Shown here: positions 1 to 33,966 of the stretch, one piece after another
How the letters are laid out: the number at the start of each line of letters is the position of its first letter
Position numbering within the stretch: the stretch's first letter is position 1
Assembly (NCBI GenBank): GCA_043802785.1
Contig: JAZDKR010000052.1
Coordinates: 1 to 33,966 of the forward strand
Length of the DNA stretch: 33,966 bases
Origin: Elusimicrobiota bacterium
GTDB lineage: Bacteria > Elusimicrobiota > UBA8919
Direction: 5' to 3'
The notes under the pieces: model-generated
The model's database searches: none
What the model was told of the DNA's origin: nothing
The model's input: the letters and a program-made list of their open reading frames with translations, nothing else
Position numbers and translations under genes: made by a program

Positions 1-59
1 GCTTTGTGATACCGGTGATAAATACTTTTAAAGTAATTCATCTTGAATTCTAATTTCAT

Positions 60-87
60 AATCTAACCCTCCCTTCAGGGTTAGATT
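60..87 (+). other. perfect hairpin (aatctaaccct / agggttagatt, loop cccttc)
   Basis: Inverted repeat read directly. It may be a terminator of an upstream gene or an operator and overlaps the first direct repeat. Confidence 0.5.
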
Positions 88-135
88 ATACATGATTTGA
101 CGATGACCCCTTGGGTTAGATTATACATGATTTGA
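78..135 (+). promoter_or_regulatory. two identical 23-bp direct repeats (gggttagattatacatgatttga) 35 bp apart, immediately upstream of a promoter
   Basis: Exact repeats at 78-100 and 113-135, seen in the sequence. Their position just 5' of the -35 box suggests a transcription-factor binding site. Confidence 0.55.
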
Positions 136-144
136 TACGAACCC

Positions 145-173
145 TTGACTTCTAATGTAAAGATTGATATAAT
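145..173 (+). promoter_or_regulatory. sigma70-like promoter TTGACT-17-TATAAT
   Basis: ttgact at 145-150, a 17-nt spacer, tataat at 168-173, roughly 90 nt upstream of the GTG start at 262. Confidence 0.5.
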
Positions 174-261
174 GAAATTGTTGAATTCGCGAAAAAAGAT
201 ATTACCACAGAGCAACAATTATTTTGACATTACTTTGAGGTGAGACAGGAGGTGTTTAGAA

Positions 262-2043
262 GTGATAGAAACATTTTGTAAAGAGGAAATAAAAAAGGAT
301 AAAAGTATAGCATATTTCTCGATGGAGATAGGTATTGATTCAAGAATTCCAACATACAGCGGTGGGCTTGGTGTTTTAGCCGGAGATACACTCAGATCCT
401 GTGCTGACCTGAAAGTGCCGATAGTTGGAATAACTCTGTTATATAAAAAAGGATATTTCTATCAGAAATTAGATGAACAAGGTAATCAAACAGAACTACC
501 CGCACAATGGACACCGTCGGATTTTTTAGAACCGTTGCCCGGAAAAATAAATGTAAAGATAGAAAATAGAGATGTCCTTGTTCGGGTGTGGCAGTACAAA
601 TTAAAATCCGTAGATGGGAATTATTTTGTTCCTATATTTCTTCTTGATACCGATGTTCCCGAAAACAGTGATTACGATAAGTCACTTACAGATTATCTTT
701 ATGGCGGAGATGAAAAATATCGGTTTGCACAAGAAATTATTTTGGGAATCGGTGGTGTACGGATGCTTCGTGAACTTGGGTATACTGACATAAAAAAATA
801 TCATATGAACGAAGGGCATTCAAGTTTATTGGTTTTGGAATTAGCAAGACCAGGTAGGTTCGCCTGCGGCGAAGAACTTAAAAAACAAGAAGAACCTTCG
901 TCGGTGCGCGATTTATGCGTTTTTACCACACATACACCTGTTCCGGCAGGTCATGACAAATTTTCATATGATTTAGTGAAAAATGTTCTGGGTGATTTTG
1001 TTTCGCTTGATACTCTTAAAATGCTTGCCGGTGAAAAAAATCTCAATATGACTTTGCTCGCACTAAATTCAGCAGGGTACATAAATGGTGTTGCAAAAAA
1101 ACACGGTGAAGTTTCTCGTGAAATGTTTCCGGGGTACCCGATTGATTCTATAACTAATGGAGTGCATCCATATACTTGGGTATCCGAAAGTTTTAGAAAA
1201 TTATACAATAAATACATTTCTGGTTGGCCAAAAGATCCTTTCACATTAAGAAATATAATGAGTATTCCAAAGACGGAAATATGGGATGCACATATGGGAG
1301 CAAAGAGAAAACTGATTGACTATGTTAATGATGAATCAAATGTCGGAATGAACTATGAAACACTCACAATAGGATTTGCAAGGCGGCTGTCCACATATAA
1401 AAGAGCAGGTCTTTTGTTTTTTGATATTGAGCGGCTTGTTAATATTTCCAAAAAAGCAGGAAAAATACAGGTTGTATTGGCGGGGAAAGCGCATCCGAAA
1501 GATATACATGGGAAGGAGTTAATAAAGAAAATCTTTGAATGTATCCGTAGAGTTAAAAAGGACATAAAGATAGTATATCTCGAAAATTACGATGTAGAAC
1601 TTGGGAAGATAATTACTGCCGGAGTTGATCTTTGGCTGAATACACCTTCAAGACCCAAAGAGGCATCCGGTACTTCCGGAATGAAAGCATCTCTTAACGG
1701 AGTTCCAAATTTTAGTATATTAGATGGTTGGTGGATAGAAGGATGTATTGAGGGCGTTACAGGATGGTCTATTGGGGAAAAAACAATTGGCGCTGTTAGG
1801 AATAAATCACGAGAGACGGATGTTCCATCTATATGGGGAATTTCTGAAACGGTTGAAGAAAATTCTGACGAAAAAGACGCTCATGATTTATACAAAAAAT
1901 TGGAAAATGTAATTATTCCGATGTTCTACAAAGATAGAGAACAGTGGCTAAGTATTATGCAATATTGCATTGCATTTAACGCCTCTTTTTTTAATACAAA
2001 CAGAATGGTTCACGAGTATGTATTGAATGCGTATTTAACATAG
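262..2043 (+). CDS. glgP: alpha-glucan (glycogen/maltodextrin) phosphorylase family, GT35
   Basis: SGGLGVLAGD motif and the PLP-lysine motif EASGTSGMK. GTG start with AGGAGG 8 nt upstream. Confidence 0.85.
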   Translation: MIETFCKEEIKKDKSIAYFSMEIGIDSRIPTYSGGLGVLAGDTLRSCADLKVPIVGITLLYKKGYFYQKLDEQGNQTELPAQWTPSDFLEPLPGKINVKIENRDVLVRVWQYKLKSVDGNYFVPIFLLDTDVPENSDYDKSLTDYLYGGDEKYRFAQEIILGIGGVRMLRELGYTDIKKYHMNEGHSSLLVLELARPGRFACGEELKKQEEPSSVRDLCVFTTHTPVPAGHDKFSYDLVKNVLGDFVSLDTLKMLAGEKNLNMTLLALNSAGYINGVAKKHGEVSREMFPGYPIDSITNGVHPYTWVSESFRKLYNKYISGWPKDPFTLRNIMSIPKTEIWDAHMGAKRKLIDYVNDESNVGMNYETLTIGFARRLSTYKRAGLLFFDIERLVNISKKAGKIQVVLAGKAHPKDIHGKELIKKIFECIRRVKKDIKIVYLENYDVELGKIITAGVDLWLNTPSRPKEASGTSGMKASLNGVPNFSILDGWWIEGCIEGVTGWSIGEKTIGAVRNKSRETDVPSIWGISETVEENSDEKDAHDLYKKLENVIIPMFYKDREQWLSIMQYCIAFNASFFNTNRMVHEYVLNAYLT

Positions 2044-2093
2044 TGTGGACCTTGCTCCGAAGTGTTAATAGAAGAAAGTATGAATGATGAATA

Positions 2094-2115
2094 GCCCCGT
2101 AGGGGCGTTCTGTTT
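2094..2115 (+). terminator. candidate intrinsic terminator (gcccc-gta-ggggc followed by a T-rich tract)
   Basis: GC stem-loop then gttctgttt, downstream of the phosphorylase stop codon. Confidence 0.35.
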
Positions 2116-2163
2116 GTAGCATAATCTCGTGTTTTCTAATCTCTGCCGTTAAAAGGGGGTTTT

Positions 2164-3045
2164 ATGTTTGAAGGAAGTTATGTGGCATTAGTTACGCCGT
2201 TTGCAAACGGCAAAGTTGATTTTGAAAAACTGAAAGAACTTGTAGAGTTTCACATTAAAAATGGAACTAACGGTATTGTTCCATGCGGAACAACAGGTGA
2301 ATCGGCGACGCTTAATTACGAGGAGCATGAAAATGTGATAGAGGTTGTGGTAAAAACCGCCGCCCACCGTGTTAAAATTATTGCTGGCACCGGTTCCAAC
2401 AGCACCGCAGAAACGATTGATATGACGGTATTCGCAAAAAAAGTCGGTGCCGACGGAGTGCTTCTTGTTTCACCTTATTACAACAAGCCGACGCAAAAAG
2501 GGCTTTATCTTCATTTCAAAAAAGTTGCGGATGAAATTGACATCCCGATTATTCTTTACAATATACAATCAAGAACTGCCGTCAACATAGAGCCGGAAAC
2601 AATTGCAAAACTTCACACTGATTGCAAAAATATCGTTGCGATAAAAGAGGCAAGCGGGTCATTGGAGCAGATGGCGAAAATAAAATTGCTCTGCCCGAAA
2701 ATGGACATTGTTAGCGGCGACGATGCGTTAACACTTCCGTTGATGGCTATCGGTGGAGTAGGTGTTATTTCCGTCGTAGCAAACATTGTGCCTCGCGATG
2801 TTTCAGATATGGTGTGGGCTTACCTAAAAGGTGATGTAGAAAAAGCAAAAAAAATGCACTACAAACTTTTTAATTTAACAAAAGCGATGTTCATTGAAAC
2901 AAATCCGATACCTGTCAAGACCGCGATGGGTCTAATGGGTTTATGTTCCGACGAACTTCGGCTTCCTATGTGTGCGATGGACGAAAAAAACAAAGAAAAA
3001 CTTGTTAAAGAAATGAAAAACTACGGTTTATGTAAACGGGCATAA
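2164..3045 (+). CDS. dapA: 4-hydroxy-tetrahydrodipicolinate synthase
   Basis: N-terminus ...ALVTPF...GTNGIVPCGTTGES...; RBS aaggggg present. Confidence 0.93.
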   Translation: MFEGSYVALVTPFANGKVDFEKLKELVEFHIKNGTNGIVPCGTTGESATLNYEEHENVIEVVVKTAAHRVKIIAGTGSNSTAETIDMTVFAKKVGADGVLLVSPYYNKPTQKGLYLHFKKVADEIDIPIILYNIQSRTAVNIEPETIAKLHTDCKNIVAIKEASGSLEQMAKIKLLCPKMDIVSGDDALTLPLMAIGGVGVISVVANIVPRDVSDMVWAYLKGDVEKAKKMHYKLFNLTKAMFIETNPIPVKTAMGLMGLCSDELRLPMCAMDEKNKEKLVKEMKNYGLCKRA

Positions 3046-3164
3046 GCCCGATAAAGATGACCCGCTAATAGTTATAAAGTTCATCCGCATCAGGCGGATA
3101 AAGTTATAAAGTAGCCCCGTTAGAGGCGGCCTGTTAATAGGTCTGTTTGTAGGAGGGGAAAATT

Positions 3165-3923
3165 ATGATCAAAATAGTTGTCTGTGGTGCAGCAGGGAAA
3201 ATGGGAAAAATGATAACTTCAAGGATTCTCTCCGATGAGGAACTTGTTTTGTCAGGTGCAGTTGAATTCACCGGGCATCCGTCGGTAGGACAGCCGATAG
3301 ATAAAATAAATATTACGGATAATTTTTCAGAAGCGTTATCATTATCGGATGTGGCTGTTGATTTTACAATTATGGATGCGACATTACATCATTTGGATAT
3401 TGCCCAAAAGCAAAAAAAAGCGATTATTATAGGCACAACCGGCATTACAAAAGAAGGAATTGGAAAAATAAAAAGTGCTTCCAAAGAAATCCCGATTGTC
3501 CTTGCTCCAAATATGGCTGTCGGAGTGAATCTTTTATTCAAACTTGTTGAAGAAGTTGCGGCGGTTTTGACGAATTATGATGTTGAAATTATTGAGGCAC
3601 ATCACAACCAAAAAAAAGATGCTCCATCCGGAACAGCACTTAATCTTGCCGAGATTATCTCCGCTAAACTTGATTTGGAACCAATTTTTGGCAGGCACGG
3701 AAATGTCGGAGCGAGAAAAAAAGAAATAGGGATTCATGCTGTTCGCGCGGGCGATATCGTTGGTGAGCACACAGTAATTTTTGCCGGTAATGGAGAGCGG
3801 ATTGAACTTATTCACCGTGCCCATACCCGTGAAACATTTGCAGCTGGAGCGGTCAAAGCCGCAAAATGGATTTTCGGCAAAAAACATGGATTTTATACAA
3901 TGAGGGATGTGTTGGGGTTGTAG
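3165..3923 (+). CDS. dapB: 4-hydroxy-tetrahydrodipicolinate reductase
   Basis: GAAGKMG NAD(P)-binding motif and the EAHHNQKKDAPSGTA signature. RBS aggagggg present. Confidence 0.93.
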   Translation: MIKIVVCGAAGKMGKMITSRILSDEELVLSGAVEFTGHPSVGQPIDKINITDNFSEALSLSDVAVDFTIMDATLHHLDIAQKQKKAIIIGTTGITKEGIGKIKSASKEIPIVLAPNMAVGVNLLFKLVEEVAAVLTNYDVEIIEAHHNQKKDAPSGTALNLAEIISAKLDLEPIFGRHGNVGARKKEIGIHAVRAGDIVGEHTVIFAGNGERIELIHRAHTRETFAAGAVKAAKWIFGKKHGFYTMRDVLGL

Positions 3924-3932
3924 AGAATTGTC

Positions 3933-3954
3933 GTAGTTGCCAAGCTTGCTTGGC
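3933..3954 (+). repeat. REP-like element: GTAGTTGC box plus hairpin gccaagc/gcttggc
   Basis: A member of the recurrent GTAGTTGC-hairpin family, with a conserved 5' box and a variable but complementary stem. Confidence 0.5.
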
Positions 3955-3992
3955 GATTTTGCCATTTATTAGCCGACTACTCTGATTTTCTC

Positions 3993-4015
3993 TGTGTCCT
4001 CCGTGTCCTCCGTGG
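3993..4015 (+). promoter_or_regulatory. leader motif tgtgtcctccgtgtcctccgtgg 13 nt upstream of the ATG
   Basis: The same motif class recurs at 4750-4772 and 15383-15407, each directly 5' of a start codon that has no Shine-Dalgarno sequence. Confidence 0.35.
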
Positions 4016-4028
4016 CGGATTTTCTTGT

Positions 4029-4661
4029 ATGATATACAAATTTACTAAAAAACCATCAAAAATTATCTGCGTTGGATTAAATTATATTGACCATGCAAAA
4101 GAACTTGGTATGAATTCGCTACGGCGAACGGATGAGCCGATAATTTTTCTGAAGCCACCGTCGGCAATCATTTTCAATAATGAAAAAATAAAATATCCAA
4201 ACAGTTCAAAACAGGTTGATTACGAAGCAGAACTTGCAATTGTCATCGGAAAAAAATGCAAAAATGTTTCTGAAAAAGACGCAAAAAAATATATTCTCGG
4301 ATACACCTGTCTCAACGATGTGACAGCGCGGGATTTACAGAAAAAAGATGGCCAATGGACAAGAGCAAAATCGTTTGATACATTCTGTCCGCTTGGACCG
4401 CATATCATTTCAGGAATCGCAAATCCAAATAATCTAAAAATTGAACTTTACTTAAACGGCGAATTAAAACAGTCATCTAACACAAAAAATTTGATTTTTA
4501 AAGTTGAAAAACTTGTTTCATTTATCTCAAAAATTATGACACTTGAAAAATATGATGTCATAGCAACAGGCACACCCGTCGGCGTTGGACCTGTCCAAAT
4601 CGGCGATAAAATAGAAGTAAAAATAGAAAAAATCGGCACATTGACAAATTGGATTATTTAA
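4029..4661 (+). CDS. fumarylacetoacetate hydrolase (FAH) family protein
   Basis: Motifs ...YEAELAIVIG..., ...LNDVTARD... and ...GTPVGVG..., typical of the FAH / 2-keto-4-pentenoate hydratase fold. Confidence 0.8.
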   Translation: MIYKFTKKPSKIICVGLNYIDHAKELGMNSLRRTDEPIIFLKPPSAIIFNNEKIKYPNSSKQVDYEAELAIVIGKKCKNVSEKDAKKYILGYTCLNDVTARDLQKKDGQWTRAKSFDTFCPLGPHIISGIANPNNLKIELYLNGELKQSSNTKNLIFKVEKLVSFISKIMTLEKYDVIATGTPVGVGPVQIGDKIEVKIEKIGTLTNWII

Positions 4662-4665
4662 GTTT

Positions 4666-4702
4666 GTCATTGCGAGGTCGTCCCGCCACGGCGGGATCAG
4701 CC
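4666..4702 (+). mobile_element. partial MITE-like element (left TIR GTCATTGCGAGG plus hairpin cccgcc-acg-gcggg)
   Basis: Shares the TIR and internal hairpin with the full copies at 15282 and 27802. It sits right after a stop codon, so it may act as a terminator. Confidence 0.5.
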
Positions 4703-4749
4703 ACAAATTTCACGAATTCAACGAATTAAAAAGAAAAGAAATTAGTTTT

Positions 4750-4772
4750 TGTGTTCTTCGTGTCCTTCGTGG
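4750..4772 (+). promoter_or_regulatory. leader motif tgtgttcttcgtgtccttcgtgg 17 nt upstream of the ATG
   Basis: Second copy of the motif seen at 3993. Both are followed by ttttcttgtATG. Confidence 0.35.
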
Positions 4773-4789
4773 CTATTCAGTTTTCTTGT

Positions 4790-5209
4790 ATGAAAATATT
4801 TACCGATAAAATTGATTTTGAAACAAAAGGCAACTGCGATATTGTAAATATCACCGACGAGGTTTTCGGCGTTCTTAAAAAATCAGAAATTAAAAACGGT
4901 CTGTTGAATGTTTTTATTGCTGGTGCAACAGGTGCTATCACAACAATAGAATACGAGCCGGGACTTGTTGCCGACTTCCAAAATATGCTTATCAAAATTG
5001 TTCCCGAAAATGGCGAATATCAACACAATATAACACACTCCGACGGAAACGCCGCCTCACATTTAAGAGCATCCCTGTTAGGTCCATCTCTTACCATTCC
5101 TGTAGAAAAAAGCAAAATGATTTTGGGAACTTGGCAGCAAATTATTTTTGTTGATATGGACAACCGCCCACGAAAAAGAGAAGTTGTCGTAAAAATTATA
5201 GGTGAATGA
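4790..5209 (+). CDS. yjbQ: YjbQ/UPF0047 family protein (secondary thiamine-phosphate synthase-like)
   Basis: MKIFTDKIDFETKG... N-terminus typical of the family, about 139 aa. The upstream GTG extension from 4751 is rejected because it overlaps the leader motif. Confidence 0.75.
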   Translation: MKIFTDKIDFETKGNCDIVNITDEVFGVLKKSEIKNGLLNVFIAGATGAITTIEYEPGLVADFQNMLIKIVPENGEYQHNITHSDGNAASHLRASLLGPSLTIPVEKSKMILGTWQQIIFVDMDNRPRKREVVVKIIGE

Positions 5210-5403
5210 CCACTTGCAATCAAATCTTCAGCCACTATATTCCGCTGGAGTGCTTAGAATACACCCTGAACACACTGGAAAACAATTCTGACTGTGGGGT
5301 ATGTTCGGAAAGGACTGCTCTTAATAAAAGTGGTCTCTGTGGGCGGTGTGCGAAGAAGTTAGAGCCGCCTGAATGACGAATAGACTGTGTTGTAATCCAA
5401 AAA

Positions 5404-5422
5404 TGTAGTTGCTCTTACAGAG
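5404..5422 (+). repeat. REP-like element: GTAGTTGC plus hairpin gctct/agagc
   Basis: Same 5' box as the 3933 and 21709 copies and the 23551 array. Confidence 0.45.
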
Positions 5423-5532
5423 CCTCCTTTTATGGTACATTATACCATAAAAACCATAAAAAAACCGTTACCGAAATACTGAGGAATTACACACAGGCGG
5501 GCAACTACAATTGCGACACAATCGGGCAGGCA

Positions 5533-5594
5533 GGAATCCAGTTCATCGTCGGAAATATACTTTCTGGATTCCCGTTTGGACGGGCATAACAGCC
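5533..5594 (+). repeat. hairpin repeat ggaatccag...ctggattcc followed by cccgtttggacggg
   Basis: Near-identical arms recur at 26735-26770 inside a MITE-like element. Confidence 0.45.
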
Positions 5595-5736
5595 TTGTTA
5601 GACCGGGCTCATATATTATATTGAAAATAAAAATACTCGACAATTTTATCAACATATTTCATTTTTGAATTTAAGCCAGTTTTAGCTGCTCAAATTCATT
5701 TGACATATAACCGCTAATGAAATAAAAAGGAGTTAT

Positions 5737-8481
5737 ATGAAAGAAACATTATGGTATGCTGTTGCAATTAATGAAGTATTAATAATGCTTGAAACAAATT
5801 GCAAAAACGGTTTAACAGACGCAGAAGCTAAAGAAAGATTGGTAAAACATGGTTTTAATGAATTAATGAAAGAAGATAAAGTTTCTCCTTTTAGCATTTT
5901 CATTAATCAGTTTAAAAACATTCTTATTCTAATCCTAATTATTGCAATTGTGCTTTCGGTTCTTGTGGGTGAATATGTTGATGCAGGAATTATTGCAGTT
6001 ATTGTGTTTTTTGTAGCGATATTAGGGTTTATTCAGGAATATAAAGCGGAACGGGCGCTTGATGCATTAAAAAAGATGCTTTCACCATCTATAACGGTAA
6101 AAAGAAACGGAAAAGAAAGCGAAGTTTTATCCAAAGAACTTGTTCCGGGCGATATTTTAGTACTTGAAGCAGGCGACAAAATTCCTGCAGATGCGAGGCT
6201 TATTGAAAACCACTCCTTAAAGTGCGACGAAGCTTCTTTAACAGGAGAATCTTTTCCTGTTTCAAAAGATATAAAGCCATTGCCTGATGGAACAACGGTA
6301 AATGACAGAAAAAACACGCTTTTTACAGGAACAGCAATCACATATGGCAGGGGTTTGGCTGTTGTTACAGATACAGGGATGAATACTGAATTTGGCAAGA
6401 TAGCTAAAGAAGTTACTTCAATTAAGACTGAAAAAACCCCTCTTGAAAAAAGGACTGATGAGATAGGCAAGTGGTTAAGTATATCTTCTTTATCTATATG
6501 TCTGCTTGTGATAATAGTCAGCATTATCAGGGAGTATTTAGGAGGAACTGTTAATGTAGGATTTATAGTAAAGATAACAATGTTTGGAGTAGCTCTTGCG
6601 GTAGCGGCAGTACCGGAGGCCTTGGCGGCTATTGTTACAGGTGCGCTTGCTATAGGTATGCATCAGATGGCAAAGAGAAATGCATTGATAAGAAAAATGC
6701 CTGCTGTTGAAACACTGGGGTGTACAACAGTTATTTGTTCTGATAAAACAGGAACGCTGACAAAAGGCGAAATGACTATTCGTAAAATGTTTGTTTTAAA
6801 CAAGATGATAGAAGTCAGCGGTACGGGATATTCTCCTGTTGGTGAGATTAAGGGGATTAGTAATGAAGCAGGCAGTGATGTCGAATTATTGCTTAAATCC
6901 GGTATTTTGTGCAATGATTCCGAGCTTTATGAAAAAGACGGGAAGTGGTGTGTTAAAGGTGATTCTACTGAAGGCGCACTTTTGGTGGCTGCATCAAAAC
7001 ATGGAATGAATATTTACGAAATTAAAAAAGCCAATGAGAGAGTAGGTGAGCTTCCTTTTAGTTCAGAAAGAAAAATGATGACCACTATTCATAATATGAA
7101 AGAAGGGAATAAACTTGCTTTTATCAAAGGAGCTCCGGAGGTTGTTTTAGAAAGATGTTCAAAAATATTTGATAACAATAAGATAAGAAATATTACAAAA
7201 AACGATGTTGCTGCTATTTCCGTGATAAATGATGAGATGGCAAAAAATGCGTTAAGGGTATTAGCGTTAAGTTATAAAGATATTTCCGGCAGCAATGAAT
7301 ATGAAGAAAACAAAATTGAAAATGATATGGTGTTTCTCGGACTGGTCGGCATGATGGATCCGCCAAGAGAAGAGGTGATAGAAGCTACCAGGGTATGCAA
7401 ACAAATTCATATTAAACCTGTGATGATAACAGGCGACCATAAACTTACTGCTGTTGCAGTAGCAAAAGAAATAGGTTTTTATAATGATGGTGATATGATA
7501 TTGACAGGAGAGGAATTAGATAAGTATTCGGATGAAGAATTCGAAAAAATAGTTCATAAGGTATCTGTTTATGCCAGAGTATCTCCGACTAATAAACTAA
7601 AAATAGTTACTGCTTGGAAAAAAAGGGGCGAAGTTGTTGCAATGACCGGAGACGGTGTCAACGATGCACCTGCGTTAAAACATGCGGACATTGGTATTGC
7701 AATGGGTATAACCGGTACCGAAGTAACAAAAGAAGCCGCAGATATGGTTTTAACCGATGATAATTTTGCTACTATTATAAAAGCCATTGAGTTGGGAAGA
7801 TGGATATATGATAATATAAAGAAATATCTCGCCTTTCTTTTGCAATGTAACATTGTAGAAGTAGTTGTTATTGGAGGGGTAGTCATTATTTTAGGTCCTG
7901 AATATTTGCCGCTCCTGCCCGCAGCTATATTGTATCTAAACTTAGCCACTGATGGGCTTCCTGCACTTGCCTTGGGGATAGCACCTCCTGACCCCGATAT
8001 CATGCAAAAACCACCTAGAAATCCGAAAGAAAGTGTCTTCTCGTTGGATGTGAGTTCCTTCCTTGTAAGGGCAATTATCATTGAGGTCCCTTTCTTTTTC
8101 TTCATCTTCTTTCACGACCTTGGTGACATAACTCACGCCAGAACAGAGATGTTTTTCTTGTTTATAATCATAGAGCTTGTTGTTGCCCTGAACTGCCGTT
8201 CTCTCACACACAGTATCTTTAAGGCACCGCCGCATAAATGGCTTATCATAGCTGTTATTTGGGAGATTATATTAATTGCTGTACTAATTCAGATTCCAGC
8301 AGTATGTAATGCCTTTGGAATAAGTAAACCATCAATATCTGATATTGGAACAATATTAGGTTTTGGAATTGTTGTATTCGTTCTAATGGAAGTGACAAAA
8401 GCTATTTTGAGAAATAAAATAAGTTTTGATACAAAGAAAGGAGAATTACAAAATGGAAAGAAAAACGGGTATCTTAAATGA
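5737..8481 (+). CDS. P-type ATPase, type IIA/IIB (Ca2+/Mg2+-transporting)
   Basis: Motifs TGES, DKTGTLT, KGAPE, MITGD and GDGVNDAPAL. RBS aaaaggag present. Confidence 0.9.
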   Translation: MKETLWYAVAINEVLIMLETNCKNGLTDAEAKERLVKHGFNELMKEDKVSPFSIFINQFKNILILILIIAIVLSVLVGEYVDAGIIAVIVFFVAILGFIQEYKAERALDALKKMLSPSITVKRNGKESEVLSKELVPGDILVLEAGDKIPADARLIENHSLKCDEASLTGESFPVSKDIKPLPDGTTVNDRKNTLFTGTAITYGRGLAVVTDTGMNTEFGKIAKEVTSIKTEKTPLEKRTDEIGKWLSISSLSICLLVIIVSIIREYLGGTVNVGFIVKITMFGVALAVAAVPEALAAIVTGALAIGMHQMAKRNALIRKMPAVETLGCTTVICSDKTGTLTKGEMTIRKMFVLNKMIEVSGTGYSPVGEIKGISNEAGSDVELLLKSGILCNDSELYEKDGKWCVKGDSTEGALLVAASKHGMNIYEIKKANERVGELPFSSERKMMTTIHNMKEGNKLAFIKGAPEVVLERCSKIFDNNKIRNITKNDVAAISVINDEMAKNALRVLALSYKDISGSNEYEENKIENDMVFLGLVGMMDPPREEVIEATRVCKQIHIKPVMITGDHKLTAVAVAKEIGFYNDGDMILTGEELDKYSDEEFEKIVHKVSVYARVSPTNKLKIVTAWKKRGEVVAMTGDGVNDAPALKHADIGIAMGITGTEVTKEAADMVLTDDNFATIIKAIELGRWIYDNIKKYLAFLLQCNIVEVVVIGGVVIILGPEYLPLLPAAILYLNLATDGLPALALGIAPPDPDIMQKPPRNPKESVFSLDVSSFLVRAIIIEVPFFFFIFFHDLGDITHARTEMFFLFIIIELVVALNCRSLTHSIFKAPPHKWLIIAVIWEIILIAVLIQIPAVCNAFGISKPSISDIGTILGFGIVVFVLMEVTKAILRNKISFDTKKGELQNGKKNGYLK

Positions 8482-9565
8482 GAAAAAATTCAGTAAATAT
8501 TTTTTACTGGTAACCTTTATTCTATTCTTAATAGTTTTTTTATATATGATAAGGGTATTTATACTTCCTATAATTCTTGCTGTAGTAATTGCAACACTGG
8601 TTTATCCTTTATTCAAAATAATCTTGAAATTAACAAAAAACAGGCGGACTCTTGCATCACTGTTGAGTTGTTTAATAATTTTGATGGTGATATTGTTGCC
8701 GTTAATCTTTATTTTTAATCTGGTGATAGTTCAAAGTGTTGAGTTTTATCGTACATCAGGGCATGAAATAGAGGGGATAATTCAAAAAGGCAGTACGGGA
8801 ATCATCGGGGAAATCACGAATTCATTTATAGGCAAACACCTGTCAGCATATAATATCACTATTGACTGGAAATCCATTATAGAAAAAATCCTAAATTTTT
8901 TTAATTCTGCAATAATAAAATATATTAACATGTCCTCTGTGGCAACTGCGGGTGTAATATTCGATTTGTTTATCATAATGTTTTCGCTATTTTATTTTTT
9001 GCGGGATGGAGAAAGAATGTTGACTAAAATCAAGGATATTATACCTCTCAGCGATGAATATAAAGATAGGATAATATCCAGATTCTATTCGATGACAAAT
9101 ATTACCGTCAAAGGGATACTTTTTATAGCTTTTTTGCAGAGTGTTCTTGCTACATTAACATTATGGGTTTTTGGAGTGAAGGCATGGCTATTGTGGGGAA
9201 TAGTAATACTTATATTTTCCGCTATTCCTTTTGTAGGTACTGGTGCCGTATTGATACCTGCAGGTATTATCAAGATAATAAGCGGCGATATTGGTCAGGG
9301 TATAGCGATAATGATTATAAGTGTATTCTTCATCTCCTTGATAGACAATGTTCTCCGACCCAGAATAATAGGGCAGAGTGCCGGAATGCATGATTTATTG
9401 GTATTTTTTTCAATAATAGGAGGTATTGTCTCATTCGGTCCTGCCGGTTTGATAATAGGACCCCTTATTGCTGCGATTTTCCTGACTATCCTTGAGATAT
9501 ATAAAATTGAATTCCGTTCACAAATTGAACACTCAAATTTTACAAAGGAGGTGACTATAGAATAA
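8453..9565 (+). CDS. AI-2E family transporter (UPF0118, PerM/TqsA-like)
   Basis: Polytopic membrane protein with a ...DNVLRPRIIGQS... signature. ATG at 8453 with AAGGAG 9 nt upstream; it overlaps the ATPase 3' end. Confidence 0.8.
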   Translation: MERKTGILNEKKFSKYFLLVTFILFLIVFLYMIRVFILPIILAVVIATLVYPLFKIILKLTKNRRTLASLLSCLIILMVILLPLIFIFNLVIVQSVEFYRTSGHEIEGIIQKGSTGIIGEITNSFIGKHLSAYNITIDWKSIIEKILNFFNSAIIKYINMSSVATAGVIFDLFIIMFSLFYFLRDGERMLTKIKDIIPLSDEYKDRIISRFYSMTNITVKGILFIAFLQSVLATLTLWVFGVKAWLLWGIVILIFSAIPFVGTGAVLIPAGIIKIISGDIGQGIAIMIISVFFISLIDNVLRPRIIGQSAGMHDLLVFFSIIGGIVSFGPAGLIIGPLIAAIFLTILEIYKIEFRSQIEHSNFTKEVTIE

Positions 9566-9661
9566 ACACATCACGAGATTCATAAAATTGATATTTTGAC
9601 AGGACTAAATCTTCAGCGAGATGTAATGATGAAGATTAGTATCAACAAAGGAGGTAGGAAA

Positions 9662-10540
9662 ATGTTCGAAGATGATTTAGATGATGGCATAAAGCAAGCA
9701 AAAGAGAAAATACAGTCTGTAATGAAAAAAGGGTCACTGCGGTTTGTGTTTATTATTGTAGGTATTCTGGTGTTTTTCATGTTTTTAACACCATGGGTTC
9801 AGATTGGGCCAGGTGAAAGAGGGGTTGTCCTTAATTTTGGTGCTGTTCAGAAGGTTGTGCTTGGAGAAGGACTGCATTTCAGGATACCTATAGTGCAGAA
9901 TGTTGCCATAATGGATGTCAAGGTCCAGAAATCTTTAACAAGTGCTGCTGCTTCATCGTCAAACCTTCAGGAAGTGAGTTCGGAGGTTGCTCTGAACTAT
10001 CATATAATTCCTGATAAAGCAAATCTTGTCTATCAGTCCATCGGCATAGAATTTAAAGAGAGAATCATAGACCCCGCAGTGCAGGAAGTGGTAAAAGCTG
10101 TAACAGCCAACTATTCAGCAGAAGAACTTATCACAAAAAGACCATTGGTAAGCGAGGCAATGAGAGCAAACCTTGCTGAAAGACTCATGCCGTACAATAT
10201 AGCAGTTGATGCATTTTCTATCGTAGGTTTCAACTTTTCCAAAATATATTTGGAAGCCATTGAGTCAAAGCAGACAGCGGAACAGCTTGCTCTAAAGGCA
10301 AAAAGAGACCTGGATAGGATAAAGATAGAGGCGGAGCAGACAGTTACAGCAGCCAGAGCAGAGGCCGAAACCCTGAGACTCCAGAAGGCAAATATTTCAA
10401 CTGACCTTATAGAGCTGAGAAAAATAGAAGCAAATCTTAAGGCAATAGATAAATGGAATGGAATACTGCCCCAGGTTACAGGCAGCGGAACAATACCATT
10501 TATTGGAGTAGGTGATATACAGGAAAAGATAAACAAATAA
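9662..10540 (+). CDS. SPFH/band-7 (prohibitin-like) membrane protein
   Basis: TM segment followed by a GERGVV...RIPIVQ...V band-7 core. ATG at 9662 with AAGGAGG 7 nt upstream. Confidence 0.8.
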   Translation: MFEDDLDDGIKQAKEKIQSVMKKGSLRFVFIIVGILVFFMFLTPWVQIGPGERGVVLNFGAVQKVVLGEGLHFRIPIVQNVAIMDVKVQKSLTSAAASSSNLQEVSSEVALNYHIIPDKANLVYQSIGIEFKERIIDPAVQEVVKAVTANYSAEELITKRPLVSEAMRANLAERLMPYNIAVDAFSIVGFNFSKIYLEAIESKQTAEQLALKAKRDLDRIKIEAEQTVTAARAEAETLRLQKANISTDLIELRKIEANLKAIDKWNGILPQVTGSGTIPFIGVGDIQEKINK

Positions 10541-10562
10541 TCATGCAAGTTGAGAATCCTAT

Positions 10563-10841
10563 ATGAGTAGATATTTTATTTTTCTTATTATTGCAGGCAT
10601 TGTAGGCGGTATTATAGCCAGAAGAAACGGACGTAGCCCTGTAATCTGGTTTACGCTGTGTGCCCTTTTTCCTTTTCTTATTATTGTAATTGCATTTCTT
10701 TCACCTATAGTATCTGAAGGGTATACCAAAAAGTGTCCTTACTGTGCAGAAATCATTAAAGAAGACGCAAGATTTTGCAAACACTGTAGTAAGGAGCAAC
10801 CTATAGATATAGATATAGTCAGAGCGTCTTCTGATAGATAA
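10563..10841 (+). CDS. small membrane protein with C-terminal zinc ribbon (CPYC...CKHC)
   Basis: Two TM helices then CxxC-N10-CxxC. Its position after the SPFH gene suggests a partner protein. Confidence 0.5.
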   Translation: MSRYFIFLIIAGIVGGIIARRNGRSPVIWFTLCALFPFLIIVIAFLSPIVSEGYTKKCPYCAEIIKEDARFCKHCSKEQPIDIDIVRASSDR

Positions 10842-10887
10842 CTCTTTATCTCATCAATATCTATGGTGGTGTCCCATAAGTCCCTTT

Positions 10888-11066
10888 GCCCCGCCTTGGC
10901 GGGGTCATTGCGAGGGCAAAGCCCGAAGCAATCTCGGTTTTAATCCGCCTCTAGGCGGAGGATTGCCACGGTCGCCTGTGGCGAACCTTGCCTTTGGCGG
11001 GGCGAAGTCTGACGACTCGATCCGCAGCGAGTCGGGCTTTCATAATAAGAATAAACCCGAAGGGTT
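10888..11066 (+). mobile_element. composite MITE-like/REP-like repeat block (left TIR GTCATTGCGAGG at 10904, gaagcaatctc and gattgccacgg boxes, several perfect hairpins)
   Basis: Shares sequence boxes with the elements at 15282 and 27802. Hairpins include ccgcc-tcta-ggcgg, cgactcg...cgagtcg and aaccc-gaa-gggtt. Confidence 0.5.
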
Positions 11067-11419
11067 GACATTATTATAGAAAGGAAACAAGCAATACAAT
11101 AAAATGCCCCGAGTAGGTTCGCCAGAGGTGAAGAAAAAGCGGGAAAGAAGTGAAATTTGGGCCGAAGGTGACAGTAAGTTTAGTGGACAAGTATTTATTT
11201 TTGGATAAGTTTTCAAGCGATGAATTTATCAACAGTCCGCCATATGCGGACAAGAATCTAACAAAAACAGAGCCAAGTAGGTTTTCAACAAGTTATCAAC
11301 AAATAAAAAGAAAAAGGCAACATACTAAACGAGATATTAACATAAAAATATCAAAAAAATAATTTTTCAGCAGACCCGAATTATTTTTTGATCGTTCCGC
11401 GATTAAAAAGGTGAATAAA

Positions 11420-11902
11420 ATGTTGATAGGTATAATGTCGGATTCGCACGATAATATGGTCGCAATTAAAAAAGCGGTGGATTTTTTTAATCAGAAAAAT
11501 GTTGCTCTTGTTTTGCATGCCGGCGATTATGTTGCACCATTTACGGCTCAAGAATTCAGTAAATTAAAAATGAAATTAGTCGGTGTTTTTGGTAATAACG
11601 ACGGTGATAAGTCACATCTTTTAGAGAAATTCAAAAATATCGGAGAACTTTACCAGGGACCATATGAGATTGAACTTGACGGTAAAAAAATCGTTTTGAT
11701 GCATCAGCCAAAATTTATTGACCAATTGCTGAAAGATAAAAAATTTGATATCGTCATCTACGGACATAACCACAAAATTGATGTAAGAAAAGATACCGCC
11801 CTTGTTATCAATTCCGGAGAATGCGGTGGCTGGATTACTGGAAGAAGCACCGTCTCAATTCTTGACACAAAGACCCTAACCCCGGAAATAATAGATCTGT
11901 AA
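11420..11902 (+). CDS. metallophosphoesterase, YfcE/MJ0936 family
   Basis: Motifs ...SDSHDN..., ...HAGDY..., ...GNND... and ...GHNH.... Confidence 0.85.
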   Translation: MLIGIMSDSHDNMVAIKKAVDFFNQKNVALVLHAGDYVAPFTAQEFSKLKMKLVGVFGNNDGDKSHLLEKFKNIGELYQGPYEIELDGKKIVLMHQPKFIDQLLKDKKFDIVIYGHNHKIDVRKDTALVINSGECGGWITGRSTVSILDTKTLTPEIIDL

Positions 11903-12009
11903 TCAAGTTAGTTCCGATTTATCAGGATGACTTTTTTGTCGTCATTCCCGAATGGTTCTATCGGGAATCCATATGTTTATGTTTTGTTTACTTATGGATT
12001 CCTCTCCGA

Positions 12010-12288
12010 ATGTTTTTGTCGGGGATAACTACATATGAATGGGATTCAAAAAATATATCCCATATTTTGCAACACCAAGTAAGACCAGATGAAGTTGAAG
12101 AAGCATGTTATAATAATCCAGTTGTTCTTAAAACAAGAGGGAATTGTTATTTAGTGCTTGGTAGAAGCAATACAGGGAAATACTTATCTATTGTGGTTGC
12201 ACCAAAAGAAGAAGGCAAAACACGAGTTATAACAGCCAGAAATATGGACCACAAGGAAAGAAAACTTTTCACAAGAAAAAGGAAATAA
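12010..12288 (+). CDS. brnT: BrnT-like toxin (DUF497)
   Basis: YEWDSKN...H N-terminal signature, about 90 aa, followed 12 nt later by a BrnA-like gene. Confidence 0.65.
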   Translation: MFLSGITTYEWDSKNISHILQHQVRPDEVEEACYNNPVVLKTRGNCYLVLGRSNTGKYLSIVVAPKEEGKTRVITARNMDHKERKLFTRKRK

Positions 12289-12300
12289 GGAGATTGAAAA

Positions 12301-12498
12301 ATGAAAAAGATACCGAAATTTAAAACAGAAGCAGACGAATCAAAGTTCTGGGATGAGCACAGTTTCACTGATTTTATTGGAGATTTAGAGGAAGTTCATA
12401 TTGAATTTCCCAAACCCAAAAAACGGACTATTCCCATTCTGTTGGATGAAGTGAAAATACAAACAATTAAACAATTAGCATCTGCAAAAGACATATGA
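12301..12498 (+). CDS. brnA: BrnA-like antitoxin
   Basis: 65 aa with a ...ESKFWDEH... motif. RBS aaggag present. Toxin-first order is typical of brnTA. Confidence 0.65.
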   Translation: MKKIPKFKTEADESKFWDEHSFTDFIGDLEEVHIEFPKPKKRTIPILLDEVKIQTIKQLASAKDI

Positions 12499-12641
12499 TA
12501 CGGAACATTGGCAAAAATGTGGATAGTAGAGCGGCTTAAATGGGAAACATCACATTTAAAGCACAAATCACCATAAACAAATAAGTTCAATAATCCCAAG
12601 ATAGCAGTTTAGATTCTTTTAAATTTTTTAAAACTTTTTAC

Positions 12642-12670
12642 TTGACAATTTTGCTTAATTGTGCTACAAT
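12642..12670 (+). promoter_or_regulatory. sigma70-like promoter TTGACA-17-TACAAT upstream of nikR
   Basis: ttgaca at 12642-12647, a 17-nt spacer, tacaat at 12665-12670. Confidence 0.5.
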
Positions 12671-12688
12671 TATCAAAAAGGTGCTACT

Positions 12689-13102
12689 ATGAATAAATTA
12701 TTCAGGTTTGGTGTTTCATTGGAAAAGGATTTGCTTGATAAGTTTGATAAACTTATAAGATCCAGAAACTACACAAATCGTTCAGAAGCGTTTCGCGATT
12801 TAATTCGTCAGGAACTAATAAAGAAGGAATGGCAGGAGGGCAAGGAAATCGCCGGAGCCATAACCCTTATCTACAATCACCACAAAAGAGAACTTGGAAG
12901 TCATCTCACGGATGTCCAGCATGATTTTCACGACTTAATTATTTCAACCCAGCACATACATTTAGACCATGATAACTGTCTGGAAATAATTGCAGTTAAA
13001 GGAAAATCCAATGAAGCCCAGAAACTATCGGATATATTAAAGTCAATAAAAGGCGTGAAACACTCTGCTTTGAGTATGTCAACAACAGGGAAGGGTGTTT
13101 AA
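12689..13102 (+). CDS. nikR: nickel-responsive transcriptional regulator NikR
   Basis: Ribbon-helix-helix N-terminus (RFGVSLEKDLL...) and a C-terminal metal-binding domain with H..H and HxH clusters. Confidence 0.85.
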   Translation: MNKLFRFGVSLEKDLLDKFDKLIRSRNYTNRSEAFRDLIRQELIKKEWQEGKEIAGAITLIYNHHKRELGSHLTDVQHDFHDLIISTQHIHLDHDNCLEIIAVKGKSNEAQKLSDILKSIKGVKHSALSMSTTGKGV

Positions 13103-13125
13103 TTTTTTTTGTTTTATCGGTAGCA

Positions 13126-13177
13126 CGATTTTTATTTTTGTAGCAAAAAAGTGCGAAATAAAAATCGGATTTTTATT
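13126..13177 (+). promoter_or_regulatory. candidate NikR operator: cgatttttattt-N18-aaataaaaatcg dyad plus an overlapping perfect palindrome aataaaaatc-g-gatttttatt
   Basis: Perfect 12-bp inverted repeat with an 18-bp spacer between nikR and the downstream uptake genes, overlapping a -10-like tattat. Confidence 0.45.
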
Positions 13178-13339
13178 ATGAGGAGGTGAGTGAAATGAGT
13201 AGCAACAAAGATTCACCGCAAAAAAAGGCGGAAGCATAGCCCCGTTGAGAGAACTATACCCCGCCGAAAGTATTATAGCAAGTTTGAGATTTGGTTGCAA
13301 GTGGAAAATTATCTCGCCAAAAGCGGGACGGAGGAATAA

Positions 13340-13987
13340 ATGAAGATATTTATGATAGTTTTTTGTATATTGTTTTTTACATATTCGGTTGTGTTTGCGG
13401 CACATCCGTTAACAACGGATGACATCGGAATCGTTGAAATTGGCAAGTACGAATTGGAAGTTGGTTATGATAACTGCAAGAGAGAAAGTGAATTGCGAAA
13501 TCACTCCTGCGGGATTTCGCTGAAACACGGCATTACGGAAAAAATGGATGTTGGGATTTCATTTCCGTATCAGATAGAGCCGAAACCGGAGGAACCATTC
13601 GGAACTACTACGCTCGGCTTCAAATTTCTTTTATTGAAGGATATTTTTGCTTTAACCGTCAATAATGAACTCGGTTCAAGCGAATACTTTATCAACGGGA
13701 TTTTTACACGAGAGGTTCAGTCCATAACCATTCACGCAAATATCGGTTATGCGGTTTCCGGCGATGAAAACACGGAAGGCGAAATAATTCACAGTTCCGC
13801 GTTTGAATACCCGTTATCAAAAATAGATTTGGTCGGCGAAATTATCGGCGAAAAAATAGGGTTTCTGAATTACCTATTAGGCGTAAGATATAAAGTTGCC
13901 GATATTTCTTCGCTGAATTTTGCGTACGGGAACGGGTTCAGAAAAACGGATGAAAAAATTGCTTTTGGCTTTCATACGGAATTTTAA
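13340..13987 (+). CDS. putative outer-membrane beta-barrel protein (signal peptide, C-terminal Phe)
   Basis: Cleavable N-terminal signal peptide, alternating amphipathic strands, and an ...GFHTEF end typical of OMPs. Confidence 0.55.
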   Translation: MKIFMIVFCILFFTYSVVFAAHPLTTDDIGIVEIGKYELEVGYDNCKRESELRNHSCGISLKHGITEKMDVGISFPYQIEPKPEEPFGTTTLGFKFLLLKDIFALTVNNELGSSEYFINGIFTREVQSITIHANIGYAVSGDENTEGEIIHSSAFEYPLSKIDLVGEIIGEKIGFLNYLLGVRYKVADISSLNFAYGNGFRKTDEKIAFGFHTEF

Positions 13988-13997
13988 GGGGGATAAT

Positions 13998-14669
13998 ATG
14001 CATATACCTGACGGATATTTAGGACCGGTAACTTGCGGATTTTTCTATGTAGTTATGTTGCCGATATGGATGATTGCTTCAAAGATTGTAAAAAAAACGC
14101 TGAGAGCAAAGCAGGTGCCGCTTCTGGCAATAGGTGCTGCATTCAGTTTTGTGATTATGATGTTCAATGTGCCGATTCCTGGCGGGACAACTGGACATGC
14201 GGTAGGTGGTGTTCTCGTTGCGATACTTCTCGGACCGTGGGCGGCATGTATTGCCATTACTGTCGCCTTGGTGGTTCAAGCGTTATTATTTGGTGATGGT
14301 GGACTTACGGCAATTGGTGCCAACTGTTTTAACATGGCATTTGTGCTTCCATTTGCCGGATATTATATCTATAAGGCGATTAGTTGCAATGCTCCAATTG
14401 ACTCAAAAAGGAGAGTTATCGCTGCTGGGATTGCCGGTTATGTAGCACTTAATCTTGCCGCAGGACTTACTGGATTTGAGTTTGGGATTCAATCGCTTCT
14501 CCACAGAACGGCAAGCGGACAAGCACTCTATTGCCCATATGGATTGACTGTTGCGCTGTCTGCAATGTTGGGAGAACACCTGTTGGTTTTTGGATGGGTT
14601 GAAGCGATAGTGACTGCTCTTGTAATAAAATATCTGCTGAAACAATCGCCGGAACTTCTTGGTATATAA
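13998..14669 (+). CDS. cbiM: ECF-type Ni/Co transporter substrate-specific component CbiM/NikM
   Basis: Invariant N-terminal MHIPDG with a preceding RBS aaggggga. The upstream-extended ORF from 13920 is rejected. Confidence 0.9.
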   Translation: MHIPDGYLGPVTCGFFYVVMLPIWMIASKIVKKTLRAKQVPLLAIGAAFSFVIMMFNVPIPGGTTGHAVGGVLVAILLGPWAACIAITVALVVQALLFGDGGLTAIGANCFNMAFVLPFAGYYIYKAISCNAPIDSKRRVIAAGIAGYVALNLAAGLTGFEFGIQSLLHRTASGQALYCPYGLTVALSAMLGEHLLVFGWVEAIVTALVIKYLLKQSPELLGI

Positions 14670-14926
14670 GATATAATAGAAACTATAACCCCGAAGGGGT
14701 GGAATTATTATAGCAACAGGTAACAGGTAACAAACCACAACCCCGAACCGAGCAGATTCACCGCAGGTGAAGGGGTGAAATTATTATAGGGGTGGAAATA
14801 ATGTCACCCCGTCGGGGTTTAGTTGTGATTGTTTAACAAGATCTATAATAATATCATCCCTTCGGGATTTAATGTCAAGGGATTTAAGGGACATGACACG
14901 ATCGAAGCGAATAGGAGGAAAACCTG
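14670..14926 (+). repeat. 257-bp intercistronic block of degenerate direct repeats with CCCC-N-GGGG hairpins
   Basis: The ggggtgRaattattatag box occurs three times; hairpins include ccccgaagggg, accccgtcggggt and atcccttcgggat (UUCG-type loop). Confidence 0.5.
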
Positions 14927-15262
14927 ATGAAAATTACTACTAAACTTTGGCTTGGCTTGGCGATATTAGTTATACTTTCTCCGCTCGGACTTATTTTGCC
15001 GGAGCATTTTAAGGCGGGAAGTGCCTGGGGAGAATGGGGTGCTGATGAGATGCAAAAACTTGTCGGCTATATTCCTCAAGGACTTGAAAAACTTTCAAGT
15101 ATATGGAATGCACCAATGCCGGATTATGCTTTCAAGGGCTGGGAAGAAAAAGGACTCTCACAGTTGAGTTTTGCGTACATAATATCGGCTGTCATAGGAA
15201 TTGGAATAATTGTGTTCGTGATATTGGGCATGGGAAAGTTATTAGTTAAGAAAACTTTATAG
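14927..15262 (+). CDS. PDGLE-domain small membrane protein (CbiN/NikL-like transporter component)
   Basis: Two TM helices flanking a YIPQGLEKL (PDGLE-like) motif. RBS aggagg present. Confidence 0.65.
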   Translation: MKITTKLWLGLAILVILSPLGLILPEHFKAGSAWGEWGADEMQKLVGYIPQGLEKLSSIWNAPMPDYAFKGWEEKGLSQLSFAYIISAVIGIGIIVFVILGMGKLLVKKTL

Positions 15263-15281
15263 CCACAGATTACACAGATTT

Positions 15282-15368
15282 GTCATTGCGAGGAGTCCCG
15301 CTGCAAGCGGGACGACGAAGCAATCTCAAAGAATGGGATTGCCACGGGACTTCGTCCCTCGCAATGAC
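15282..15368 (+). mobile_element. complete MITE-like element, 87 bp, TIRs GTCATTGCGAGG / CCTCGCAATGAC
   Basis: Perfect terminal inverted repeats; an internal hairpin cccgct-gcaa-gcggg; cgaagcaatctc and gattgccacggg boxes shared with other copies. Confidence 0.7.
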
Positions 15369-15382
15369 ATTTTGTAAAACTT

Positions 15383-15407
15383 TGTGTTTTTCTGTGTCCA
15401 TCTGTGG
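15383..15407 (+). promoter_or_regulatory. leader motif tgtgtttttctgtgtccatctgtgg 7 nt upstream of the cbiQ ATG
   Basis: Third copy of the motif class seen at 3993 and 4750. Confidence 0.3.
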
Positions 15408-15414
15408 ACACACT

Positions 15415-16245
15415 ATGTCAAGAGGCAATAACTTTATAGAGCAATCTATTACAGACATTCTATCATTTTTAAAAGAATCCGTCTTTGCCGACGAGTATGC
15501 GGTTAAGAATGGTTTTTTGCAATCGTTAGATCCGAGAATAAAGACAATAACTTTTTTAATGTTCATTGTTCTGATAATTCTTACAAAGAATATTCGCATT
15601 CTGTTTTATCTATATGCGTTGTGTTTGTTGCTGAGTTCCGTCTCTAAAATTAATTTGTGGTTTTTCTTAAAAAGAACATGGATATTTATTCCCTTGTTCT
15701 CAGTTTTCATAGCGATTCCCGCCCTGTTCAGTATTTTTACACCAGGTGAAACATTAACCACCTTAAACATAGTGGGACTCAAACTTATAATTACCCGTCA
15801 GGGATTTTTCGGTGCATCTTTATTTGTTACGCGGGTCACAACATCAGTATCTTTTGCGGTTCTTTTAACTCTCACAACCAAGCATTTTGAATTACTTAAG
15901 GTTCTGCGTATTTTTAAGGTTCCTCAGATATTTGTGATGACGGTCGGCATGTGCTACAGATATATTTACCTTTTTGTAGAGATTATTGAGAATACTTATC
16001 TTGCAATGAAAAGCCGTGTTGGTCCAAAGATTCATTACAAAAGAGGACAGCATCTCGTTGCATGGAATATTGCATCTCTTTGGCAGCGGTCATATCAATT
16101 AAATGAAGATGTGTATAAGGCAATGCTTTCCAGGGGATATTGCGGAGAATCGGTTGCAATGGATGATTCCAATATCAAAGTAGAAGATTGGCTGTGGTTG
16201 TGTTTAGTTGTACTAATTTTTATTTGTGGACTATGGATAATCTAA
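15415..16245 (+). CDS. cbiQ: ECF transporter transmembrane (T) component CbiQ
   Basis: Polytopic membrane protein matching the CbiQ/EcfT family. Start is placed after the MITE; the ORF beginning at 15280 would read through the element. Confidence 0.75.
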   Translation: MSRGNNFIEQSITDILSFLKESVFADEYAVKNGFLQSLDPRIKTITFLMFIVLIILTKNIRILFYLYALCLLLSSVSKINLWFFLKRTWIFIPLFSVFIAIPALFSIFTPGETLTTLNIVGLKLIITRQGFFGASLFVTRVTTSVSFAVLLTLTTKHFELLKVLRIFKVPQIFVMTVGMCYRYIYLFVEIIENTYLAMKSRVGPKIHYKRGQHLVAWNIASLWQRSYQLNEDVYKAMLSRGYCGESVAMDDSNIKVEDWLWLCLVVLIFICGLWII

Positions 16246-17045
16246 TTTTTGAATTAAACGATGTACATTTTTCATACTTAAGAAAATTTCCTGCACTATG
16301 CGGTATAGATATAAACATCAGGCAGGGAGAAAAAATAACTCTCATCGGTGCAAATGGTTCCGGAAAATCAACGCTTTTACATATATTTGACGGACTCATT
16401 TTTCCTGATAAAGGTACCATCAAAGTTTTTGGCAAAGAATTCAAGGAAAATGATTTTTGTAGCGAGGATTTCTCAAAAAATTTTAGAAAAAAAGTTGGGC
16501 TTGTTTTTCAGAATCCAGATATCCAGTTGTTTTGTCCGACGGTAAAAGAGGATATTGTTTTTGGACCGCTACATCTCGGAGTTGAAAAAGAGGAGATTCA
16601 AAAACGATTAGATGAACTTGTTCACCTGTTAGATATTAAAGATTTATTGGCTCGGTCACCCCACCATCTAAGCATAGGGGAAAAACGAAAGGTTGCCATT
16701 GCCTCAACTTTGATAATTCATCCTGATGTTTTAATTCTTGACGAACCAACTGCTGGATTAGACCCTTTAACGACGAGGCATATTATTGATTTACTTTTAC
16801 AAGAAAACCAATCCGGTAAAACTATCATTACGGCAACCCACGATTTGCATATTGTTGAGGAAATATCGGATACAGTTTATGTCTTTAGCCGTGAAAAAAA
16901 AATAATCAAATTTGGCAAACCTGATGAAATTCTAAAAGACGAACAATTGCTTCATGACCATAACCTAAGGCATATTCATAGCCACCGGCATAAAGACAAA
17001 ATTCACATTCATCCCCATCTGCATTTGGAACATCATATGGATTAG
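16233..17045 (+). CDS. cbiO: ECF transporter ATPase CbiO with a His-rich C-terminal tail
   Basis: Walker A GANGSGKST, signature LSIGEKRKV, Walker B ILILDEPT. Tail HDHNLRHIHSHRHKDKIHIHPHLHLEHHMD. Overlaps the cbiQ stop codon. Confidence 0.88.
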   Translation: MDNLIFELNDVHFSYLRKFPALCGIDINIRQGEKITLIGANGSGKSTLLHIFDGLIFPDKGTIKVFGKEFKENDFCSEDFSKNFRKKVGLVFQNPDIQLFCPTVKEDIVFGPLHLGVEKEEIQKRLDELVHLLDIKDLLARSPHHLSIGEKRKVAIASTLIIHPDVLILDEPTAGLDPLTTRHIIDLLLQENQSGKTIITATHDLHIVEEISDTVYVFSREKKIIKFGKPDEILKDEQLLHDHNLRHIHSHRHKDKIHIHPHLHLEHHMD

Positions 17046-17223
17046 TATATCTCTTTGAATATTGAAAGCCATCATTTCATATTTCAAGGTAGGTGTAGCA
17101 AATTAACATCTTGTTGTCAAGGGGTTTTTTGAAGATTTGCTTGAATTTGTAGCAGATTAGGATTTTCAATGTTGTCACCCCGAACGAAGATGTTGTGTCG
17201 TAATTGCCGTTTTTTGGTTTTGA

Positions 17224-17320
17224 CCGTCATTCCGTGCTTGACACGGAATCCATTCTTAGACGATAACACAACCGCTCCCTGCGTACTATCTGCAGGGACA
17301 AGTTTTGCAGAGGAATGACG
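17224..17320 (+). mobile_element. MITE-like element with TIRs CCGTCATTCC / GGAATGACG
   Basis: Same TIR type as 26717-26818. Internal hairpins ccgtgcttgacacgg and ccctgc...gcaggg. Confidence 0.5.
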
Positions 17321-17508
17321 AACTTTTTAACAATTATAACACGAAATGGAAGTGAAGGGTCTCGCTTCTCGTATAGCAACAAGATTCTTCGCTGAATTTA
17401 TTGCAGCAAAAATACTCGGATTTATTATTGATATAGCTGTCACACTGCTTAATGATTGGGTAGGAGAAAATTGGGTAGAAGTTTTAAACAAAAAAGGAGG
17501 CGACTAAA

Positions 17509-17688
17509 ATGTCTTTTTTTGACAATGTTAACGAATCATTAAAGCGAGAAATAAAGTATCAACTTTTGGGTGGTTCAAAAGGTGCTGGGCGTTTTTATGA
17601 CCCAGGCCGTGCATTGAGAGATGAAGTGAGAGAACAAAATAAAATTATGGAAAAACCACAATGTAAAGGCAAATATATTCCGTACTAA
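17509..17688 (+). CDS. candidate RiPP precursor / small protein, 59 aa, ending ...KPQCKGKYIPY
   Basis: Strong RBS AAGGAGG 8 nt upstream. It lies directly 5' of the RRE-radical SAM genes. C-terminal Tyr with a Cys 7 residues upstream. Confidence 0.4.
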   Translation: MSFFDNVNESLKREIKYQLLGGSKGAGRFYDPGRALRDEVREQNKIMEKPQCKGKYIPY

Positions 17689-17724
17689 ACTCATCCAACT
17701 TGAACTAACATTTGTTTAAGCAAA

Positions 17725-17943
17725 ATGGTCGTTACAAATTTATCTATGAGAGAATATTATATCAATAAATGGGTAGCATCAAGAATTTATGGTGGTAGGA
17801 CCGTAATCTATAATTTAAAAGACCACAACATTTTGACACTTGCCGGTACATCATCCGTTATTTGGCAGGAAATAAACAAACATAATAGTTTGCCCAATTT
17901 AACAGAAAAACTTGGTAAAGTTTTTAATGCTCCATTTCAATAG
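17725..17943 (+). CDS. PqqD/MftB-like RiPP recognition element (RRE), ending at an in-frame TAG inside the domain
   Basis: ...LTLAGTSSVIWQEINKHNSLPNLTEKLGKVFNAPFQ* aligns with the PqqD family. The last helix of the domain (...KEFLCSLAEVNLIEI) is encoded after the TAG in the same frame. Confidence 0.6.
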   Translation: MVVTNLSMREYYINKWVASRIYGGRTVIYNLKDHNILTLAGTSSVIWQEINKHNSLPNLTEKLGKVFNAPFQ

Positions 17944-18072
17944 ATAGAATCGGATACAAAAGAATTTTTATGTTCGTTAGCAGAAGTAAATCTTATCGAA
18001 ATAAGCAAATATAATTGCGACAATGTTTTATCAAAGATACCTATTGAAAAACAACAAAGCAATAAACAATTA

Positions 18073-19128
18073 TTGGACATAGAAAAAGAAATTTCAATAA
18101 AAACAGCAAATGAAAAACAACTTTTCAATGTTTTGTTTGAACTAACTTATAATTGTAATTTAAGTTGCGTTCACTGTTATGCTATAAATTGTAAAACAAA
18201 TCTGCCGTTAAATAATGAATTGACTACAGAGAAATGGAAATCCATAATTGATGAACTCTATGATGAAAATGCTTTTTTGATTACTTTTTCGGGTGGTGAC
18301 CCATTTTTAAGGAAAGATTTTTTGGAAATTTTTAGATATGCGAGAAAAAAAGATTTTGTGTGTAATATTTACACAAACGGAAATTTGATAACTGATGAAA
18401 TAATAAATGAAATTTGTGATTTATACCCGAGAAGTGTTCAAGTTAGCATTTACAGTGCAAGGGAAGAAATTCACGATGCAATAACTCAAGTAGGGGGTTC
18501 TTGGAGAAAATCCTTTGCTGTTCTGGAAAAATTACATTCTAAAGGTATTTTAATTGGATTCAAATGTCCTCTTATGAAATCTAATATAAAATATTATGAA
18601 GAAATGAAAAATCTTGCCAAACAATTTGATGCCTCGTTACAAATGGACTTAATGATATCAGCTAAAAATGATGGTAATTTGGAGCCAACAAACATAAGAG
18701 TGCAAGACGATCAAGATATTTTTAAAATAATAAGCGACCCGGAAATAGATGGTTATTATAGTGAATATAAAAGAGGTGAACAAATATCTGATAAAGACCC
18801 AGAAGCATCAATTTGCGGTGCTGGTGGAAACGGCTTTCGTATAAACCCTTACGGAGTGATAAATGTCTGCATTGCATTACAGTATCCTATAGGAAATGTG
18901 AATAATCAATCCGTTAAGGAAATATGGAACAATTCTAACTCGTTGAGCAATTTCAGAAAATTTAAGTGGAATGATTTAAAAGATTGTAAGAATTGTAAAA
19001 TATCAAGATATTGTATTTTTTGTCTTGGCGCATCCAAAAATGAAATGGGCGATATGTTAAAAAAGAATCCATATAACTGCAAAATCACATCCGCCAGGAC
19101 GAAATATTTTTCAAAAAAAAGGGGGTGA
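18073..19128 (+). CDS. radical SAM / SPASM-domain peptide maturase (MftC/PqqE-like)
   Basis: CNLSCVHC (Cx3Cx2C), FSGGDP, and a C-terminal Cys-rich SPASM domain. The frame is open back to 17944; the first in-frame start is a TTG at 18073 with no RBS. Confidence 0.85.
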   Translation: MDIEKEISIKTANEKQLFNVLFELTYNCNLSCVHCYAINCKTNLPLNNELTTEKWKSIIDELYDENAFLITFSGGDPFLRKDFLEIFRYARKKDFVCNIYTNGNLITDEIINEICDLYPRSVQVSIYSAREEIHDAITQVGGSWRKSFAVLEKLHSKGILIGFKCPLMKSNIKYYEEMKNLAKQFDASLQMDLMISAKNDGNLEPTNIRVQDDQDIFKIISDPEIDGYYSEYKRGEQISDKDPEASICGAGGNGFRINPYGVINVCIALQYPIGNVNNQSVKEIWNNSNSLSNFRKFKWNDLKDCKNCKISRYCIFCLGASKNEMGDMLKKNPYNCKITSARTKYFSKKRG

Positions 19129-19133
19129 TTTAA

Positions 19134-19235
19134 ATGAAGTATGAAAAACCCAAAATAGAAAAAGAAGCAAAGTTCATTGCTTCTACCGTGGCTGGTCCAC
19201 ATAGTGAGAATTGTTGCTGTCAGATGAGGTATTAG
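19134..19235 (+). CDS. candidate RiPP precursor peptide, 33 aa, ending ...SENCCCQMRY
   Basis: Good RBS (agggggtga) 7 nt upstream, immediately after the maturase stop codon. C-terminal Tyr with a CCC cluster. Confidence 0.35.
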   Translation: MKYEKPKIEKEAKFIASTVAGPHSENCCCQMRY

Positions 19236-19409
19236 TTACAGGTTGTAGGATATTGCCTATTCACATAGCGGTTTGGTAGAGATATGGAGAACACATTTTT
19301 TAGTGAAACTTTGTGAATCTGCCAAACCGCATGGTTGTATAAAATTGCCTGCTAAAATAAAAATTTTAAATGCTGTGGTTTTTCAGATAAGATAAGCGGA
19401 GGTGCTATA

Positions 19410-19775
19410 ATGTGCTGGAATGAAATATCTAAAAGAATAGATAATGAAATTAAAGTTGGAACAAAGATTCCCAAAACGGACGGTAAAAATAGAACTGTAA
19501 CAAAAAAAGTAGGCACACGTATATACATTCGTACAGGGATAAATACTCATGCTGAAAAATACACAACGAAAGAAATGATTCAATACGCTTACGATACAAT
19601 TAAATCTGGAAAATCTTTTACTTCAGCAGTATTAAAGTCAAAATTTCCCCAAGAATATAAACAGGGTAGTTGTGTTTTTTCGATGACTGGTGGAATTCTT
19701 GCAGTATTAGGATTAGCAAAATACACGCGAAAACGCGGATATACTTCGGTGAATAATAAGGACGGAGGAAAATAA
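19410..19775 (+). CDS. hypothetical protein, 121 aa
   Basis: RBS ggagg 7 nt upstream. No family recognised from the sequence. Confidence 0.45.
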   Translation: MCWNEISKRIDNEIKVGTKIPKTDGKNRTVTKKVGTRIYIRTGINTHAEKYTTKEMIQYAYDTIKSGKSFTSAVLKSKFPQEYKQGSCVFSMTGGILAVLGLAKYTRKRGYTSVNNKDGGK

Positions 19776-19813
19776 AATAGAGATTGAGATAATAGGATAC
19801 TGAGAGATTAAGA

Positions 19814-19888
19814 CAGATTGCTTCGGCGGAGTTTATTCTGCTTAAAGCGGAACCTCGCAACGACAAGTGGGGAACATTTCTCACAATG
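19814..19888 (+). mobile_element. degenerate, inverted MITE remnant (gagattgcttcg ... cctcgcaacgac ... cacaatgac)
   Basis: Reverse complement of the cgaagcaatctc box and TIR-like ends. Confidence 0.35.
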
Positions 19889-19900
19889 ACATCTTTAAGG

Positions 19901-19944
19901 CAATAATACAAAATGACTGGGTTGGTGACGGTCGTTTTTTTATT
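19901..19944 (+). repeat. left 44-bp direct repeat (caataatacaaaatgactgggttggtgacggtcgtttttttatt)
   Basis: 42 of 44 positions identical to 20725-20768. Each copy is preceded by a cRcaatgaca MITE end and ends in a T-run. Confidence 0.6.
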
Positions 19945-20039
19945 CGAAAAATACTTGACAAATTTTATAAAGTATGTTATCTTTATAGTAAAGAAGTAAA
20001 GAAGTAAAAAAGTAAGGAATTTGGAAAAGGAGGTTGTCC

Positions 20040-20327
20040 ATGCAAAAGATTATTATGGCTCATATGAGTTCTAAAGCGCAGGTCACTGTCCCTAAGGAAG
20101 CGAGACAGATTCTTGGAATAGGACAGTGTAACATTCCTATTGGCTTCATTGTTGAACCCGAAACGCATACCGTTAAACTTACCAGAGTTAATGTCACATC
20201 TGCAGATGAAGATTTCACAGAAGAAGAATATAAAAAACTTCGTAAACTCGCTAAAAAACCGGGTGGGAAAATTTTTACAACTGCCGCCGCAGTTATTAAA
20301 TATCATAAAAAACTCACTAAAAGTTAA
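20040..20327 (+). CDS. AbrB/MazE/SpoVT-type antitoxin
   Basis: ...SSKAQVTVPKEARQILGI... swapped-hairpin motif. RBS aaggagg present. Its TAA overlaps the next ATG, giving a TAATG junction. Confidence 0.55.
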   Translation: MQKIIMAHMSSKAQVTVPKEARQILGIGQCNIPIGFIVEPETHTVKLTRVNVTSADEDFTEEEYKKLRKLAKKPGGKIFTTAAAVIKYHKKLTKS

Positions 20328-20602
20328 TGAAATATTTATTTAGGCCCCGTTATATTCGCAGCATTAAAAAACTTGATAAAAGCCGAGCAGCAAATGTTCA
20401 GAAGACATTTGAATCGCTCGTTAGATTTTTCCAAACAGGTGAAAAACCATTTGGACTCGGGCTCAAGCAATTACGACGTGATATATGGGAAGTTCGTGCC
20501 GGATTACTTGACCGCATAATTTTTCGTCGCACAAAAAATACAGTTGAATTCATTATTGCAGGAACACATAATGAAATCAAAAGATACTTAAATTCTTTGT
20601 AA
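20327..20602 (+). CDS. RelE/ParE-superfamily toxin
   Basis: 91 aa with ...GLKQLRRDIWEVRAGLLDRIIFRR...FIIAGTHNEIKRYL, the RelE/ParE-like pattern. Translationally coupled to the antitoxin. Confidence 0.55.
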   Translation: MKYLFRPRYIRSIKKLDKSRAANVQKTFESLVRFFQTGEKPFGLGLKQLRRDIWEVRAGLLDRIIFRRTKNTVEFIIAGTHNEIKRYLNSL

Positions 20603-20654
20603 AATAATGTGAATAGGACAGAGATTGCTACAGTCGATCCCCGATTAAAAATTT

Positions 20655-20708
20655 CCCGAGTAGGTTCGCCTGGGGCGAAGGGGACAAGTTTATCGGCTTC
20701 GCAATGAC
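20655..20708 (+). mobile_element. MITE remnant: GTAG-ttcgcc-tggg-gcgaa hairpin plus right TIR TTCGCAATGAC
   Basis: Same boxes as the other family members. Confidence 0.4.
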
Positions 20709-20724
20709 AGGCAAAGATAAATTA

Positions 20725-20768
20725 CAATAATACAAAATGGCTGGGTTGGTGACGGTCATTTTTTTATT
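20725..20768 (+). repeat. right 44-bp direct repeat
   Basis: Copy of 19901-19944. The pair brackets the toxin-antitoxin module. Confidence 0.6.
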
Positions 20769-20808
20769 GTGTTTTTTGGGAAAATCTGTATAATTTCACA
20801 ATAAAGTT

Positions 20809-21669
20809 ATGGATTTACAATTTTATCTAAAAAACAAAAAATTGGTCGTTGATGAAGCACTGAAAAAGTATTTTCTGAAAAATGCAGATGAACCGCTTAT
20901 TATAAATACTGCGATGCGATACAGTATTTTTGCCGGTGGGAAGCGGTTGCGTCCGATTTTGTGCCTTGCCGCTTGTGAAATTTGCGGCGGAGTTGAAAAA
21001 AATGTTCTTCCAACCGCCTGTGCGATTGAAATGGTTCACACATATTCGCTTATTCACGATGACTTGCCTGCGATGGATAATGACGATGAACGTCGGGGAA
21101 AACTGACATCTCATAAAAAATTTGGCGAAGCGATTGCTATACTTGCCGGCGACGGGCTTTTAACAAAAGCGTTTGAAATTATTCATCCGAAGGTTGTAAA
21201 AGAAATTGCCGTTGCTGCTGGAACGAAAGGAATGGTTGGCGGGCAAGTGGTGGATATAGAAAGTGAAAAGTTAAAAGTTAAAAGTCAAAAGTTAAAAAAT
21301 GAACTTGTGTATATTCATGAACATAAGACGGCAAAAATGATAGAGGTTTCACTTAAAGCAGGTGCTGTGTTGTCCGATGCTCCCTCGGCAAAAATAAAGG
21401 CGATTTCAAATTATGGCAGAAAAATCGGTCTTGCGTTTCAAATTACAGACGACATTCTGGATATTATCGGCAACAAAAAAAAACTTGGCAAAAAAGGGTC
21501 GGATTTGAAAAATAAAAAATTGACCTATCCGTCAATCTATGGTATAGAAAAATCAAAAGAAAAAGCGGAGGCATTAATTAAGAGTGCAAAAAACAACCTA
21601 AAAATTTTTGGCAAAAAAGCGGATGTGTTTAATGAATTAGCCGACTATATAATCCAGAGGGATTTTTGA
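20809..21669 (+). CDS. polyprenyl diphosphate synthase (FPP/GGPP synthase family)
   Basis: First Asp-rich motif LIHDDLPAMDNDDERRG and second motif FQITDDILD. Confidence 0.9.
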   Translation: MDLQFYLKNKKLVVDEALKKYFLKNADEPLIINTAMRYSIFAGGKRLRPILCLAACEICGGVEKNVLPTACAIEMVHTYSLIHDDLPAMDNDDERRGKLTSHKKFGEAIAILAGDGLLTKAFEIIHPKVVKEIAVAAGTKGMVGGQVVDIESEKLKVKSQKLKNELVYIHEHKTAKMIEVSLKAGAVLSDAPSAKIKAISNYGRKIGLAFQITDDILDIIGNKKKLGKKGSDLKNKKLTYPSIYGIEKSKEKAEALIKSAKNNLKIFGKKADVFNELADYIIQRDF

Positions 21670-21708
21670 AGGGAACGATTATCTAACTGGGTATACTAAC
21701 GGTATTAA

Positions 21709-21799
21709 GTAGTTGCCGACCTTGGTCGGCTAACAAATGGTTACTAGCGCTAATCAATCTCGGCGACTACAAGTCAAGAGCGCCCAACAAGTTGGGCGA
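21709..21799 (+). repeat. two REP-like hairpins (GTAGTTGC-gccgacc/ggtcggc at 21709-21730; cgcccaac/gttgggcg at 21782-21799)
   Basis: GTAG box plus perfect palindromes. Stems are related to the 3933 and 25944 copies, but the stem sequences differ. Confidence 0.5.
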
Positions 21800-21826
21800 C
21801 TGCTTGGCTGAAAATGGAGGCGAATT

Positions 21827-23539
21827 ATGGTAAAAAAAGTACCGTCGGATATTGAAATAGCGCAGGCAATTGAACTTAACCCGATAATTGATATTGCGGA
21901 AAAAATCGGTATCAAAAGTGATGAGTTGGAATTATACGGTAACTACAAAGCAAAAATAAAACTTGAAATTCTCCAACGGATAAAAAATAATCATCAAGCG
22001 AAATATATTGATGTAACTGCTATAACGCCTACACCACTCGGCGAGGGAAAAACTGTTACAACGATAGGGCTTTCACTCAGTCTATCAAAAATCGGAAAAA
22101 AAGTTATAACAACAATCAGACAGCCGTCGTTAGGTCCCGTGTTCGGAATAAAAGGCGGTGCTGCTGGTGGAGGTTATTCTCAGGTTTTACCGATGGAAGA
22201 TTTTAATCTGCATCTTACCGGTGACGTTCACGCTGTTTCAATTGCACATAACTTGTGTGCTGCATTCGTGGACAATTCTCTTCACAAAGGAAATAAACTC
22301 AATATGGATATGAACAACATATTGTGGCGAAGGGTTGTTGATGTTTCGGACAGAGCGTTAAGGAATATAAAAATAGGGCTTGGAACAAAAGAAGATGGTA
22401 TCCCCCGTGACTCAGGGTTTGATATATCTGTTGCATCCGAAGTTATGGCGATACTTGCGCTAACAACTTCGCTGAAGGATTTAAGAGAACGATTGGGAAG
22501 AATTGTTGTTGCATTTACTCCTGACGGTAACCCAGTCACTACTGAGGATTTGCAGGTTGCTGGCTCTATGGCTGTATTGTTAAGGGATGCTATTAAGCCG
22601 AATCTTCTGCAGACGACAGAACACACGGCTTGTTTCGTTCACGCTGGTCCTTTTGCGAACATCGCACATGGCAACAATTCAATTCTTGCCGACCTTATGG
22701 CAGTAAAACTTACCGATTATGTCGTTACGGAAAGTGGATTCGGTGCCGACTGCGGAATGGAAAAGTTTATGAATATAAAATGCAGATATTCAGGACTTAT
22801 TCCTAACTGCGTCGTTATGGTTTGCTCCATCCGTGCTCTGAAAATGCATTCGGGAAAATTTAATGTTGTTGCCGGCAGACCATTGGAAGAAGGACTGATT
22901 AAAGAAAACCTGACTGCTATTGCCGAAGGAATTTGTAATCTTGAAAAGCATATTGAAAACGCAAAGATGTTCGGTGTGCCAGTTGTGGTTGCAATAAATA
23001 AATTCTCAACAGATACGGATAAAGAGATAGAATTTGTCAGATTGAAGTCATTAGAAGCCGGCGCCGATGATGTTGCACTCTCTACGGTTTGGGAGAATGG
23101 TGGTGACGGTGGCAGGGAATTAGCAGAAGCAGTTGTAAACGCCTGCGAGAAAAAATCTTCAAACGAATTCCGGTTTTTATATCCACTTGATATGCCGATA
23201 AAAGAAAAAATTCAAACAATTGCAACAAAAATATACGGAGCGAAGGATGTTCAGTACACACCGCAGGCAGAAGAAAAAATTAAACTTTACACCAAACTTG
23301 GCTGGGCTCAACTTCCGCTCTGTATGGCGAAGACGCATCTTTCATTATCACACGAGCCGACATTAAAAGGAAGACCAACAGGATTCACATTACCCGTTAA
23401 AGATATAAGGGCATCTATTGGTGCGGGTTTTTTGTATCCTTTGTGCGGCGAGATGAGAACAATGCCAGGGCTTCCATCTGTTCCCGCAGGCACAAAAGTT
23501 GATATTGATAAAGACGGAAAAGTCGTAGGATTGTTTTAA
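21827..23539 (+). CDS. fhs: formate--tetrahydrofolate ligase
   Basis: PTPLGEGKTVTTIGL P-loop region and full-length match to the FTHFS family. RBS ggagg present. Confidence 0.95.
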   Translation: MVKKVPSDIEIAQAIELNPIIDIAEKIGIKSDELELYGNYKAKIKLEILQRIKNNHQAKYIDVTAITPTPLGEGKTVTTIGLSLSLSKIGKKVITTIRQPSLGPVFGIKGGAAGGGYSQVLPMEDFNLHLTGDVHAVSIAHNLCAAFVDNSLHKGNKLNMDMNNILWRRVVDVSDRALRNIKIGLGTKEDGIPRDSGFDISVASEVMAILALTTSLKDLRERLGRIVVAFTPDGNPVTTEDLQVAGSMAVLLRDAIKPNLLQTTEHTACFVHAGPFANIAHGNNSILADLMAVKLTDYVVTESGFGADCGMEKFMNIKCRYSGLIPNCVVMVCSIRALKMHSGKFNVVAGRPLEEGLIKENLTAIAEGICNLEKHIENAKMFGVPVVVAINKFSTDTDKEIEFVRLKSLEAGADDVALSTVWENGGDGGRELAEAVVNACEKKSSNEFRFLYPLDMPIKEKIQTIATKIYGAKDVQYTPQAEEKIKLYTKLGWAQLPLCMAKTHLSLSHEPTLKGRPTGFTLPVKDIRASIGAGFLYPLCGEMRTMPGLPSVPAGTKVDIDKDGKVVGLF

Positions 23540-23550
23540 GGACTGTAAAT

Positions 23551-23730
23551 TTGTAGTTGCTCAATTTATTGAGCGCCTTTAGTAGGTTTGTAGTTGCTCA
23601 ATTTATTGAGCGCCTTTAGTGGGTTTGTAGTTGCTCAATTTATTGAGCGCCTTTAGTGGGTTTGTAGTTGCTCAATTTATTGAGCGCCTTTAGTAGGTTT
23701 GTAGTTGCTCAATTTATTGAGCGCCTTTAT
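23551..23730 (+). repeat. tandem array of 5 x 37-bp REP-like units (ttgtagttgctcaatttattgagcgcctttagtRggt)
   Basis: Exact period of 37 bp. Each unit carries GTAGTTGC plus the hairpin gctcaa-ttta-ttgagc. No spacers, so it is not a CRISPR array. It ends 33 nt before the ATG at 23764. Confidence 0.8.
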
Positions 23731-23763
23731 GCCAGATAAATCGGGCAACCACTGTGACCTAAA

Positions 23764-25881
23764 ATGGATTGGACAAAATTTGAATTAAAACCAAAAGAAG
23801 AAATTATTGCTCTCCTGCAAGGGGTCAATAATATCTTTGTTATCAGTTGCAAAAAATGTTTTAAGGAACTTAATCCTTCGGATGACATTACCGGTTCTGA
23901 TGAATGTCCTGCGGTTTCCAAAATTGTTGAGGAGGCGAATAAAAAAATTGTTGGTTGCATTGATGTAGATTTTCTTTGCAATAAATTATTAACAGAAAAA
24001 CTTATCCCGAAAGATTTTCAATCGGCAGAAGTTATATGTGTTATTTCCTGTGGAATAGGTGTTCAAACCGTTGCAAATTTAATTAAAGATAAGCCGGTGT
24101 ATTGCCTGACAAATTCCGTATTTAAGACGGGACATAGCGGTGAGCACGGAATGGCTTTGGCTGAAGAAAGGTGCGGGGCCTGTGGGGATTGCGTATTAGA
24201 TATTACCGAGGGAATATGTCCTGTAACTAATTGTGCCAAGCAATTACGCAATGGTTCCTGCGGCGGCGCAAAAAATGGTAAATGCGAGGTAAAAAATTCA
24301 GATGGTAGCCAGCGTGACTGTGCTTGGGAAAAAATATACAAACGCTTGAATGCAGTAGTATCGGGGTCTCCTCGCTTGAATGCACGAGAAAAAACAATCG
24401 CGGGAGAACAATCCGTTGAAATTAAGGACCATTCCAAACCGGATTTTGATACAATAAATTCTTGTAGTATTGATATTCGCAATAAACGACAGCAGAGTTT
24501 TTATGGTGGTCTTTATCCAAAAGAGAATAAAAAACAAACTGAAAATAAACCAATTCAACCTTTTCCCGAACCCAAATTTCTAATTATTCCACTATCACAA
24601 CACATCGGCAAAATTTGTGAACCGCTCGTGAAAGTTGGCGATAGAGTAAAAGTTGGACAGAAAATCGGCGATGTATCATCCGAATTTTTGGGTGTACCTG
24701 TCCATTCCAGTGTGAGTGGAAAAGTCATCGAGATTGAACTTAGAAACCATCCGTTAAGTATTGAAAAAGTTCTGGCAATAACCATTGAGTCAGATGGTAA
24801 AAATGAAGTTCAAAAAAGCGAAACATTATGTATTGATGAAAATTGGCAACCCGAGCAGGCGATTAAAATGATTCGCGAGGCAGGAATTGTGGGATTAGGT
24901 GGCGCACAATTTCCTACTTACGCAAAACTGTGTCCACCGAAAAATAAACCGATAGATACTGTTATCCTTAACGGTGCTGAATGTGAACCATATTTGACTG
25001 CGGATTATCGTGTTATGCTGGAAAAGCCGGAAGAATTATTAGCAGGTTTGCGTGCGATAATGAAAATCTTAAATGTTGAAAATGGTGTTATTGCGATTGA
25101 AGATAATAAAGAAGACGCGATAGAAAGGTTAAATAATGTCATTGCGAGTCGCGAAGCAACGAAGCAATCTCAAACAAATAAAATCAAAGTTGTAGAACTC
25201 AAAACAAAATATCCGCAGGGTTCGGAACGGATGCTAATCAAAAAAATCTTAAATAGAGATGTCCCGCTTGGAGGATTGCCCTACGATGTCGGCGTAATAG
25301 TGAACAATGTAAGCACGGCGGTAGCGGTCTACGAAGCATTATATAAAGGCATATCTTTGATAAAGCGAGTAATTACCGTCACGGGCGATAACTGTGTCCG
25401 ACCTGGTAATTACGAGATAAAAATCGGTACACTATTTCAGGATATCATGGAGTATTGTTTTTCTCTTCCCTACCCCTTCACCTGCGGTGAACCTACTTGG
25501 CTATCCCCTACCCCCTATTCACTAAAGATGGGCGGTCCGATGATGGGTATATTACAGAATAATCTTGATGTTCCGGTAATAAAAGGAACTACGGGAATTT
25601 TGGTGTCTGCCAAACCAGACATACAATCTGATTTATCAAGAAGTTGTATCAAATGCGGTCGTTGTGTAGATGCCTGTCCGATGGAATTGCTCCCTTTATA
25701 CTATGCTTTTTATGTTGACCAAGTAGGTTCGCCAGTGGCGAAAAAACAGCAGTGGCAAGAAACAAAACAGTTAGGAGTTATGAACTGTATAGAGTGCGGA
25801 TGTTGTGATGATGTATGCCCCGCAAAAAGGTCAATAGTTGGTGCTGTTAAAATAGCAAAAAAGGCAGTTCATAGTTCATAG
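23764..25881 (+). CDS. RnfC-like NADH-binding FeS subunit of methylene-THF reductase with an N-terminal MetV-like (MTHFR C-terminal-type) zinc-ribbon domain
   Basis: N-terminal ...CGACGDC...CP...CGGAKNGKCEV..., paralogous to the metV gene at 26025. Central RnfC/NuoF-like core (GLGGAQFPT..., LNGAECEPY...). Two C-terminal CxxCxxCxxxCP ferredoxin motifs. Confidence 0.8.
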   Translation: MDWTKFELKPKEEIIALLQGVNNIFVISCKKCFKELNPSDDITGSDECPAVSKIVEEANKKIVGCIDVDFLCNKLLTEKLIPKDFQSAEVICVISCGIGVQTVANLIKDKPVYCLTNSVFKTGHSGEHGMALAEERCGACGDCVLDITEGICPVTNCAKQLRNGSCGGAKNGKCEVKNSDGSQRDCAWEKIYKRLNAVVSGSPRLNAREKTIAGEQSVEIKDHSKPDFDTINSCSIDIRNKRQQSFYGGLYPKENKKQTENKPIQPFPEPKFLIIPLSQHIGKICEPLVKVGDRVKVGQKIGDVSSEFLGVPVHSSVSGKVIEIELRNHPLSIEKVLAITIESDGKNEVQKSETLCIDENWQPEQAIKMIREAGIVGLGGAQFPTYAKLCPPKNKPIDTVILNGAECEPYLTADYRVMLEKPEELLAGLRAIMKILNVENGVIAIEDNKEDAIERLNNVIASREATKQSQTNKIKVVELKTKYPQGSERMLIKKILNRDVPLGGLPYDVGVIVNNVSTAVAVYEALYKGISLIKRVITVTGDNCVRPGNYEIKIGTLFQDIMEYCFSLPYPFTCGEPTWLSPTPYSLKMGGPMMGILQNNLDVPVIKGTTGILVSAKPDIQSDLSRSCIKCGRCVDACPMELLPLYYAFYVDQVGSPVAKKQQWQETKQLGVMNCIECGCCDDVCPAKRSIVGAVKIAKKAVHSS

Positions 25882-25943
25882 TTCATAGTTCGTAGTAGAG
25901 GCGGATGACGGATAACGAATAACAGATTTTGATTTTATTAGTT

Positions 25944-25965
25944 GTAGTTGCCCAATTTATTGGGC
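25944..25965 (+). repeat. REP-like unit with compensatory stem (GTAGTTGC-gcccaa-ttta-ttgggc)
   Basis: Single copy of the 23551-type unit. The stem differs at two positions on each arm, and pairing is preserved. Confidence 0.55.
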
Positions 25966-26024
25966 GCCGTTGACCTACGCAATACGCAATACGTTTTTAT
26001 CTGTTTTGTATCGCCCTTAAAAAA

Positions 26025-26663
26025 ATGCTAACAATCAAACTTAAACCCGTAGATAATTTGCGGTCATATCTAACAGAAAAAAATCTGATAATACGATGCC
26101 TCGGTTGCCGCGAAGTTCTATTCCCGGAAGAACAGGTGAACAATTTTAAGGAGGGACTGTCCCCGCAGGGGACTGTCCCATATGATATTGACGATATTGC
26201 AACCGATTATTTGTGTAATCCTGACTATACCCAGACGCGGCTGAAATTGTGGCAGAAGAAAATTGACGAAGCGACAAGTATAATAATTTTTTCATGCGGG
26301 GTTGGTGTGCAAGTTGTATCTTCGTTGATGAATAGACATACTTATGCCGGGGCTGATACTGTTCATCTCAATGGTTTTCAGGGTTTAACACCTACAGAAT
26401 ACGATTGTGATCTTTGCGGTGATTGCCTTTTAAATTATACCGGTGGACTTTGTCCTATAACTGCCTGCTCAAAATCGTTGCTTAATGGTTGTTGCGGCGG
26501 TGCCAAAAACGGTAAGTGCGAAGTTAATAAGGAACTTGATTGCGGTTGGGAGAAAATTTATAATCGGCTAAAGGAATCCAGTAAAGTTGTCCGAACTGAC
26601 TCCCTTGGAGAAACAACTTCAACGACTATAAAACTGCGAGATTATTCAAAAACAATACCGTAA
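26025..26663 (+). CDS. metV: MetV-like zinc-ribbon subunit of methylene-THF reductase
   Basis: ...CDLCGDC...CP...CGGAKNGKCEV... core, sitting directly upstream of metF. Confidence 0.7.
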   Translation: MLTIKLKPVDNLRSYLTEKNLIIRCLGCREVLFPEEQVNNFKEGLSPQGTVPYDIDDIATDYLCNPDYTQTRLKLWQKKIDEATSIIIFSCGVGVQVVSSLMNRHTYAGADTVHLNGFQGLTPTEYDCDLCGDCLLNYTGGLCPITACSKSLLNGCCGGAKNGKCEVNKELDCGWEKIYNRLKESSKVVRTDSLGETTSTTIKLRDYSKTIP

Positions 26664-26716
26664 AACAGCAGTAAAGTAGTTGGCAGTGGTGTGGTTGGCA
26701 GTGGGCAGGAACATGC

Positions 26717-26818
26717 CGTCATTCCTGCGAAGGCAGGAATCCAGTGTCGTTTTCTTTTCTGGATTCCCGATTTGGCCTGTCCCCGAAAGTAGTAGTCGGG
26801 GAGCACTCGGGAATGACG
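26717..26818 (+). mobile_element. MITE-like element with TIRs CGTCATTCC / GGAATGACG
   Basis: Same type as 17224. Carries the internal hairpins ggaatccag...ctggattcc and ccccgaaagtagtagtcgggg. Confidence 0.5.
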
Positions 26819-26912
26819 ACATAAGGGCGGTTAGCCAACGAACGTCCCCCAATCGCTAACCACAAACGAAACCTCTTTTGGAAAAAGAGGAATATTAACG
26901 ACGGAGAAAAAC

Positions 26913-27791
26913 ATGAAACTTACGGAACTGTTTGCTAATGGAAAATTTGTTATTACTTCGGAAATTGGTCCACCGAAAGGTTGGCAGATTGAGAAGTGTC
27001 TGAATGAAGCGGAACATCTCAAAGATAAAGTGGATGCTATAAATGTTACTGATAACCAATCTTCAGTAATGCGGTTTGGTTCACTTGCAACCTGTCATTT
27101 TTTGAAAGACAGGAATATTGAGCCGGTATTTCAAGTTGTCTGCCGCGACAGAAACAGGATTGCTCTCCAATCGGATATTTTAAGTGCCGCTGCTTTTGGT
27201 ATTGAAAACTTGCTTTTGTTGACCGGTGACCACACAACACTCGGCGACCATCCACAGGCGAGGCCGGTGTTTGATTTGGACTCCGTTTCCTTAATTTATG
27301 CAGTAAAAAAGTTGGAGGAAGGTGTTGACCTCGCAGGCAATAAACTTGAAGGCGAGCCACCGAAATTTGCAATTGGTGCGGTTGTGTCACCGTGCTCTGA
27401 CCCTGTGGAGCCGCAACTTATAAAAATGGAGAAAAAAATAAAAGCAGGCGCGGAATTTTTTCAGACACAGGCAATTTACGAAGTTGAAAAATTTGTAAAG
27501 TTTATGGAAAAGGCGAAACAATTCGGAGCACCTGTTATGGCAGGGATAGTAATCTTAAAATCCGTCGGTATGGCAAAATATATGAATGAAAATGTTGCCG
27601 GCGTTTATGTTCCGGACAATTTAATTGAAGAGTTGAAAAAAGATAAAGAGAAGACAAAATCTGGGCAAACAGGAATAGAAATTGCTACACGACTTATAAA
27701 AGAACTCAAGCCGTACTGTCAGGGTGTTCACATAATGCCGCTCGGCTGGGACGATAAAGTTCCAAAAATTCTTGAACTCGCAGGGTTGTAA
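26913..27791 (+). CDS. metF: 5,10-methylenetetrahydrofolate reductase
   Basis: ...FVITSEIGPPKG..., ...VDAINVTDN... and ...LLLTGD... hallmark motifs. RBS ggag present. Confidence 0.9.
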   Translation: MKLTELFANGKFVITSEIGPPKGWQIEKCLNEAEHLKDKVDAINVTDNQSSVMRFGSLATCHFLKDRNIEPVFQVVCRDRNRIALQSDILSAAAFGIENLLLLTGDHTTLGDHPQARPVFDLDSVSLIYAVKKLEEGVDLAGNKLEGEPPKFAIGAVVSPCSDPVEPQLIKMEKKIKAGAEFFQTQAIYEVEKFVKFMEKAKQFGAPVMAGIVILKSVGMAKYMNENVAGVYVPDNLIEELKKDKEKTKSGQTGIEIATRLIKELKPYCQGVHIMPLGWDDKVPKILELAGL

Positions 27792-27801
27792 CAATATGCC
27801 T

Positions 27802-27905
27802 GTCATTGCGAGCCCCGTCCCGCCTTGGCGGGATCGGGGCGAAGCAATCTCAAAATTACCGATGGAAAAGAGAGATTGCCACCCCGCCATTGAATCAGTG
27901 GCGGG
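27802..27905 (+). mobile_element. complete MITE-like element, 104 bp, TIRs GTCATTGCGAG / TCGCAATGAC
   Basis: Perfect TIRs. Carries the hairpin cccgcc-ttg-gcggg and the cgaagcaatctc and gagattgccac boxes. Confidence 0.7.
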
Positions 27906-27985
27906 TCGCAATGACAAATTAGTTCAATAGCCAAACCGTTACCGAAATTGTGAAGTATTACAAGGTTTTTTTCCAGTATTAACGT

Positions 27986-28768
27986 ATGATTATCAATGTT
28001 TTCAAAGTTTATATTGTTTCGGCGAGCAATTCTTTTGCAGAAGTGTGTGCACTTTTGTTGTTTTCAGTGAAAATGATTTTTTCAAGGAATAAAAATGGTC
28101 GCTTGCTGATTTCTGAAATAACGAAAAACCAAATATATTTTACCGGTGTCCAATCGTTCTTGATAATAAGTGTAATTTCGTTTCTTCTTGGTGCTGTTGT
28201 GACGATAGAGTCGGTAACACAACTTTCAAAATGGAATGCAACCGAACTTATAGGCAAGATACTTGTATTGGTGATATTGAGGGAACTGGGTCCCATATTT
28301 ACATCGCTTATAGTTATAGGCCGTTCTGCTACCGCGATGGCAACTGAAATAGGGAATATGGCAGTATCTAAAGAAATTGAAGCATTGAAATCCATGGGCA
28401 TTGACCCGGTAAGATATATTGTGGCGCCGCGTCTAACAGGTATGGTTGTTTCTATGGTGATGCTGACTGTCTATTTTAATGTTGTAGGTATTACAGGTGG
28501 ATTATTGGCTGCAAAAATGATGTTATCAATTCCATATTTAATTTTATACAAGAAGTTCATCTGGGCGGTAACATATAGTGATATATTAGTTGCGTTTCTG
28601 AAAAGTTTTGGTTTCGGTATAATAATAGCGATTATTGCCGTGTATCATGGCTTAAATGTAAAAATTTCGTCCACCGAAGTGCCGCAGGCGGCAACCAATG
28701 CTGTGGTTAATTCTTTATTGGTTTTGTTTATTTACAATAGTTTGCTGACGATTTTATTTTATTTATAA
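27986..28768 (+). CDS. mlaE: MlaE/YrbE-like ABC transporter permease
   Basis: The ...LRELGPIFTSLIVIGRSATAMATEIGNM... core is typical of the MlaE family. Confidence 0.75.
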   Translation: MIINVFKVYIVSASNSFAEVCALLLFSVKMIFSRNKNGRLLISEITKNQIYFTGVQSFLIISVISFLLGAVVTIESVTQLSKWNATELIGKILVLVILRELGPIFTSLIVIGRSATAMATEIGNMAVSKEIEALKSMGIDPVRYIVAPRLTGMVVSMVMLTVYFNVVGITGGLLAAKMMLSIPYLILYKKFIWAVTYSDILVAFLKSFGFGIIIAIIAVYHGLNVKISSTEVPQAATNAVVNSLLVLFIYNSLLTILFYL

Positions 28769-28796
28769 AAGTATCAGAAACTGAGTAGATGGTAGT

Positions 28797-28845
28797 GAAC
28801 GGTCTTTAGACCGTTCAAATAATATGCAGGGTCTGAAGACCCTGC
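28797..28845 (+). repeat. two perfect twin hairpins (gaacGGTC-ttta-GACCgttc; gcagGGTC-tgaa-GACCctgc) preceded by a GTAG-atg-GTAG box
   Basis: Read directly from the sequence. Each stem is 8 bp, and they lie in the mlaE-mlaF spacer. Confidence 0.55.
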
Positions 28846-28864
28846 CCTACCGAGATACCGACTT

Positions 28865-29539
28865 ATGAACAACGACACCCCAGCGATACAGATTAAGAAT
28901 ATGAGTTTTTTCATGCCTTCCGTCAACAGATGCCTTTTTTCTGATGTGAACATTTCAATAAAAAAAGGCGAGGCGCTCGTTATATCCGGTCCGAACGGCT
29001 GTGGCAAGACACTTTTATTAAAAATTATCAGTGGTTTATTTAAGCCGACATCAGGGGATGTTATGATAGACGGGCAGAATTTGTCAAAATTATCCGATAA
29101 AGAGATATTGAAGATAAACGAACAGGCGGGTTTCGTATTTCAAGATGGAGCGTTAGTAAGCAATTTGAATGTGTATGATAATATCGCACTGAAATTGCGG
29201 TATCATACCGATATGAGTGAAGATGAAATTAACAACAGGATAAAACCATGGCTTGAACAAACAGAGTTGCTTTCATATATACATAACTTTCCTGCGACAC
29301 TAAGTACAAGTCAGAAGGAAATGGTGTGTTTGATAAGGGCATTAATAAATACTCCGAAGTACCTGTATGTGGACGAACTCACTAACAGCATTGATGGACG
29401 GTATTTTGATTTTATAATACAGATAATCAAAAATTTGAAAAAAGAAAAAGTAACAATAGTGTTTGCTACAAATGACAAAAAAGTAATATCCGAAATATCC
29501 GACAGGGTGTTGATTGTTGACGAAGGAAAAGTGATGTAG
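28865..29539 (+). CDS. mlaF: ABC transporter ATP-binding protein (MlaF-like)
   Basis: Walker A GPNGCGKT, a Q-loop, and a signature-like LSTSQKEMV; Walker B YLYVDELT. Confidence 0.75.
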   Translation: MNNDTPAIQIKNMSFFMPSVNRCLFSDVNISIKKGEALVISGPNGCGKTLLLKIISGLFKPTSGDVMIDGQNLSKLSDKEILKINEQAGFVFQDGALVSNLNVYDNIALKLRYHTDMSEDEINNRIKPWLEQTELLSYIHNFPATLSTSQKEMVCLIRALINTPKYLYVDELTNSIDGRYFDFIIQIIKNLKKEKVTIVFATNDKKVISEISDRVLIVDEGKVM

Positions 29540-29542
29540 GGG

Positions 29543-30313
29543 ATGCAAATGTCAGTTAAATTCACGAGTCGGCAAAAAATAGTAAGTTTATTTGTCGTTT
29601 GTGGGATTATACTTCTTTTTGTGGGGTTGGTGTCAATTGGCCGTGGAAAGAAATTTTTTAGCAGAAAAAATTATTATTTTACCACTTTTAAGTCCGGTGA
29701 GGGGCTTCAAAAAGGTATGGTGGTTTATGTGAATGGGTTCCCGATAGGTATTCTGGAAAACATGGTGCTTGACTATAAAAATAATGTGATTTTGAAAATC
29801 GGGATTTATGAAGAACATTGGAAAAGGATAAAAGAGGGCTCAATCGTTAGGTTGATATCACCGCTAATCGGCTCAAAAACGCTTGAAATAATTCCCGGCG
29901 AATTCAATGCCCCGCTATTATCAAATTTCAGCAGTATTGTATCTTGTGATTCCGAAGAAGGCAGAAAGATATTATATGCACGGCAAAATGAAATTACAAC
30001 CTCGCCTGTTGACACGATAATAAGAAACACTTCGGAAATAATGAGAAAAATAAACGACCCACAGGGACCATTTTTTGCGAATCTTGAAAATTTCAAAGTA
30101 ATAAGCAAGAATGTCGGAAAAATTAGCGATAAAATTATGAATAACCAGGACAAAATAGACAATATATTTAAACATATGGAAGAGTCAACGGCGAATATGG
30201 AAGTAATTTCAAAATCAATAATGAATTCGCCTTATTTTGAAAAGAAGGAAACCAAGTCGAAAAAATCGTCAATAAATCTAAACGAATCGTACAGTCCGTA
30301 CAATACGAAATGA
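29543..30313 (+). CDS. mlaD: MCE/MlaD-like substrate-binding protein
   Basis: N-terminal TM helix followed by an MCE core (...VYVNGFPIGILENM...). Confidence 0.7.
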   Translation: MQMSVKFTSRQKIVSLFVVCGIILLFVGLVSIGRGKKFFSRKNYYFTTFKSGEGLQKGMVVYVNGFPIGILENMVLDYKNNVILKIGIYEEHWKRIKEGSIVRLISPLIGSKTLEIIPGEFNAPLLSNFSSIVSCDSEEGRKILYARQNEITTSPVDTIIRNTSEIMRKINDPQGPFFANLENFKVISKNVGKISDKIMNNQDKIDNIFKHMEESTANMEVISKSIMNSPYFEKKETKSKKSSINLNESYSPYNTK

Positions 30314-30444
30314 AAGAGGCAGGTAGAAAGGTAGGGCAACCCTTTAGGGTTGCTTTTGTAGTGCGACGATTTATCGTCGCTTTTGGCGAGGATAAGGACT
30401 TATACTACTTTTTCCGTCTCCCGTTTACTGTTTCCCGTGACTAA

Positions 30445-31386
30445 ATGAAAAAACTTAATCTTGCGACGAAGTCGCTTATGCTAATTCTGCTTTTGATTCA
30501 AATCTGCGGATGTCTGCCTAAGATACAGATACAGGAAAAGCGCATGGATGACGATGCACTTTCCCTCATAGAAAAAGGTAAAAAACAGTTCTCCGTTGGC
30601 GATTATGAATCGGCGTTAAGATCGTTTCAAAAAGTATTAGACATAAGCAAAACGATAGACAATCAACAGGTTGCGGCGATTGCCTACAATAACATCGGTA
30701 CGACTTTACTTATGTCGGGTGATTTTGACAACTCGGAGGAGAGTTTTAAGAATGCTTTAGAAATCAACCGTAAATTAAATGTTATCGGCGAGTTGCTCGT
30801 GAACTTAAACAATCTCGGCAAACTGTATATGAAAAAAAAGGACTATCAAAATGCAAGAAAGATGTATGAGGAGTCCCTCGCAGAGAGTCAATCTGCGAAG
30901 GATATGATTGCGACAGCGACAATCTATAACAATCTCGGTATATGTGAAATGGATACCGGAGATTTTGAAAAAGCGAAAGGATTATTCGAAAAATCCGCAA
31001 AAATAAACCGTGCTGAAAACAATCAGGATGGGATTGCAATCAATATGCTTAACCTCGGTAATTTATTCCAGCAACAGCAAAAGTACAATGACGCACTCAA
31101 TTATTTTGAAAACGCTTTGAAAATTCACAAGAAATTAGAAGATTCATACAGTATATCTTCCGATTTAAGTAGCATTGGATATGTTCTTGAAAAACTTGCC
31201 AAAAATAGTGAGGCATTGGAATACTATCAAAGGGCATATGAAATAAACGAGAAACTCGGAATGAAGGACAGAATGAAAAAAGACATTTCCGATATAATGA
31301 GGGTGGCAGAAATGCTTAAGAATAAAGAAATCATAGAAACCTACCAGAAAAAACTAAATGCGACCAATGGGTCGCATTTACCCTGA
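30445..31386 (+). CDS. TPR-repeat (lipo)protein
   Basis: Signal peptide with a Cys-containing end (LIQICGC), then several 34-aa TPR-like repeats (AIAYNNIGTT..., ATIYNNLGIC..., AINMLNLGNL...). Confidence 0.65.
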   Translation: MKKLNLATKSLMLILLLIQICGCLPKIQIQEKRMDDDALSLIEKGKKQFSVGDYESALRSFQKVLDISKTIDNQQVAAIAYNNIGTTLLMSGDFDNSEESFKNALEINRKLNVIGELLVNLNNLGKLYMKKKDYQNARKMYEESLAESQSAKDMIATATIYNNLGICEMDTGDFEKAKGLFEKSAKINRAENNQDGIAINMLNLGNLFQQQQKYNDALNYFENALKIHKKLEDSYSISSDLSSIGYVLEKLAKNSEALEYYQRAYEINEKLGMKDRMKKDISDIMRVAEMLKNKEIIETYQKKLNATNGSHLP

Positions 31387-32333
31387 TGAAAATCAGGGTC
31401 TACCATAAACATGCAATGTTCAGAATTATTCTCCTTCTACTCTTTTTTATAAGTATTATTCAAGAAATTCACGCAAAATCTATCTATCAGAAACAAATAA
31501 ATAATAACGAAATAGAAATAGAATTAGATCCGTACTACACTAATTTTGATTATTATCTGTCACTCACCGAAATCGCCATTCCGTACTATGGTGATACCGA
31601 CGAAATTAACATATACAAAAAATTGCTGACAAACCCTACCCCAAGATATTTGGTGTTTGAGTTAAGTTCCTATCCTCTACCTTGCCTGGGTGGGCTATTA
31701 AAAAAACAAGCCCCGAATTTTTACGAATCAACAAATGTTACAGATGATTTTAACATAATAAAAAGCATCACCGCAGGATTTGAAGAGCCATATGCAATAT
31801 CCTTATTTTTGGGTGATGTAATAAGTTTTAAGCAAAAAAACGTAAAAGATGCCGAAGGCAAAGGTTATATCGGACTTTTGTTGAGCGGGGGCAACTACCA
31901 CATAAAAGACAATGAAATAATCAATGACAACTGGTTAGAAACAGAGTTGAAGATAAAAGGCGACAAAAAAATGCTGGAAAATAAAATGAGTTGGAGTTTC
32001 AGGGTTGGTGCCAAGTTCCACAATAACGATTACATCAAAGATGTTTTATATTTTTCAATAAAACGTGATAGAACGGATGAAGATAAGGTTAAGAATTCTC
32101 TTTTTAGAAATAGCAGTATTGAGTATACAGTTGATGCAGAAACAAATAAAATCGGTGTGCTGAAACACTATTTTCTAATCGGCAAAAAATTTCCGCTCAA
32201 CAAACCAAAAATTATTATTAGTTTGGGAATGGGTTTTTTGTGGGAGAAATCCGATAAATATACCGGTTTGCTTGAAAGAACGGGCGGGACCAACAATTTT
32301 CAGATTCTTTTCAGACCAAATATAGAGTTTTAA
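31386..32333 (+). CDS. putative outer-membrane beta-barrel protein
   Basis: Signal peptide (the alternative start at 31416 gives MFRIILLLLFF...) and a C-terminal ...RPNIEF ending in Phe. ATGA overlap with the upstream gene. Confidence 0.5.
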   Translation: MKIRVYHKHAMFRIILLLLFFISIIQEIHAKSIYQKQINNNEIEIELDPYYTNFDYYLSLTEIAIPYYGDTDEINIYKKLLTNPTPRYLVFELSSYPLPCLGGLLKKQAPNFYESTNVTDDFNIIKSITAGFEEPYAISLFLGDVISFKQKNVKDAEGKGYIGLLLSGGNYHIKDNEIINDNWLETELKIKGDKKMLENKMSWSFRVGAKFHNNDYIKDVLYFSIKRDRTDEDKVKNSLFRNSSIEYTVDAETNKIGVLKHYFLIGKKFPLNKPKIIISLGMGFLWEKSDKYTGLLERTGGTNNFQILFRPNIEF

Positions 32334-32351
32334 TACAAATGCATTATGTAA

Positions 32352-32377
32352 TGCCCCGATTTATCGGGGCTTTTTTT
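32352..32377 (+). terminator. intrinsic terminator gccccgatttatcggggc plus T8
   Basis: Perfect 7-bp GC-rich stem, a 4-nt loop, and a run of Ts. Confidence 0.65.
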
Positions 32378-32378
32378 A

Positions 32379-32407
32379 TTTGAAAATTTCTGTAATTTCT
32401 TGTATAA
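32379..32407 (+). promoter_or_regulatory. sigma70-like promoter TTGAAA-17-TATAAT
   Basis: ttgaaa at 32379-32384, a 17-nt spacer, tataat at 32402-32407, about 215 nt upstream of the ATG at 32623. Confidence 0.55.
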
Positions 32408-32450
32408 TGAGACCGTTGTCCAAAGGGACTCCATCGGAGAAAAAGTCATT

Positions 32451-32600
32451 TGGTGTCACCCTGAATCCGCCGAGGCGGATGAAGGGTCTGCTTGTTCGTC
32501 GGAAGACTGGATTCTGCGTCCCGCTATGGTGGAACGCAGCAATCTCAGTTTTATTTCAATGTTGTGATTGCCACGGCGATTTTATCGCCTCGCAATGACC
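32451..32600 (+). mobile_element. MITE-like element (right half intact: cagcaatctca, gattgccacgg, TIR CCTCGCAATGAC) inside the 5' leader
   Basis: Same boxes as the other family members. The left part has diverged but keeps the hairpin accct-tga-atccgcc-gag-ggcggat-gaa-gggt. Confidence 0.5.
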
Positions 32601-32622
32601 GAAAACAGGAGGTTGAACAAAA

Positions 32623-33966
32623 ATGAAAAGAATTTTGATTTTTGTCGGATTATTGTTGATTTTGGGTAAAGTACCGGTACAAAGTAGTGAAGAGGTGAGA
32701 GATGGACAGTTGCTAAATAAAAGCACGGAACAAATAGTTTTAGAGGGCAGAGAGCAAGGCAGAGAGCAAGGCAGGGAGCAAGGCAGAGAGCAAGGCAGGG
32801 GCAATGACCAAAAAGAAACAACAATAACAACATCATCAACAACAAAAAAAACATATCTATTTGATGACGAGGATAGGAGAAGGTATTATGAAAATGAGCA
32901 AAAAAGATTTTTAGAACAAGAAGAAAGGAAACGGAAAAAACCACCATATGAAAAAAGTTCATGGGAGTTGATTGATGATGCGTACAAAGAAGGTAAGATT
33001 GATATTGACGCTGACTACATTTATAAGCGTTATGTTAAAGAATATCCTGAACTTTTACCACCAGAATATAAGGCAAAACGGGCTATCCCTTGGCAAGGCG
33101 GTACAAGTACAAACATGCTTATCCGACGAGAACTCATAGACAATTGGAATAAATTTCGTCCAGAAACAAAAAAGAGAATTAGGGAATTGGAAGTTAGATC
33201 TATGGTAAAAAGGGACACAAGTATTAGGCAAGAAATAAAAATCACAAAACCAAAAGATAATGAGATAGTTCATTCTCCTGCAATAGTAGTTGAAGGAGTA
33301 ACAGAGATACCCGAAGTATGGAATATTACTTCTCTTTGGGTAAGCATAAGTAACAATGTTATAGATAAAAAACAAGATAAAAAACAGGAAATAAAGTTAT
33401 CACAACCAGAATACATAGTTGGTGAAGAAACATTTGAAGATACAAAAGAAGGAAGGGTTAGAAAGCAGAGAGATATTGAATGGAAAGAAAAATATAAAGA
33501 TAAACCTGGATTTGCTGAACTATCAGATCCTCCCGGTCAGAATGTGTATCGGTTTAGTGAGATGGTGGTATTACCGTCGACGGGTATATGGAACATACAG
33601 ATAGGTGTGAGTAATGAGAGCGGTAATTCCGTCGGCGATGGTGCAACCGTGATATACCCGCCAAGCGATAAGGCGGATACCACGCCGCCCGTGATACAGA
33701 TAGAAGGTATAGAAAACGGACAGCGATTTAGCAAGAAAGAGTTTTATGCGACGGTAAAAACATCTGATGAACCATCAGCATTGGTCAGGTATTATATGAA
33801 TGATGTGACCGCTGGACGAGGTTGGGGGGGGGGCACGTTAAAAAATTATGATTGTTATAGTACTCATTATCTTACAAAGGTCGGCAAAAATATATTCAAG
33901 ATAGCAGTAACCGATTGCTACGGCAACCGAGCGGAGAAAGAGGTAAAATTGTATTACGAACCAGAG
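32623..33966 (+). CDS. secreted repeat-containing protein, 5' partial (runs off the window)
   Basis: AGGAGG 10 nt upstream; signal peptide MKRILIFVGLLLILG; (GREQ)4 repeat; Thr-rich linker; 448 codons with no stop. Confidence 0.6.
   Translation, partial: MKRILIFVGLLLILGKVPVQSSEEVRDGQLLNKSTEQIVLEGREQGREQGREQGREQGRGNDQKETTITTSSTTKKTYLFDDEDRRRYYENEQKRFLEQEERKRKKPPYEKSSWELIDDAYKEGKIDIDADYIYKRYVKEYPELLPPEYKAKRAIPWQGGTSTNMLIRRELIDNWNKFRPETKKRIRELEVRSMVKRDTSIRQEIKITKPKDNEIVHSPAIVVEGVTEIPEVWNITSLWVSISNNVIDKKQDKKQEIKLSQPEYIVGEETFEDTKEGRVRKQRDIEWKEKYKDKPGFAELSDPPGQNVYRFSEMVVLPSTGIWNIQIGVSNESGNSVGDGATVIYPPSDKADTTPPVIQIEGIENGQRFSKKEFYATVKTSDEPSALVRYYMNDVTAGRGWGGGTLKNYDCYSTHYLTKVGKNIFKIAVTDCYGNRAEKEVKLYYEPE
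32747..32806 (+). repeat. 12-bp tandem repeat (ggcagRgagcaa x 4-5) encoding (GREQ)n
   Basis: Perfect periodicity read from the sequence. Its mirror produces the spurious Cys/Leu/Pro-rich ORFs on the minus strand. Confidence 0.8.
33824..33833 (+). repeat. G10 homopolymer inside a coding sequence
   Basis: Ten consecutive G in a low-GC genome, in frame as W-G-G-G. Confidence 0.8.

What the first reader, a model, noticed from the sequence alone, without database searches (positions are those of the whole stretch)
17346..19235. Mycofactocin-like RiPP cassette: Tyr-terminated peptides, a PqqD-like RRE and a radical SAM/SPASM maturase
The gene order is a small peptide (17509-17688, ending CKGKYIPY), then a PqqD/MftB-like RRE (17725-), a radical SAM-SPASM enzyme (to 19128), and a second small peptide (19134-19235, ending CCCQMRY). 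This mirrors mftA-mftB-mftC, where MftC oxidatively decarboxylates and cross-links the C-terminal Val-Tyr of MftA (...CGVY). Both candidate peptides here end in Tyr with Cys a few residues upstream, and both have strong ribosome-binding sites. Unlike mycofactocin, the host is a low-GC Wood-Ljungdahl-type anaerobe. No mftD/E/F-like genes follow; the next gene is an unrecognisable 121-aa ORF. This may therefore be an undescribed Tyr/Cys-modifying RiPP or peptide-derived cofactor system. A further 53-aa amphipathic ORF (17346-17507, ending ...NKKGGD) precedes the cluster but has no RBS.
Basis: partly seen in the sequence, partly recalled or inferred. Interest (0 to 1): 0.85.

Follow-up and report, generated by a model that had tools for sequence, protein, structure and literature searches.

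The report
Damaged two-gene radical-SAM peptide cassette
The window holds a real but ordinary peptide-modifying gene pair, a radical-SAM enzyme followed by its small cysteine-containing substrate peptide; it is not mycofactocin-like, and this copy carries a premature stop and other lesions.

Summary
The ORFs are at the stated coordinates, but the layout was misread. The "PqqD ORF" (17725-17943) and the "rSAM ORF" (to 19128) are one reading frame: an RRE-radical SAM-SPASM maturase cut by an in-frame TAG at 17941-17943. Four orthologues (57-66% identity) are uninterrupted, and the three aligned have Q/E/K at that position.

The only conserved partner is the downstream peptide (19134-19235). It belongs to a family of at least 21 precursors sharing a [YF]-E-K-P leader and a Cys-x7-Cys-Gly core. 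In all 14 loci inspected, the peptide gene lies directly after such a maturase. No protease, exporter or other shared neighbour is present.

The upstream 59-aa "Tyr peptide" has no homologue among 1.84 billion representative proteins. The 53- and 121-aa ORFs have no counterpart in related loci. A C-terminal Tyr is not conserved. MftC scores 128 bits against a 265-bit cut-off, and no mftD/E/F genes are present.

The nearest solved relatives are the thioether synthases SkfB and CteB. The best reading is therefore a sacti/ranthipeptide-like cross-linked peptide from an unnamed family.

The window copy looks damaged. It has the TAG, a +1 frameshift at the maturase 3' end, and changes at two near-invariant core positions (Cys1 to Gly; Gly to Gln).

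The parts
17725..17943 (+). 5' part of the maturase gene: the RRE (PqqD-like) strands and first two helices, ended by an in-frame TAG (17941-17943)
   Evidence: Same frame as 18073-19128. The Pfam PqqD match covers residues 26-91 across the stop. Orthologues have CAA/GAA/AAA at this codon. In the AF2 model of orthologue P0002 the position falls at the start of RRE helix 3, residues 68-84.
17944..19128 (+). Remainder of the maturase frame: RRE helix 3, linker, radical SAM core and SPASM domain. The first in-frame start codon after the TAG is the TTG at 18073.
   Evidence: 57-66% identity to the uninterrupted 467-474-aa proteins P0002-P0004 over the whole read-through frame. Radical_SAM E = 7.8e-21 and SPASM E = 1.7e-11. 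ORF list.
18154..18177 (+). CxxxCxxC motif (C144, C148, C151) for the SAM-binding [4Fe-4S] cluster
   Evidence: Invariant columns in alignment A1.
18814..19080 (+). SPASM region with seven conserved Cys (C364, C382, C421, C424, C430, C433, C452) for the auxiliary Fe-S clusters
   Evidence: Invariant columns in A1. Pfam PF13186 covers residues 364-425.
19113..19120 (+). A8 homopolymer carrying a +1 frameshift relative to orthologues. It shortens the maturase C-terminus by about 5 residues.
   Evidence: Deleting one A restores ...YFSKKGGDLNEV*, matching the orthologues' ...YFERKGGDRDEV*.
19119..19129 (+). Shine-Dalgarno region of the precursor gene (AAGGGGGTGAT; AAGGAGGTGAT in orthologues), overlapping the maturase 3' end
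   Evidence: Conserved block in DNA alignment A2.
19134..19184 (+). Precursor peptide leader, MKYEKPKIEKEAKFIAS
   Evidence: Identical in amino acids to L001 and L170, with only three synonymous DNA differences from L001. The [YF]-E-K-P motif is shared by 21 family members.
19185..19235 (+). Precursor core TVAGPHSENCCCQMRY plus stop. It deviates from the family at Cys1 (Gly, GGT at 19194-19196) and at the Gly after Cys2 (Gln, 19221-19223), and is 2 residues shorter at the C-terminus.
   Evidence: Alignment A6: the window is the only sequence lacking C21 and G30. TGT to GGT is visible in A2.

Best explanation
Positions 17725-19235 hold a two-gene RiPP cassette. Gene 1 encodes a single three-domain maturase: an N-terminal PqqD-like recognition element (RRE), a radical SAM core, and a SPASM domain with two auxiliary Fe-S clusters. 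Gene 2, directly downstream, encodes a 33-36-residue precursor.

Proposed mechanism (inferred). The RRE binds the conserved leader (K-[YF]-E-K-P-x-[ILM]). The enzyme cleaves SAM to a 5'-deoxyadenosyl radical, which abstracts a hydrogen from a core residue. The radical is captured by one of the two conserved cysteines (Cys-x7-Cys-Gly) to form intramolecular thioether ring(s), as in sactipeptides and ranthipeptides.

Shown: the domain architecture, the cluster-binding cysteines, and the strict maturase-peptide pairing across 14 loci. Inferred: leader-RRE binding, and the thioether chemistry with its regiochemistry.

The cassette carries no protease, exporter or immunity gene, and the core is strongly conserved within subfamilies. 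The product is therefore more likely a signalling or intracellular peptide (SCIFF-like) than a diversifying bacteriocin.

In this particular genome the cassette is probably non-functional as assembled. A TAG removes RRE helix 3 and uncouples the catalytic domains from translation. A homopolymer frameshift clips the C-terminus. The peptide has lost two near-invariant core residues.
For: One frame with an internal TAG. PqqD, Radical_SAM and SPASM domains. Uninterrupted orthologues with Q/E/K at the TAG column. TAG is an ordinary stop in the window: 8 of 35 + strand ORFs checked end in it, including cbiN and cbiO.

The downstream peptide is conserved in L001-L003 and L170, with HMM E = 1e-24 to 1e-25. 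18 further precursors fall into four subfamilies. In every locus examined the peptide gene follows an RRE-rSAM-SPASM gene: L084, L090, L024, L164-L166, L167-L169.

The neighbours differ completely between lineages. Window-orthologue DNA homology spans only 17742-19199.

The best PDB sequence match is SkfB at 1.3e-30, then CteB and PqqE. The best structural matches of a pLDDT-88 model are CteB, SkfB, SuiB and PqqE. By my reading of the alignments, the residue after CxxxCxxC (Tyr), the one before the GGD/E motif (Ser/Thr), the one before TNG (Phe) and the Ser of the next strand match SkfB (Y, T, F, S). [quoted passage not shown]

Lesions.
Against: No chemistry was measured. RRE-rSAM-SPASM enzymes with this fold also make C-C and C-O links (SuiB, PqqE, MftC), so the fold does not fix the reaction. 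No named sacti/ranthisynthase HMM reaches its cut-off: StsB 109/625, AlbA 67/850, SkfB 68/300.

The core lacks an obvious conserved acceptor residue. A conserved aromatic residue (Y/F) four positions after Cys2 could instead be the reactive site.

The 'pseudogene' reading depends on the assembly being correct. Apart from the TAG and the homopolymer shift, the maturase shows no excess of changes at conserved columns: 2 unique deviations, similar to the other sequences. The lesions are therefore either recent or sequencing/assembly errors. RiPP cores are often variable, so the altered core alone is weak evidence of decay.
Confidence: 0.6

Rival explanations
1. Mycofactocin-like system. A separate RRE presents a Tyr-terminated peptide to an MftC-like enzyme, which decarboxylates and cross-links the C-terminal Tyr to make a peptide-derived redox cofactor.
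For: MftC (TIGR03962) is the first- or second-best named NCBIfam hit for the window enzyme and for several relatives, at 108-128 bits. The window peptide ends in Tyr. An aromatic residue four positions after Cys2 is conserved in most family members. Cores are strongly conserved and no exporter is present, as expected for a cofactor.
Against: The MftC score is under half the 265-bit cut-off and ties with AhbD, NirJ2 and PqqE. PMC10288494 documents that full-length similarity to MftC misled for StsB, which proved to be a sactisynthase (abstract). The RRE is a fused domain; the apparent split is a nonsense codon inside the domain. In all 20 other family peptides the aromatic residue is followed by 2-7 more residues (or is absent in P0042), so there is no free Tyr carboxylate to remove. 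The 59-aa upstream peptide is an orphan. No MftA model hit was found. No mftD/E/F-type genes occur in any locus.
Confidence: 0.04
2. Same two-gene RiPP family, but the enzyme makes a non-thioether modification. Examples would be a carbon-carbon or carbon-oxygen cross-link at the conserved aromatic residue (cyclophane, streptide or ryptide type) or an epimerisation. The two cysteines would then form a disulfide or bind metal.
For: A conserved Y/F after CG-x-x, followed by R or S-P-K-K, in three of the four subfamilies. SuiB (Lys-Trp C-C) and PqqE (C-C) are among the top structural matches. WgkB (NF050035) is among the sub-threshold hits at about 105 bits.
Against: The aromatic residue is missing in subfamily D (CGIRPNTN). 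The most conserved core features are the two Cys and the Gly. The best sequence match among solved structures is the thioether synthase SkfB, by 14 orders of magnitude in E-value over the next.
Confidence: 0.22
3. The window cassette is intact and functional. The TAG and the A8 run would be assembly or sequencing errors or minority-strain variants, or the TAG would be read through. The unusual CCC core would be a genuine new variant substrate.
For: Outside the two lesions the 1.4-kb frame is open and as well conserved as its orthologues. The leader is under purifying selection, with 3 synonymous and 0 non-synonymous differences from L001. The Shine-Dalgarno sequence is kept. One lesion lies in a homopolymer, a classic error site.
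Against: Four independent deviations from otherwise conserved features are concentrated in one 1.5-kb cassette. TAG is used as a normal terminator by housekeeping genes in the same contig. The window holds no tRNA, though this says nothing about the rest of the genome. The submitter's annotation also splits the gene: P0001 is 351 aa, starting at the TTG.
Confidence: 0.25
4. The enzyme is a non-RiPP SPASM protein (an AhbD/NirJ-type haem-pathway enzyme or an anaerobic sulfatase maturase), and the small ORFs are chance.
For: AhbD is the top NCBIfam hit for the window protein at 136.7 bits, and NirJ2 scores 116. A JGI source calls one distant homologue 'AdoMet-dependent heme synthase'.
Against: These scores are far below the 500-bit cut-offs. 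A fused RRE is present. The downstream peptide is co-conserved in 14 of 14 loci. No haem or sulfatase genes are adjacent.
Confidence: 0.02

Closest known systems
Sactipeptide synthases with a fused RRE (SkfB/SkfA of Bacillus subtilis; AlbA, StsB)
   Same: N-terminal RRE plus radical SAM plus a C-terminal auxiliary-cluster domain. The substrate is a small Cys-containing peptide encoded next to the enzyme. SkfB is the best PDB sequence match at 1.3e-30. It shares four active-site-proximal residues (Y, S/T, F, S) by my reading.
   Different: The peptide gene lies downstream, not upstream. There is a full SPASM domain rather than the Twitch domain of SkfB. No cyclase, protease, ABC-transporter or immunity genes are present. 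The SkfB, AlbA and StsB HMMs are all far below cut-off. Only two conserved Cys, and no hairpin-type Cys/acceptor pattern.
SCIFF / ranthipeptide systems (CteA-CteB, Tte1186a, freyrasin PapA-PapB)
   Same: A minimal peptide-plus-one-maturase cassette embedded among housekeeping genes of anaerobes, without an exporter. CteB is the top structural match. The core is conserved rather than diversifying. SCIFFs are widespread in Clostridia and have been linked to quorum sensing (PMC8326336).
   Different: Two conserved Cys rather than six. A different leader. The opposite gene order. The peptides match no NCBIfam model at all, so none for SCIFF. 14-18% identity to CteB.
Mycofactocin MftA-MftB-MftC
   Same: A rSAM-SPASM enzyme with a PqqD-type RRE acting on a small peptide. 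MftC is among the best-scoring named families.
   Different: The RRE is fused. The peptide lies downstream. There is no C-terminal Val-Tyr. No mftD/E/F genes. The score is under half the family cut-off.

Membership tests
Mycofactocin system | The maturase reaches the MftC equivalog model TIGR03962 (cut-off 265 bits) | tested here: not met
   127.8 bits for the window protein and 108-126 bits for orthologues and relatives.
Mycofactocin system | An MftA-type precursor whose C-terminal Val-Tyr is the substrate (MftC decarboxylates the Tyr and links it to the adjacent Val; PMC8326336) | tested here: not met
   No NCBIfam hit for any peptide. The family peptides end in YRT, YRS, YRM, YRTNS, SPKKGS or PNTN; only the window copy ends in Tyr, preceded by Arg.
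Mycofactocin system | A discrete MftB chaperone gene | tested here: not met
   The RRE is the N-terminal domain of the maturase in all relatives. The window 'gene' is a fragment ended by a nonsense codon inside the domain.
Mycofactocin system | Accompanying mftD, mftE and mftF genes | tested here: not met
   None in the window and none in related loci.
RRE-dependent radical SAM/SPASM RiPP maturases (general class) | A CxxxCxxC radical SAM motif | tested here: met
   C144, C148 and C151 are invariant. PF04055 E = 7.8e-21.
RRE-dependent radical SAM/SPASM RiPP maturases (general class) | A SPASM domain with seven Cys for two auxiliary clusters | tested here: met
   PF13186 E = 1.7e-11. C364, C382, C421, C424, C430, C433 and C452 are invariant.
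RRE-dependent radical SAM/SPASM RiPP maturases (general class) | A PqqD-like RRE (three strands plus three helices), fused or adjacent | tested here: met
   PF05402 at 33 bits against a cut-off of 23.4, read across the TAG. The AF2 model of P0002 shows four short strands followed by three helices in residues 7-84, with pLDDT above 90. In the window the domain is truncated before helix 3.
RRE-dependent radical SAM/SPASM RiPP maturases (general class) | A co-conserved adjacent precursor peptide | tested here: met
   14 of 14 loci, the window included.
Sactipeptide / ranthipeptide (thioether RiPPs) | A Cys S to acceptor C-alpha, C-beta or C-gamma thioether in the product | not testable with these tools
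   Requires MS/MS or NMR of the modified peptide.
Sactipeptide / ranthipeptide (thioether RiPPs) | Membership of a named synthase family (StsB NF045574, AlbA NF012164, SkfB TIGR04403) | tested here: not met
   109/625, 67/850 and 68/300 bits. Results are similar for relatives.
SCIFF | A six-Cys, roughly 45-residue precursor that matches the SCIFF peptide model | tested here: not met
   No NCBIfam hit at E <= 10 for nine family peptides. Only two conserved Cys.
AhbD/NirJ haem-pathway rSAM | Reaches the TIGR04545 or TIGR04055 cut-off (500 bits) | tested here: not met
   136.7 and 116.3 bits.

The most novel reading that the evidence does not exclude
The K-[YF]-E-K-P leader / Cys-x7-Cys-Gly core peptides and their RRE-fused rSAM-SPASM partners form an undescribed cross-phylum RiPP family, found in an Elusimicrobiota MAG, spore-forming Clostridia, Lachnoclostridium and unidentified metagenome lineages. 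The family travels as a bare two-gene cassette. Its strongly conserved cores and its lack of export, protease and immunity genes would point to an intracellular or signalling molecule, possibly with a cross-link not yet catalogued.
Probability: 0.3. Interest if true: 0.6.

Novelty: new member of a known kind. Interest (0 to 1): 0.33.

Why it matters
If the family is characterised, it would add one more small cross-linked peptide type to the rSAM-RiPP catalogue. Like SCIFF, it sits among housekeeping genes without an exporter, so it may act as a signal or an internal factor rather than an antibiotic. It is fairly common in gut-type Clostridia: individual precursors were seen on 16-53 contigs.

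For the scan itself there are three lessons. A sub-threshold resemblance to MftC is generic among SPASM enzymes. Small ORFs need co-conservation checks before being called precursors. Adjacent same-frame ORFs should be checked for an internal stop codon.

The window copy itself is probably inactive and of limited interest.

Tried and rejected
(1) TAG recoding or pyrrolysine. Rejected as unlikely: TAG terminates 8 of 35 + strand ORFs checked in the window, and the window holds no tRNA. The rest of the genome could not be examined.

(2) Close relatives in GTDB species genomes and JGI metagenomes. None exceeds 37% identity. The only orthologues are four short Logan/ENA contigs.

(3) An exact look-up of the annotated 351-aa protein for its contig context found nothing on record.

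It was repeated with a 54-aa member first.

(5) NCBIfam at E <= 10 returned no hit for nine family peptides, so the precursor has no named family.

(6) A literature search for core and leader strings (CGITYR, NCPTTS, KYCGIP, MKYEKPKI and others) gave only irrelevant matches. The supplementary data of PMC10288494 are not held.

(7) Plasmid and phage collections hold nothing closer than 33.5% identity.

(8) A search for shared flanking genes between the window and orthologous loci found none. This included BrnT, which sits upstream of the maturase in L001 and L170.

(9) Pfam, NCBIfam and PHROGs searches on the 53-, 59- and 121-aa ORFs found no families.

(10) Rfam found no RNA family in the window.

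(11) The promoter/terminator scan of 16900-20900 was uninformative in this AT-rich DNA.
Full report
**What is in the sequence**

Translating 17725-19131 in one frame gives a single 467-codon reading frame broken once, by a TAG at 17941-17943.

With the stop masked, Pfam finds three domains:
- PqqD, residues 26-91, spanning the stop (33 bits against a cut-off of 23.4);
- Radical_SAM, residues 139-294 (E = 7.8e-21);
- SPASM, residues 364-425 (E = 1.7e-11).

The window is a contig of an Elusimicrobiota MAG. The depositor annotated only the 351-aa piece that starts at the TTG at 18073 (P0001).

The closest relatives, P0002, P0003 and P0004, are uninterrupted proteins of 467-474 aa at 66, 65 and 57% identity, all carrying the PqqD domain. 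At the TAG column they have Gln, Glu and Lys, encoded by CAA, GAA and AAA. The stop is therefore one base change away.

TAG is an ordinary terminator in this contig. 8 of 35 + strand ORFs checked end in it, including cbiN and cbiO. The window holds no tRNA gene. Recoding is therefore unlikely.

An AlphaFold2 model of P0002 (mean pLDDT 88, pTM 0.90) shows the RRE as a set of short strands (residues 7-37) followed by helices at 38-47, 53-64 and 68-84. The stop falls at the start of the third helix. From established knowledge of RRE structures, that helix forms the leader-binding groove together with strand 3.

The first start codon in frame after the stop is the TTG at 18073. I see no Shine-Dalgarno sequence before it. 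As assembled, the RRE is truncated and the catalytic domains are unlikely to be translated.

**Which small ORF is the substrate**

Each of four orthologous contigs has a 36-aa ORF overlapping or abutting the maturase 3' end (L001-L003; L170):
- MKYEKPKIEKEAKFIASTTMACPKYSEAVCGSGYRT
- ...STTMGCPKTMVSTCGTGYRT
- ...SSTLACPSTNVDYCGINYRS
- MKYKKPVIRKEANYVAASTMGCPQQSEQTCGINYRM

An HMM built from these peptides and the window peptide scores the ORFs of L001-L003 at E = 1e-24 to 1e-25 among all small ORFs of the 163 loci fetched by then.

The window leader MKYEKPKIEKEAKFIAS is identical to that of L001, with three synonymous and no non-synonymous DNA differences. The Shine-Dalgarno block is conserved.

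A profile search of 5.8 billion proteins found 18 further precursors, falling into these groups:
- another window-type member (P0040);
- a Clostridial group, M(L)KFEMPLLICEDIYSQSMANCCTKLNEHLCGITYRTNS;
- a metagenome group, ...RKRYEKPxIRSEKEARELSFNCPTTS[IV]KYCGIP[FY]SPKKGS;
- a Lachnoclostridium form (P0042; the same peptide as in L024).

In every locus I could inspect, the peptide gene directly follows an RRE-rSAM-SPASM gene. These loci are L084, L090 and L024, L164-L166 and L167-L169. The maturases of these loci are among the window enzyme's nearest relatives after the orthologues (about 30% identity).

In the 21-sequence alignment the leader Pro and the second Cys are invariant. A leader Glu, the first Cys and the Gly after the second Cys are at least 90% conserved. 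The family signature is K-[YF]-E-K-P-x-[ILM] ... Cys-x7-Cys-Gly (x9 in the Lachnoclostridium form).

The other small ORFs are not conserved:
- The upstream 59-aa ORF has no homologue but itself among 1.84 billion representative proteins searched exhaustively.
- The 53-, 59- and 121-aa ORFs have no tblastn match in the 170 related loci.
- None of the three has a Pfam, NCBIfam or PHROGs hit.

DNA similarity between the window and the orthologous contigs covers only 17742-19199, and no flank is shared. The conserved unit is exactly two genes.

**Context**

Upstream lie nikR and cbiMNQO. Downstream lie a putative PrlF/AbrB-like and RelE-like pair (weak matches only), a polyprenyl diphosphate synthase, fhs, and an MTHFR/MetV/RnfC-like set.

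In other lineages the cassette sits in quite different places. In one it lies between efp (with a divergent HTH gene) and the spoIIIA operon. In another it lies between uppS and a methyltransferase and leuS. In a third it lies after a BrnT toxin gene. No locus has a protease, exporter or immunity gene.

Cassette GC differs from flank GC in almost every locus. Examples are 0.31 against 0.38 here, 0.31 against 0.42-0.44 in L001 and L170, and 0.45 against 0.58 in L090 and L164. This is consistent with horizontal spread of a bare two-gene module.

**What it most likely does**

No NCBIfam model reaches its cut-off for the window enzyme, its orthologues or the other subfamilies. Scores against cut-offs are:

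| Model | Score (bits) | Cut-off (bits) |
|---|---|---|
| MftC | 108-128 | 265 |
| AhbD | 117-139 | 500 |
| NirJ2 | 116-138 | 500 |
| PqqE | 96-115 | 381 |
| StsB | 95-109 | 625 |
| AlbA | 67-98 | 850 |

. This is generic SPASM similarity.

Precord et al. (PMC10288494) showed that StsB resembles MftC more than any other characterised enzyme over its full length, yet makes sactionine bonds. A sub-threshold MftC-like score therefore carries little information.

Among solved structures, a profile of the family matches the sactisynthase SkfB best (1.3e-30). CteB (2e-16) and PqqE (5e-16) follow. The structural neighbours of the model are CteB, SkfB, SuiB and PqqE, all of them three-domain RiPP maturases.

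[quoted passage not shown] They are Tyr after CxxxCxxC, Ser/Thr before the GGD/E motif, Phe before TNG, and Ser in the next strand. These equal SkfB (Y, T, F, S) and differ from PqqE (S, S, I, S) at two positions. This is my own approximate application of the method, not the paper's scoring.

The most conserved core residues are two cysteines. I therefore favour leader-guided, radical-mediated thioether formation. I hold that at roughly 55-60%, with a non-thioether cross-link at the conserved aromatic residue as the main alternative.

Cores are nearly invariant within subfamilies, and export and immunity genes are absent. This resembles SCIFF, which is widespread in Clostridia and has been linked to quorum sensing (PMC8326336), more than it resembles a bacteriocin.

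**State of the window copy**

Four deviations from otherwise conserved features fall within 1.5 kb:
1. the TAG in the RRE;
2. an A8 run at 19113-19120 that is +1 relative to orthologues; deleting one A restores ...YFSKKGGDLNEV*, against ...YFERKGGDRDEV* in the orthologues;
3. Cys1 replaced by Gly (TGT to GGT);
4. the Gly after Cys2 replaced by Gln, plus a C-terminus two residues shorter. The window is the only one of 21 sequences deviating at either conserved column.

Outside these lesions the maturase is no more divergent at conserved columns than its relatives. The damage is therefore either recent or partly artefactual. Only read mapping can decide.

The C-terminal Tyr that prompted the mycofactocin idea arises from this truncation. 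It aligns with the internal Y/F of the family.

**Verdict**

The mycofactocin analogy, the two-peptide layout and the separate RRE gene are not supported.

The locus is a probably inactivated member of an unnamed but conventional class: an RRE-fused rSAM-SPASM maturase with a downstream Cys-containing precursor. It is a new member of a known kind. The interest is modest (0.33) and lies in the family rather than in this copy.

Noticed in passing
window 4666, 10904, 15282, 15358(-), 19854(-), 19880(-), 20698(-), 25138, 27802, 27905(-), 32589(-): A short intergenic repeat with core GTCATTGCGAG occurs 11 times (at most 1 mismatch), against 0.27 expected by chance. Copies often sit just after stop codons, and some form inverted pairs (15282/15358, 27802/27905). 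Copies bracket the putative toxin-antitoxin pair at 20034-20602. It looks like a REP/MITE-like element of this genome.
   Followed up: partly
window 17640-17688: The orphan 59-aa ORF ends in ...KIMEKPQCKGKYIPY. This contains an E-K-P tripeptide followed by Cys, faintly echoing the family leader motif [YF]-E-K-P. It is probably chance in A-rich DNA, but it could be a remnant of a second, degraded precursor.
   Followed up: no
window 17346-17688: The 53-aa and 59-aa ORFs are arranged as if translationally coupled (TAA at 17505-17507, ATG at 17509, GGAGG 9 nt upstream). The 59-aa ORF has no homologue anywhere. Neither ORF has a match in related loci, and the 53-aa ORF is not in the protein collection. 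Whether either is a real gene is open.
   Followed up: partly
window 19410-19775: A 121-aa ORF (annotated by NCBI as hypothetical, MFH0948308.1) with a good promoter-like site (19382-19411) and ribosome-binding site. It has no Pfam, NCBIfam or PHROGs family and no counterpart next to orthologous cassettes.
   Followed up: partly
window 20034-20602 and 12010-12288: Putative toxin-antitoxin modules lie near the cassette. One is a PrlF/AbrB-like and RelE-like overlapping pair (20034-20327 and 20327-20602; weak hits only). The other is a BrnT toxin gene at 12010-12288. In orthologous contigs L001 and L170 a BrnT gene lies immediately upstream of the maturase.
   Followed up: partly
window 23764-27791: A 705-aa fusion protein (MTHFR C-terminal-like DUF5981, RnfC_N, Nuo51 FMN-binding and 4Fe-4S domains) is followed by a MetV-like gene (26025-26663) and MTHFR (26913-27791), just downstream of fhs (21827-23539). 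This looks like a methyl-branch Wood-Ljungdahl module with an unusual electron-input subunit, in an Elusimicrobiota MAG.
   Followed up: no
L164-L166, 5365-8150: In spore-forming Clostridia the homologous two-gene cassette (445-aa maturase plus the 39-aa peptide MLKFEMPLL...CGITYRTNS) sits directly upstream of the spoIIIA operon. A divergent HTH_3 regulator lies on its other side. This hints at sporulation-linked expression.
   Followed up: no
L005, L014, L028, L035, L040, L087, L108, L113, L116, L125 (small ORFs listed): Many more distant rSAM-SPASM loci carry a nearby small ORF with the same K-[YF]-x-K-P-x-[ILV] leader motif but unrelated Cys-containing cores. The leader motif appears to be shared by a much wider set of rSAM-modified peptides than the Cys-x7-Cys-Gly family.
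   Followed up: partly
window 13340-13987: A 215-aa ORF between nikR and cbiM, overlapping the annotated cbiM start, has no Pfam, NCBIfam or PHROGs family.
   Followed up: no

Follow-up and report, generated by a model that had tools for sequence, protein, structure and literature searches.

Introduction

The closest described counterparts of the locus analyzed here are RiPP maturases in which an N-terminal RRE, a radical SAM core and a SPASM domain are joined in one polypeptide chain. CteB, the thioether-forming maturase of Clostridium thermocellum, SuiB and TigE all share this layout with the present locus, and in their case, too, a Cys-containing precursor is encoded next door. In a second type of system, represented by StsB/StsC and PqqE/PqqD, a discrete RRE gene accompanies the radical SAM-SPASM enzyme, and the wider family to which our locus belongs has loci of this kind as well. 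The leader recognition sequence of StsA is KPxWxxP (PMC12710340), which resembles the K-P of the leader described below. The importance of the RRE is illustrated by PapB, whose Delta-RRE form is weakly active in vitro and not in vivo, and which, when lacking residues 1-85, is inactive in vivo unless the RRE is supplied in trans (PMC12715619).

With regard to in-frame stop codons, the best-known precedent is that of the methylamine methyltransferase genes mtmB, mtbB and mttB, which, like the gene discussed here, carry a single in-frame UAG in an otherwise intact open reading frame of an anaerobe. In these genes the UAG encodes pyrrolysine, is conserved among orthologues, and occupies a catalytic position.

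The cassette that is the subject of this work lies in a 33,966-bp stretch of DNA (hereafter, the window) from an Elusimicrobiota MAG. An earlier note on this DNA described an RRE-radical SAM fusion cut by a TAG within the PqqD domain, and offered three explanations: a recent nonsense mutation, a sequencing or assembly error, or a programmed readthrough or recoded UAG. The description of the fusion and the first of the three explanations stand up well to the analysis presented here, and the recoding option does not; the observations are most probably explained by the recent pseudogenization of a RiPP cassette of two genes, low in GC and acquired horizontally.

The interrupted maturase frame

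Between the ATG at 17725 and the TGA at 19126-19128, the TAG at 17941-17943 (context ...CCA TTT CAA TAG ATA GAA TCG...) is the sole stop codon, and the TTG at 18073 lies in the same reading frame as the ATG, so that the frame is indeed continuous but for this one codon, as had been claimed. The TAG is codon 73 of the fusion and thus falls inside the PqqD/RRE domain; neither a further stop nor a frameshift is present within the 467 codons of the maturase. The features of the locus are collected in Table 1.

Pfam searches with the TAG-masked product detect PqqD (PF05402) at residues 26-91 with 33 bits (cut-off 23.4), the match extending over profile positions 2-67 of 67, followed in the read-through product by Radical_SAM (PF04055) at residues 139-294 (75 bits) and SPASM (PF13186) at residues 364-425 (44.7 bits). 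In addition, an RRE HMM built from the family gives 105 bits on the read-through product and 78 bits on the 72-aa fragment, and this gain of 27 bits past the TAG indicates that homology runs on in frame beyond the stop. The suggestion that the codons after the TAG complete the PqqD fold is therefore well founded. A full RRE (HMM positions 1-94 of 95) is encoded across the TAG, and the complete RRE that characterizes fused maturases is found only in the ancestral, or read-through, product, the translated fragment covering no more than positions 1-70. The downstream part is well preserved: the radical SAM-SPASM region retains every Cys and Gly that is invariant in the family, including the three cysteines of the CX3CX2C motif (C144, C148 and C151), invariant in the alignment, as well as the SPASM cysteines C364, C382, C421, C424, C430, C433 and C452.

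The NCBI annotation divides the frame into a 65-aa ‘hypothetical protein’ that starts at ATG 17746 (V1833_04830; MFH0948306.1) and a 351-aa, TTG-initiated ‘radical SAM protein’ that starts at 18073 (MFH0948307.1); under standard decoding, the 43 codons that precede this TTG fall in no ORF. That the radical SAM part is without a good start before its cluster motif also holds true: no in-frame ATG or GTG occurs between the TAG and the CX3CX2C motif, and the only candidate restarts are two TTG codons, one at 18073 and the other 8 codons ahead of the motif. TTG 18073 is not preceded by a Shine-Dalgarno-like sequence; this in itself is a weak argument, since ATG 17725 and about half of the genes in the window are also without one.

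Table 1. Features of the RiPP cassette in the window, and the precursor peptides of the three orthologous loci.
Feature	Position	Strand	Remarks
Maturase 5' fragment, 72 codons + TAG	17725..17943	+	RRE/PqqD beta1-3 and alpha1-2 only; RRE HMM positions 1-70 of 95
In-frame amber codon (codon 73)	17941..17943	+	N-terminal end of RRE helix alpha3
43 stop-free in-frame codons	17944..18072	+	RRE helix alpha3 (IESDTKEFLCSLAEVNLIEI) and variable linker
Radical SAM + SPASM part	18073..19128	+	CX3CX2C motif at 18154-18177
Precursor ORF, 33 aa	19134..19235	+	MKYEKPKIEKEAKFIASTVAGPHSENCCCQMRY; Shine-Dalgarno AGGGGGTG at 19120-19127
GGT (Gly) codon	19194..19196	+	First core Cys (TGT) in three orthologues and distant relatives
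7-nt insertion CAGATGA	19221..19227	+	Right after the conserved second core Cys codon; frameshift (DNA alignment)
Ancestral tail GGTATTAGTTACAGGTTGTAG (G-I-S-Y-R-L-stop), out of frame	19228..19248	+	Orthologue tails G-[IS]-[NG]-Y-R-x-stop
L001 precursor			MKYEKPKIEKEAKFIASTTMACPKYSEAVCGSGYRT
L002 precursor			MKYEKPKIEKEAKFVASSTLACPSTNVDYCGINYRS
L003 precursor			MKYKKPVIRKEANYVAASTMGCPQQSEQTCGINYRM

Close orthologues and predicted fold

The three closest homologues of the maturase, P0002, P0003 and P0004, encoded on the Logan contigs L001-L003, are uninterrupted fusions of 467-474 aa that display 66, 65 and 57% identity, respectively; it is from these three close orthologues only that ‘conserved’ is defined in this work. 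The column of the TAG is occupied in them by CAA (Gln), GAA (Glu) and AAA (Lys), and in more distant homologues by Q, E, K, T, S or D, with Gln being the most frequent residue in the alignment. The comparison of orthologues that the earlier note had recommended thus returns ordinary sense codons at a column which, judging from the alignment, is a variable, non-catalytic position. TAG itself is one substitution away from CAG, GAG and AAG. A rate check, in which the window maturase and P0002 show 64 and 66% identity to P0004, respectively, gives no sign of acceleration.

In the AlphaFold2 model of P0002 (mean pLDDT 85.5), the RRE strands are located in residues 7-37 and are followed by helices at residues 38-47, 53-64 and 68-84, and subsequently by the radical SAM barrel, with a disordered linker at residues 94-110. 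The TAG column corresponds to Q70, at the beginning of the helix at 68-84, the alpha3 of the RRE, and the 72-aa product is thus predicted to be devoid of the recognition helix, along with the family-invariant Phe in it (F81 in window numbering). The alpha3 segment that follows the TAG is 52% identical to P0002, as compared to 48% for the part that precedes it.

Foldseek searches with the P0002 model identified CteB (5WGG), SuiB (5V1Q) and TigE (8VPO) as the best matches (E = 6e-17 to 1e-15), with SkfB and PqqE also among the best; all are RRE-rSAM-SPASM/twitch RiPP maturases. CteB is matched by sequence as well (E = 5e-8). The identity between the window maturase and CteB, SuiB or TigE is only 13-19%, however, and, unlike theirs, the gene is interrupted. 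No NCBIfam equivalog scored over its cut-off for the maturase; the best models, AhbD, MftC, NirJ2 and StsB, remained far below threshold, and StsB, despite E = 2e-31, reached 109 bits against a cut-off of 625. The cassette represents an uncharacterized member of the well-known RRE-rSAM-SPASM RiPP systems, whose class may be described as ‘sacti/ranthipeptide-like’.

A metagenome scan with the close-orthologue alignment yielded no further close orthologues, only three distant matches at 23% identity. A second copy of the strain was sought through exact patterns around the TAG in genome and metagenome contig collections, with 0 matches, and the 90% clusters of the window proteins have a single member each.

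Comparison with natural two-gene loci

The wider family (~26-39% identity, many phyla) includes both fused and two-gene forms, and many of its loci have a separate PqqD gene, encoding 87-131 aa, that abuts or overlaps the radical SAM gene. The possibility that the window simply carries a natural two-gene split was addressed by running the family-built RRE HMM on all ORFs of 89 related loci. The stand-alone RRE ORFs thus identified (n = 50; 87-192 aa) all reach HMM position 84-94 of 95, and the window fragment ends at position 70, which speaks against a natural split. Furthermore, stop-masked six-frame translations, made for the window and for 92 related loci, gave 70 RRE matches, of which only the one in the window has a stop within the domain. 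The spacing of the two putative genes also differs, as in natural pairs the radical SAM start is located 3 nt past the RRE stop (L004) or overlaps it by 11 nt (L008 and L009), whereas in the window a gap of 129 nt leads to a TTG. The contrast with StsB/StsC and PqqE/PqqD is of the same kind: here the stop comes before alpha3, and the next start, a weak one, lies 43 codons on. The earlier note had held that orthologous loci with two separately initiated genes would contradict a broken fusion. Such loci do exist, but among distant homologues only (~30-36% identity), and in these the split always follows a complete RRE.

A related explanation is that what is left of the maturase still functions, the 351-aa radical SAM-SPASM protein operating without an RRE, in a manner that is leader-independent, aided by the stump, or sustained by low-level read-through of the UAG. 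The catalytic residues are intact, and the product of TTG 18073 begins 24 residues before the TYNCN motif, as compared to 26-27 residues in natural stand-alone enzymes, so that a complete catalytic core could in principle be produced from this codon, albeit without a functional RRE partner. The existence of both fused and two-gene architectures in the wider family lends this explanation some plausibility, but the stump is without alpha3, unlike 50 of 50 natural discrete RREs, and the start from which the enzyme would be made is the distant TTG described above, devoid of a Shine-Dalgarno sequence. Similarly, the weak in vitro activity retained by Delta-RRE PapB has to be set against the inactivity in vivo of PapB lacking residues 1-85 when no RRE is supplied in trans (PMC12715619). 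In addition, the cognate precursor has neither of its conserved core features (see below). Survival of a functional remnant is thus regarded as very unlikely.

The precursor peptide gene

A small ORF with a strong Shine-Dalgarno sequence is located directly 3' of the maturase gene in all four loci (the window and L001-L003); the one in the window is absent from the NCBI annotation. Its leader, of 18 codons, differs from that of L001 by 4 synonymous changes only, the encoded peptides being identical, and is near-identical to those of L002 and L003. The fact that the differences from L001 are exclusively synonymous indicates that the leader was under purifying selection until recently. An adjacent precursor with a conserved leader is therefore present, as expected for a maturase of this type; nevertheless, its core is frameshifted and without the conserved Cys (Table 1).

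The nature of the frameshift is revealed by the alignment at the DNA level. Deletion of nucleotides 19221-19227 restores ...NCCCGISYRL-stop, with the stop positioned as in the orthologue tails, and the 21-mer that follows the insertion is identical to L003 in 16 of 21 nt, being the single best of 67,890 21-mers in the window. The element lost by the frameshift is the conserved C-terminal motif C-G-I-x-Y-R-x-stop. Small ORFs that accompany distant homologues in L041, L065 and L089 share three features with the close precursors, namely a leader of the form Y-x-K-P-x-[ILVM], a Cys just past it, and, close to the C-terminus, a C-x3-Y-R tail, and related forms are found in L026, L056, L006 and L019. 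That these features are common to distant homologues indicates that they are old in the family, and the window precursor has lost two of the three. None of the precursors is matched by a curated NCBIfam model.

The frameshift and the lost Cys imply that, even leaving the TAG aside, the cassette is defective. The core peptides of RiPPs are hypervariable, so that the altered C-terminus of the precursor might represent a novel variant and not a loss.

A candidate third lesion, an extra T in the T5 run at 19107-19111, was considered and rejected, since the maturase tail is not conserved as protein. Removal of one T from this run restores ...QKKGGDLNEV-stop, as in L001 and L002. The tail overlaps the conserved Shine-Dalgarno sequence and the precursor start, and L003 employs yet another frame in this region; judging from these sequences, the difference in frame may be natural.

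Decoding of the TAG

Programmed recoding of the UAG, be it through pyrrolysine, a suppressor tRNA, or a TAG-to-Gln code derived from a recoded mobile element, would be in agreement with a frame that remains open, and retains its homology, both before and after the TAG, and with the prevalence of Gln at this column. The window also carries Wood-Ljungdahl methyl-branch genes, which are typical of anaerobes, and some anaerobes use pyrrolysine. However, TAG serves as a regular stop codon in this DNA: it ends 7 of the 33 other ORFs treated as genes in the window (21%), among which are those for DapB, a PDGLE/CbiN-like protein, CbiO, an RnfC-like protein and MlaF. In the case of DapB, termination is supported by homology, the DapB_C profile being matched to position 121 of 121, which agrees with the earlier remark that TAG ends dapB and that any recoding would therefore have to be local. 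In the case of MlaF, the start of MlaD follows the TAG by 3 nt, in frame. Efficient decoding of TAG would consequently fuse DapB to the product of the next gene, and MlaF to MlaD. The signs of a reassigned TAG, namely its avoidance as a stop and multiple in-frame occurrences, are not found, and no other conserved gene of the window has an internal TAG.

Elements dedicated to recoding were also sought. No tRNA genes are present in the window, and no pyl-like Pfam match was obtained among its genes. The 123 nt that begin with the TAG have an MFE of -12.1 kcal/mol, compared to a shuffle mean of -11.65 kcal/mol (z = -0.17), and Rfam returned nothing at gathering thresholds, with noise only at E up to 10; the PYLIS-like hairpin for which the earlier note had proposed a search is thus not seen. 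Such a 3' structure is not strictly required for pyrrolysine insertion. In contrast to mtmB, mtbB and mttB, the UAG is not conserved among the orthologues, and its place is taken by ordinary CAA, GAA or AAA codons at a variable position. As regards a recoded mobile element, the island has no PHROG hallmark other than a weak RelE-like match, and blastn against 50,697 phage records gave no match; with neither similarity nor hallmark, there is no support for descent from a phage with a recoded TAG. In the literature searched, no paper ties pyrrolysine to Elusimicrobia. Finally, decoding of the UAG would leave the precursor unrepaired. Together, these observations make programmed recoding hardly credible.

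A functional read-through gene would likewise be expected to show a maturase that is flawless apart from its TAG. It is conceivable in this regard that UAG 17941 is decoded in vivo, through a suppressor or pyrrolysine tRNA encoded elsewhere or through context-dependent read-through, in order to provide a regulated, low level of full-length maturase; we hold this to be extremely improbable. If true, it would amount to a stop codon recoded locally within a RiPP pathway of Elusimicrobiota, of which we know of no example. The TAG is, most probably, a genuine nonsense mutation that acts as an ordinary stop rather than as a recoding signal.

Genomic setting and sequence accuracy

The cassette is located between cbiO and ispA, beside a toxin-antitoxin pair, and its GC content is 30%, as compared to 36-43% for the flanks. 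Among the flanking genes, those for DapA, DapB, FTHFS, MTHFR, MlaE, CbiM and a P-type ATPase have end-to-end Pfam matches, and the flanking genes, over ~30 kb, show no disruption. The lesions are therefore concentrated in the cassette.

These flanks are also of relevance to the possibility that the TAG results from a sequencing, consensus or strain-mixing error, the real codon being CAG, GAG or AAG and the fusion intact. Since the sequence is that of a MAG, with one contig as evidence, and TAG is a single base away from three plausible sense codons in a maturase that is otherwise flawless, such an error has to be considered. The T5 run mentioned above, which shifts the last maturase codons with respect to L001 and L002, is also the kind of site that is prone to indel errors, although the frame of the tail differs between L003 and L001/L002 as well, and the difference may thus be natural. 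The ~30 kb of undisrupted flanks point to a low error rate, and the 7-nt insertion and Cys-to-Gly change in the precursor are not typical errors. An artefact at the TAG is therefore considered unlikely, and a base-call error at this codon alone would not render the cassette functional, given that the insertion in the precursor would remain.

Probable recent loss of the cassette

The preferred explanation is thus that of recent pseudogenization, in agreement with the first option of the earlier note, a recent nonsense mutation in an ancestral RRE-radical SAM fusion, which is favored by the intact orthologues and the broken precursor. Two coupled genes within 1.5 kb are disabled and ~30 kb of flanks are intact, which argues for pseudogenization of the cassette; the absence of further stops or frameshifts, the retention of invariant residues, and the lack of rate acceleration argue that the event is recent. 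Ordinary bacterial pseudogenes in accessory islands offer the closest parallel, as they also combine one substitution with a second lesion in a coupled neighbor in a low-GC island beside a toxin-antitoxin pair, and nothing material differs.

The intact cassette would have consisted of a fused RRE(PqqD)-radical SAM-SPASM maturase gene, followed by that of the precursor peptide. By analogy with CteB, SuiB, PapB and StsB, the Y-x-K-P-x-I leader of the intact system would bind to the RRE where beta3 and alpha3 form a cleft, with the leader (Y-E-K-P-K-I...) lying as a strand against these two elements. The CX3CX2C cluster would then cleave SAM, and the SPASM auxiliary clusters would aid in the cross-linking of the two core Cys residues within A-C-P-x6-C-G-x-x-Y-R; based on the same analogy, these cross-links are probably thioether bridges. 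A single-base change would subsequently have converted a variable Gln, Glu or Lys codon to TAG, with CAG to TAG being the simplest path. Standard decoding would then yield a 72-aa RRE stump without the peptide-binding helix alpha3 and, at best, also an enzyme devoid of the RRE, whose translation would start poorly at TTG 18073. The precursor would, independently of this, have lost its first Cys, and the 7-nt insertion would have shifted the C-x3-Y-R motif out of frame.

The two genes of the public annotation are thus better read as one nonsense-interrupted RRE-rSAM-SPASM pseudogene, accompanied by a frameshifted precursor. The interrupted cassette is of little import for biology at large; it does illustrate that, where an otherwise perfect gene contains a ‘clean’ in-frame stop, the state of its functional partner genes needs to be weighed as well before one turns to recoding. 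The comparison also exposes an uncurated RiPP family, characterized by a Y-x-K-P-x-[ILVM] leader, a Cys just past it, and a C-x3-Y-R end, for which the intact orthologues of L001-L003 would be the ones to express. Members of this family are found in MAGs of Elusimicrobiota, Omnitrophota, Planctomycetia and Armatimonadota, among others.

A precursor family beside radical SAM maturases

Small ORFs lying directly 3' of radical SAM (rSAM) genes constitute a widespread, uncurated precursor family, whose members share a Y-x-K-P-x-[ILVM] leader followed by a Cys and often, albeit not always, end in a C-terminal C-x3-Y-R-x-x tail. These ORFs are carried by MAGs of Omnitrophota, Planctomycetia, Armatimonadota, Acidobacteriota, and Methanophagales, and none of the NCBIfam models matches them. 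In one related locus (L006, 3001..6980), two rSAM maturases are found, one fused to its RRE and the other preceded by a discrete PqqD gene, together with two differing small precursor-like ORFs.

In the window, the precursor is a 33-aa ORF, preceded by a strong Shine-Dalgarno sequence and kept beside the maturase (the RRE-rSAM-SPASM gene) in all close orthologues. It is omitted from the NCBI annotation, given that the flanking proteins, MFH0948307 and MFH0948308, bear consecutive accessions. The 3' end of the maturase contains a T5 run; if this run were T4, the protein would terminate in ...YFQKKGGDLNEV-stop, as it does in two of the contigs that carry the closest intact orthologues (L001 and L002), and the gene would overlap the start of the precursor. 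The third such contig, L003, reads the tail in yet another frame.

Features of the window and of related loci
Feature	Position	Remarks
BrnT-family toxin gene	12010..12288	Pfam
NikR, then CbiM, PDGLE (CbiN-like) protein, CbiQ, CbiO	12659..17045	
Two back-to-back small ORFs (53 aa and 59 aa)	17346..17688	just upstream of maturase
T5 run	19107..19111	maturase 3' end
Precursor ORF (33 aa)	19134..19235	
PrlF/MazE-like antitoxin (97 aa) and ParE/RelE-like toxin (91 aa)	20034..20602	overlapping pair; weak matches
Wood-Ljungdahl methyl-branch gene cluster	21827..27791	
37-bp unit x 4.9, 98% identity	23550..23729	between fhs and RnfC-like gene
Final 1.6 kb	32333..33966	
12/24-nt tandem repeat	32746..32804	within final 1.6 kb
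Precursor family members	L041, L065, L089, L026, L056/L059, L006/L007, L019/L022	small ORFs right after rSAM gene

Small ORFs and toxin-antitoxin genes

Neither of the two small ORFs upstream of the maturase matches a known family, and no counterparts are present beside the maturase orthologues; the 59-aa ORF, annotated as MFH0948305.1, has a perfect AAGGAGG Shine-Dalgarno sequence. The low-GC island that holds the cassette, i.e. maturase and precursor, has the antitoxin-toxin pair at its downstream edge. In L001, the ORF directly upstream of the intact maturase (69..317) is putatively BrnT-like, as judged by eye, and this adjacency is a hint of the cassette and toxin-antitoxin modules moving together.

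Metabolic and transport gene clusters

The methyl-branch cluster encodes formate-THF ligase and a 705-aa fusion that combines a MetV-like DUF5981 domain with RnfC_N, the Nuo51 FMN-binding domain and 4Fe-4S domains. It also encodes MetF and another MetV-like protein; taken together, these genes point to an MTHFR complex of the acetogen type in the Elusimicrobiota MAG. The run of genes from NikR to CbiO is probably a NikR-controlled, ECF-type operon for Ni/Co uptake, for which no riboswitch was found with Rfam.

Repeats and the contig end

The final 1.6 kb of the contig, which displays a high AT skew (0.31), contains no convincing ORF or Pfam match. Within the metabolic cluster, each unit of the 37-bp repeat harbors the palindrome GCTCAATTTATTGAGC.

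Follow-up and report, generated by a model that had tools for sequence, protein, structure and literature searches.

What are the direct 37-bp repeats, each built around a small perfect hairpin, that separate fhs (formate-tetrahydrofolate ligase) from the RnfC-like gene downstream of it in an Elusimicrobiota genome, and how did they come to lie at this junction? The initial annotation of the 33,966-nt stretch of DNA analysed here (the window) had described five such units and offered a REP or BIME-type element, a reiterated operator and a RAYT target cluster as possible identities.

Both a repeat scan and an exact count confirm the five tandem units. Tandem Repeats Finder reports a period of 37, 4.9 copies, 98% matches and a score of 346 (Table 1), and the 25-mer GTAGTTGCTCAATTTATTGAGCGCC occurs exactly five times in the window, spanning 23553-23725, with no match in 100 dinucleotide-preserving shuffles. 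Each unit reads GTAG-TT-GCTCAA-TTTA-TTGAGC-GCC, in which GTAG is unpaired and a perfect stem of 6 bp closes a TTTA loop of 4 nt, and is followed by the 12-nt linker TTTAGTRGGTTT; the formula first given had counted the GC of the stem foot twice. The linkers are constant except at one A/G position, where R is A, G, G and A in turn. Directly after the fifth unit stands the reverse complement of a degenerate unit, so that the complete element comprises five direct units and an inverted one (orientation string +++++-). Array and inverted partner together come to 203 bp and occupy 203 of the 224 nt of the spacer, which is indeed almost filled, and the repeated DNA ends 11 nt before the ATG, rather than 33 nt as was stated when the inverted partner had been overlooked.

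Table 1. Coordinates of the repeats, related hairpins and neighbouring genes (positions of the whole window)
Feature	Position	Strand	Remarks
fhs, formate-tetrahydrofolate ligase, upstream gene	21827..23539	+	Pfam FTHFS 2.2e-260
Tandem array, five direct REP units, 37-nt period	23550..23729	+	repeat scan and exact 25-mer matches
25-nt cores of the array	23553-23577, 23590-23614, 23627-23651, 23664-23688, 23701-23725	+	
Degenerate inverted partner (iREP), GCCAGATAAATCGGGCAACCAC on the plus strand	23731..23752	-	minus-strand reading GTGGTTGCCCGATTTATCTGGC
MetV-RnfC fusion gene (RnfC-like ORF), downstream gene	23764..25881	+	ATG at 23764
Solitary REP, same family as the array, GTAGTTGCCCAATTTATTGGGCGCC	25944..25968	+	2-mismatch match to GTAGTTGCTCAATTTATTGAGCGCC
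Related hairpin GTAGTT GCCAAG cttg CTTGGC	3933..3954	+	10 nt after stop codon
Related hairpin GTAGTT GCCGAC cttg GTCGGC	21709..21730	+	40 nt after stop codon
Doublet of GTAG-tagged hairpins, GTAG outside (HH)	28792..28853	.	plus unit from 28792, minus unit from 28850
Direct (head-to-tail) doublet of GTAG-tagged hairpins	30331..30380	+	different stems, TTTA loop, 27-nt period

A further copy lies 63 nt after the stop codon of the RnfC-like gene, 2.2 kb from the array. It was thought to carry two substitutions on each arm, but there is only one per arm (T>C at 25952, A>G at 25963), which together make a single compensatory pair, U-A to C-G. The core of this solitary REP is identical to units in four other loci (L001, L002, L004 and L015) as well as to the REP that precedes the RAYT gene of locus L127. 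GTAG stands at the head of all six plus-strand copies, and GTGG at that of the inverted partner.

Since a single short read does not span the 203-bp repeat and the cores do not differ from one another, the locus might be real and its five copies still the product of a short-read collapse or expansion. Against this, the A, G, G, A linkers make long k-mers unique, so that the copy number, here a count from the assembly, can be resolved by them, and comparable arrays are found in independent assemblies, with six units in L018 and three in L071, L093 and L147. We therefore consider an assembly artefact improbable.

A REP is defined as a palindrome of 20-50 nt preceded by a conserved GTAG (PMC8266576), and a GTAG head with a perfect palindrome defines the GTAG REPs (PMC8266576, PMC3733652). 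Di Nocera, De Gregorio and Rocco (2013, PMC3733652) published 24 families, and short perfect-palindrome REPs of the group 3 type are described by Corneloup et al. (2021, PMC8266576). The unit studied here, with a core of 25 nt, a perfect 6-bp stem and a loop of 4 nt, is a short palindrome of this kind. We conclude that the array is very probably a GTAG-tagged REP cluster of the RAYT-mobilised type, in which a doublet was inserted at the junction and its left REP was amplified locally. The REP-type element of the initial annotation is thus borne out by the GTAG head and perfect palindrome, by covariation, and by RAYT loci that the family flanks.

The likeness to the published GTAG REPs extends to the unpaired GTAG end, 6-bp perfect stem and short conserved loop (PMC8266576, PMC3733652). 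It also takes in complementary stem variants that define subfamilies, sites close behind the 3' ends of co-directional genes, copies within genes, a predominance of GTAG-outside doublets, clusters in which one unit recurs together with a stretch of its flank, and RAYT genes flanked by repeats. The array family appears to differ in its TTTA/TTCA loop of 4 nt, its TT spacer and a GC foot that is invariant, and its core is nearly unchanged across many phyla; the phyla named in the 2013 survey do not include Elusimicrobiota or the other uncultivated phyla that host the family. The element is ordinary in kind, and what is new is its occurrence in Elusimicrobiota, where it was previously undescribed. 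A full-text literature search for GTAGTTGC returned only unrelated primer-type matches.

Membership of a wider family is observed directly. The 25-mer pattern of the array is present at 15 loci in nine MAGs (from Elusimicrobiota, Firestonebacteria, Desantisbacteria, Poribacteria, Planctomycetia and Dehalococcoidia), loci that have nothing in common with the window apart from the repeat, and a looser pattern is present at at least 120 loci in metagenomes. Across 19 distinct units, pairing holds in 99% of cells, and four of the six pairs show compensatory changes; none of 500 shuffles scored as high, and slid controls were 25-41% paired. When units were anchored only on tag, foot and loop, all four free inner pairs were Watson-Crick in 249 of 285, and at least 25 stem variants exist across the family. 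Pairing kept by covariation across many genomes supports selection on hairpin structure, as had been proposed. We also looked among single-mismatch units for an enrichment of G-U wobble that would point to selection at the RNA level and found none (G-T 7, A-C 10), so that this comparison lends no support to RNA-level selection.

The same freedom of the stem sequence bears on the suggestion of a reiterated operator, in which the 16-bp palindrome GCTCAATTTATTGAGC would be bound as double-stranded DNA by a dimeric transcription factor and, in five copies, would control the downstream methyl-branch genes. The palindrome is a perfect 6-4-6 and lies directly 5' of a gene, as this reading would have it, but the half-site is free to vary as long as it pairs, with four covarying pairs and 25 or more variants of the stem, and the element adjoins unrelated genes in many phyla. 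Moreover, no promoter-like site was found in or after the array, no regulator gene was found adjacent to it, and relatives have a junction of 6 nt in place of the spacer. We find an operator scarcely credible. The earlier statement that the array is not a CRISPR stands, the linkers being identical except at the one A/G position, and the ten ORFs adjoining the array include no cas family. Rfam, searched with the whole window at gathering threshold, gave no matches, and a tRNA scan found nothing.

The arrangement of the units requires more comment. Among 98 neighbouring pairs in the family, 62 have GTAG outside, 30 are direct and six have GTAG inside; direct arrays are a minority arrangement among REPs, and this counts against the REP reading. 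Such arrays do recur: L018, an independent metagenome contig, repeats the architecture of the present array with six direct units, one every 33 nt, and an inverted partner, and L071, L093 and L147 hold direct triplets. Furthermore, unit 5 and the inverted partner (23701-23752) form a doublet with GTAG outside, HH or REPIN-like, which is the inverted doublet that serves as the basic unit of a REPIN, and BLASTN of 23694-23752 matches doublets in L010 (88%) and L008 (92%). The family resembles the REPIN-RAYT systems (Bertels and Rainey 2011, PMC3116915; Bertels et al. 2017, PMC5581495) in its inverted REP doublets, in units that appear dispersed intergenically, and in a small Y1/HUH RAYT gene with its own REPs on either side (7/7 loci); the locus differs in that it has five direct copies of the doublet's left arm and in that the contig holds no RAYT. 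With E. coli BIMEs the array shares the clustering of REPs between genes of one operon and the proposed effects on mRNA decay or attenuation. However, BIMEs alternate REP and iREP, with defined linkers and bulged stems, while here five direct units and one inverted have perfect stems, and we therefore reject the BIME-type assignment first offered.

Is the family associated with a RAYT? ORFs in L109, L123 and L127 match Pfam Y1_Tnp and NCBIfam NF047646 (REP-associated tyrosine transposase), that of L127 with 100.6 bits against a cutoff of 80, and the best solved-structure match of these RAYTs is E. coli TnpA-REP 4ER8 (4.7e-10). The homologues of these RAYTs number roughly 1,370, and four more loci, picked by name only, came from Planctomycetes, Brocadiales, Zixibacteria and WOR-3 (L141, L143, L145 and L147). 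Direct inspection shows the REP family of the array on both sides of the RAYT gene in all seven loci. The RAYTs share the HUH motif, WQPxxxEHxIRN and YIxxNP with E. coli TnpA-REP (RayT, PDB 4ER8), but these putative enzymes are ∼137 aa rather than 165 aa long and go with short perfect palindromes rather than bulged ones. To judge from these sequences, a cognate RAYT flanked by the same REPs, the arrangement that makes a REPtron, is present at the level of the family and in other organisms.

On the 34-kb contig itself, which the window covers in full, neither regular expressions nor tblastn nor a profile built from six RAYTs revealed a RAYT gene. Weak tblastn hits to several RAYT queries fall at 11929-12126, where the ORF is a BrnT toxin and not a RAYT. 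The RAYT target cluster suggested at the outset thus holds for the family, which flanks RAYT genes in the seven loci elsewhere, and lacks its enzyme on this contig. This lack gives some room to an orphan tandem repeat, REP-like, immobile, functionless and without a RAYT, that grew by slippage of the palindromic 37-mer alone. The constancy of the linker within the array fits slippage, and some strains lose their REPtrons while the REPs stay (PMC3733652). Nonetheless, the REPs that flank RAYT genes elsewhere are identical to the unit, another copy is found 2.2 kb away, insertions of other GTAG hairpin families stand in frame in genes of the lineage, and the absence of a RAYT covers only 34 kb of the genome. 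An orphan repeat is accordingly unlikely, if worth keeping in mind, and we return to the RAYT-mobilised cluster as the preferred reading.

That the cluster is a newcomer follows from its surroundings. Two related Elusimicrobiota MAGs keep the gene order, and in them the spacer between fhs and the rnfC-like gene is 6 nt, compared with 224 nt here, and holds no REP. This comparison shows directly that the array is derived, having been inserted at an operon junction that is otherwise tight. The fhs stop codon lies at 23537-23539, and the start of the RnfC-like gene is supported by alignment with homologues beginning MDYTKF; the homology search with this protein gave no relative above 53% identity. 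In the relatives an AGGA in the 3' end of fhs stands 16 nt before the ATG of the next gene, while here the 11 nt between repeat and RnfC-like ATG hold no Shine-Dalgarno-like sequence. The insertion has parted a methyl-branch RnfC-like gene from the ribosome-binding context of its relatives, and an altered stoichiometry of the enzymes could follow.

It might be asked whether the hairpins simply end the fhs transcript, given that the first starts 20 nt after the fhs stop codon and that REPs can attenuate transcription (background cited in PMC8266576). An intrinsic terminator has a GC-rich stem followed by a T-run, but no T-run follows any stem (GCGCCTTTAGT), the stems being followed by GCCTTTAG, and a promoter and terminator scan of 21600-27000 found no site within the spacer (23540-23763). 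In addition, the RnfC-like gene has no promoter of its own and lies 6 nt from fhs in the relatives, so that full termination would silence three methyl-branch genes. We consider a terminator very unlikely.

The history of the GTAG-tagged REP cluster would then run as follows. By analogy with characterised REPtrons, a RAYT (TnpA-REP), a small HUH/Y1 enzyme presumably encoded elsewhere in the genome, would recognise the units as single-stranded DNA hairpins and mobilise them; a REP/iREP doublet would have been inserted into the 6-nt fhs/metV-rnfC junction, and local amplification of the left REP, carrying 12 nt of flank along, would have brought it to five copies. These probably arose by replication slippage or by unequal recombination of one unit with another, since the linker is constant within the array and differs between arrays elsewhere. 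As the spacer is too full to hold a promoter and the scan predicts none there, the array is probably transcribed within an fhs-metVrnfC-metV-metF message, where it would fold into five small hairpins or one long REP/iREP hairpin. A single unit folds at -5.5 kcal/mol as DNA and -7.8 kcal/mol as RNA (z = -1.65 for RNA), and unit 5 with its partner at -17.5 kcal/mol as RNA (z = -4.0). The most likely secondary consequences would be a barrier to 3'-to-5' decay, favouring fhs over the downstream genes, and the loss of the translational coupling seen in relatives; each hairpin being weak, a strong RNA barrier is not assured, and these effects on mRNA stability and coupling, like the stabiliser or insulator role first suggested, are inferred.

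Other GTAG-headed hairpins populate the window. GTAG ranks first of 256 tetramers directly 5' of perfect GC-containing hairpins, and 18 of the 150 GTAGs head such a hairpin, 15 of them on the plus strand. Seven plus-oriented intergenic sites, six headed by GTAG and one by GTAA (at 32348), lie 10-63 nt after stop codons; within the 34 kb there are two loci of the exact array subfamily and 14 GTAG-hairpin sites. The RnfC-like ORF also contains in-frame repeat insertions, 24-nt GTAG hairpins at places where 10 homologues show gaps. These belong to other GTAG hairpin families than that of the array and suggest that such elements have been inserting in this lineage. None of the 140 other loci searched contains the second family, GTAGGTTCRCCNNNGGYGAA, which is lineage-specific, unlike the array family.

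The array is hence assigned to a known class, the RAYT-associated GTAG REPs, to the exclusion of a new regulatory RNA, an operator array or a CRISPR-like locus, and the range of that class is extended to Elusimicrobiota and neighbouring uncultivated phyla, across which one REP core and one clade of small RAYTs go together in the loci examined. Tentatively, we raise the possibility that one clade of ∼137-aa RAYTs and the REP consensus GTAG-YY-GC-NNNR-TTYA-YNNN-GC persist nearly unchanged in at least eight phyla (Elusimicrobiota, Firestonebacteria, Desantisbacteria, Poribacteria, Planctomycetota, Chloroflexota, Zixibacteria and WOR-3) and that the elements are active in this lineage. If so, whole REPtrons would have been transferred repeatedly between phyla, or enzyme and substrate would be conserved together to an extreme degree, in contrast with the lineage-specific, vertically inherited REPIN populations of Pseudomonas and enterobacteria; and the elements here would be active enough to break a translationally coupled Wood-Ljungdahl junction and to enter genes in frame. 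For the annotation of MAGs, these elements call for caution: they lengthen intergenic spacers, create spurious small ORFs, give rise to 8-aa inserts in conserved enzymes, and supply stop codons, as the downstream GTAG does for the RAYT genes of L141, L143, L145 and L147.

The window is a complete Elusimicrobiota MAG contig (33,966 bp, G+C 37.9%) with nearly all of its genes on the plus strand. The spacer between fhs and the MetV-RnfC fusion gene (RnfC-like below) is 224 nt long, of which 203 nt are repeat. Tandem Repeats Finder places a repeat of period 37 at 23550-23729 (4.9 copies, 98% identity), and the exact 25-mer GTAGTTGCTCAATTTATTGAGCGCC, with no occurrence across 100 shuffles, starts at 23553, 23590, 23627, 23664 and 23701, confirming the five 37-nt units reported by the initial annotation. 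That account lacked GCCAGATAAATCGGGCAACCAC (23731-23752), which follows the fifth unit and represents a decayed unit in reverse complement. Altogether the array thus comprises five direct units followed by a single inverted partner, and the repeated DNA stops 11 nt ahead of the MetV-RnfC ATG, nearer than had been described. A copy of GTAGTTGCTCAATTTATTGAGCGCC with two mismatches at 25944, said to carry two substitutions on each arm, has one per arm (left T>C, right A>G), forming one compensatory pair.

It had also been argued that preserved pairing reflects selection on structure, in RNA or in a palindromic binding site. Among 19 distinct units, 99% of cells are paired and compensatory changes occur in four of six pairs (37 cells), a level of covariation reached by none of 500 shuffles, while slid controls are 25–41% paired. 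Because this set had been pre-filtered for pairing, we recounted with units anchored on tag, foot and loop only, and all four free pairs were Watson-Crick in 249 of 285 units. Those with one deviation comprise 7 G-T, 10 A-C and 8 other mismatches; no excess of G-T wobble was found among them, and thus no specific sign of selection at the RNA level. The hairpin itself is supported by the covariation. The folding energy of a single unit is −7.8 kcal/mol for RNA and −5.5 for DNA; for unit 5 with its inverted partner it is −17.5 kcal/mol as RNA.

The array unit is part of a contig-wide pattern of GTAG-headed hairpins. Scanning the window for perfect hairpins yields many sites in which GTAG and 0–2 nt precede a GC-rich stem capped by a tetraloop, and GTAG ranks first among all 256 tetramers as their immediate 5' neighbour, with 18 of the 150 GTAGs in this position (plus strand 15, minus strand 3). 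These 18 placements amount to 14 sites when the array is taken as one. The plus-oriented intergenic sites at 3933, 21709, 23553, 25944, 28792, 30331 and 32348 (the last headed by GTAA, not GTAG) lie 10–63 nt past stop codons.

Group 3 REPs (repetitive extragenic palindromes) are short perfect palindromes in which GTAG and the loop weigh most and the stem accepts complementary changes (PMC8266576). The GTAG REP survey (PMC3733652) describes stems of 6–13 bp, subfamilies with complementary stem changes, doublets predominantly with GTAG outside and rarely direct, clusters of single units repeated in tandem with flanking DNA, placement close to the 3' end of the ORF upstream, GTAG as a source of stop codons, intragenic copies, and REPs on either side of RAYT (REP-associated tyrosine transposase) genes; all of these features are found in the present family too. 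The hosts of GTAG repeats named in that survey are Proteobacteria, Cyanobacteria, Chloroflexi and the PVC group, with Elusimicrobia unmentioned.

With one genome scanned per species, the pattern GTAGTTGCNNAATTTATTNNGCGCC occurs at 15 loci in nine MAGs (Elusimicrobiota, Firestonebacteria, Desantisbacteria, Poribacteria, Planctomycetia and Dehalococcoidia), which share nothing with the window beyond the unit; in 7 of the 15, an inverted partner ending in GGCAACTAC follows within a few bases. A looser REP pattern matched at least 120 loci in metagenomes. Over 141 sequences we counted 287 units, arranged as 109 singles, 71 doublets and 9 bigger groups, with GTAG outside in 62 neighbouring pairs, direct in 30 and inside in 6; TTTA forms the loop of 177 units and TTCA that of 81. 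The architecture of the window recurs in metagenome contig L018 (six direct units of 33-nt period, then an inverted partner), and direct triplets with periods of 24–39 nt occur in L071, L093 and L147. Since linker length is uniform inside one array and different from array to array, the arrays point to local amplification of unit plus flank, not repeated insertion. The looser pattern was also present on five IMG/VR viral contigs (L136-L140). At a Poribacteria locus (L009, 1317-1930) the REP core lies inside a longer ∼197-nt unit in four tandem copies, and six exact REP cores of that genome fall within a conserved longer repeat.

A six-frame motif search of 140 loci for small ORFs with HUH and YIxNNP motifs found them in L109, L123, L127 and L062, all four matching Pfam Y1_Tnp. 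The L127 ORF scores 100.6 bits (cutoff 80) against NCBIfam NF047646 (REP-associated tyrosine transposase), and among solved structures E. coli TnpA-REP (4ER8, 4.7e-10) matches it best. Units of GTAGTTGC type, GTAG outward, lie on both sides of the gene in L109, L123 and L127, the flanks of L062 being different, and the REP 5' of the L127 gene has a core identical to that at 25944. From 1,370 homologues returned by a protein search, about 137 aa in length, four were picked by organism name only (Planctomycetes, Brocadiales, Zixibacteria, WOR-3); in all four the same REP family stands on both sides of the RAYT gene and the downstream GTAG supplies the stop codon. This REP family accompanies seven of seven RAYT loci of the clade examined, all in other organisms, which favours the REP or RAYT-target option of the initial annotation. 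The RAYT search proposed there found no such gene encoded in the 33,966-bp window; the sole recurrent weak match to RAYT queries comes from a small ORF at 12010-12288 that Pfam identifies as a BrnT-type ribonuclease toxin (2.4e-08). In L123 the RAYT gene (51.8 bits, under the NCBIfam cutoff) is split at about 3170-3245, where two REPs of its own family sit as an inverted doublet.

Our conclusion is that the array is very probably a GTAG REP of the RAYT-associated family, a well-supported reading, and the main value of the finding is this correct classification. As a side observation, many uncultivated phyla have one REP core and one small RAYT clade in common; the spread of RAYT groups over many classes of bacteria, and transfer on long time scales, have already been discussed (PMC5581495).

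The gene order fhs, metV-rnfC, metV, metF is kept in two related Elusimicrobiota MAGs (L149, L150), where 6 nt separate fhs from the next ATG, AGGA lies in the last fhs codons, and no REP was found at this locus. The fhs 3' end is alike in all three. Judged against these relatives, the array is a derived insertion. The RnfC-like gene in the window is without the AGGA context of the relatives and, unlike several other contig genes, has no Shine-Dalgarno-like sequence ahead of its ATG, and the insertion has probably broken the ancestral translational coupling. We found no promoter-like or terminator-like site in the 224-nt spacer, from which the array must, on sequence grounds, be transcribed within the operon message. 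All three intergenic spacers of the cluster are inflated relative to one of the relatives (224, 143 and 249 nt versus 6, −7 and 21 nt) and contain repeats. The RnfC-like protein has 705 aa versus about 653–690 in relatives, and its ORF carries in-frame inserts where 10 homologues have gaps (one of the two GTAG hairpins translates as FTCGEPTW); these show that small hairpin repeats have inserted in this lineage.

Coordinates of genes, junctions, inserts and repeats (window unless stated)
Feature	Position	Strand	Remark
fhs	21827-23539	+	Pfam FTHFS 2.2e-260
MetV-RnfC fusion gene	23764-25881	+	downstream of array
fhs / metV-rnfC junction in relatives	L149 3494-3501; L150 3494-3501
Inflated spacers of fhs / metV-rnfC / metV / metF cluster	23540-23763, 25882-26024, 26664-26912
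24-nt GTAG hairpin insert, GTAGGTTCRCCNNNGGYGAA family	25477-25500	-	8 aa
24-nt GTAG hairpin insert, GTAGGTTCRCCNNNGGYGAA family	25717-25745	+	8 aa
GTCATTGCGAG...CGAAGCAATC element insert in RnfC-like ORF	25129-25172	+	about 7-10 aa
Doublet, GTAG outside	28792-28853
Direct doublet	30331-30380
Third repeat family	about 4654-4700, 10889-10915, 15270-15330, 20694-20720, 27795-27845, 32575-32600

For this RAYT-type REP cluster we envisage that a doublet of REP and inverted partner would have entered the operon junction, and that its left arm plus 12 nt would then have been multiplied to five copies, presumably by slippage. The source genome would hold an active RAYT. Once transcribed, the hairpins could act as a decay barrier or lower downstream translation. 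Single-strand transposases (IS200/IS605 family) act on the lagging-strand template. Almost all genes lie on the plus strand, whose G-C skew is +0.14, and a position of the GTAG strand on that template would be compatible with this, although the reading is only suggestive.

The window holds six copies of a second hairpin family, GTAGGTTCRCCNNNGGYGAA, which is absent from the 140 further loci compared. Besides the copies in the RnfC-like ORF, one of this GTAGGTTC family lies at 854-873 (+), inside a phosphorylase-like ORF (262-2043). The third family consists of GTCATTGCGAG, a variable GC-rich hairpin and CGAAGCAAT(C), in both orientations and mostly right after genes. The hairpin GTCATTCCTGC-gaag-GCAGGAATCC, with its variant ATTCCGTG...CACGGAAT, occurs at 26718-26742 and 17226-17252, and also beside GTAGTTGC REPs in the unrelated metagenome contig L093 (6310-6335); therefore several small repeat families may travel together.

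Heptamer runs surround the solitary REP at 25944 (25866-25896, 25902-25927 and 25976-25993: AGTTCAT ×4.4, overlapping the RnfC-like stop codon, CGGATAA-like, and TACGCAA ×2.6), and comparable short runs adjoin same-family REPs of a Firestonebacteria MAG (L006, about 560-620) and of L018 (about 300-345). Other short tandem repeats lie at 32746-32804 (GGCAGAGAGCAA ×4.4), 21260-21297 (AAAGTTA ×5.4, within a polyprenyl synthetase ORF) and 19987-20019 (AGTAAAGA ×4.1). Lastly, a 44-nt direct repeat, 95% identical (19901-19944 and 20725-20768), encloses an 824-nt segment with small ORFs and a weak ParE-like toxin match (20327-20602), which may be a small cassette.

Follow-up and report, generated by a model that had tools for sequence, protein, structure and literature searches.

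The closest described relative of the locus analyzed here is the type III methylene-tetrahydrofolate (methylene-THF) reductase (MTHFR) of Acetobacterium woodii (Awo_c09290-09310), whose cluster encodes RnfC2, MetV, and MetF and also contains fhs, fchA, and folD (Poehlein et al., 2012; Bertsch, 2015). RnfC2 of A. woodii is an RnfC with a 220-aa N-terminal extension that is 59% similar to MetV (Poehlein et al., 2012, PMC3315566), and the same MetV-like domain is described by Oppinger (2021, PMC8760232). The soluble enzyme was first purified from A. woodii, where it is a heterotrimer with 2 FMN and approximately six [4Fe-4S] clusters, uses NADH directly, and does not reduce ferredoxin; its NADH:methylene-THF activity and 1:1:1 stoichiometry have been reported for A. 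woodii only (PMC8760232). Type II enzymes (MetVF) of Clostridium ljungdahlii, Thermoanaerobacter kivui, and Eubacterium callanderi likewise combine MetV and MetF, with FeS/Zn and flavin, but they have no RnfC2 subunit to take in NADH and do not use this cofactor. Membrane-bound RnfC (RsxC), represented by chains 9eri_C, 7zc6_C, and 8ahx_C, is a protein of approximately 440 aa without a MetV domain and is encoded in an rnfCDGEAB operon.

The window, that is, the whole stretch of 33,966 nucleotides (34 kb) analyzed here, derives from a metagenome-assembled genome of a different, diderm phylum, the Elusimicrobiota. It carries these three genes in the A. woodii order, preceded by fhs and all on the + strand, exactly at the coordinates at which the first-pass annotation had placed them, and its identification as an A. 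woodii-type MetF/MetV/RnfC2 module is borne out by domains, gene order, Cys ligands, and the grouping of the core. The genes and domains are as follows:

21827..23539, + strand: fhs, formate-tetrahydrofolate ligase, 570 aa (Pfam FTHFS, 865 bits; NCBIfam NF010030, 818 bits, above cutoff)
23764..25881, + strand: rnfC2, 705 aa, fusion of a MetV-like domain and an RnfC core (Pfam, TIGR01945)
23764..24363, + strand: MetV-like N-domain of rnfC2, approximately aa 1-200 (PF12225, 84.7 bits, residues 123-198; 12 invariant Cys)
24496..25881, + strand: RnfC-type core of rnfC2, aa 245-705 (Pfam; TIGR01945, 475 bits)
26025..26663, + strand: metV, small FeS/Zn subunit, 212 aa (PF12225, 97.6 bits, residues 107-191; 12 invariant Cys)
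26913..27791, + strand: metF, catalytic flavin subunit of methylene-THF reductase, 292 aa (Pfam MTHFR, 132.7 bits)

Among 80 genome loci examined, the order rnfC2-metV-metF is found in all 22 of the other RnfC2-type loci with enough downstream DNA. Fhs is 75-85% identical to the Fhs that adjoins rnfC2 in two Elusimicrobiota loci (L001 and L003), MetF is 76-84% identical to its counterparts in Elusimicrobiota loci and 61-73% to those in Bacillota type III loci, and MetV is 43-50% identical to the MetV directly following rnfC2 in 22 other genomes. The nearest non-self homolog of RnfC2 among the best 120 matches is only 53% identical. The RnfC2 proteins of Blautia and Marvinbryantia, both of known type III lineages, are 46-47% identical to it at 99-100% coverage and serve as proxies for Awo_c09290, which is absent from the 120 matches listed and from the 80 loci; equivalence to the type enzyme is therefore judged from the published description and these Blautia-type proxies. 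As in A. woodii, the window module combines an RnfC2 bearing a MetV-like extension (of approximately 200-220 aa) and an RnfC core with FMN/NADH and two [4Fe-4S] motifs, a MetV with conserved Cys residues, and a MetF of the MTHFR family. The window differs from the A. woodii cluster in that it has neither fchA nor folD, and its RnfC2, approximately 46% identical to Bacillota RnfC2, carries three lineage-specific, repeat-derived loop insertions.

The N-terminal domain of RnfC2 is a true homolog of MetV: residues 1-215 align to the stand-alone MetV with 37% identity over 193 residues (E = 2e-35), far beyond chance, and domain annotation of the 705-aa protein returned the MetV-type PF12225 together with RnfC_N, Complex1_51K, and two [4Fe-4S] motifs. 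Twelve Cys residues are invariant across 128 RnfC2 N-domains and four stand-alone MetVs, and every one is kept in both window modules (C29, 32, 72, 96, 137, 140, 143, 152, 157, 166, 174, and 186 in RnfC2; C25, 28, 64, 91, 128, 131, 134, 143, 148, 157, 165, and 173 in MetV), including the N-domain, for which the first-pass annotation had allowed that the ligands might be lacking. That annotation had also taken the domain for a feature missing from the RnfC-like subunit of A. woodii, arising when metV was duplicated locally and fused, which could alter the FeS wiring or the MetV:RnfC2 stoichiometry. The domain is indeed present and homologous to the downstream metV, but the proposal is refuted by the publication of the same extension for A. 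woodii RnfC2 (PMC3315566, PMC8760232) and retains next to no probability. The MetV-RnfC fusion is common to 120 of the 120 best database matches, at approximately 100% coverage, and to 22 genome loci across phyla. RnfC2 N-domains and stand-alone MetVs form separate groups in 300/300 bootstraps, and the window N-domain clusters with other N-domains (50% identity, versus 39% to its own MetV) and is sister to that MetV in none of the 300. On these sequence comparisons, the MetV duplication behind RnfC2 is ancient rather than local, and the N-domain is the standard RnfC2 architecture and not an acquisition of this lineage; no change in wiring or stoichiometry is implied.

The core contains an RnfC_N barrel (residues 245-346), the FMN/NADH-binding Complex1_51K domain (370-524), SLBB (536-565), and two [4Fe-4S] motifs (626-688; C628/631/634/638 and C675/678/681/685). 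Membrane RnfC has the same RnfC_N, Complex1_51K, SLBB, and ferredoxin domains, and residues 240-703 align end to end to the RnfC chains of solved complexes at 271-367 bits (367 for 9eri_C and 345 for 7zc6_C), with the FMN/NADH residues and the [4Fe-4S] Cys residues aligned; because the core shares this full domain set, automatic annotation calls RnfC2 "RsxC." The motifs GxGGAxFP and NGAECEP, the FMN/NADH residues (G374/G377/G379/G380/A381/P384 and N403-P409), and all eight core Cys residues are invariant in alignment A2. Unlike membrane RnfC, the window protein is encoded next to metV-metF, and its core groups in a clade separate from that of RnfC. In a core-only NJ tree, a single split unites all 33 fusion-type cores, and 167 of 200 bootstraps place the window protein in a clade made up solely of RnfC2 proteins, with at least 20 members. 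Strict monophyly of all 33 cores was recovered in 51-53 of 200 NJ bootstraps (~26%), and in a core-only search the scores of ordinary RnfC proteins are not far below those of RnfC2-type proteins. Thus, there is moderate support for a grouping of the core with RnfC2-type proteins and not with ordinary membrane-complex RnfC, as the earlier reading had anticipated.

By homology, the FMN in the RnfC-type core would be the site of NADH oxidation. From there, electrons would travel via the pair of [4Fe-4S] clusters at the C-terminus of RnfC2 to the FeS centres of the N-terminal MetV-like domain, and onward via those of the stand-alone MetV. The final acceptor would be the flavin of MetF, which would reduce methylene-THF to methyl-THF; the reaction would also be able to proceed backward.

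At 705 aa, RnfC2 is the longest among its close relatives (median 669 aa), in part because three short hairpin repeats have been inserted in frame. The repeat features in and around the module, and in one further gene, are as follows:

850..873, + strand: in-frame family B copy, 24 nt, encoding PGRFACGE within the unrelated alpha-glucan phosphorylase gene (262-2043; motif matched exactly at 854-874)
23550..23729, + strand: 4.9 tandem copies of the 37-bp unit TTTGTAGTTGCTCAATTTATTGAGCGCCTTTAGTAGG in the fhs-rnfC2 gap (TRF score 346, 98% matches)
25138..25171, + strand: family A hairpin copy (GTCATTGCGAG...GAAGCAATCTC) in rnfC2, encoding part of VIASREATKQS (net 7-8 additional codons relative to homologs)
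25477..25500, - strand: family B hairpin copy (CCRAGTAGGTTCRCCNNNGGYGAA), 24 nt, in rnfC2, encoding FTCGEPTW (window-specific insertion)
25719..25742, + strand: family B copy, 24 nt, in rnfC2 between the two [4Fe-4S] motifs, encoding (D)QVGSPVA(K) (window-specific insertion)
26664..26912, + strand: metV-metF gap of 249 bp with many hairpin repeats, e.g., GTCATTCCTGCGAAGGCAGGAATCCAG and CACTCGGGAATGACGAC (sequence read)
27801..27916, no single strand: two family A repeats in opposite orientation directly 3′ of metF at the mlaE junction (motif matches at 27802 and 27841)

The family A motif GTCATTGCGAG occurs seven times in the window, against 0.03 expected, and its partner motif seven times, against 0.53 expected; one copy, that in rnfC2, is coding, and the remaining copies lie outside confidently coding sequence. 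The coding copy corresponds to residues 463-469, which are specific to the window in comparison with 127 RnfC2 homologs and align to an 8-aa gap in the RnfC chains of the PDB. The family B motif occurs six times, against 0 expected, with direct copies at 854, 11113, 14752, and 20660; three of the six are coding (850-873, 25477-25500, and 25719-25742). The copy at 25477-25500 coincides exactly with a window-specific insertion (residues 572-579, relative to the same 127 homologs) and matches the intergenic copy at 14748-14776 at 90% over 29 nt, and the copy at 25719-25742, an inverted copy of it, overlaps the window-specific insertion at residues 651-658. A fourth in-frame repeat copy is the clean 8-aa insertion in the phosphorylase, which is window-specific among 120 homologs (the best being 75-77% identical). 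All three net insertions in rnfC2 comprise whole numbers of codons without a stop codon, and both family B copies in this gene measure exactly 24 nt. In an AF2 model, in which the Cys-rich part of RnfC2 has low confidence, the three sites are coil: pLDDT dips to 65 at the family A site, is 51 at residues 572-579, and is below 50 at residues 653-659. By these comparisons, rnfC2 has gained three in-frame insertions, of approximately eight codons each, from two hairpin-repeat families dispersed in intergenic DNA, and the insertions lie in predicted surface loops. The three insertions could impair RnfC2 activity.

The gaps of the cluster are also occupied by hairpins. Each 37-bp unit between fhs and rnfC2 contains the hairpin GCTCAAT-TT-ATTGAGC, its 29-nt core occurs five times against 0 expected, and the RNA of this gap folds with z = -5.5; the corresponding gap in L001 and L003 is just 6 bp. 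The metV-metF gap, in which positions 26804-26824 are an inverted copy (90%) of 11934-11954, matches no Rfam family and shows no conservation with the approximately 209-bp gaps of L003 and L004. A further inverted hairpin pair lies in intergenic DNA at 15282-15369.

Among described repeats, the window insertions resemble the Rickettsia palindromic elements (RPEs), which are dispersed palindromic repeats that occupy intergenic DNA as well as unrelated conserved genes, where they preserve the frame, are absent from orthologs, and occupy positions compatible with the fold, as the predicted loops would be here. On the other hand, the window units are far shorter (24 nt in family B and approximately 34 nt in family A, versus roughly 100-150 bp) and occur in a different phylum, and RPEs encode a conserved peptide, whereas no two of the three coding family B copies share both frame and orientation (PGRFACGE, FTCGEPTW, and QVGSPVA), so that no conserved peptide results. 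The insertions may thus be likened to miniature RPEs, by analogy and not by membership. Repetitive extragenic palindromic (REP) sequences, which RAYT transposases mobilize, are similarly short (20-40 nt) imperfect hairpins that are present in many copies and frequently form inverted pairs in intergenic DNA, but they are extragenic by definition, and four window copies are coding; the 34-kb window contains no RAYT gene, and no transposase or mobilization mechanism was identified for its repeats.

Taken as a whole, the cluster is very probably a canonical type III MTHFR (RnfC2-MetV-MetF) with an ancient fusion and three repeat-derived in-frame insertions in rnfC2, and its sequence suggests that it is probably still functional. 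The high density of foreign insertions, three within one 2.1-kb gene, and the identity of only 53% to the best RnfC2 homolog, as compared with 76-85% for MetF and Fhs to their relatives, could instead reflect relaxed selection on a decaying subunit that is no longer active. This is quite improbable, given that the reading frame is intact over 705 aa, that all columns invariant across 31 diverse RnfC2 proteins are kept, including 20/20 Cys residues and the FMN/NADH motifs, and that a comparable insertion is tolerated in the phosphorylase gene; the insertions also lie in coil between well-predicted elements of the model. With the insertions in predicted loops and all conserved cofactor residues intact, the enzyme would probably still function. 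It has also been hypothesized that RnfC2 replaces RnfC as a docking subunit on the membrane Rnf complex and wires the reductase directly to ion translocation (Poehlein et al., 2012, PMC3315566), an idea revived by Oppinger (2021, PMC8760232). In favor of docking, the core shares 42-50% identity with genuine RnfC and over its full length matches the RnfC chains of solved Rnf complexes, and Rnf has been reported in acetogenic Elusimicrobia; however, the soluble, directly NADH-dependent A. woodii enzyme and the separate clade of RnfC2 cores argue against it, as does the absence of rnf membrane genes (RnfD/G/E/A/B) from the 34-kb window and from the surroundings of rnfC2 in L001, L003, and L004, and such docking is improbable here.

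What the type III module is used for is a separate question. The window is devoid of folD, fchA, acs, fdh, and rnf genes, metF is followed by mlaEFD where L001 and L003 have fchA and folD, and the Elusimicrobia-type loci L004 and L005 are likewise without nearby fchA and folD. These features would suit a module that does not serve reductive acetogenesis but operates mainly oxidatively or for folate-dependent one-carbon metabolism in general, e.g., in methyl-group or acetate oxidation or in methionine or purine supply, in an organism without a complete Wood-Ljungdahl pathway. Such a role is rather unlikely, because in L003 the module adjoins CdhD, an AcsE-like pterin-binding protein, acetate kinase, fchA, and folD, known type III enzymes come from acetogens (PMC8760232), and Wood-Ljungdahl and Rnf-dependent acetogenesis has been predicted for several lineages of the Elusimicrobia; 5 kb upstream of the module, a NikR-regulated Ni/Co ECF transporter adds a weak circumstantial point in the same direction. 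With folD, fchA, acs, and rnf absent from the window, the use of the Wood-Ljungdahl pathway by this organism, which the first-pass annotation had deduced from the cluster, is plausible, as judged from relatives and the literature.

Consequently, the module in this Elusimicrobiota genome is an ordinary copy of the known acetogen reductase, in which only the in-frame hairpin insertions are unusual. The new point is that hairpin repeats dispersed through intergenic DNA have also been inserted in frame within conserved genes.

The four open reading frames described in the first-pass annotation were recovered without any shift in position, all on the forward strand:

21827-23539, forward strand: fhs, 570 aa, FTHFS (Pfam)
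23764-25881, forward strand: rnfC2, 705 aa, PF12225 and RnfC domains (Pfam)
26025-26663, forward strand: metV, 212 aa, PF12225 (Pfam)
26913-27791, forward strand: metF, 292 aa, MTHFR (Pfam)

In the 705-aa RnfC2 protein, PF12225 (the MetV-type “MTHFR C-terminal” domain) covers residues 123-198 and is followed by the RnfC_N (245-346), Complex1_51K (370-524), SLBB (536-565), and di-cluster ferredoxin (626-688) domains of the core (Pfam). The protein also exceeds the TIGR01945 (rnfC) cutoff of NCBIfam, which contains no family for MetV; these two circumstances account for its public name, “RsxC.” The MetV-like domain proposed at the N-terminus of this RnfC-like protein is genuine, in that residues 1-215 can be aligned to the stand-alone MetV with 37% identity (E 2e-35).

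The assignment of the cluster to the A. woodii-type methylene-THF reductase (type III, the soluble NADH-dependent RnfC2/MetV/MetF enzyme), which had already been suggested in the first-pass annotation, is supported by the Cys ligands, the grouping of the core, and a shared gene order. All 12 of the conserved Cys ligands expected in the N-terminal domain are present in both MetV-type modules of the window, and they are invariant in 128/128 RnfC2 N-terminal domains and 4/4 stand-alone MetVs. Twelve Cys residues per module would fit two [4Fe-4S] clusters and one Zn(Cys)4 site. The core carries eight invariant ferredoxin-type Cys residues, and the clusters predicted for these and for the two MetV-type modules come to six, as reported for the A. 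woodii enzyme, which was purified with RnfC2, MetF, and MetV at 1:1:1, contains 2 FMN and about six [4Fe-4S] clusters, and uses NADH but does not reduce ferredoxin (PMC8760232).

A search with the core only (1.8 billion representatives) returned fusion-type proteins as the top three matches, with ordinary 440-aa RnfC close behind. Because ordinary RnfC scored so near to the RnfC2 types, a neighbor-joining (NJ) tree was built from the core residues of 169 sequences, with 200 bootstrap replicates. All 33 fusion-type cores formed one split in this tree. The exact 33-core split had low bootstrap support (51-53 of 200; 26%), whereas 167/200 replicates placed the window protein in a clade made up purely of RnfC2 types with at least 20 members, and 142/200 in one with at least 30. 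The window core shows a mean identity of 51% to RnfC2 cores vs. 42% to RnfC cores. The placement of the window core with RnfC2-type proteins rather than with the membrane-complex RnfC is thus likely, the clade of at least 20 members lending it moderate support.

The MetV-like domain had also been presented as a difference from A. woodii, which is contradicted both by the descriptions of such an extension in A. woodii RnfC2 (Poehlein et al., 2012, PMC3315566; Oppinger et al., PMC8760232) and by the homologs; fusion of MetV to RnfC in one subunit is the established design of type III reductases and not a novelty. PF12225 and the RnfC domains occurred in 120/120 of the best hits to the window protein, at ~100% coverage and lengths of 653-823 aa; these hits include Blautia and Marvinbryantia as well as MAGs labelled Elusimicrobiota, Endomicrobiia, Firestonebacteria, Aerophobetes, and Syntrophomonadaceae. 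Species-representative genomes were scanned as well; among the best 80 loci, none of them from Acetobacterium, 22 matched over the full length, namely those in Elusimicrobia UBA5214, Blautia, Oliverpabstia, Choladousia, Sporobacter termitidis DSM 10068, Oscillospiraceae, Faecousia, and Alkalibaculum. When the scan loci were pooled with the context loci L001 and L003 (Elusimicrobiota relatives) and L004 (an Elusimicrobia-type locus), the order fused MetV domain and RnfC core, metV, metF was found in 22/22 distinct loci with enough downstream DNA. An internal metV duplication and fusion had further been suggested for the window protein. However, in a tree of 23 N-terminal domains and 23 MetVs, the N-terminal domains and their cognate MetVs separated in 300/300 bootstraps, and the window N-terminal domain was sister to its own MetV in 0/300, which rules out a recent local copying of metV into rnfC2. 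Judged from these sequences, the duplication and fusion were a single event that predates the spread of the family rather than one in the window lineage.

Genes of the rnfC2 type were also seen on two short contigs, one assigned to a “Thermoplasmatota archaeon” bin (P0008, 3.9 kb) and the other to a “Prevotella sp.” bin (L012, 6 kb), for which mis-binning seems more likely than true occurrence in those taxa. One Lachnospiraceae MAG (L011) contains rnfC2-metV-metF at 10001-13463 and, 2.5 kb upstream, a second metV-metF pair at 5961-7522 (39-44% identity); therefore, the genes of type II (MetV and MetF without RnfC2) and type III reductases may be neighbors.

By homology, the FMN of the Complex1_51K-type domain would receive electrons from NADH and pass them through the two C-terminal [4Fe-4S] clusters to the FeS centres in the MetV-like fusion domain, from which they would reach the FeS centres of the stand-alone MetV, the MetF flavin, and finally methylene-THF. 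The motif residues required for this proposed path are all conserved in the window proteins. An AlphaFold2 model of RnfC2 (mean pLDDT 77, pTM 0.74) presents the core at high confidence and the Cys-rich segment 120-170 at low confidence, as expected because the model has no metal cofactors; a sequence search yielded no solved structure of a MetV-type domain, whether of MetV or of the N-terminal domain.

None of folD, fchA, acs, fdh, or the rnf membrane genes is present in the 34-kb window. The Elusimicrobiota relatives carry the genes in the order fhs-rnfC2-metV-metF-fchA-(x)-folD, and L003 has those for CdhD, acetate kinase, and an AcsE-like pterin-binding protein immediately upstream of the module; in the Elusimicrobia-type loci L004 and L005, only fhs is found near it. 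Acetogenesis by the Wood-Ljungdahl pathway and Rnf has been predicted for the groundwater Elusimicrobia lineages VII-IX (Meheust et al., 2020). This prediction and the gene context in relatives make use of the Wood-Ljungdahl pathway by the window organism plausible; the window genes alone do not demonstrate the pathway. Identity to the Elusimicrobiota relatives is uneven, at 76-84% for MetF and 75-85% for Fhs (48% in L004 and L005); the window MetF is still 61-73% identical to those of Bacillota, and RnfC2 and MetV reach only ~43-55% against the compared loci (L001, L003-L005, and L006-L026). RnfC2 is on record from an Elusimicrobiota MAG, on a contig that the window covers in full, and the mlaE/F/D genes downstream of the cluster are consistent with a diderm organism. 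The window also encodes an alpha-glucan phosphorylase, DapA, DapB, a P-type ATPase, a radical SAM-SPASM protein, toxin-antitoxin pairs, and a polyprenyl synthase, together with a transporter that is probably for nickel or cobalt uptake, which fits Ni or corrinoid enzymes without being specific to them:

12010-12498: toxin-antitoxin-like pair, BrnT and CopG antitoxin
12659-17045: NikR-type regulator, unannotated 215-aa ORF, then CbiM/PDGLE/CbiQ/CbiO ECF transporter
20034-20602: pair of an unannotated 97-aa ORF and a weak ParE-like toxin match

The gaps of the cluster and several other intergenic regions are rich in repeats, including two dispersed hairpin families, A and B:

23550-23729, fhs-rnfC2 gap: a 37-bp unit repeated almost perfectly in tandem (4.9 copies); every unit contains the hairpin GCTCAAT-TT-ATTGAGC
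26664-26912 (metV-metF gap, 249 bp) and 27792-27985 (metF-mlaE gap): hairpin repeats of the GTCATTCCTGCGAAGGCAGGAATCCAG type and family A inverted pairs
10880-11140, 14690-14870, 15280-15370, 20620-20710, and 32530-32600, intergenic: mixed arrays made up of several families of short hairpin repeats
11113, 14752, and 20660, intergenic: family B copies

No further copy of the 37-bp unit is present elsewhere in the window. Its array stops 34 bp before the rnfC2 start, in a gap that measures 6 bp in the Elusimicrobiota relatives and whose RNA is unusually stable (z = -5.5); candidate explanations for the array are a variable-number tandem repeat, an operator array, and an mRNA element. The metV-metF gaps of L003 and L004 are similarly long (~209 bp) and share no sequence conservation with that of the window. 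A scan of the cluster for sigma-70 promoters and terminators gave no more sites than shuffled sequence. Rfam at gathering thresholds matched nothing in the whole window, the metV-metF gap included, and thus no riboswitch or leader in the long gaps. Pfam matches the CbiQ ORF (TTG start 15280) only from residue 79 onward, so that its 5′ part is probably repeat DNA that does not code for protein.

Copies of both families also lie in frame within genes. RnfC2 (705 aa vs. a homolog median of 669) contains five private insertions relative to 127 RnfC2 homologs, three of which coincide with dispersed repeats found by a whole-window repeat search; those at aa 42-45 and 202-210 have no repeat match. 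The in-frame copies are as follows:

25138-25171, rnfC2: family A, encoding ...VIASREATKQS... (spanning peptide ...VIASREATKQSQ...)
25477-25500, rnfC2: family B, orientation opposite to 25719-25742, encoding FTCGEPTW (...PFTCGEPTWL...)
25719-25742, rnfC2: family B, orientation opposite to 25477-25500, encoding ...QVGSPVA... (...VDQVGSPVAK...)
850-873 (motif 854-874), alpha-glucan phosphorylase ORF 262-2043: family B, encoding PGRFACGE

The three RnfC2 sites are coil by DSSP in the AlphaFold2 model, where pLDDT falls locally to 65, 51, and 53 and the blocks on either side score 77-93. The phosphorylase copy provides an independent test of insertion: PGRFACGE is a clean 8-residue private insertion against homologs that are 75-77% identical, although comparison with PDB homologs (~35% identity) seemingly gives no net insertion. 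A second private insertion of the phosphorylase relative to 120 homologs (1786-1851; 22 aa, IGAVRNKSRETDVPSIWGISET) matches no repeat in the window.

The unit of family B is a 24-nt hairpin, CCRAGTAGGTTCRCCNNNGGYGAA, whose motif occurs six times in the window vs. 0 expected. By inspection, 4/6 of its frames lack a stop codon, and each of the three coding copies is read in a different open frame or orientation. Family A consists of GTCATTGCGAG ... GAAGCAATCTC on either side of a variable stem, and its motifs occur seven times each (0.03 and 0.53 expected); apart from the copy in rnfC2, they are intergenic, some in inverted pairs (e.g., 15282-15369 and 27801-27916). None of 84 loci from other genomes contains the motifs of either family, and family B had a single match in JGI metagenome contigs, after a stop codon in an unrelated high-GC contig, which is probably due to chance; the elements therefore appear to be lineage-specific. 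No transposase or RAYT gene was found in the window.

The closest precedent is provided by the Rickettsia palindromic elements (RPEs), which are inserted in frame into conserved genes (reviewed in PMC10969869). RPEs are 100-150 bp long and encode a conserved peptide, whereas the window elements are 24-34 nt and resemble repetitive extragenic palindromic (REP) sequences in form. We lean toward a model in which REP-like hairpins of 24-34 nt have spread into coding as well as intergenic DNA as a miniature, non-rickettsial counterpart of RPEs. In this model, a unit length of 24 nt, divisible by three, and open reading in 4/6 frames would explain why copies are retained in conserved enzymes as surface loops of eight residues.

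The architecture of the reductase is already standard and acetogenesis in Elusimicrobia already predicted, and the cluster itself adds little. Automatic annotation as RsxC/RnfC can nevertheless cause metabolic reconstructions to miscount Rnf complexes and to overlook that the methyl branch of these diderm bacteria is NADH-linked, a point that alters the ATP yield predicted for them. The new point, a moderately interesting side finding, is the in-frame hairpin insertions, with three copies in RnfC2 and one in the glucan phosphorylase within 34 kb. Those in RnfC2 constitute a small natural experiment on which loops tolerate 8-residue additions. If REP-like spread is the correct explanation, such elements would be a source of lineage-specific protein loops, and they hint at an RPE-like process outside Rickettsia.

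Follow-up and report, generated by a model that had tools for sequence, protein, structure and literature searches.

The MetV–RnfC-like open reading frame (ORF) at positions 23764 to 25881 (+ strand) of an Elusimicrobiota contig carries three repeat-derived segments, all in frame, and the best reading of our data is that REP- and MITE-type elements were passively inserted into loops that tolerate them, an interpretation that we consider highly probable. The contig belongs to a metagenome-assembled genome (MAG), and the whole stretch analyzed (33,966 nucleotides, nt) is referred to here as the window. The genome carries at least two families of small noncoding repeats—namely, a 24-nt REP-type unit and an 87- to 114-nt MITE-like element—copies of which have landed in coding sequence and survived where loops tolerate them. 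More specifically, the MetV–RnfC-like gene contains two 24-nt units in opposite orientations plus one ~36- to 40-nt fragment of the larger element, and a glucan phosphorylase gene contains one further 24-nt unit. The initial annotation had reported two repeat segments within the MetV–RnfC-like ORF; both are real, but the count fell short, since a third is located at 25477 to 25500 on the opposite strand.

The host ORF encodes a protein of 705 aa, in which a MetV-like zinc-ribbon domain is fused to an RnfC-like NADH/FMN/2x[4Fe-4S] protein. Pfam searches placed PF12225 at residues 123 to 198, RnfC_N at 245 to 346 (E = 5.6e-33), the FMN-binding domain Complex1_51K at 370 to 524 (E = 4.4e-53), and a 4Fe-4S dicluster at 626 to 688 (E = 4e-8), i.e., the full domain set of the RnfC family (RnfC_N barrel-sandwich, Nuo51-type FMN-binding domain, and C-terminal 2x[4Fe-4S]). 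Fold and catalytic motifs are retained: the predicted model superposes on the solved A. woodii RnfC chain 9eri_C (TMt 0.90, Foldseek), which matches the host protein at E = 1e-102 with 42% identity, and alignment with homologues shows that it keeps all invariant Cys and Gly motifs of the family. The nearest relative is just 56% identical. The surrounding cluster reads fhs/metV-rnfC/metV/metF, with an identical gene order in L105, and the name RsxC has been given to the MetV–RnfC-like protein in an Elusimicrobiota MAG. Relative to the acetogen RnfC/RnfC2 proteins, including that of MetF-MetV-RnfC2, the host protein is alike in domain set (RnfC_N, Complex1_51K, 2x[4Fe-4S]) and in its neighborhood of fhs, metV, and metF, but it differs by the fused N-terminal MetV-like domain, as in Blautia/Marvinbryantia homologues, and by the three lineage-specific loop inserts. 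MetF-MetV-RnfC2 of A. woodii is reportedly a methylene-THF reductase, described by Bertsch and colleagues in 2015.

The smaller repeat conforms to the 24-nt pattern CCRRGTAGGTTCRCCnnnGGYGAA, which has six copies in the window versus 0.02 expected. It consists of a 9-nt tail (CCRRGTAGG) followed by a 6-bp stem and a 3-nt loop (CCRRGTAGGTTCRCC-N3-GGYGAA), with GTAG positioned one base (an intervening G) 5' of the stem in five of the six copies and replaced by GCAG in the sixth. All six units fold into the same 6-bp/3-nt hairpin (−2.3 to −5.6 kcal/mol; z scores of −1.9 to −4.0), and the stem displays a compensatory G-C to A-T change, together with a G.T intermediate, among copies. The units have a G+C content of 58%, compared with 37.9% for the window, and their length is fixed at 24 nt by three intragenic gains of eight codons and by an empty site in the relative L106 (see below). 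Three copies are intergenic, all on the + strand: 11109 to 11132, with a TTCGCC/GGTGAA stem containing a G.T pair; 14748 to 14771, a slightly degenerate copy with GCAG for GTAG and a TTCACC/GGTGAA stem; and 20656 to 20679, nested in the right half of a MITE-like element (20621 to 20708). Thus, within these 34 kb, 3/6 copies are intragenic, which is a high proportion for elements defined as extragenic, although six is a small sample. The loop had been described initially as N4, but TTCGCC-N4-GGCGAA has no match in the window and the loop is N3.

We detected neither a target-site duplication nor a clear target motif in the flanks inspected around the 24-nt copies, no transposase or RAYT Pfam hit among the window ORFs scanned, and no Rfam family in the whole window at gathering thresholds. 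Scanning a 596-Gb genome collection with a 20-mer (17 specified bases) returned at least 94 single hits in unrelated taxa, which is roughly chance level, with no Elusimicrobiota hit among the matches listed. A metagenome scan with the 24-mer yielded 10 single hits, of which the low-GC contigs L095, L097, and L098 look like true relatives; four other hits are unrelated and have in common a different conserved context.

Two of the intragenic units reside in the MetV–RnfC-like ORF. Segment 2 (CCAAGTAGGTTCGCCAGTGGCGAA; 25719 to 25742, + strand), located between the two 4Fe-4S motifs, starts at base 3 of codon 652 and ends at base 2 of codon 660; it is read as DQVGSPVAK, in agreement with the VGSPVAK given initially. 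Its original assignment to the GTAG REP variant also holds; its 20-mer has four matches in the window at ≤3 mismatches versus 0.01 expected. Segment 3 (CCAAGTAGGTTCACCGCAGGTGAA reversed; 25477 to 25500, − strand) encodes FTCGEPTW (residues 572 to 579), has 0 mismatches to the family pattern, and is 90% complementary to 14748 to 14776, the intergenic copy at that site being its closest relative. The loop containing segment 2 spans 27 aa, compared with 19 aa in 113/120 homologues, and that containing segment 3 spans 22 aa, compared with 14 or 10 aa. Deleting segment 2 in silico yielded YVEKQQW, which matches the homologue consensus AEKEQW, and deleting segment 3 yielded FSLPYPLSPTPYSL, which is close to FSTSYPLSPISYSL of the homologue P0005. 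Segment 3 also truncates the SLBB Pfam match of the host protein.

The remaining intragenic unit (CCAGGTAGGTTCGCCTGCGGCGAA; 850 to 873, + strand) is in frame in an alpha-glucan phosphorylase ORF (262 to 2043), where it encodes PGRFACGE; this copy had also escaped the initial annotation. The 8-aa insert is unique relative to 22 homologues, including relatives that are 80% identical, and the phosphorylase genes of relatives L106 to L109 have no 24-nt unit. An empty site is visible at the DNA level in L106, in which ...CTCCGA is directly followed by GAACTCAAAAAACAAGAAGA, corresponding in the window to ...GCAAGA, the 24 nt, and then GAACTTAAAAAACAAGAAGA. Precise deletion of the 24-nt units restored the homologue pattern in each case (VEKQQW, YPLSP, and LELAR joined to ELKKQE) and left the ORFs intact. 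When every coding sequence in the window was scanned against the intergenic DNA, repeat matches were found in only two ORFs, i.e., the RnfC-like and phosphorylase ORFs. Within the MetV ORF, a near-palindrome rich in GC (26153 to 26179, encoding EGLSPQGTVP) was considered as a fifth insert and rejected, as it brings no length gain relative to 19 homologues. A 22-aa extra segment of the phosphorylase (~1792 to 1857) is a real lineage-specific insert, yet it matches no repeat in the window, and we do not assign it to either repeat family.

The larger family is represented by a complete 87-nt MITE-like element at 15282 to 15368 (+ strand), which is bounded by terminal inverted repeats (TIRs; GTCATTGCGAG...CTCGCAATGAC) and adopts a multi-branched fold (−32.9 kcal/mol, z = −9.3), and by a complete 114-nt element at 27802 to 27915 (+ strand), just downstream of metF (−39.3 kcal/mol, z = −8.9). 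The terminal repeats are a perfect 11 nt in the former (15282/15358) and match at 10/11 positions in the latter (27802/27905). ATTT occurs on both sides of the 87-nt element, with nothing comparable around the 114-nt element. Incomplete copies comprise a partial element at 10904 to 10990 (+ strand), which has the left repeat, a 9-nt spacer, the box, and the internal right box but no right terminal repeat; an isolated left half in reverse orientation at 19814 to 19890 (− strand); and the right two-thirds of an element at 32535 to 32599 (+ strand). In the window, the 11-mer GTCATTGCGAG has 11 matches at ≤1 mismatch versus 0.27 expected, and the 12-mer CGAAGCAATCTC has 6 versus 0.12 expected. The terminal repeat was also detected in a Bacteroidales MAG (L093) and in the Elusimicrobiota relative L108, in which the family includes a half unit that stands alone and has the TIR-N11-box arrangement of segment 1. 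A literature search with the terminal-repeat sequence returned unrelated primers only, and we know of no parent insertion sequence for this element.

Segment 1 (25135 to 25174, + strand) is a left-arm fragment of this family, in which an 11-nt spacer separates GTCATTGCGAG from the box CGAAGCAATCTC(AAA), and it encodes (N)VIASREATKQSQ(T) (residues 459 to 470). The initial reading of this segment as the left TIR plus the box, with the translation VIASREATKQSQ, was correct: the matches to GTCATTGCGAG (25138 to 25148) and CGAAGCAATCTC (25160 to 25171) are exact, and the window counts of both are well above expectation. These matches extend to 14 nt (AATGTCATTGCGAG) in common with the element end at 15358 to 15371 and to 16 nt (ACGAAGCAATCTCAAA) in common with 15315 to 15330. 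No complete element was found in the gene; the right half is absent after the left repeat, spacer, and box. Segment 1 had been placed between the NADH domain and the ferredoxin motifs, but it actually lies within the Complex1_51K domain (residues 370 to 524). It has no significant fold alone (z = +1.1). Its loop is 31 aa long, compared with a modal 23 aa in 92/120 homologues, but its exact boundaries cannot be fixed, as the loop length of homologues varies between 18 and 37 aa and the closest of them shares only 56% identity. The repeat match (~36 to 40 nt) is longer than the 24 nt gained, on balance, relative to the modal homologue; a deletion may have accompanied the insertion, or the ancestral loop may have been shorter.

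Taken together, these comparisons bear out the initial proposal that the segments are lineage-specific insertions that keep the frame, with longer loops in the alignment of 120 homologues and gaps at exactly the insert positions in three solved RnfC chains. The 8-aa gains are missing from the 119 RnfC-like homologues compared. In the predicted structure, pLDDT falls below 50 at residues 573 to 582 (segment 3) and 654 to 660 (segment 2), and the block containing segment 1 has a pLDDT of 68. Independent support for loop tolerance comes from another lineage (P0023 of L105), which carries inserts derived from other repeats in the same two loops, comprising GATTACACAGATT units that are also intergenic there, plus a CCCTCCCCCAC/GTGGGGAGGG palindrome.

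As a 24-nt unit equals exactly eight codons, its insertion never shifts the reading frame, and a stop (the TAG of GTAG) arises in just one of the six possible reading phases, so that most insertions into a permissive loop would simply add eight residues. The three intragenic copies are read in three phases (PGRFACGE, QVGSPVA, and FTCGEPTW), a pattern more in line with chance insertions that then passed through selection than with a peptide selected as such. We infer that the inserts are selectively neutral passengers. The 24-nt unit may be mobilized by a single-strand tyrosine (HUH/RAYT-type) transposase, by analogy with what has been proposed for GTAG REPs.

Other explanations were weighed against passive insertion. 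The initial annotation had favored exaptation, i.e., that the residues encoded by the repeats acquired a new role in the FeS flavoprotein, such as contact with MetF/MetV or cluster tuning. The gene is intact in a conserved fhs-metV/rnfC-metV-metF cluster, which means that the host at least tolerates the inserts; segment 2 sits between two 4Fe-4S motifs, and segment 3 brings in a Cys (FTCGEPTW). Nevertheless, the inserts occur in one sequence among 120 homologues and hence display no conservation that would indicate selection for them; moreover, the same 24-nt unit yields three unrelated peptides in three phases, it is also present in an unrelated enzyme (glucan phosphorylase), structure prediction renders the inserts as disordered, low-confidence loops, and a length of eight codons suffices to explain the preserved frame. 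Such inserts are also considered neutral in the literature (PMC3733652), and we regard exaptation as improbable. Slightly better placed, but still unlikely, is a role at the nucleic-acid level, with the intragenic hairpins kept as sites of mRNA stability or processing, translational pausing between domains, or protein binding to DNA. REPs have been reported to affect mRNA stability and termination (PMC3733652), GTAG-hairpin arrays flank the host gene on either side (23550 to 23734 and 25942 to 25971), and the hairpins have been preserved, including a compensatory change in the stem. Yet stem conservation is equally expected if the mobilizing enzyme recognizes the hairpin, segment 1 has no fold, the copies are few and young, and the RNA hairpin of the reversed copy would keep its stem but lose the GTAG tail.

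Misassembly of repeats in the metagenome bin, or a pseudogene that is still open, appears very unlikely. The source is indeed a MAG, repeats classically cause assembly errors, and the RnfC-like protein (P0001) is found on one contig only, but collinear homologous coding sequence lies on both sides of the 24-nt inserts, which are shorter than usual assembly k-mers and therefore cannot have been created by a chimeric join. As for decay, the 705 codons contain no stop or frameshift and every invariant family residue is kept. Accidental resemblance of coding segments to the repeats, for which the short unit length alone speaks, is effectively refuted by shuffle expectations of 0.00 to 0.27 versus 4 to 11 observed matches and by the exact coincidence of these matches with length gains absent from all homologues.

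Passive insertion of repeats into tolerant loops also has precedents. GTAG-tagged REPs have been described as 20- to 40-bp elements with GTAG beside a GC-rich stem-loop, some of which lie wholly within ORFs of known enzymes and add a few residues, with two single REPs possible in one gene (Di Nocera et al. 2013, BMC Genomics 14:522; PMC3733652). The 24-nt unit is likewise dispersed in multiple copies, some of them nested in larger palindromes. It differs in that its host, an Elusimicrobiota MAG, is outside the genomes surveyed there, half of its six window copies lie within genes, the 34 kb show neither a RAYT gene nor an organization in REP doublets (REPINs), and the genes hit here have metabolic products (an MTHFR-associated RnfC-like protein and a glucan phosphorylase), whereas that study emphasizes genes for DNA replication and repair. 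Both intragenic GTAG REPs and in-frame Rickettsia elements have been documented and argued to be neutral loop insertions (PMC3733652, PMC10969869). As summarized in those two articles, Rickettsia palindromic elements (RPEs; Ogata et al. 2000, Science 290:347) resemble the present repeats as selfish palindromic sequences inserted in frame, in a fold-compatible manner, in unrelated, functional-looking genes; in-frame insertion into an intact conserved ORF occurs here in four instances in two ORFs. The host phylum differs, and, by description, RPE-1-type elements are ~100 to 150 bp long and add 30 to 50 residues with a conserved peptide, compared with 24 nt, 8 residues, and varying phases here. 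Bacterial MITEs, including ERIC, BOX, Nezha, and others, have also been found intragenically (reviewed in PMC10969869). Our larger element is similar in its 11-nt TIRs, size (87 to 114 nt), noncoding nature, strong fold, and occurrence as full and partial copies, but the gene here holds only a ~36- to 40-nt left-arm fragment fused in frame, and target-site duplications are not evident.

In-frame repeat insertion is thus already known from Rickettsia and other bacteria, and our findings reveal no new mechanism or function. They do provide a base-pair-resolved case of selfish palindromic repeats remodeling proteins, in which one Wood–Ljungdahl-associated flavo-iron-sulfur protein received three independent insertions from repeats and a glucan phosphorylase received one, with precise "empty sites" that can be inferred for the 24-nt units. 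They also mark insertion-tolerant loops of RnfC-type proteins and carry a warning for annotation, as inserts can defeat domain models (e.g., the SLBB match lost here), and they extend intragenic GTAG repeats to Elusimicrobiota. A more speculative idea, to which we assign a small but real chance, is that the 24-nt GTAG hairpin represents a REP lineage unusually suited to protein loops, with its eight codons and five of six phases open. If half of the genome-wide copies were indeed intragenic, the unit would systematically generate 8-residue insertions in the loops of housekeeping enzymes in the present Elusimicrobiota lineage, and single REP units, not REPIN doublets alone, would be shown to be mobile; it would then be a miniature counterpart of the Rickettsia palindromic element, about five times shorter.

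The window is a complete 33,966-nt contig (37.9% G+C) from an Elusimicrobiota metagenome-assembled genome. Its genes all lie on the + strand and are of ordinary housekeeping type, encoding, among others, alpha-glucan phosphorylase, DapA/DapB, a P-type ATPase, CbiMNQO, a radical-SAM protein, formate-THF ligase, MetV, MetF, and MlaE/F/D. The 705-aa ORF at 23764-25881 (database name RsxC) specifies a MetV-like domain fused to an RnfC-like protein, with Pfam matches to the MetV-like domain PF12225 (residues 123-198), RnfC_N (245-346), Complex1_51K (370-524), and a 2x[4Fe-4S] domain (626-688). It belongs to an fhs / metV-rnfC / metV / metF cluster, an order that recurs in L105, a contig of a different lineage. 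Alignments with 31, then 119, homologues (49-56% identity to the host protein) revealed that every invariant Cys, Gly, and Pro of the RnfC-like family is kept.

The initial annotation had recognized two repeat-derived stretches in this ORF, and both are present at match frequencies far above chance: the window holds 11 matches to GTCATTGCGAG at ≤1 mismatch (0.27 expected), 6 to CGAAGCAATCTC (0.12 expected), and 4 to the 20-mer GTAGGTTCGCCAGTGGCGAA at ≤3 mismatches (0.01 expected). A third segment, a minus-strand copy at 25477-25500, had been overlooked. When all coding sequences of the window were compared with all its intergenic DNA, repeat matches were confined to this ORF and the glucan phosphorylase ORF.

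Two families are involved. The smaller is a 24-nt unit (CCRRGTAGGTTCRCCnnnGGYGAA) that occurs six times in the window, i.e., at 850-873 (inside the glucan phosphorylase ORF), 11109-11132, 14748-14771 (degenerate), 20656-20679, 25719-25742 (segment 2), and 25477-25500 (minus strand; segment 3), the last two inside the host ORF. Folded as single-stranded DNA, it forms a 6-bp stem with a 3-nt loop (rather than the 4 nt previously assigned), preceded by a 9-nt tail, CCRRGTAGG. The stem is TTCGCC/GGCGAA in three copies, TTCACC/GGTGAA in two, and a G.T intermediate in one; thus, pairing is kept via compensatory change while the loop is free to vary.

Other GTAG-plus-hairpin repeats in the window have different stems. 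Five tandem 37-nt units (GTAG plus the hairpin GCTCAAT-TT-ATTGAGC) at 23550-23734 occupy the whole interval separating fhs from the host gene, just upstream of the latter, and one further copy of this type lies just past its stop (25942-25971). The GTAG/GTAA hairpins at 30354-30384 and 32344-32374 share an ATTTAT loop context with different compensated stems, and are placed after ORFs ending at 30313 and 32333, respectively. A further dispersed family resembles AAACCCGAAGGGTTGACATTATTATAG, contains a CCCGAAGGG hairpin, and is found in either orientation (11042-11082, 14676-14716, 14769-14789, 14797-14819, and 14842-14869); it clusters between cbiM and a PDGLE-domain gene, beside one 24-nt copy. 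Four unrelated metagenome contigs of 55-56% G+C (L096, L101, L102, and L104) contain the 24-mer pattern by chance within a common conserved block of ~60 nt, GTCTAGATTTGCTCCRGGTAGGTTCGCCTAAGGCGAACGGCAAAAYTAGRCRTCTGG, which has the look of a structured element conserved in a different group of organisms and is unrelated to the 24-nt inserts.

The larger, MITE-like element is 87 or 114 nt long, with 11-nt terminal inverted repeats, internal boxes GCAATCTC/GAGATTGC, and a multi-branched fold (z about -9). A complete copy lies at 15282-15368, adjoined by a ACAGATTACACAGATT stretch at 15265-15281. Segment 1 of the host ORF (25135-25174) carries GTCATTGCGAG and CGAAGCAATCTC exactly, 11 nt apart, and its identity to the complete copy extends to AATGTCATTGCGAG and ACGAAGCAATCTCAAA; it is the left arm only and does not fold by itself (z +1.1). 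Half units with this arrangement also stand alone at 19814-19890 and in L108, from an Elusimicrobiota relative. Beyond this genome, the family (a GTCATTGCGAG terminal repeat with internal GCAATC/GATTGC boxes) is represented by an 82-nt copy in a Bacteroidales MAG (L093, 7063-7144) and by full or half copies at ~1959-2031 and 2663 of L108, one directly 5' of a ribosome-binding site, which suggests a cross-phylum repeat family; an Rfam scan returned no entry for it. Half elements (19814-19890 and 20621-20708) also precede each of two 44-nt direct repeats (19901-19944 and 20725-20768; 95% identical) flanking small overlapping ORFs (20034-20327 and 20327-20602) that had no match in a Pfam search and by eye resemble an antitoxin/toxin pair; the region (19814-20768) could represent a junction that was duplicated, or else a small mobile cassette. 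The GC-rich near-palindrome GGGACTGTCCCCGCAGGGGACTGTCCC (26153-26179; EGLSPQGTVP in the MetV ORF at 26025-26663), which resembles hairpins within MITE-like elements, was rejected as an insert, since alignment with 19 MetV homologues showed no added length there.

Loop lengths, taken from one conserved anchor to the next, bore out the earlier proposal that the repeat stretches are lineage-specific insertions. More specifically, the loop holding segment 2 measures 27 aa versus 19 aa in 113 of 120 sequences, that of segment 3 measures 22 aa versus 14 aa in the closest homologue class and 10 aa in the other, and that of segment 1 measures 31 aa versus 23 aa in 92 of 120; the solved RnfC structures 9eri_C, 7zc6_C, and 8ahx_C show alignment gaps at all three sites. 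Exact removal of 25719-25742 converts YVDQVGSPVAKKQQW to YVEKQQW (homologue consensus AEKEQW), and that of 25477-25500 converts FSLPYPFTCGEPTWLSPTPYSL to FSLPYPLSPTPYSL, where the RnfC-like homologue P0005 has FSTSYPLSPISYSL. Likewise, the phosphorylase peptide PGRFACGE (850-873) is absent from all 22 homologues, including relatives of up to 80% identity, and DNA from L106, a relative, has the empty site (...CGA|GAACTCAAAAAACAAGAAGA versus ...AGA|24 nt|GAACTTAAAAAACAAGAAGA in the window). Together, these data show that, in three of the four intragenic segments, exactly 24 nt were gained and that all three are copies of one repeat unit. Segment 1 is less clear-cut: the repeat match spans ~36-40 nt versus a net gain of 24 nt over the modal homologue, and the loop varies from 18 to 37 aa across the family, making its boundaries and history less certain. 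The segment may have taken the place of some codons, or it may have entered a short ancestral loop. The phosphorylase (ORF 262-2043) carries a second lineage-specific insert, the 22-aa GAVRNKSRETDVPSIWGISETV (~1792-1857), absent from 22/22 homologues and unmatched elsewhere within the window.

In the AlphaFold2 model computed from the 120-sequence alignment (mean pLDDT 79), the RnfC portion aligns structurally with RnfC of A. woodii (TMt 0.90, rmsd 2.7 Å). Segments of pLDDT <50 include residues 573-582 and 654-660, the sites of inserts 3 and 2, and insert 1 lengthens helix 450-465 plus the loop behind it (block pLDDT 68). The SLBB domain is interrupted by insert 3, which leaves the domain's Pfam match shortened and sub-threshold; most homologues keep PF10531. 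P0023, a homologue from another organism (gene 5565-7787 of the 173-kb contig L105), is extended by long additional stretches in the loops of segments 1 and 3. At the DNA level these too are repeats (6990-7049 and 7338-7409), comprising GATTACACAGATT units, which also lie between genes at 4788-4826 and 8531-8593, together with a CCCTCCCCCAC/GTGGGGAGGG palindrome. This gives independent support for the tolerance of these loops.

GTAG- and CGTC-tagged REP superfamilies were defined by Di Nocera et al. (2013; PMC3733652), and by its size, hairpin, and GTAG tag the 24-nt unit qualifies structurally as a GTAG REP. It differs from described GTAG REPs in (i) its host phylum, Elusimicrobiota; (ii) its very short, codon-compatible unit; (iii) its high intragenic share (3/6, a small sample); and (iv) the piling up of three inserts of two families in one gene. 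REPs wholly inside ORFs of known proteins, at times two per gene, have been reported and argued to be probably neutral, in linkers or loops (PMC3733652); Rickettsia palindromic elements are the classic in-frame selfish DNA within functional genes (PMC3733652, PMC10969869), and intragenic MITEs giving in-frame fusions have been reviewed (PMC10969869).

The 24-nt blocks match intergenic copies and have entered coding DNA in either orientation and in three different phases, with no visible target duplication. Their mobilization may depend on a REP-associated tyrosine (HUH) transposase that works on hairpins in single-stranded DNA, the mechanism put forward for GTAG REPs (PMC3733652); among the window ORFs scanned against Pfam, no transposase was detected. 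The initial annotation had read the inserts as exaptation of mobile repeats, a reading that finds no support here: they occur in this sequence alone, the three peptides encoded by a single unit are unrelated to one another, the inserts are predicted to lack order, and the 24-nt unit also sits in an unrelated enzyme. The data do support the other part of that interpretation, insertion of mobile repeats into coding sequence, and they confirm and widen the original observation. As 24 nt equals 8 codons, the reading frame is never lost, and a stop arises only in the phase reading the TAG of GTAG; hence, a tolerant loop suffices for survival. The inserts are probably neutral passengers.
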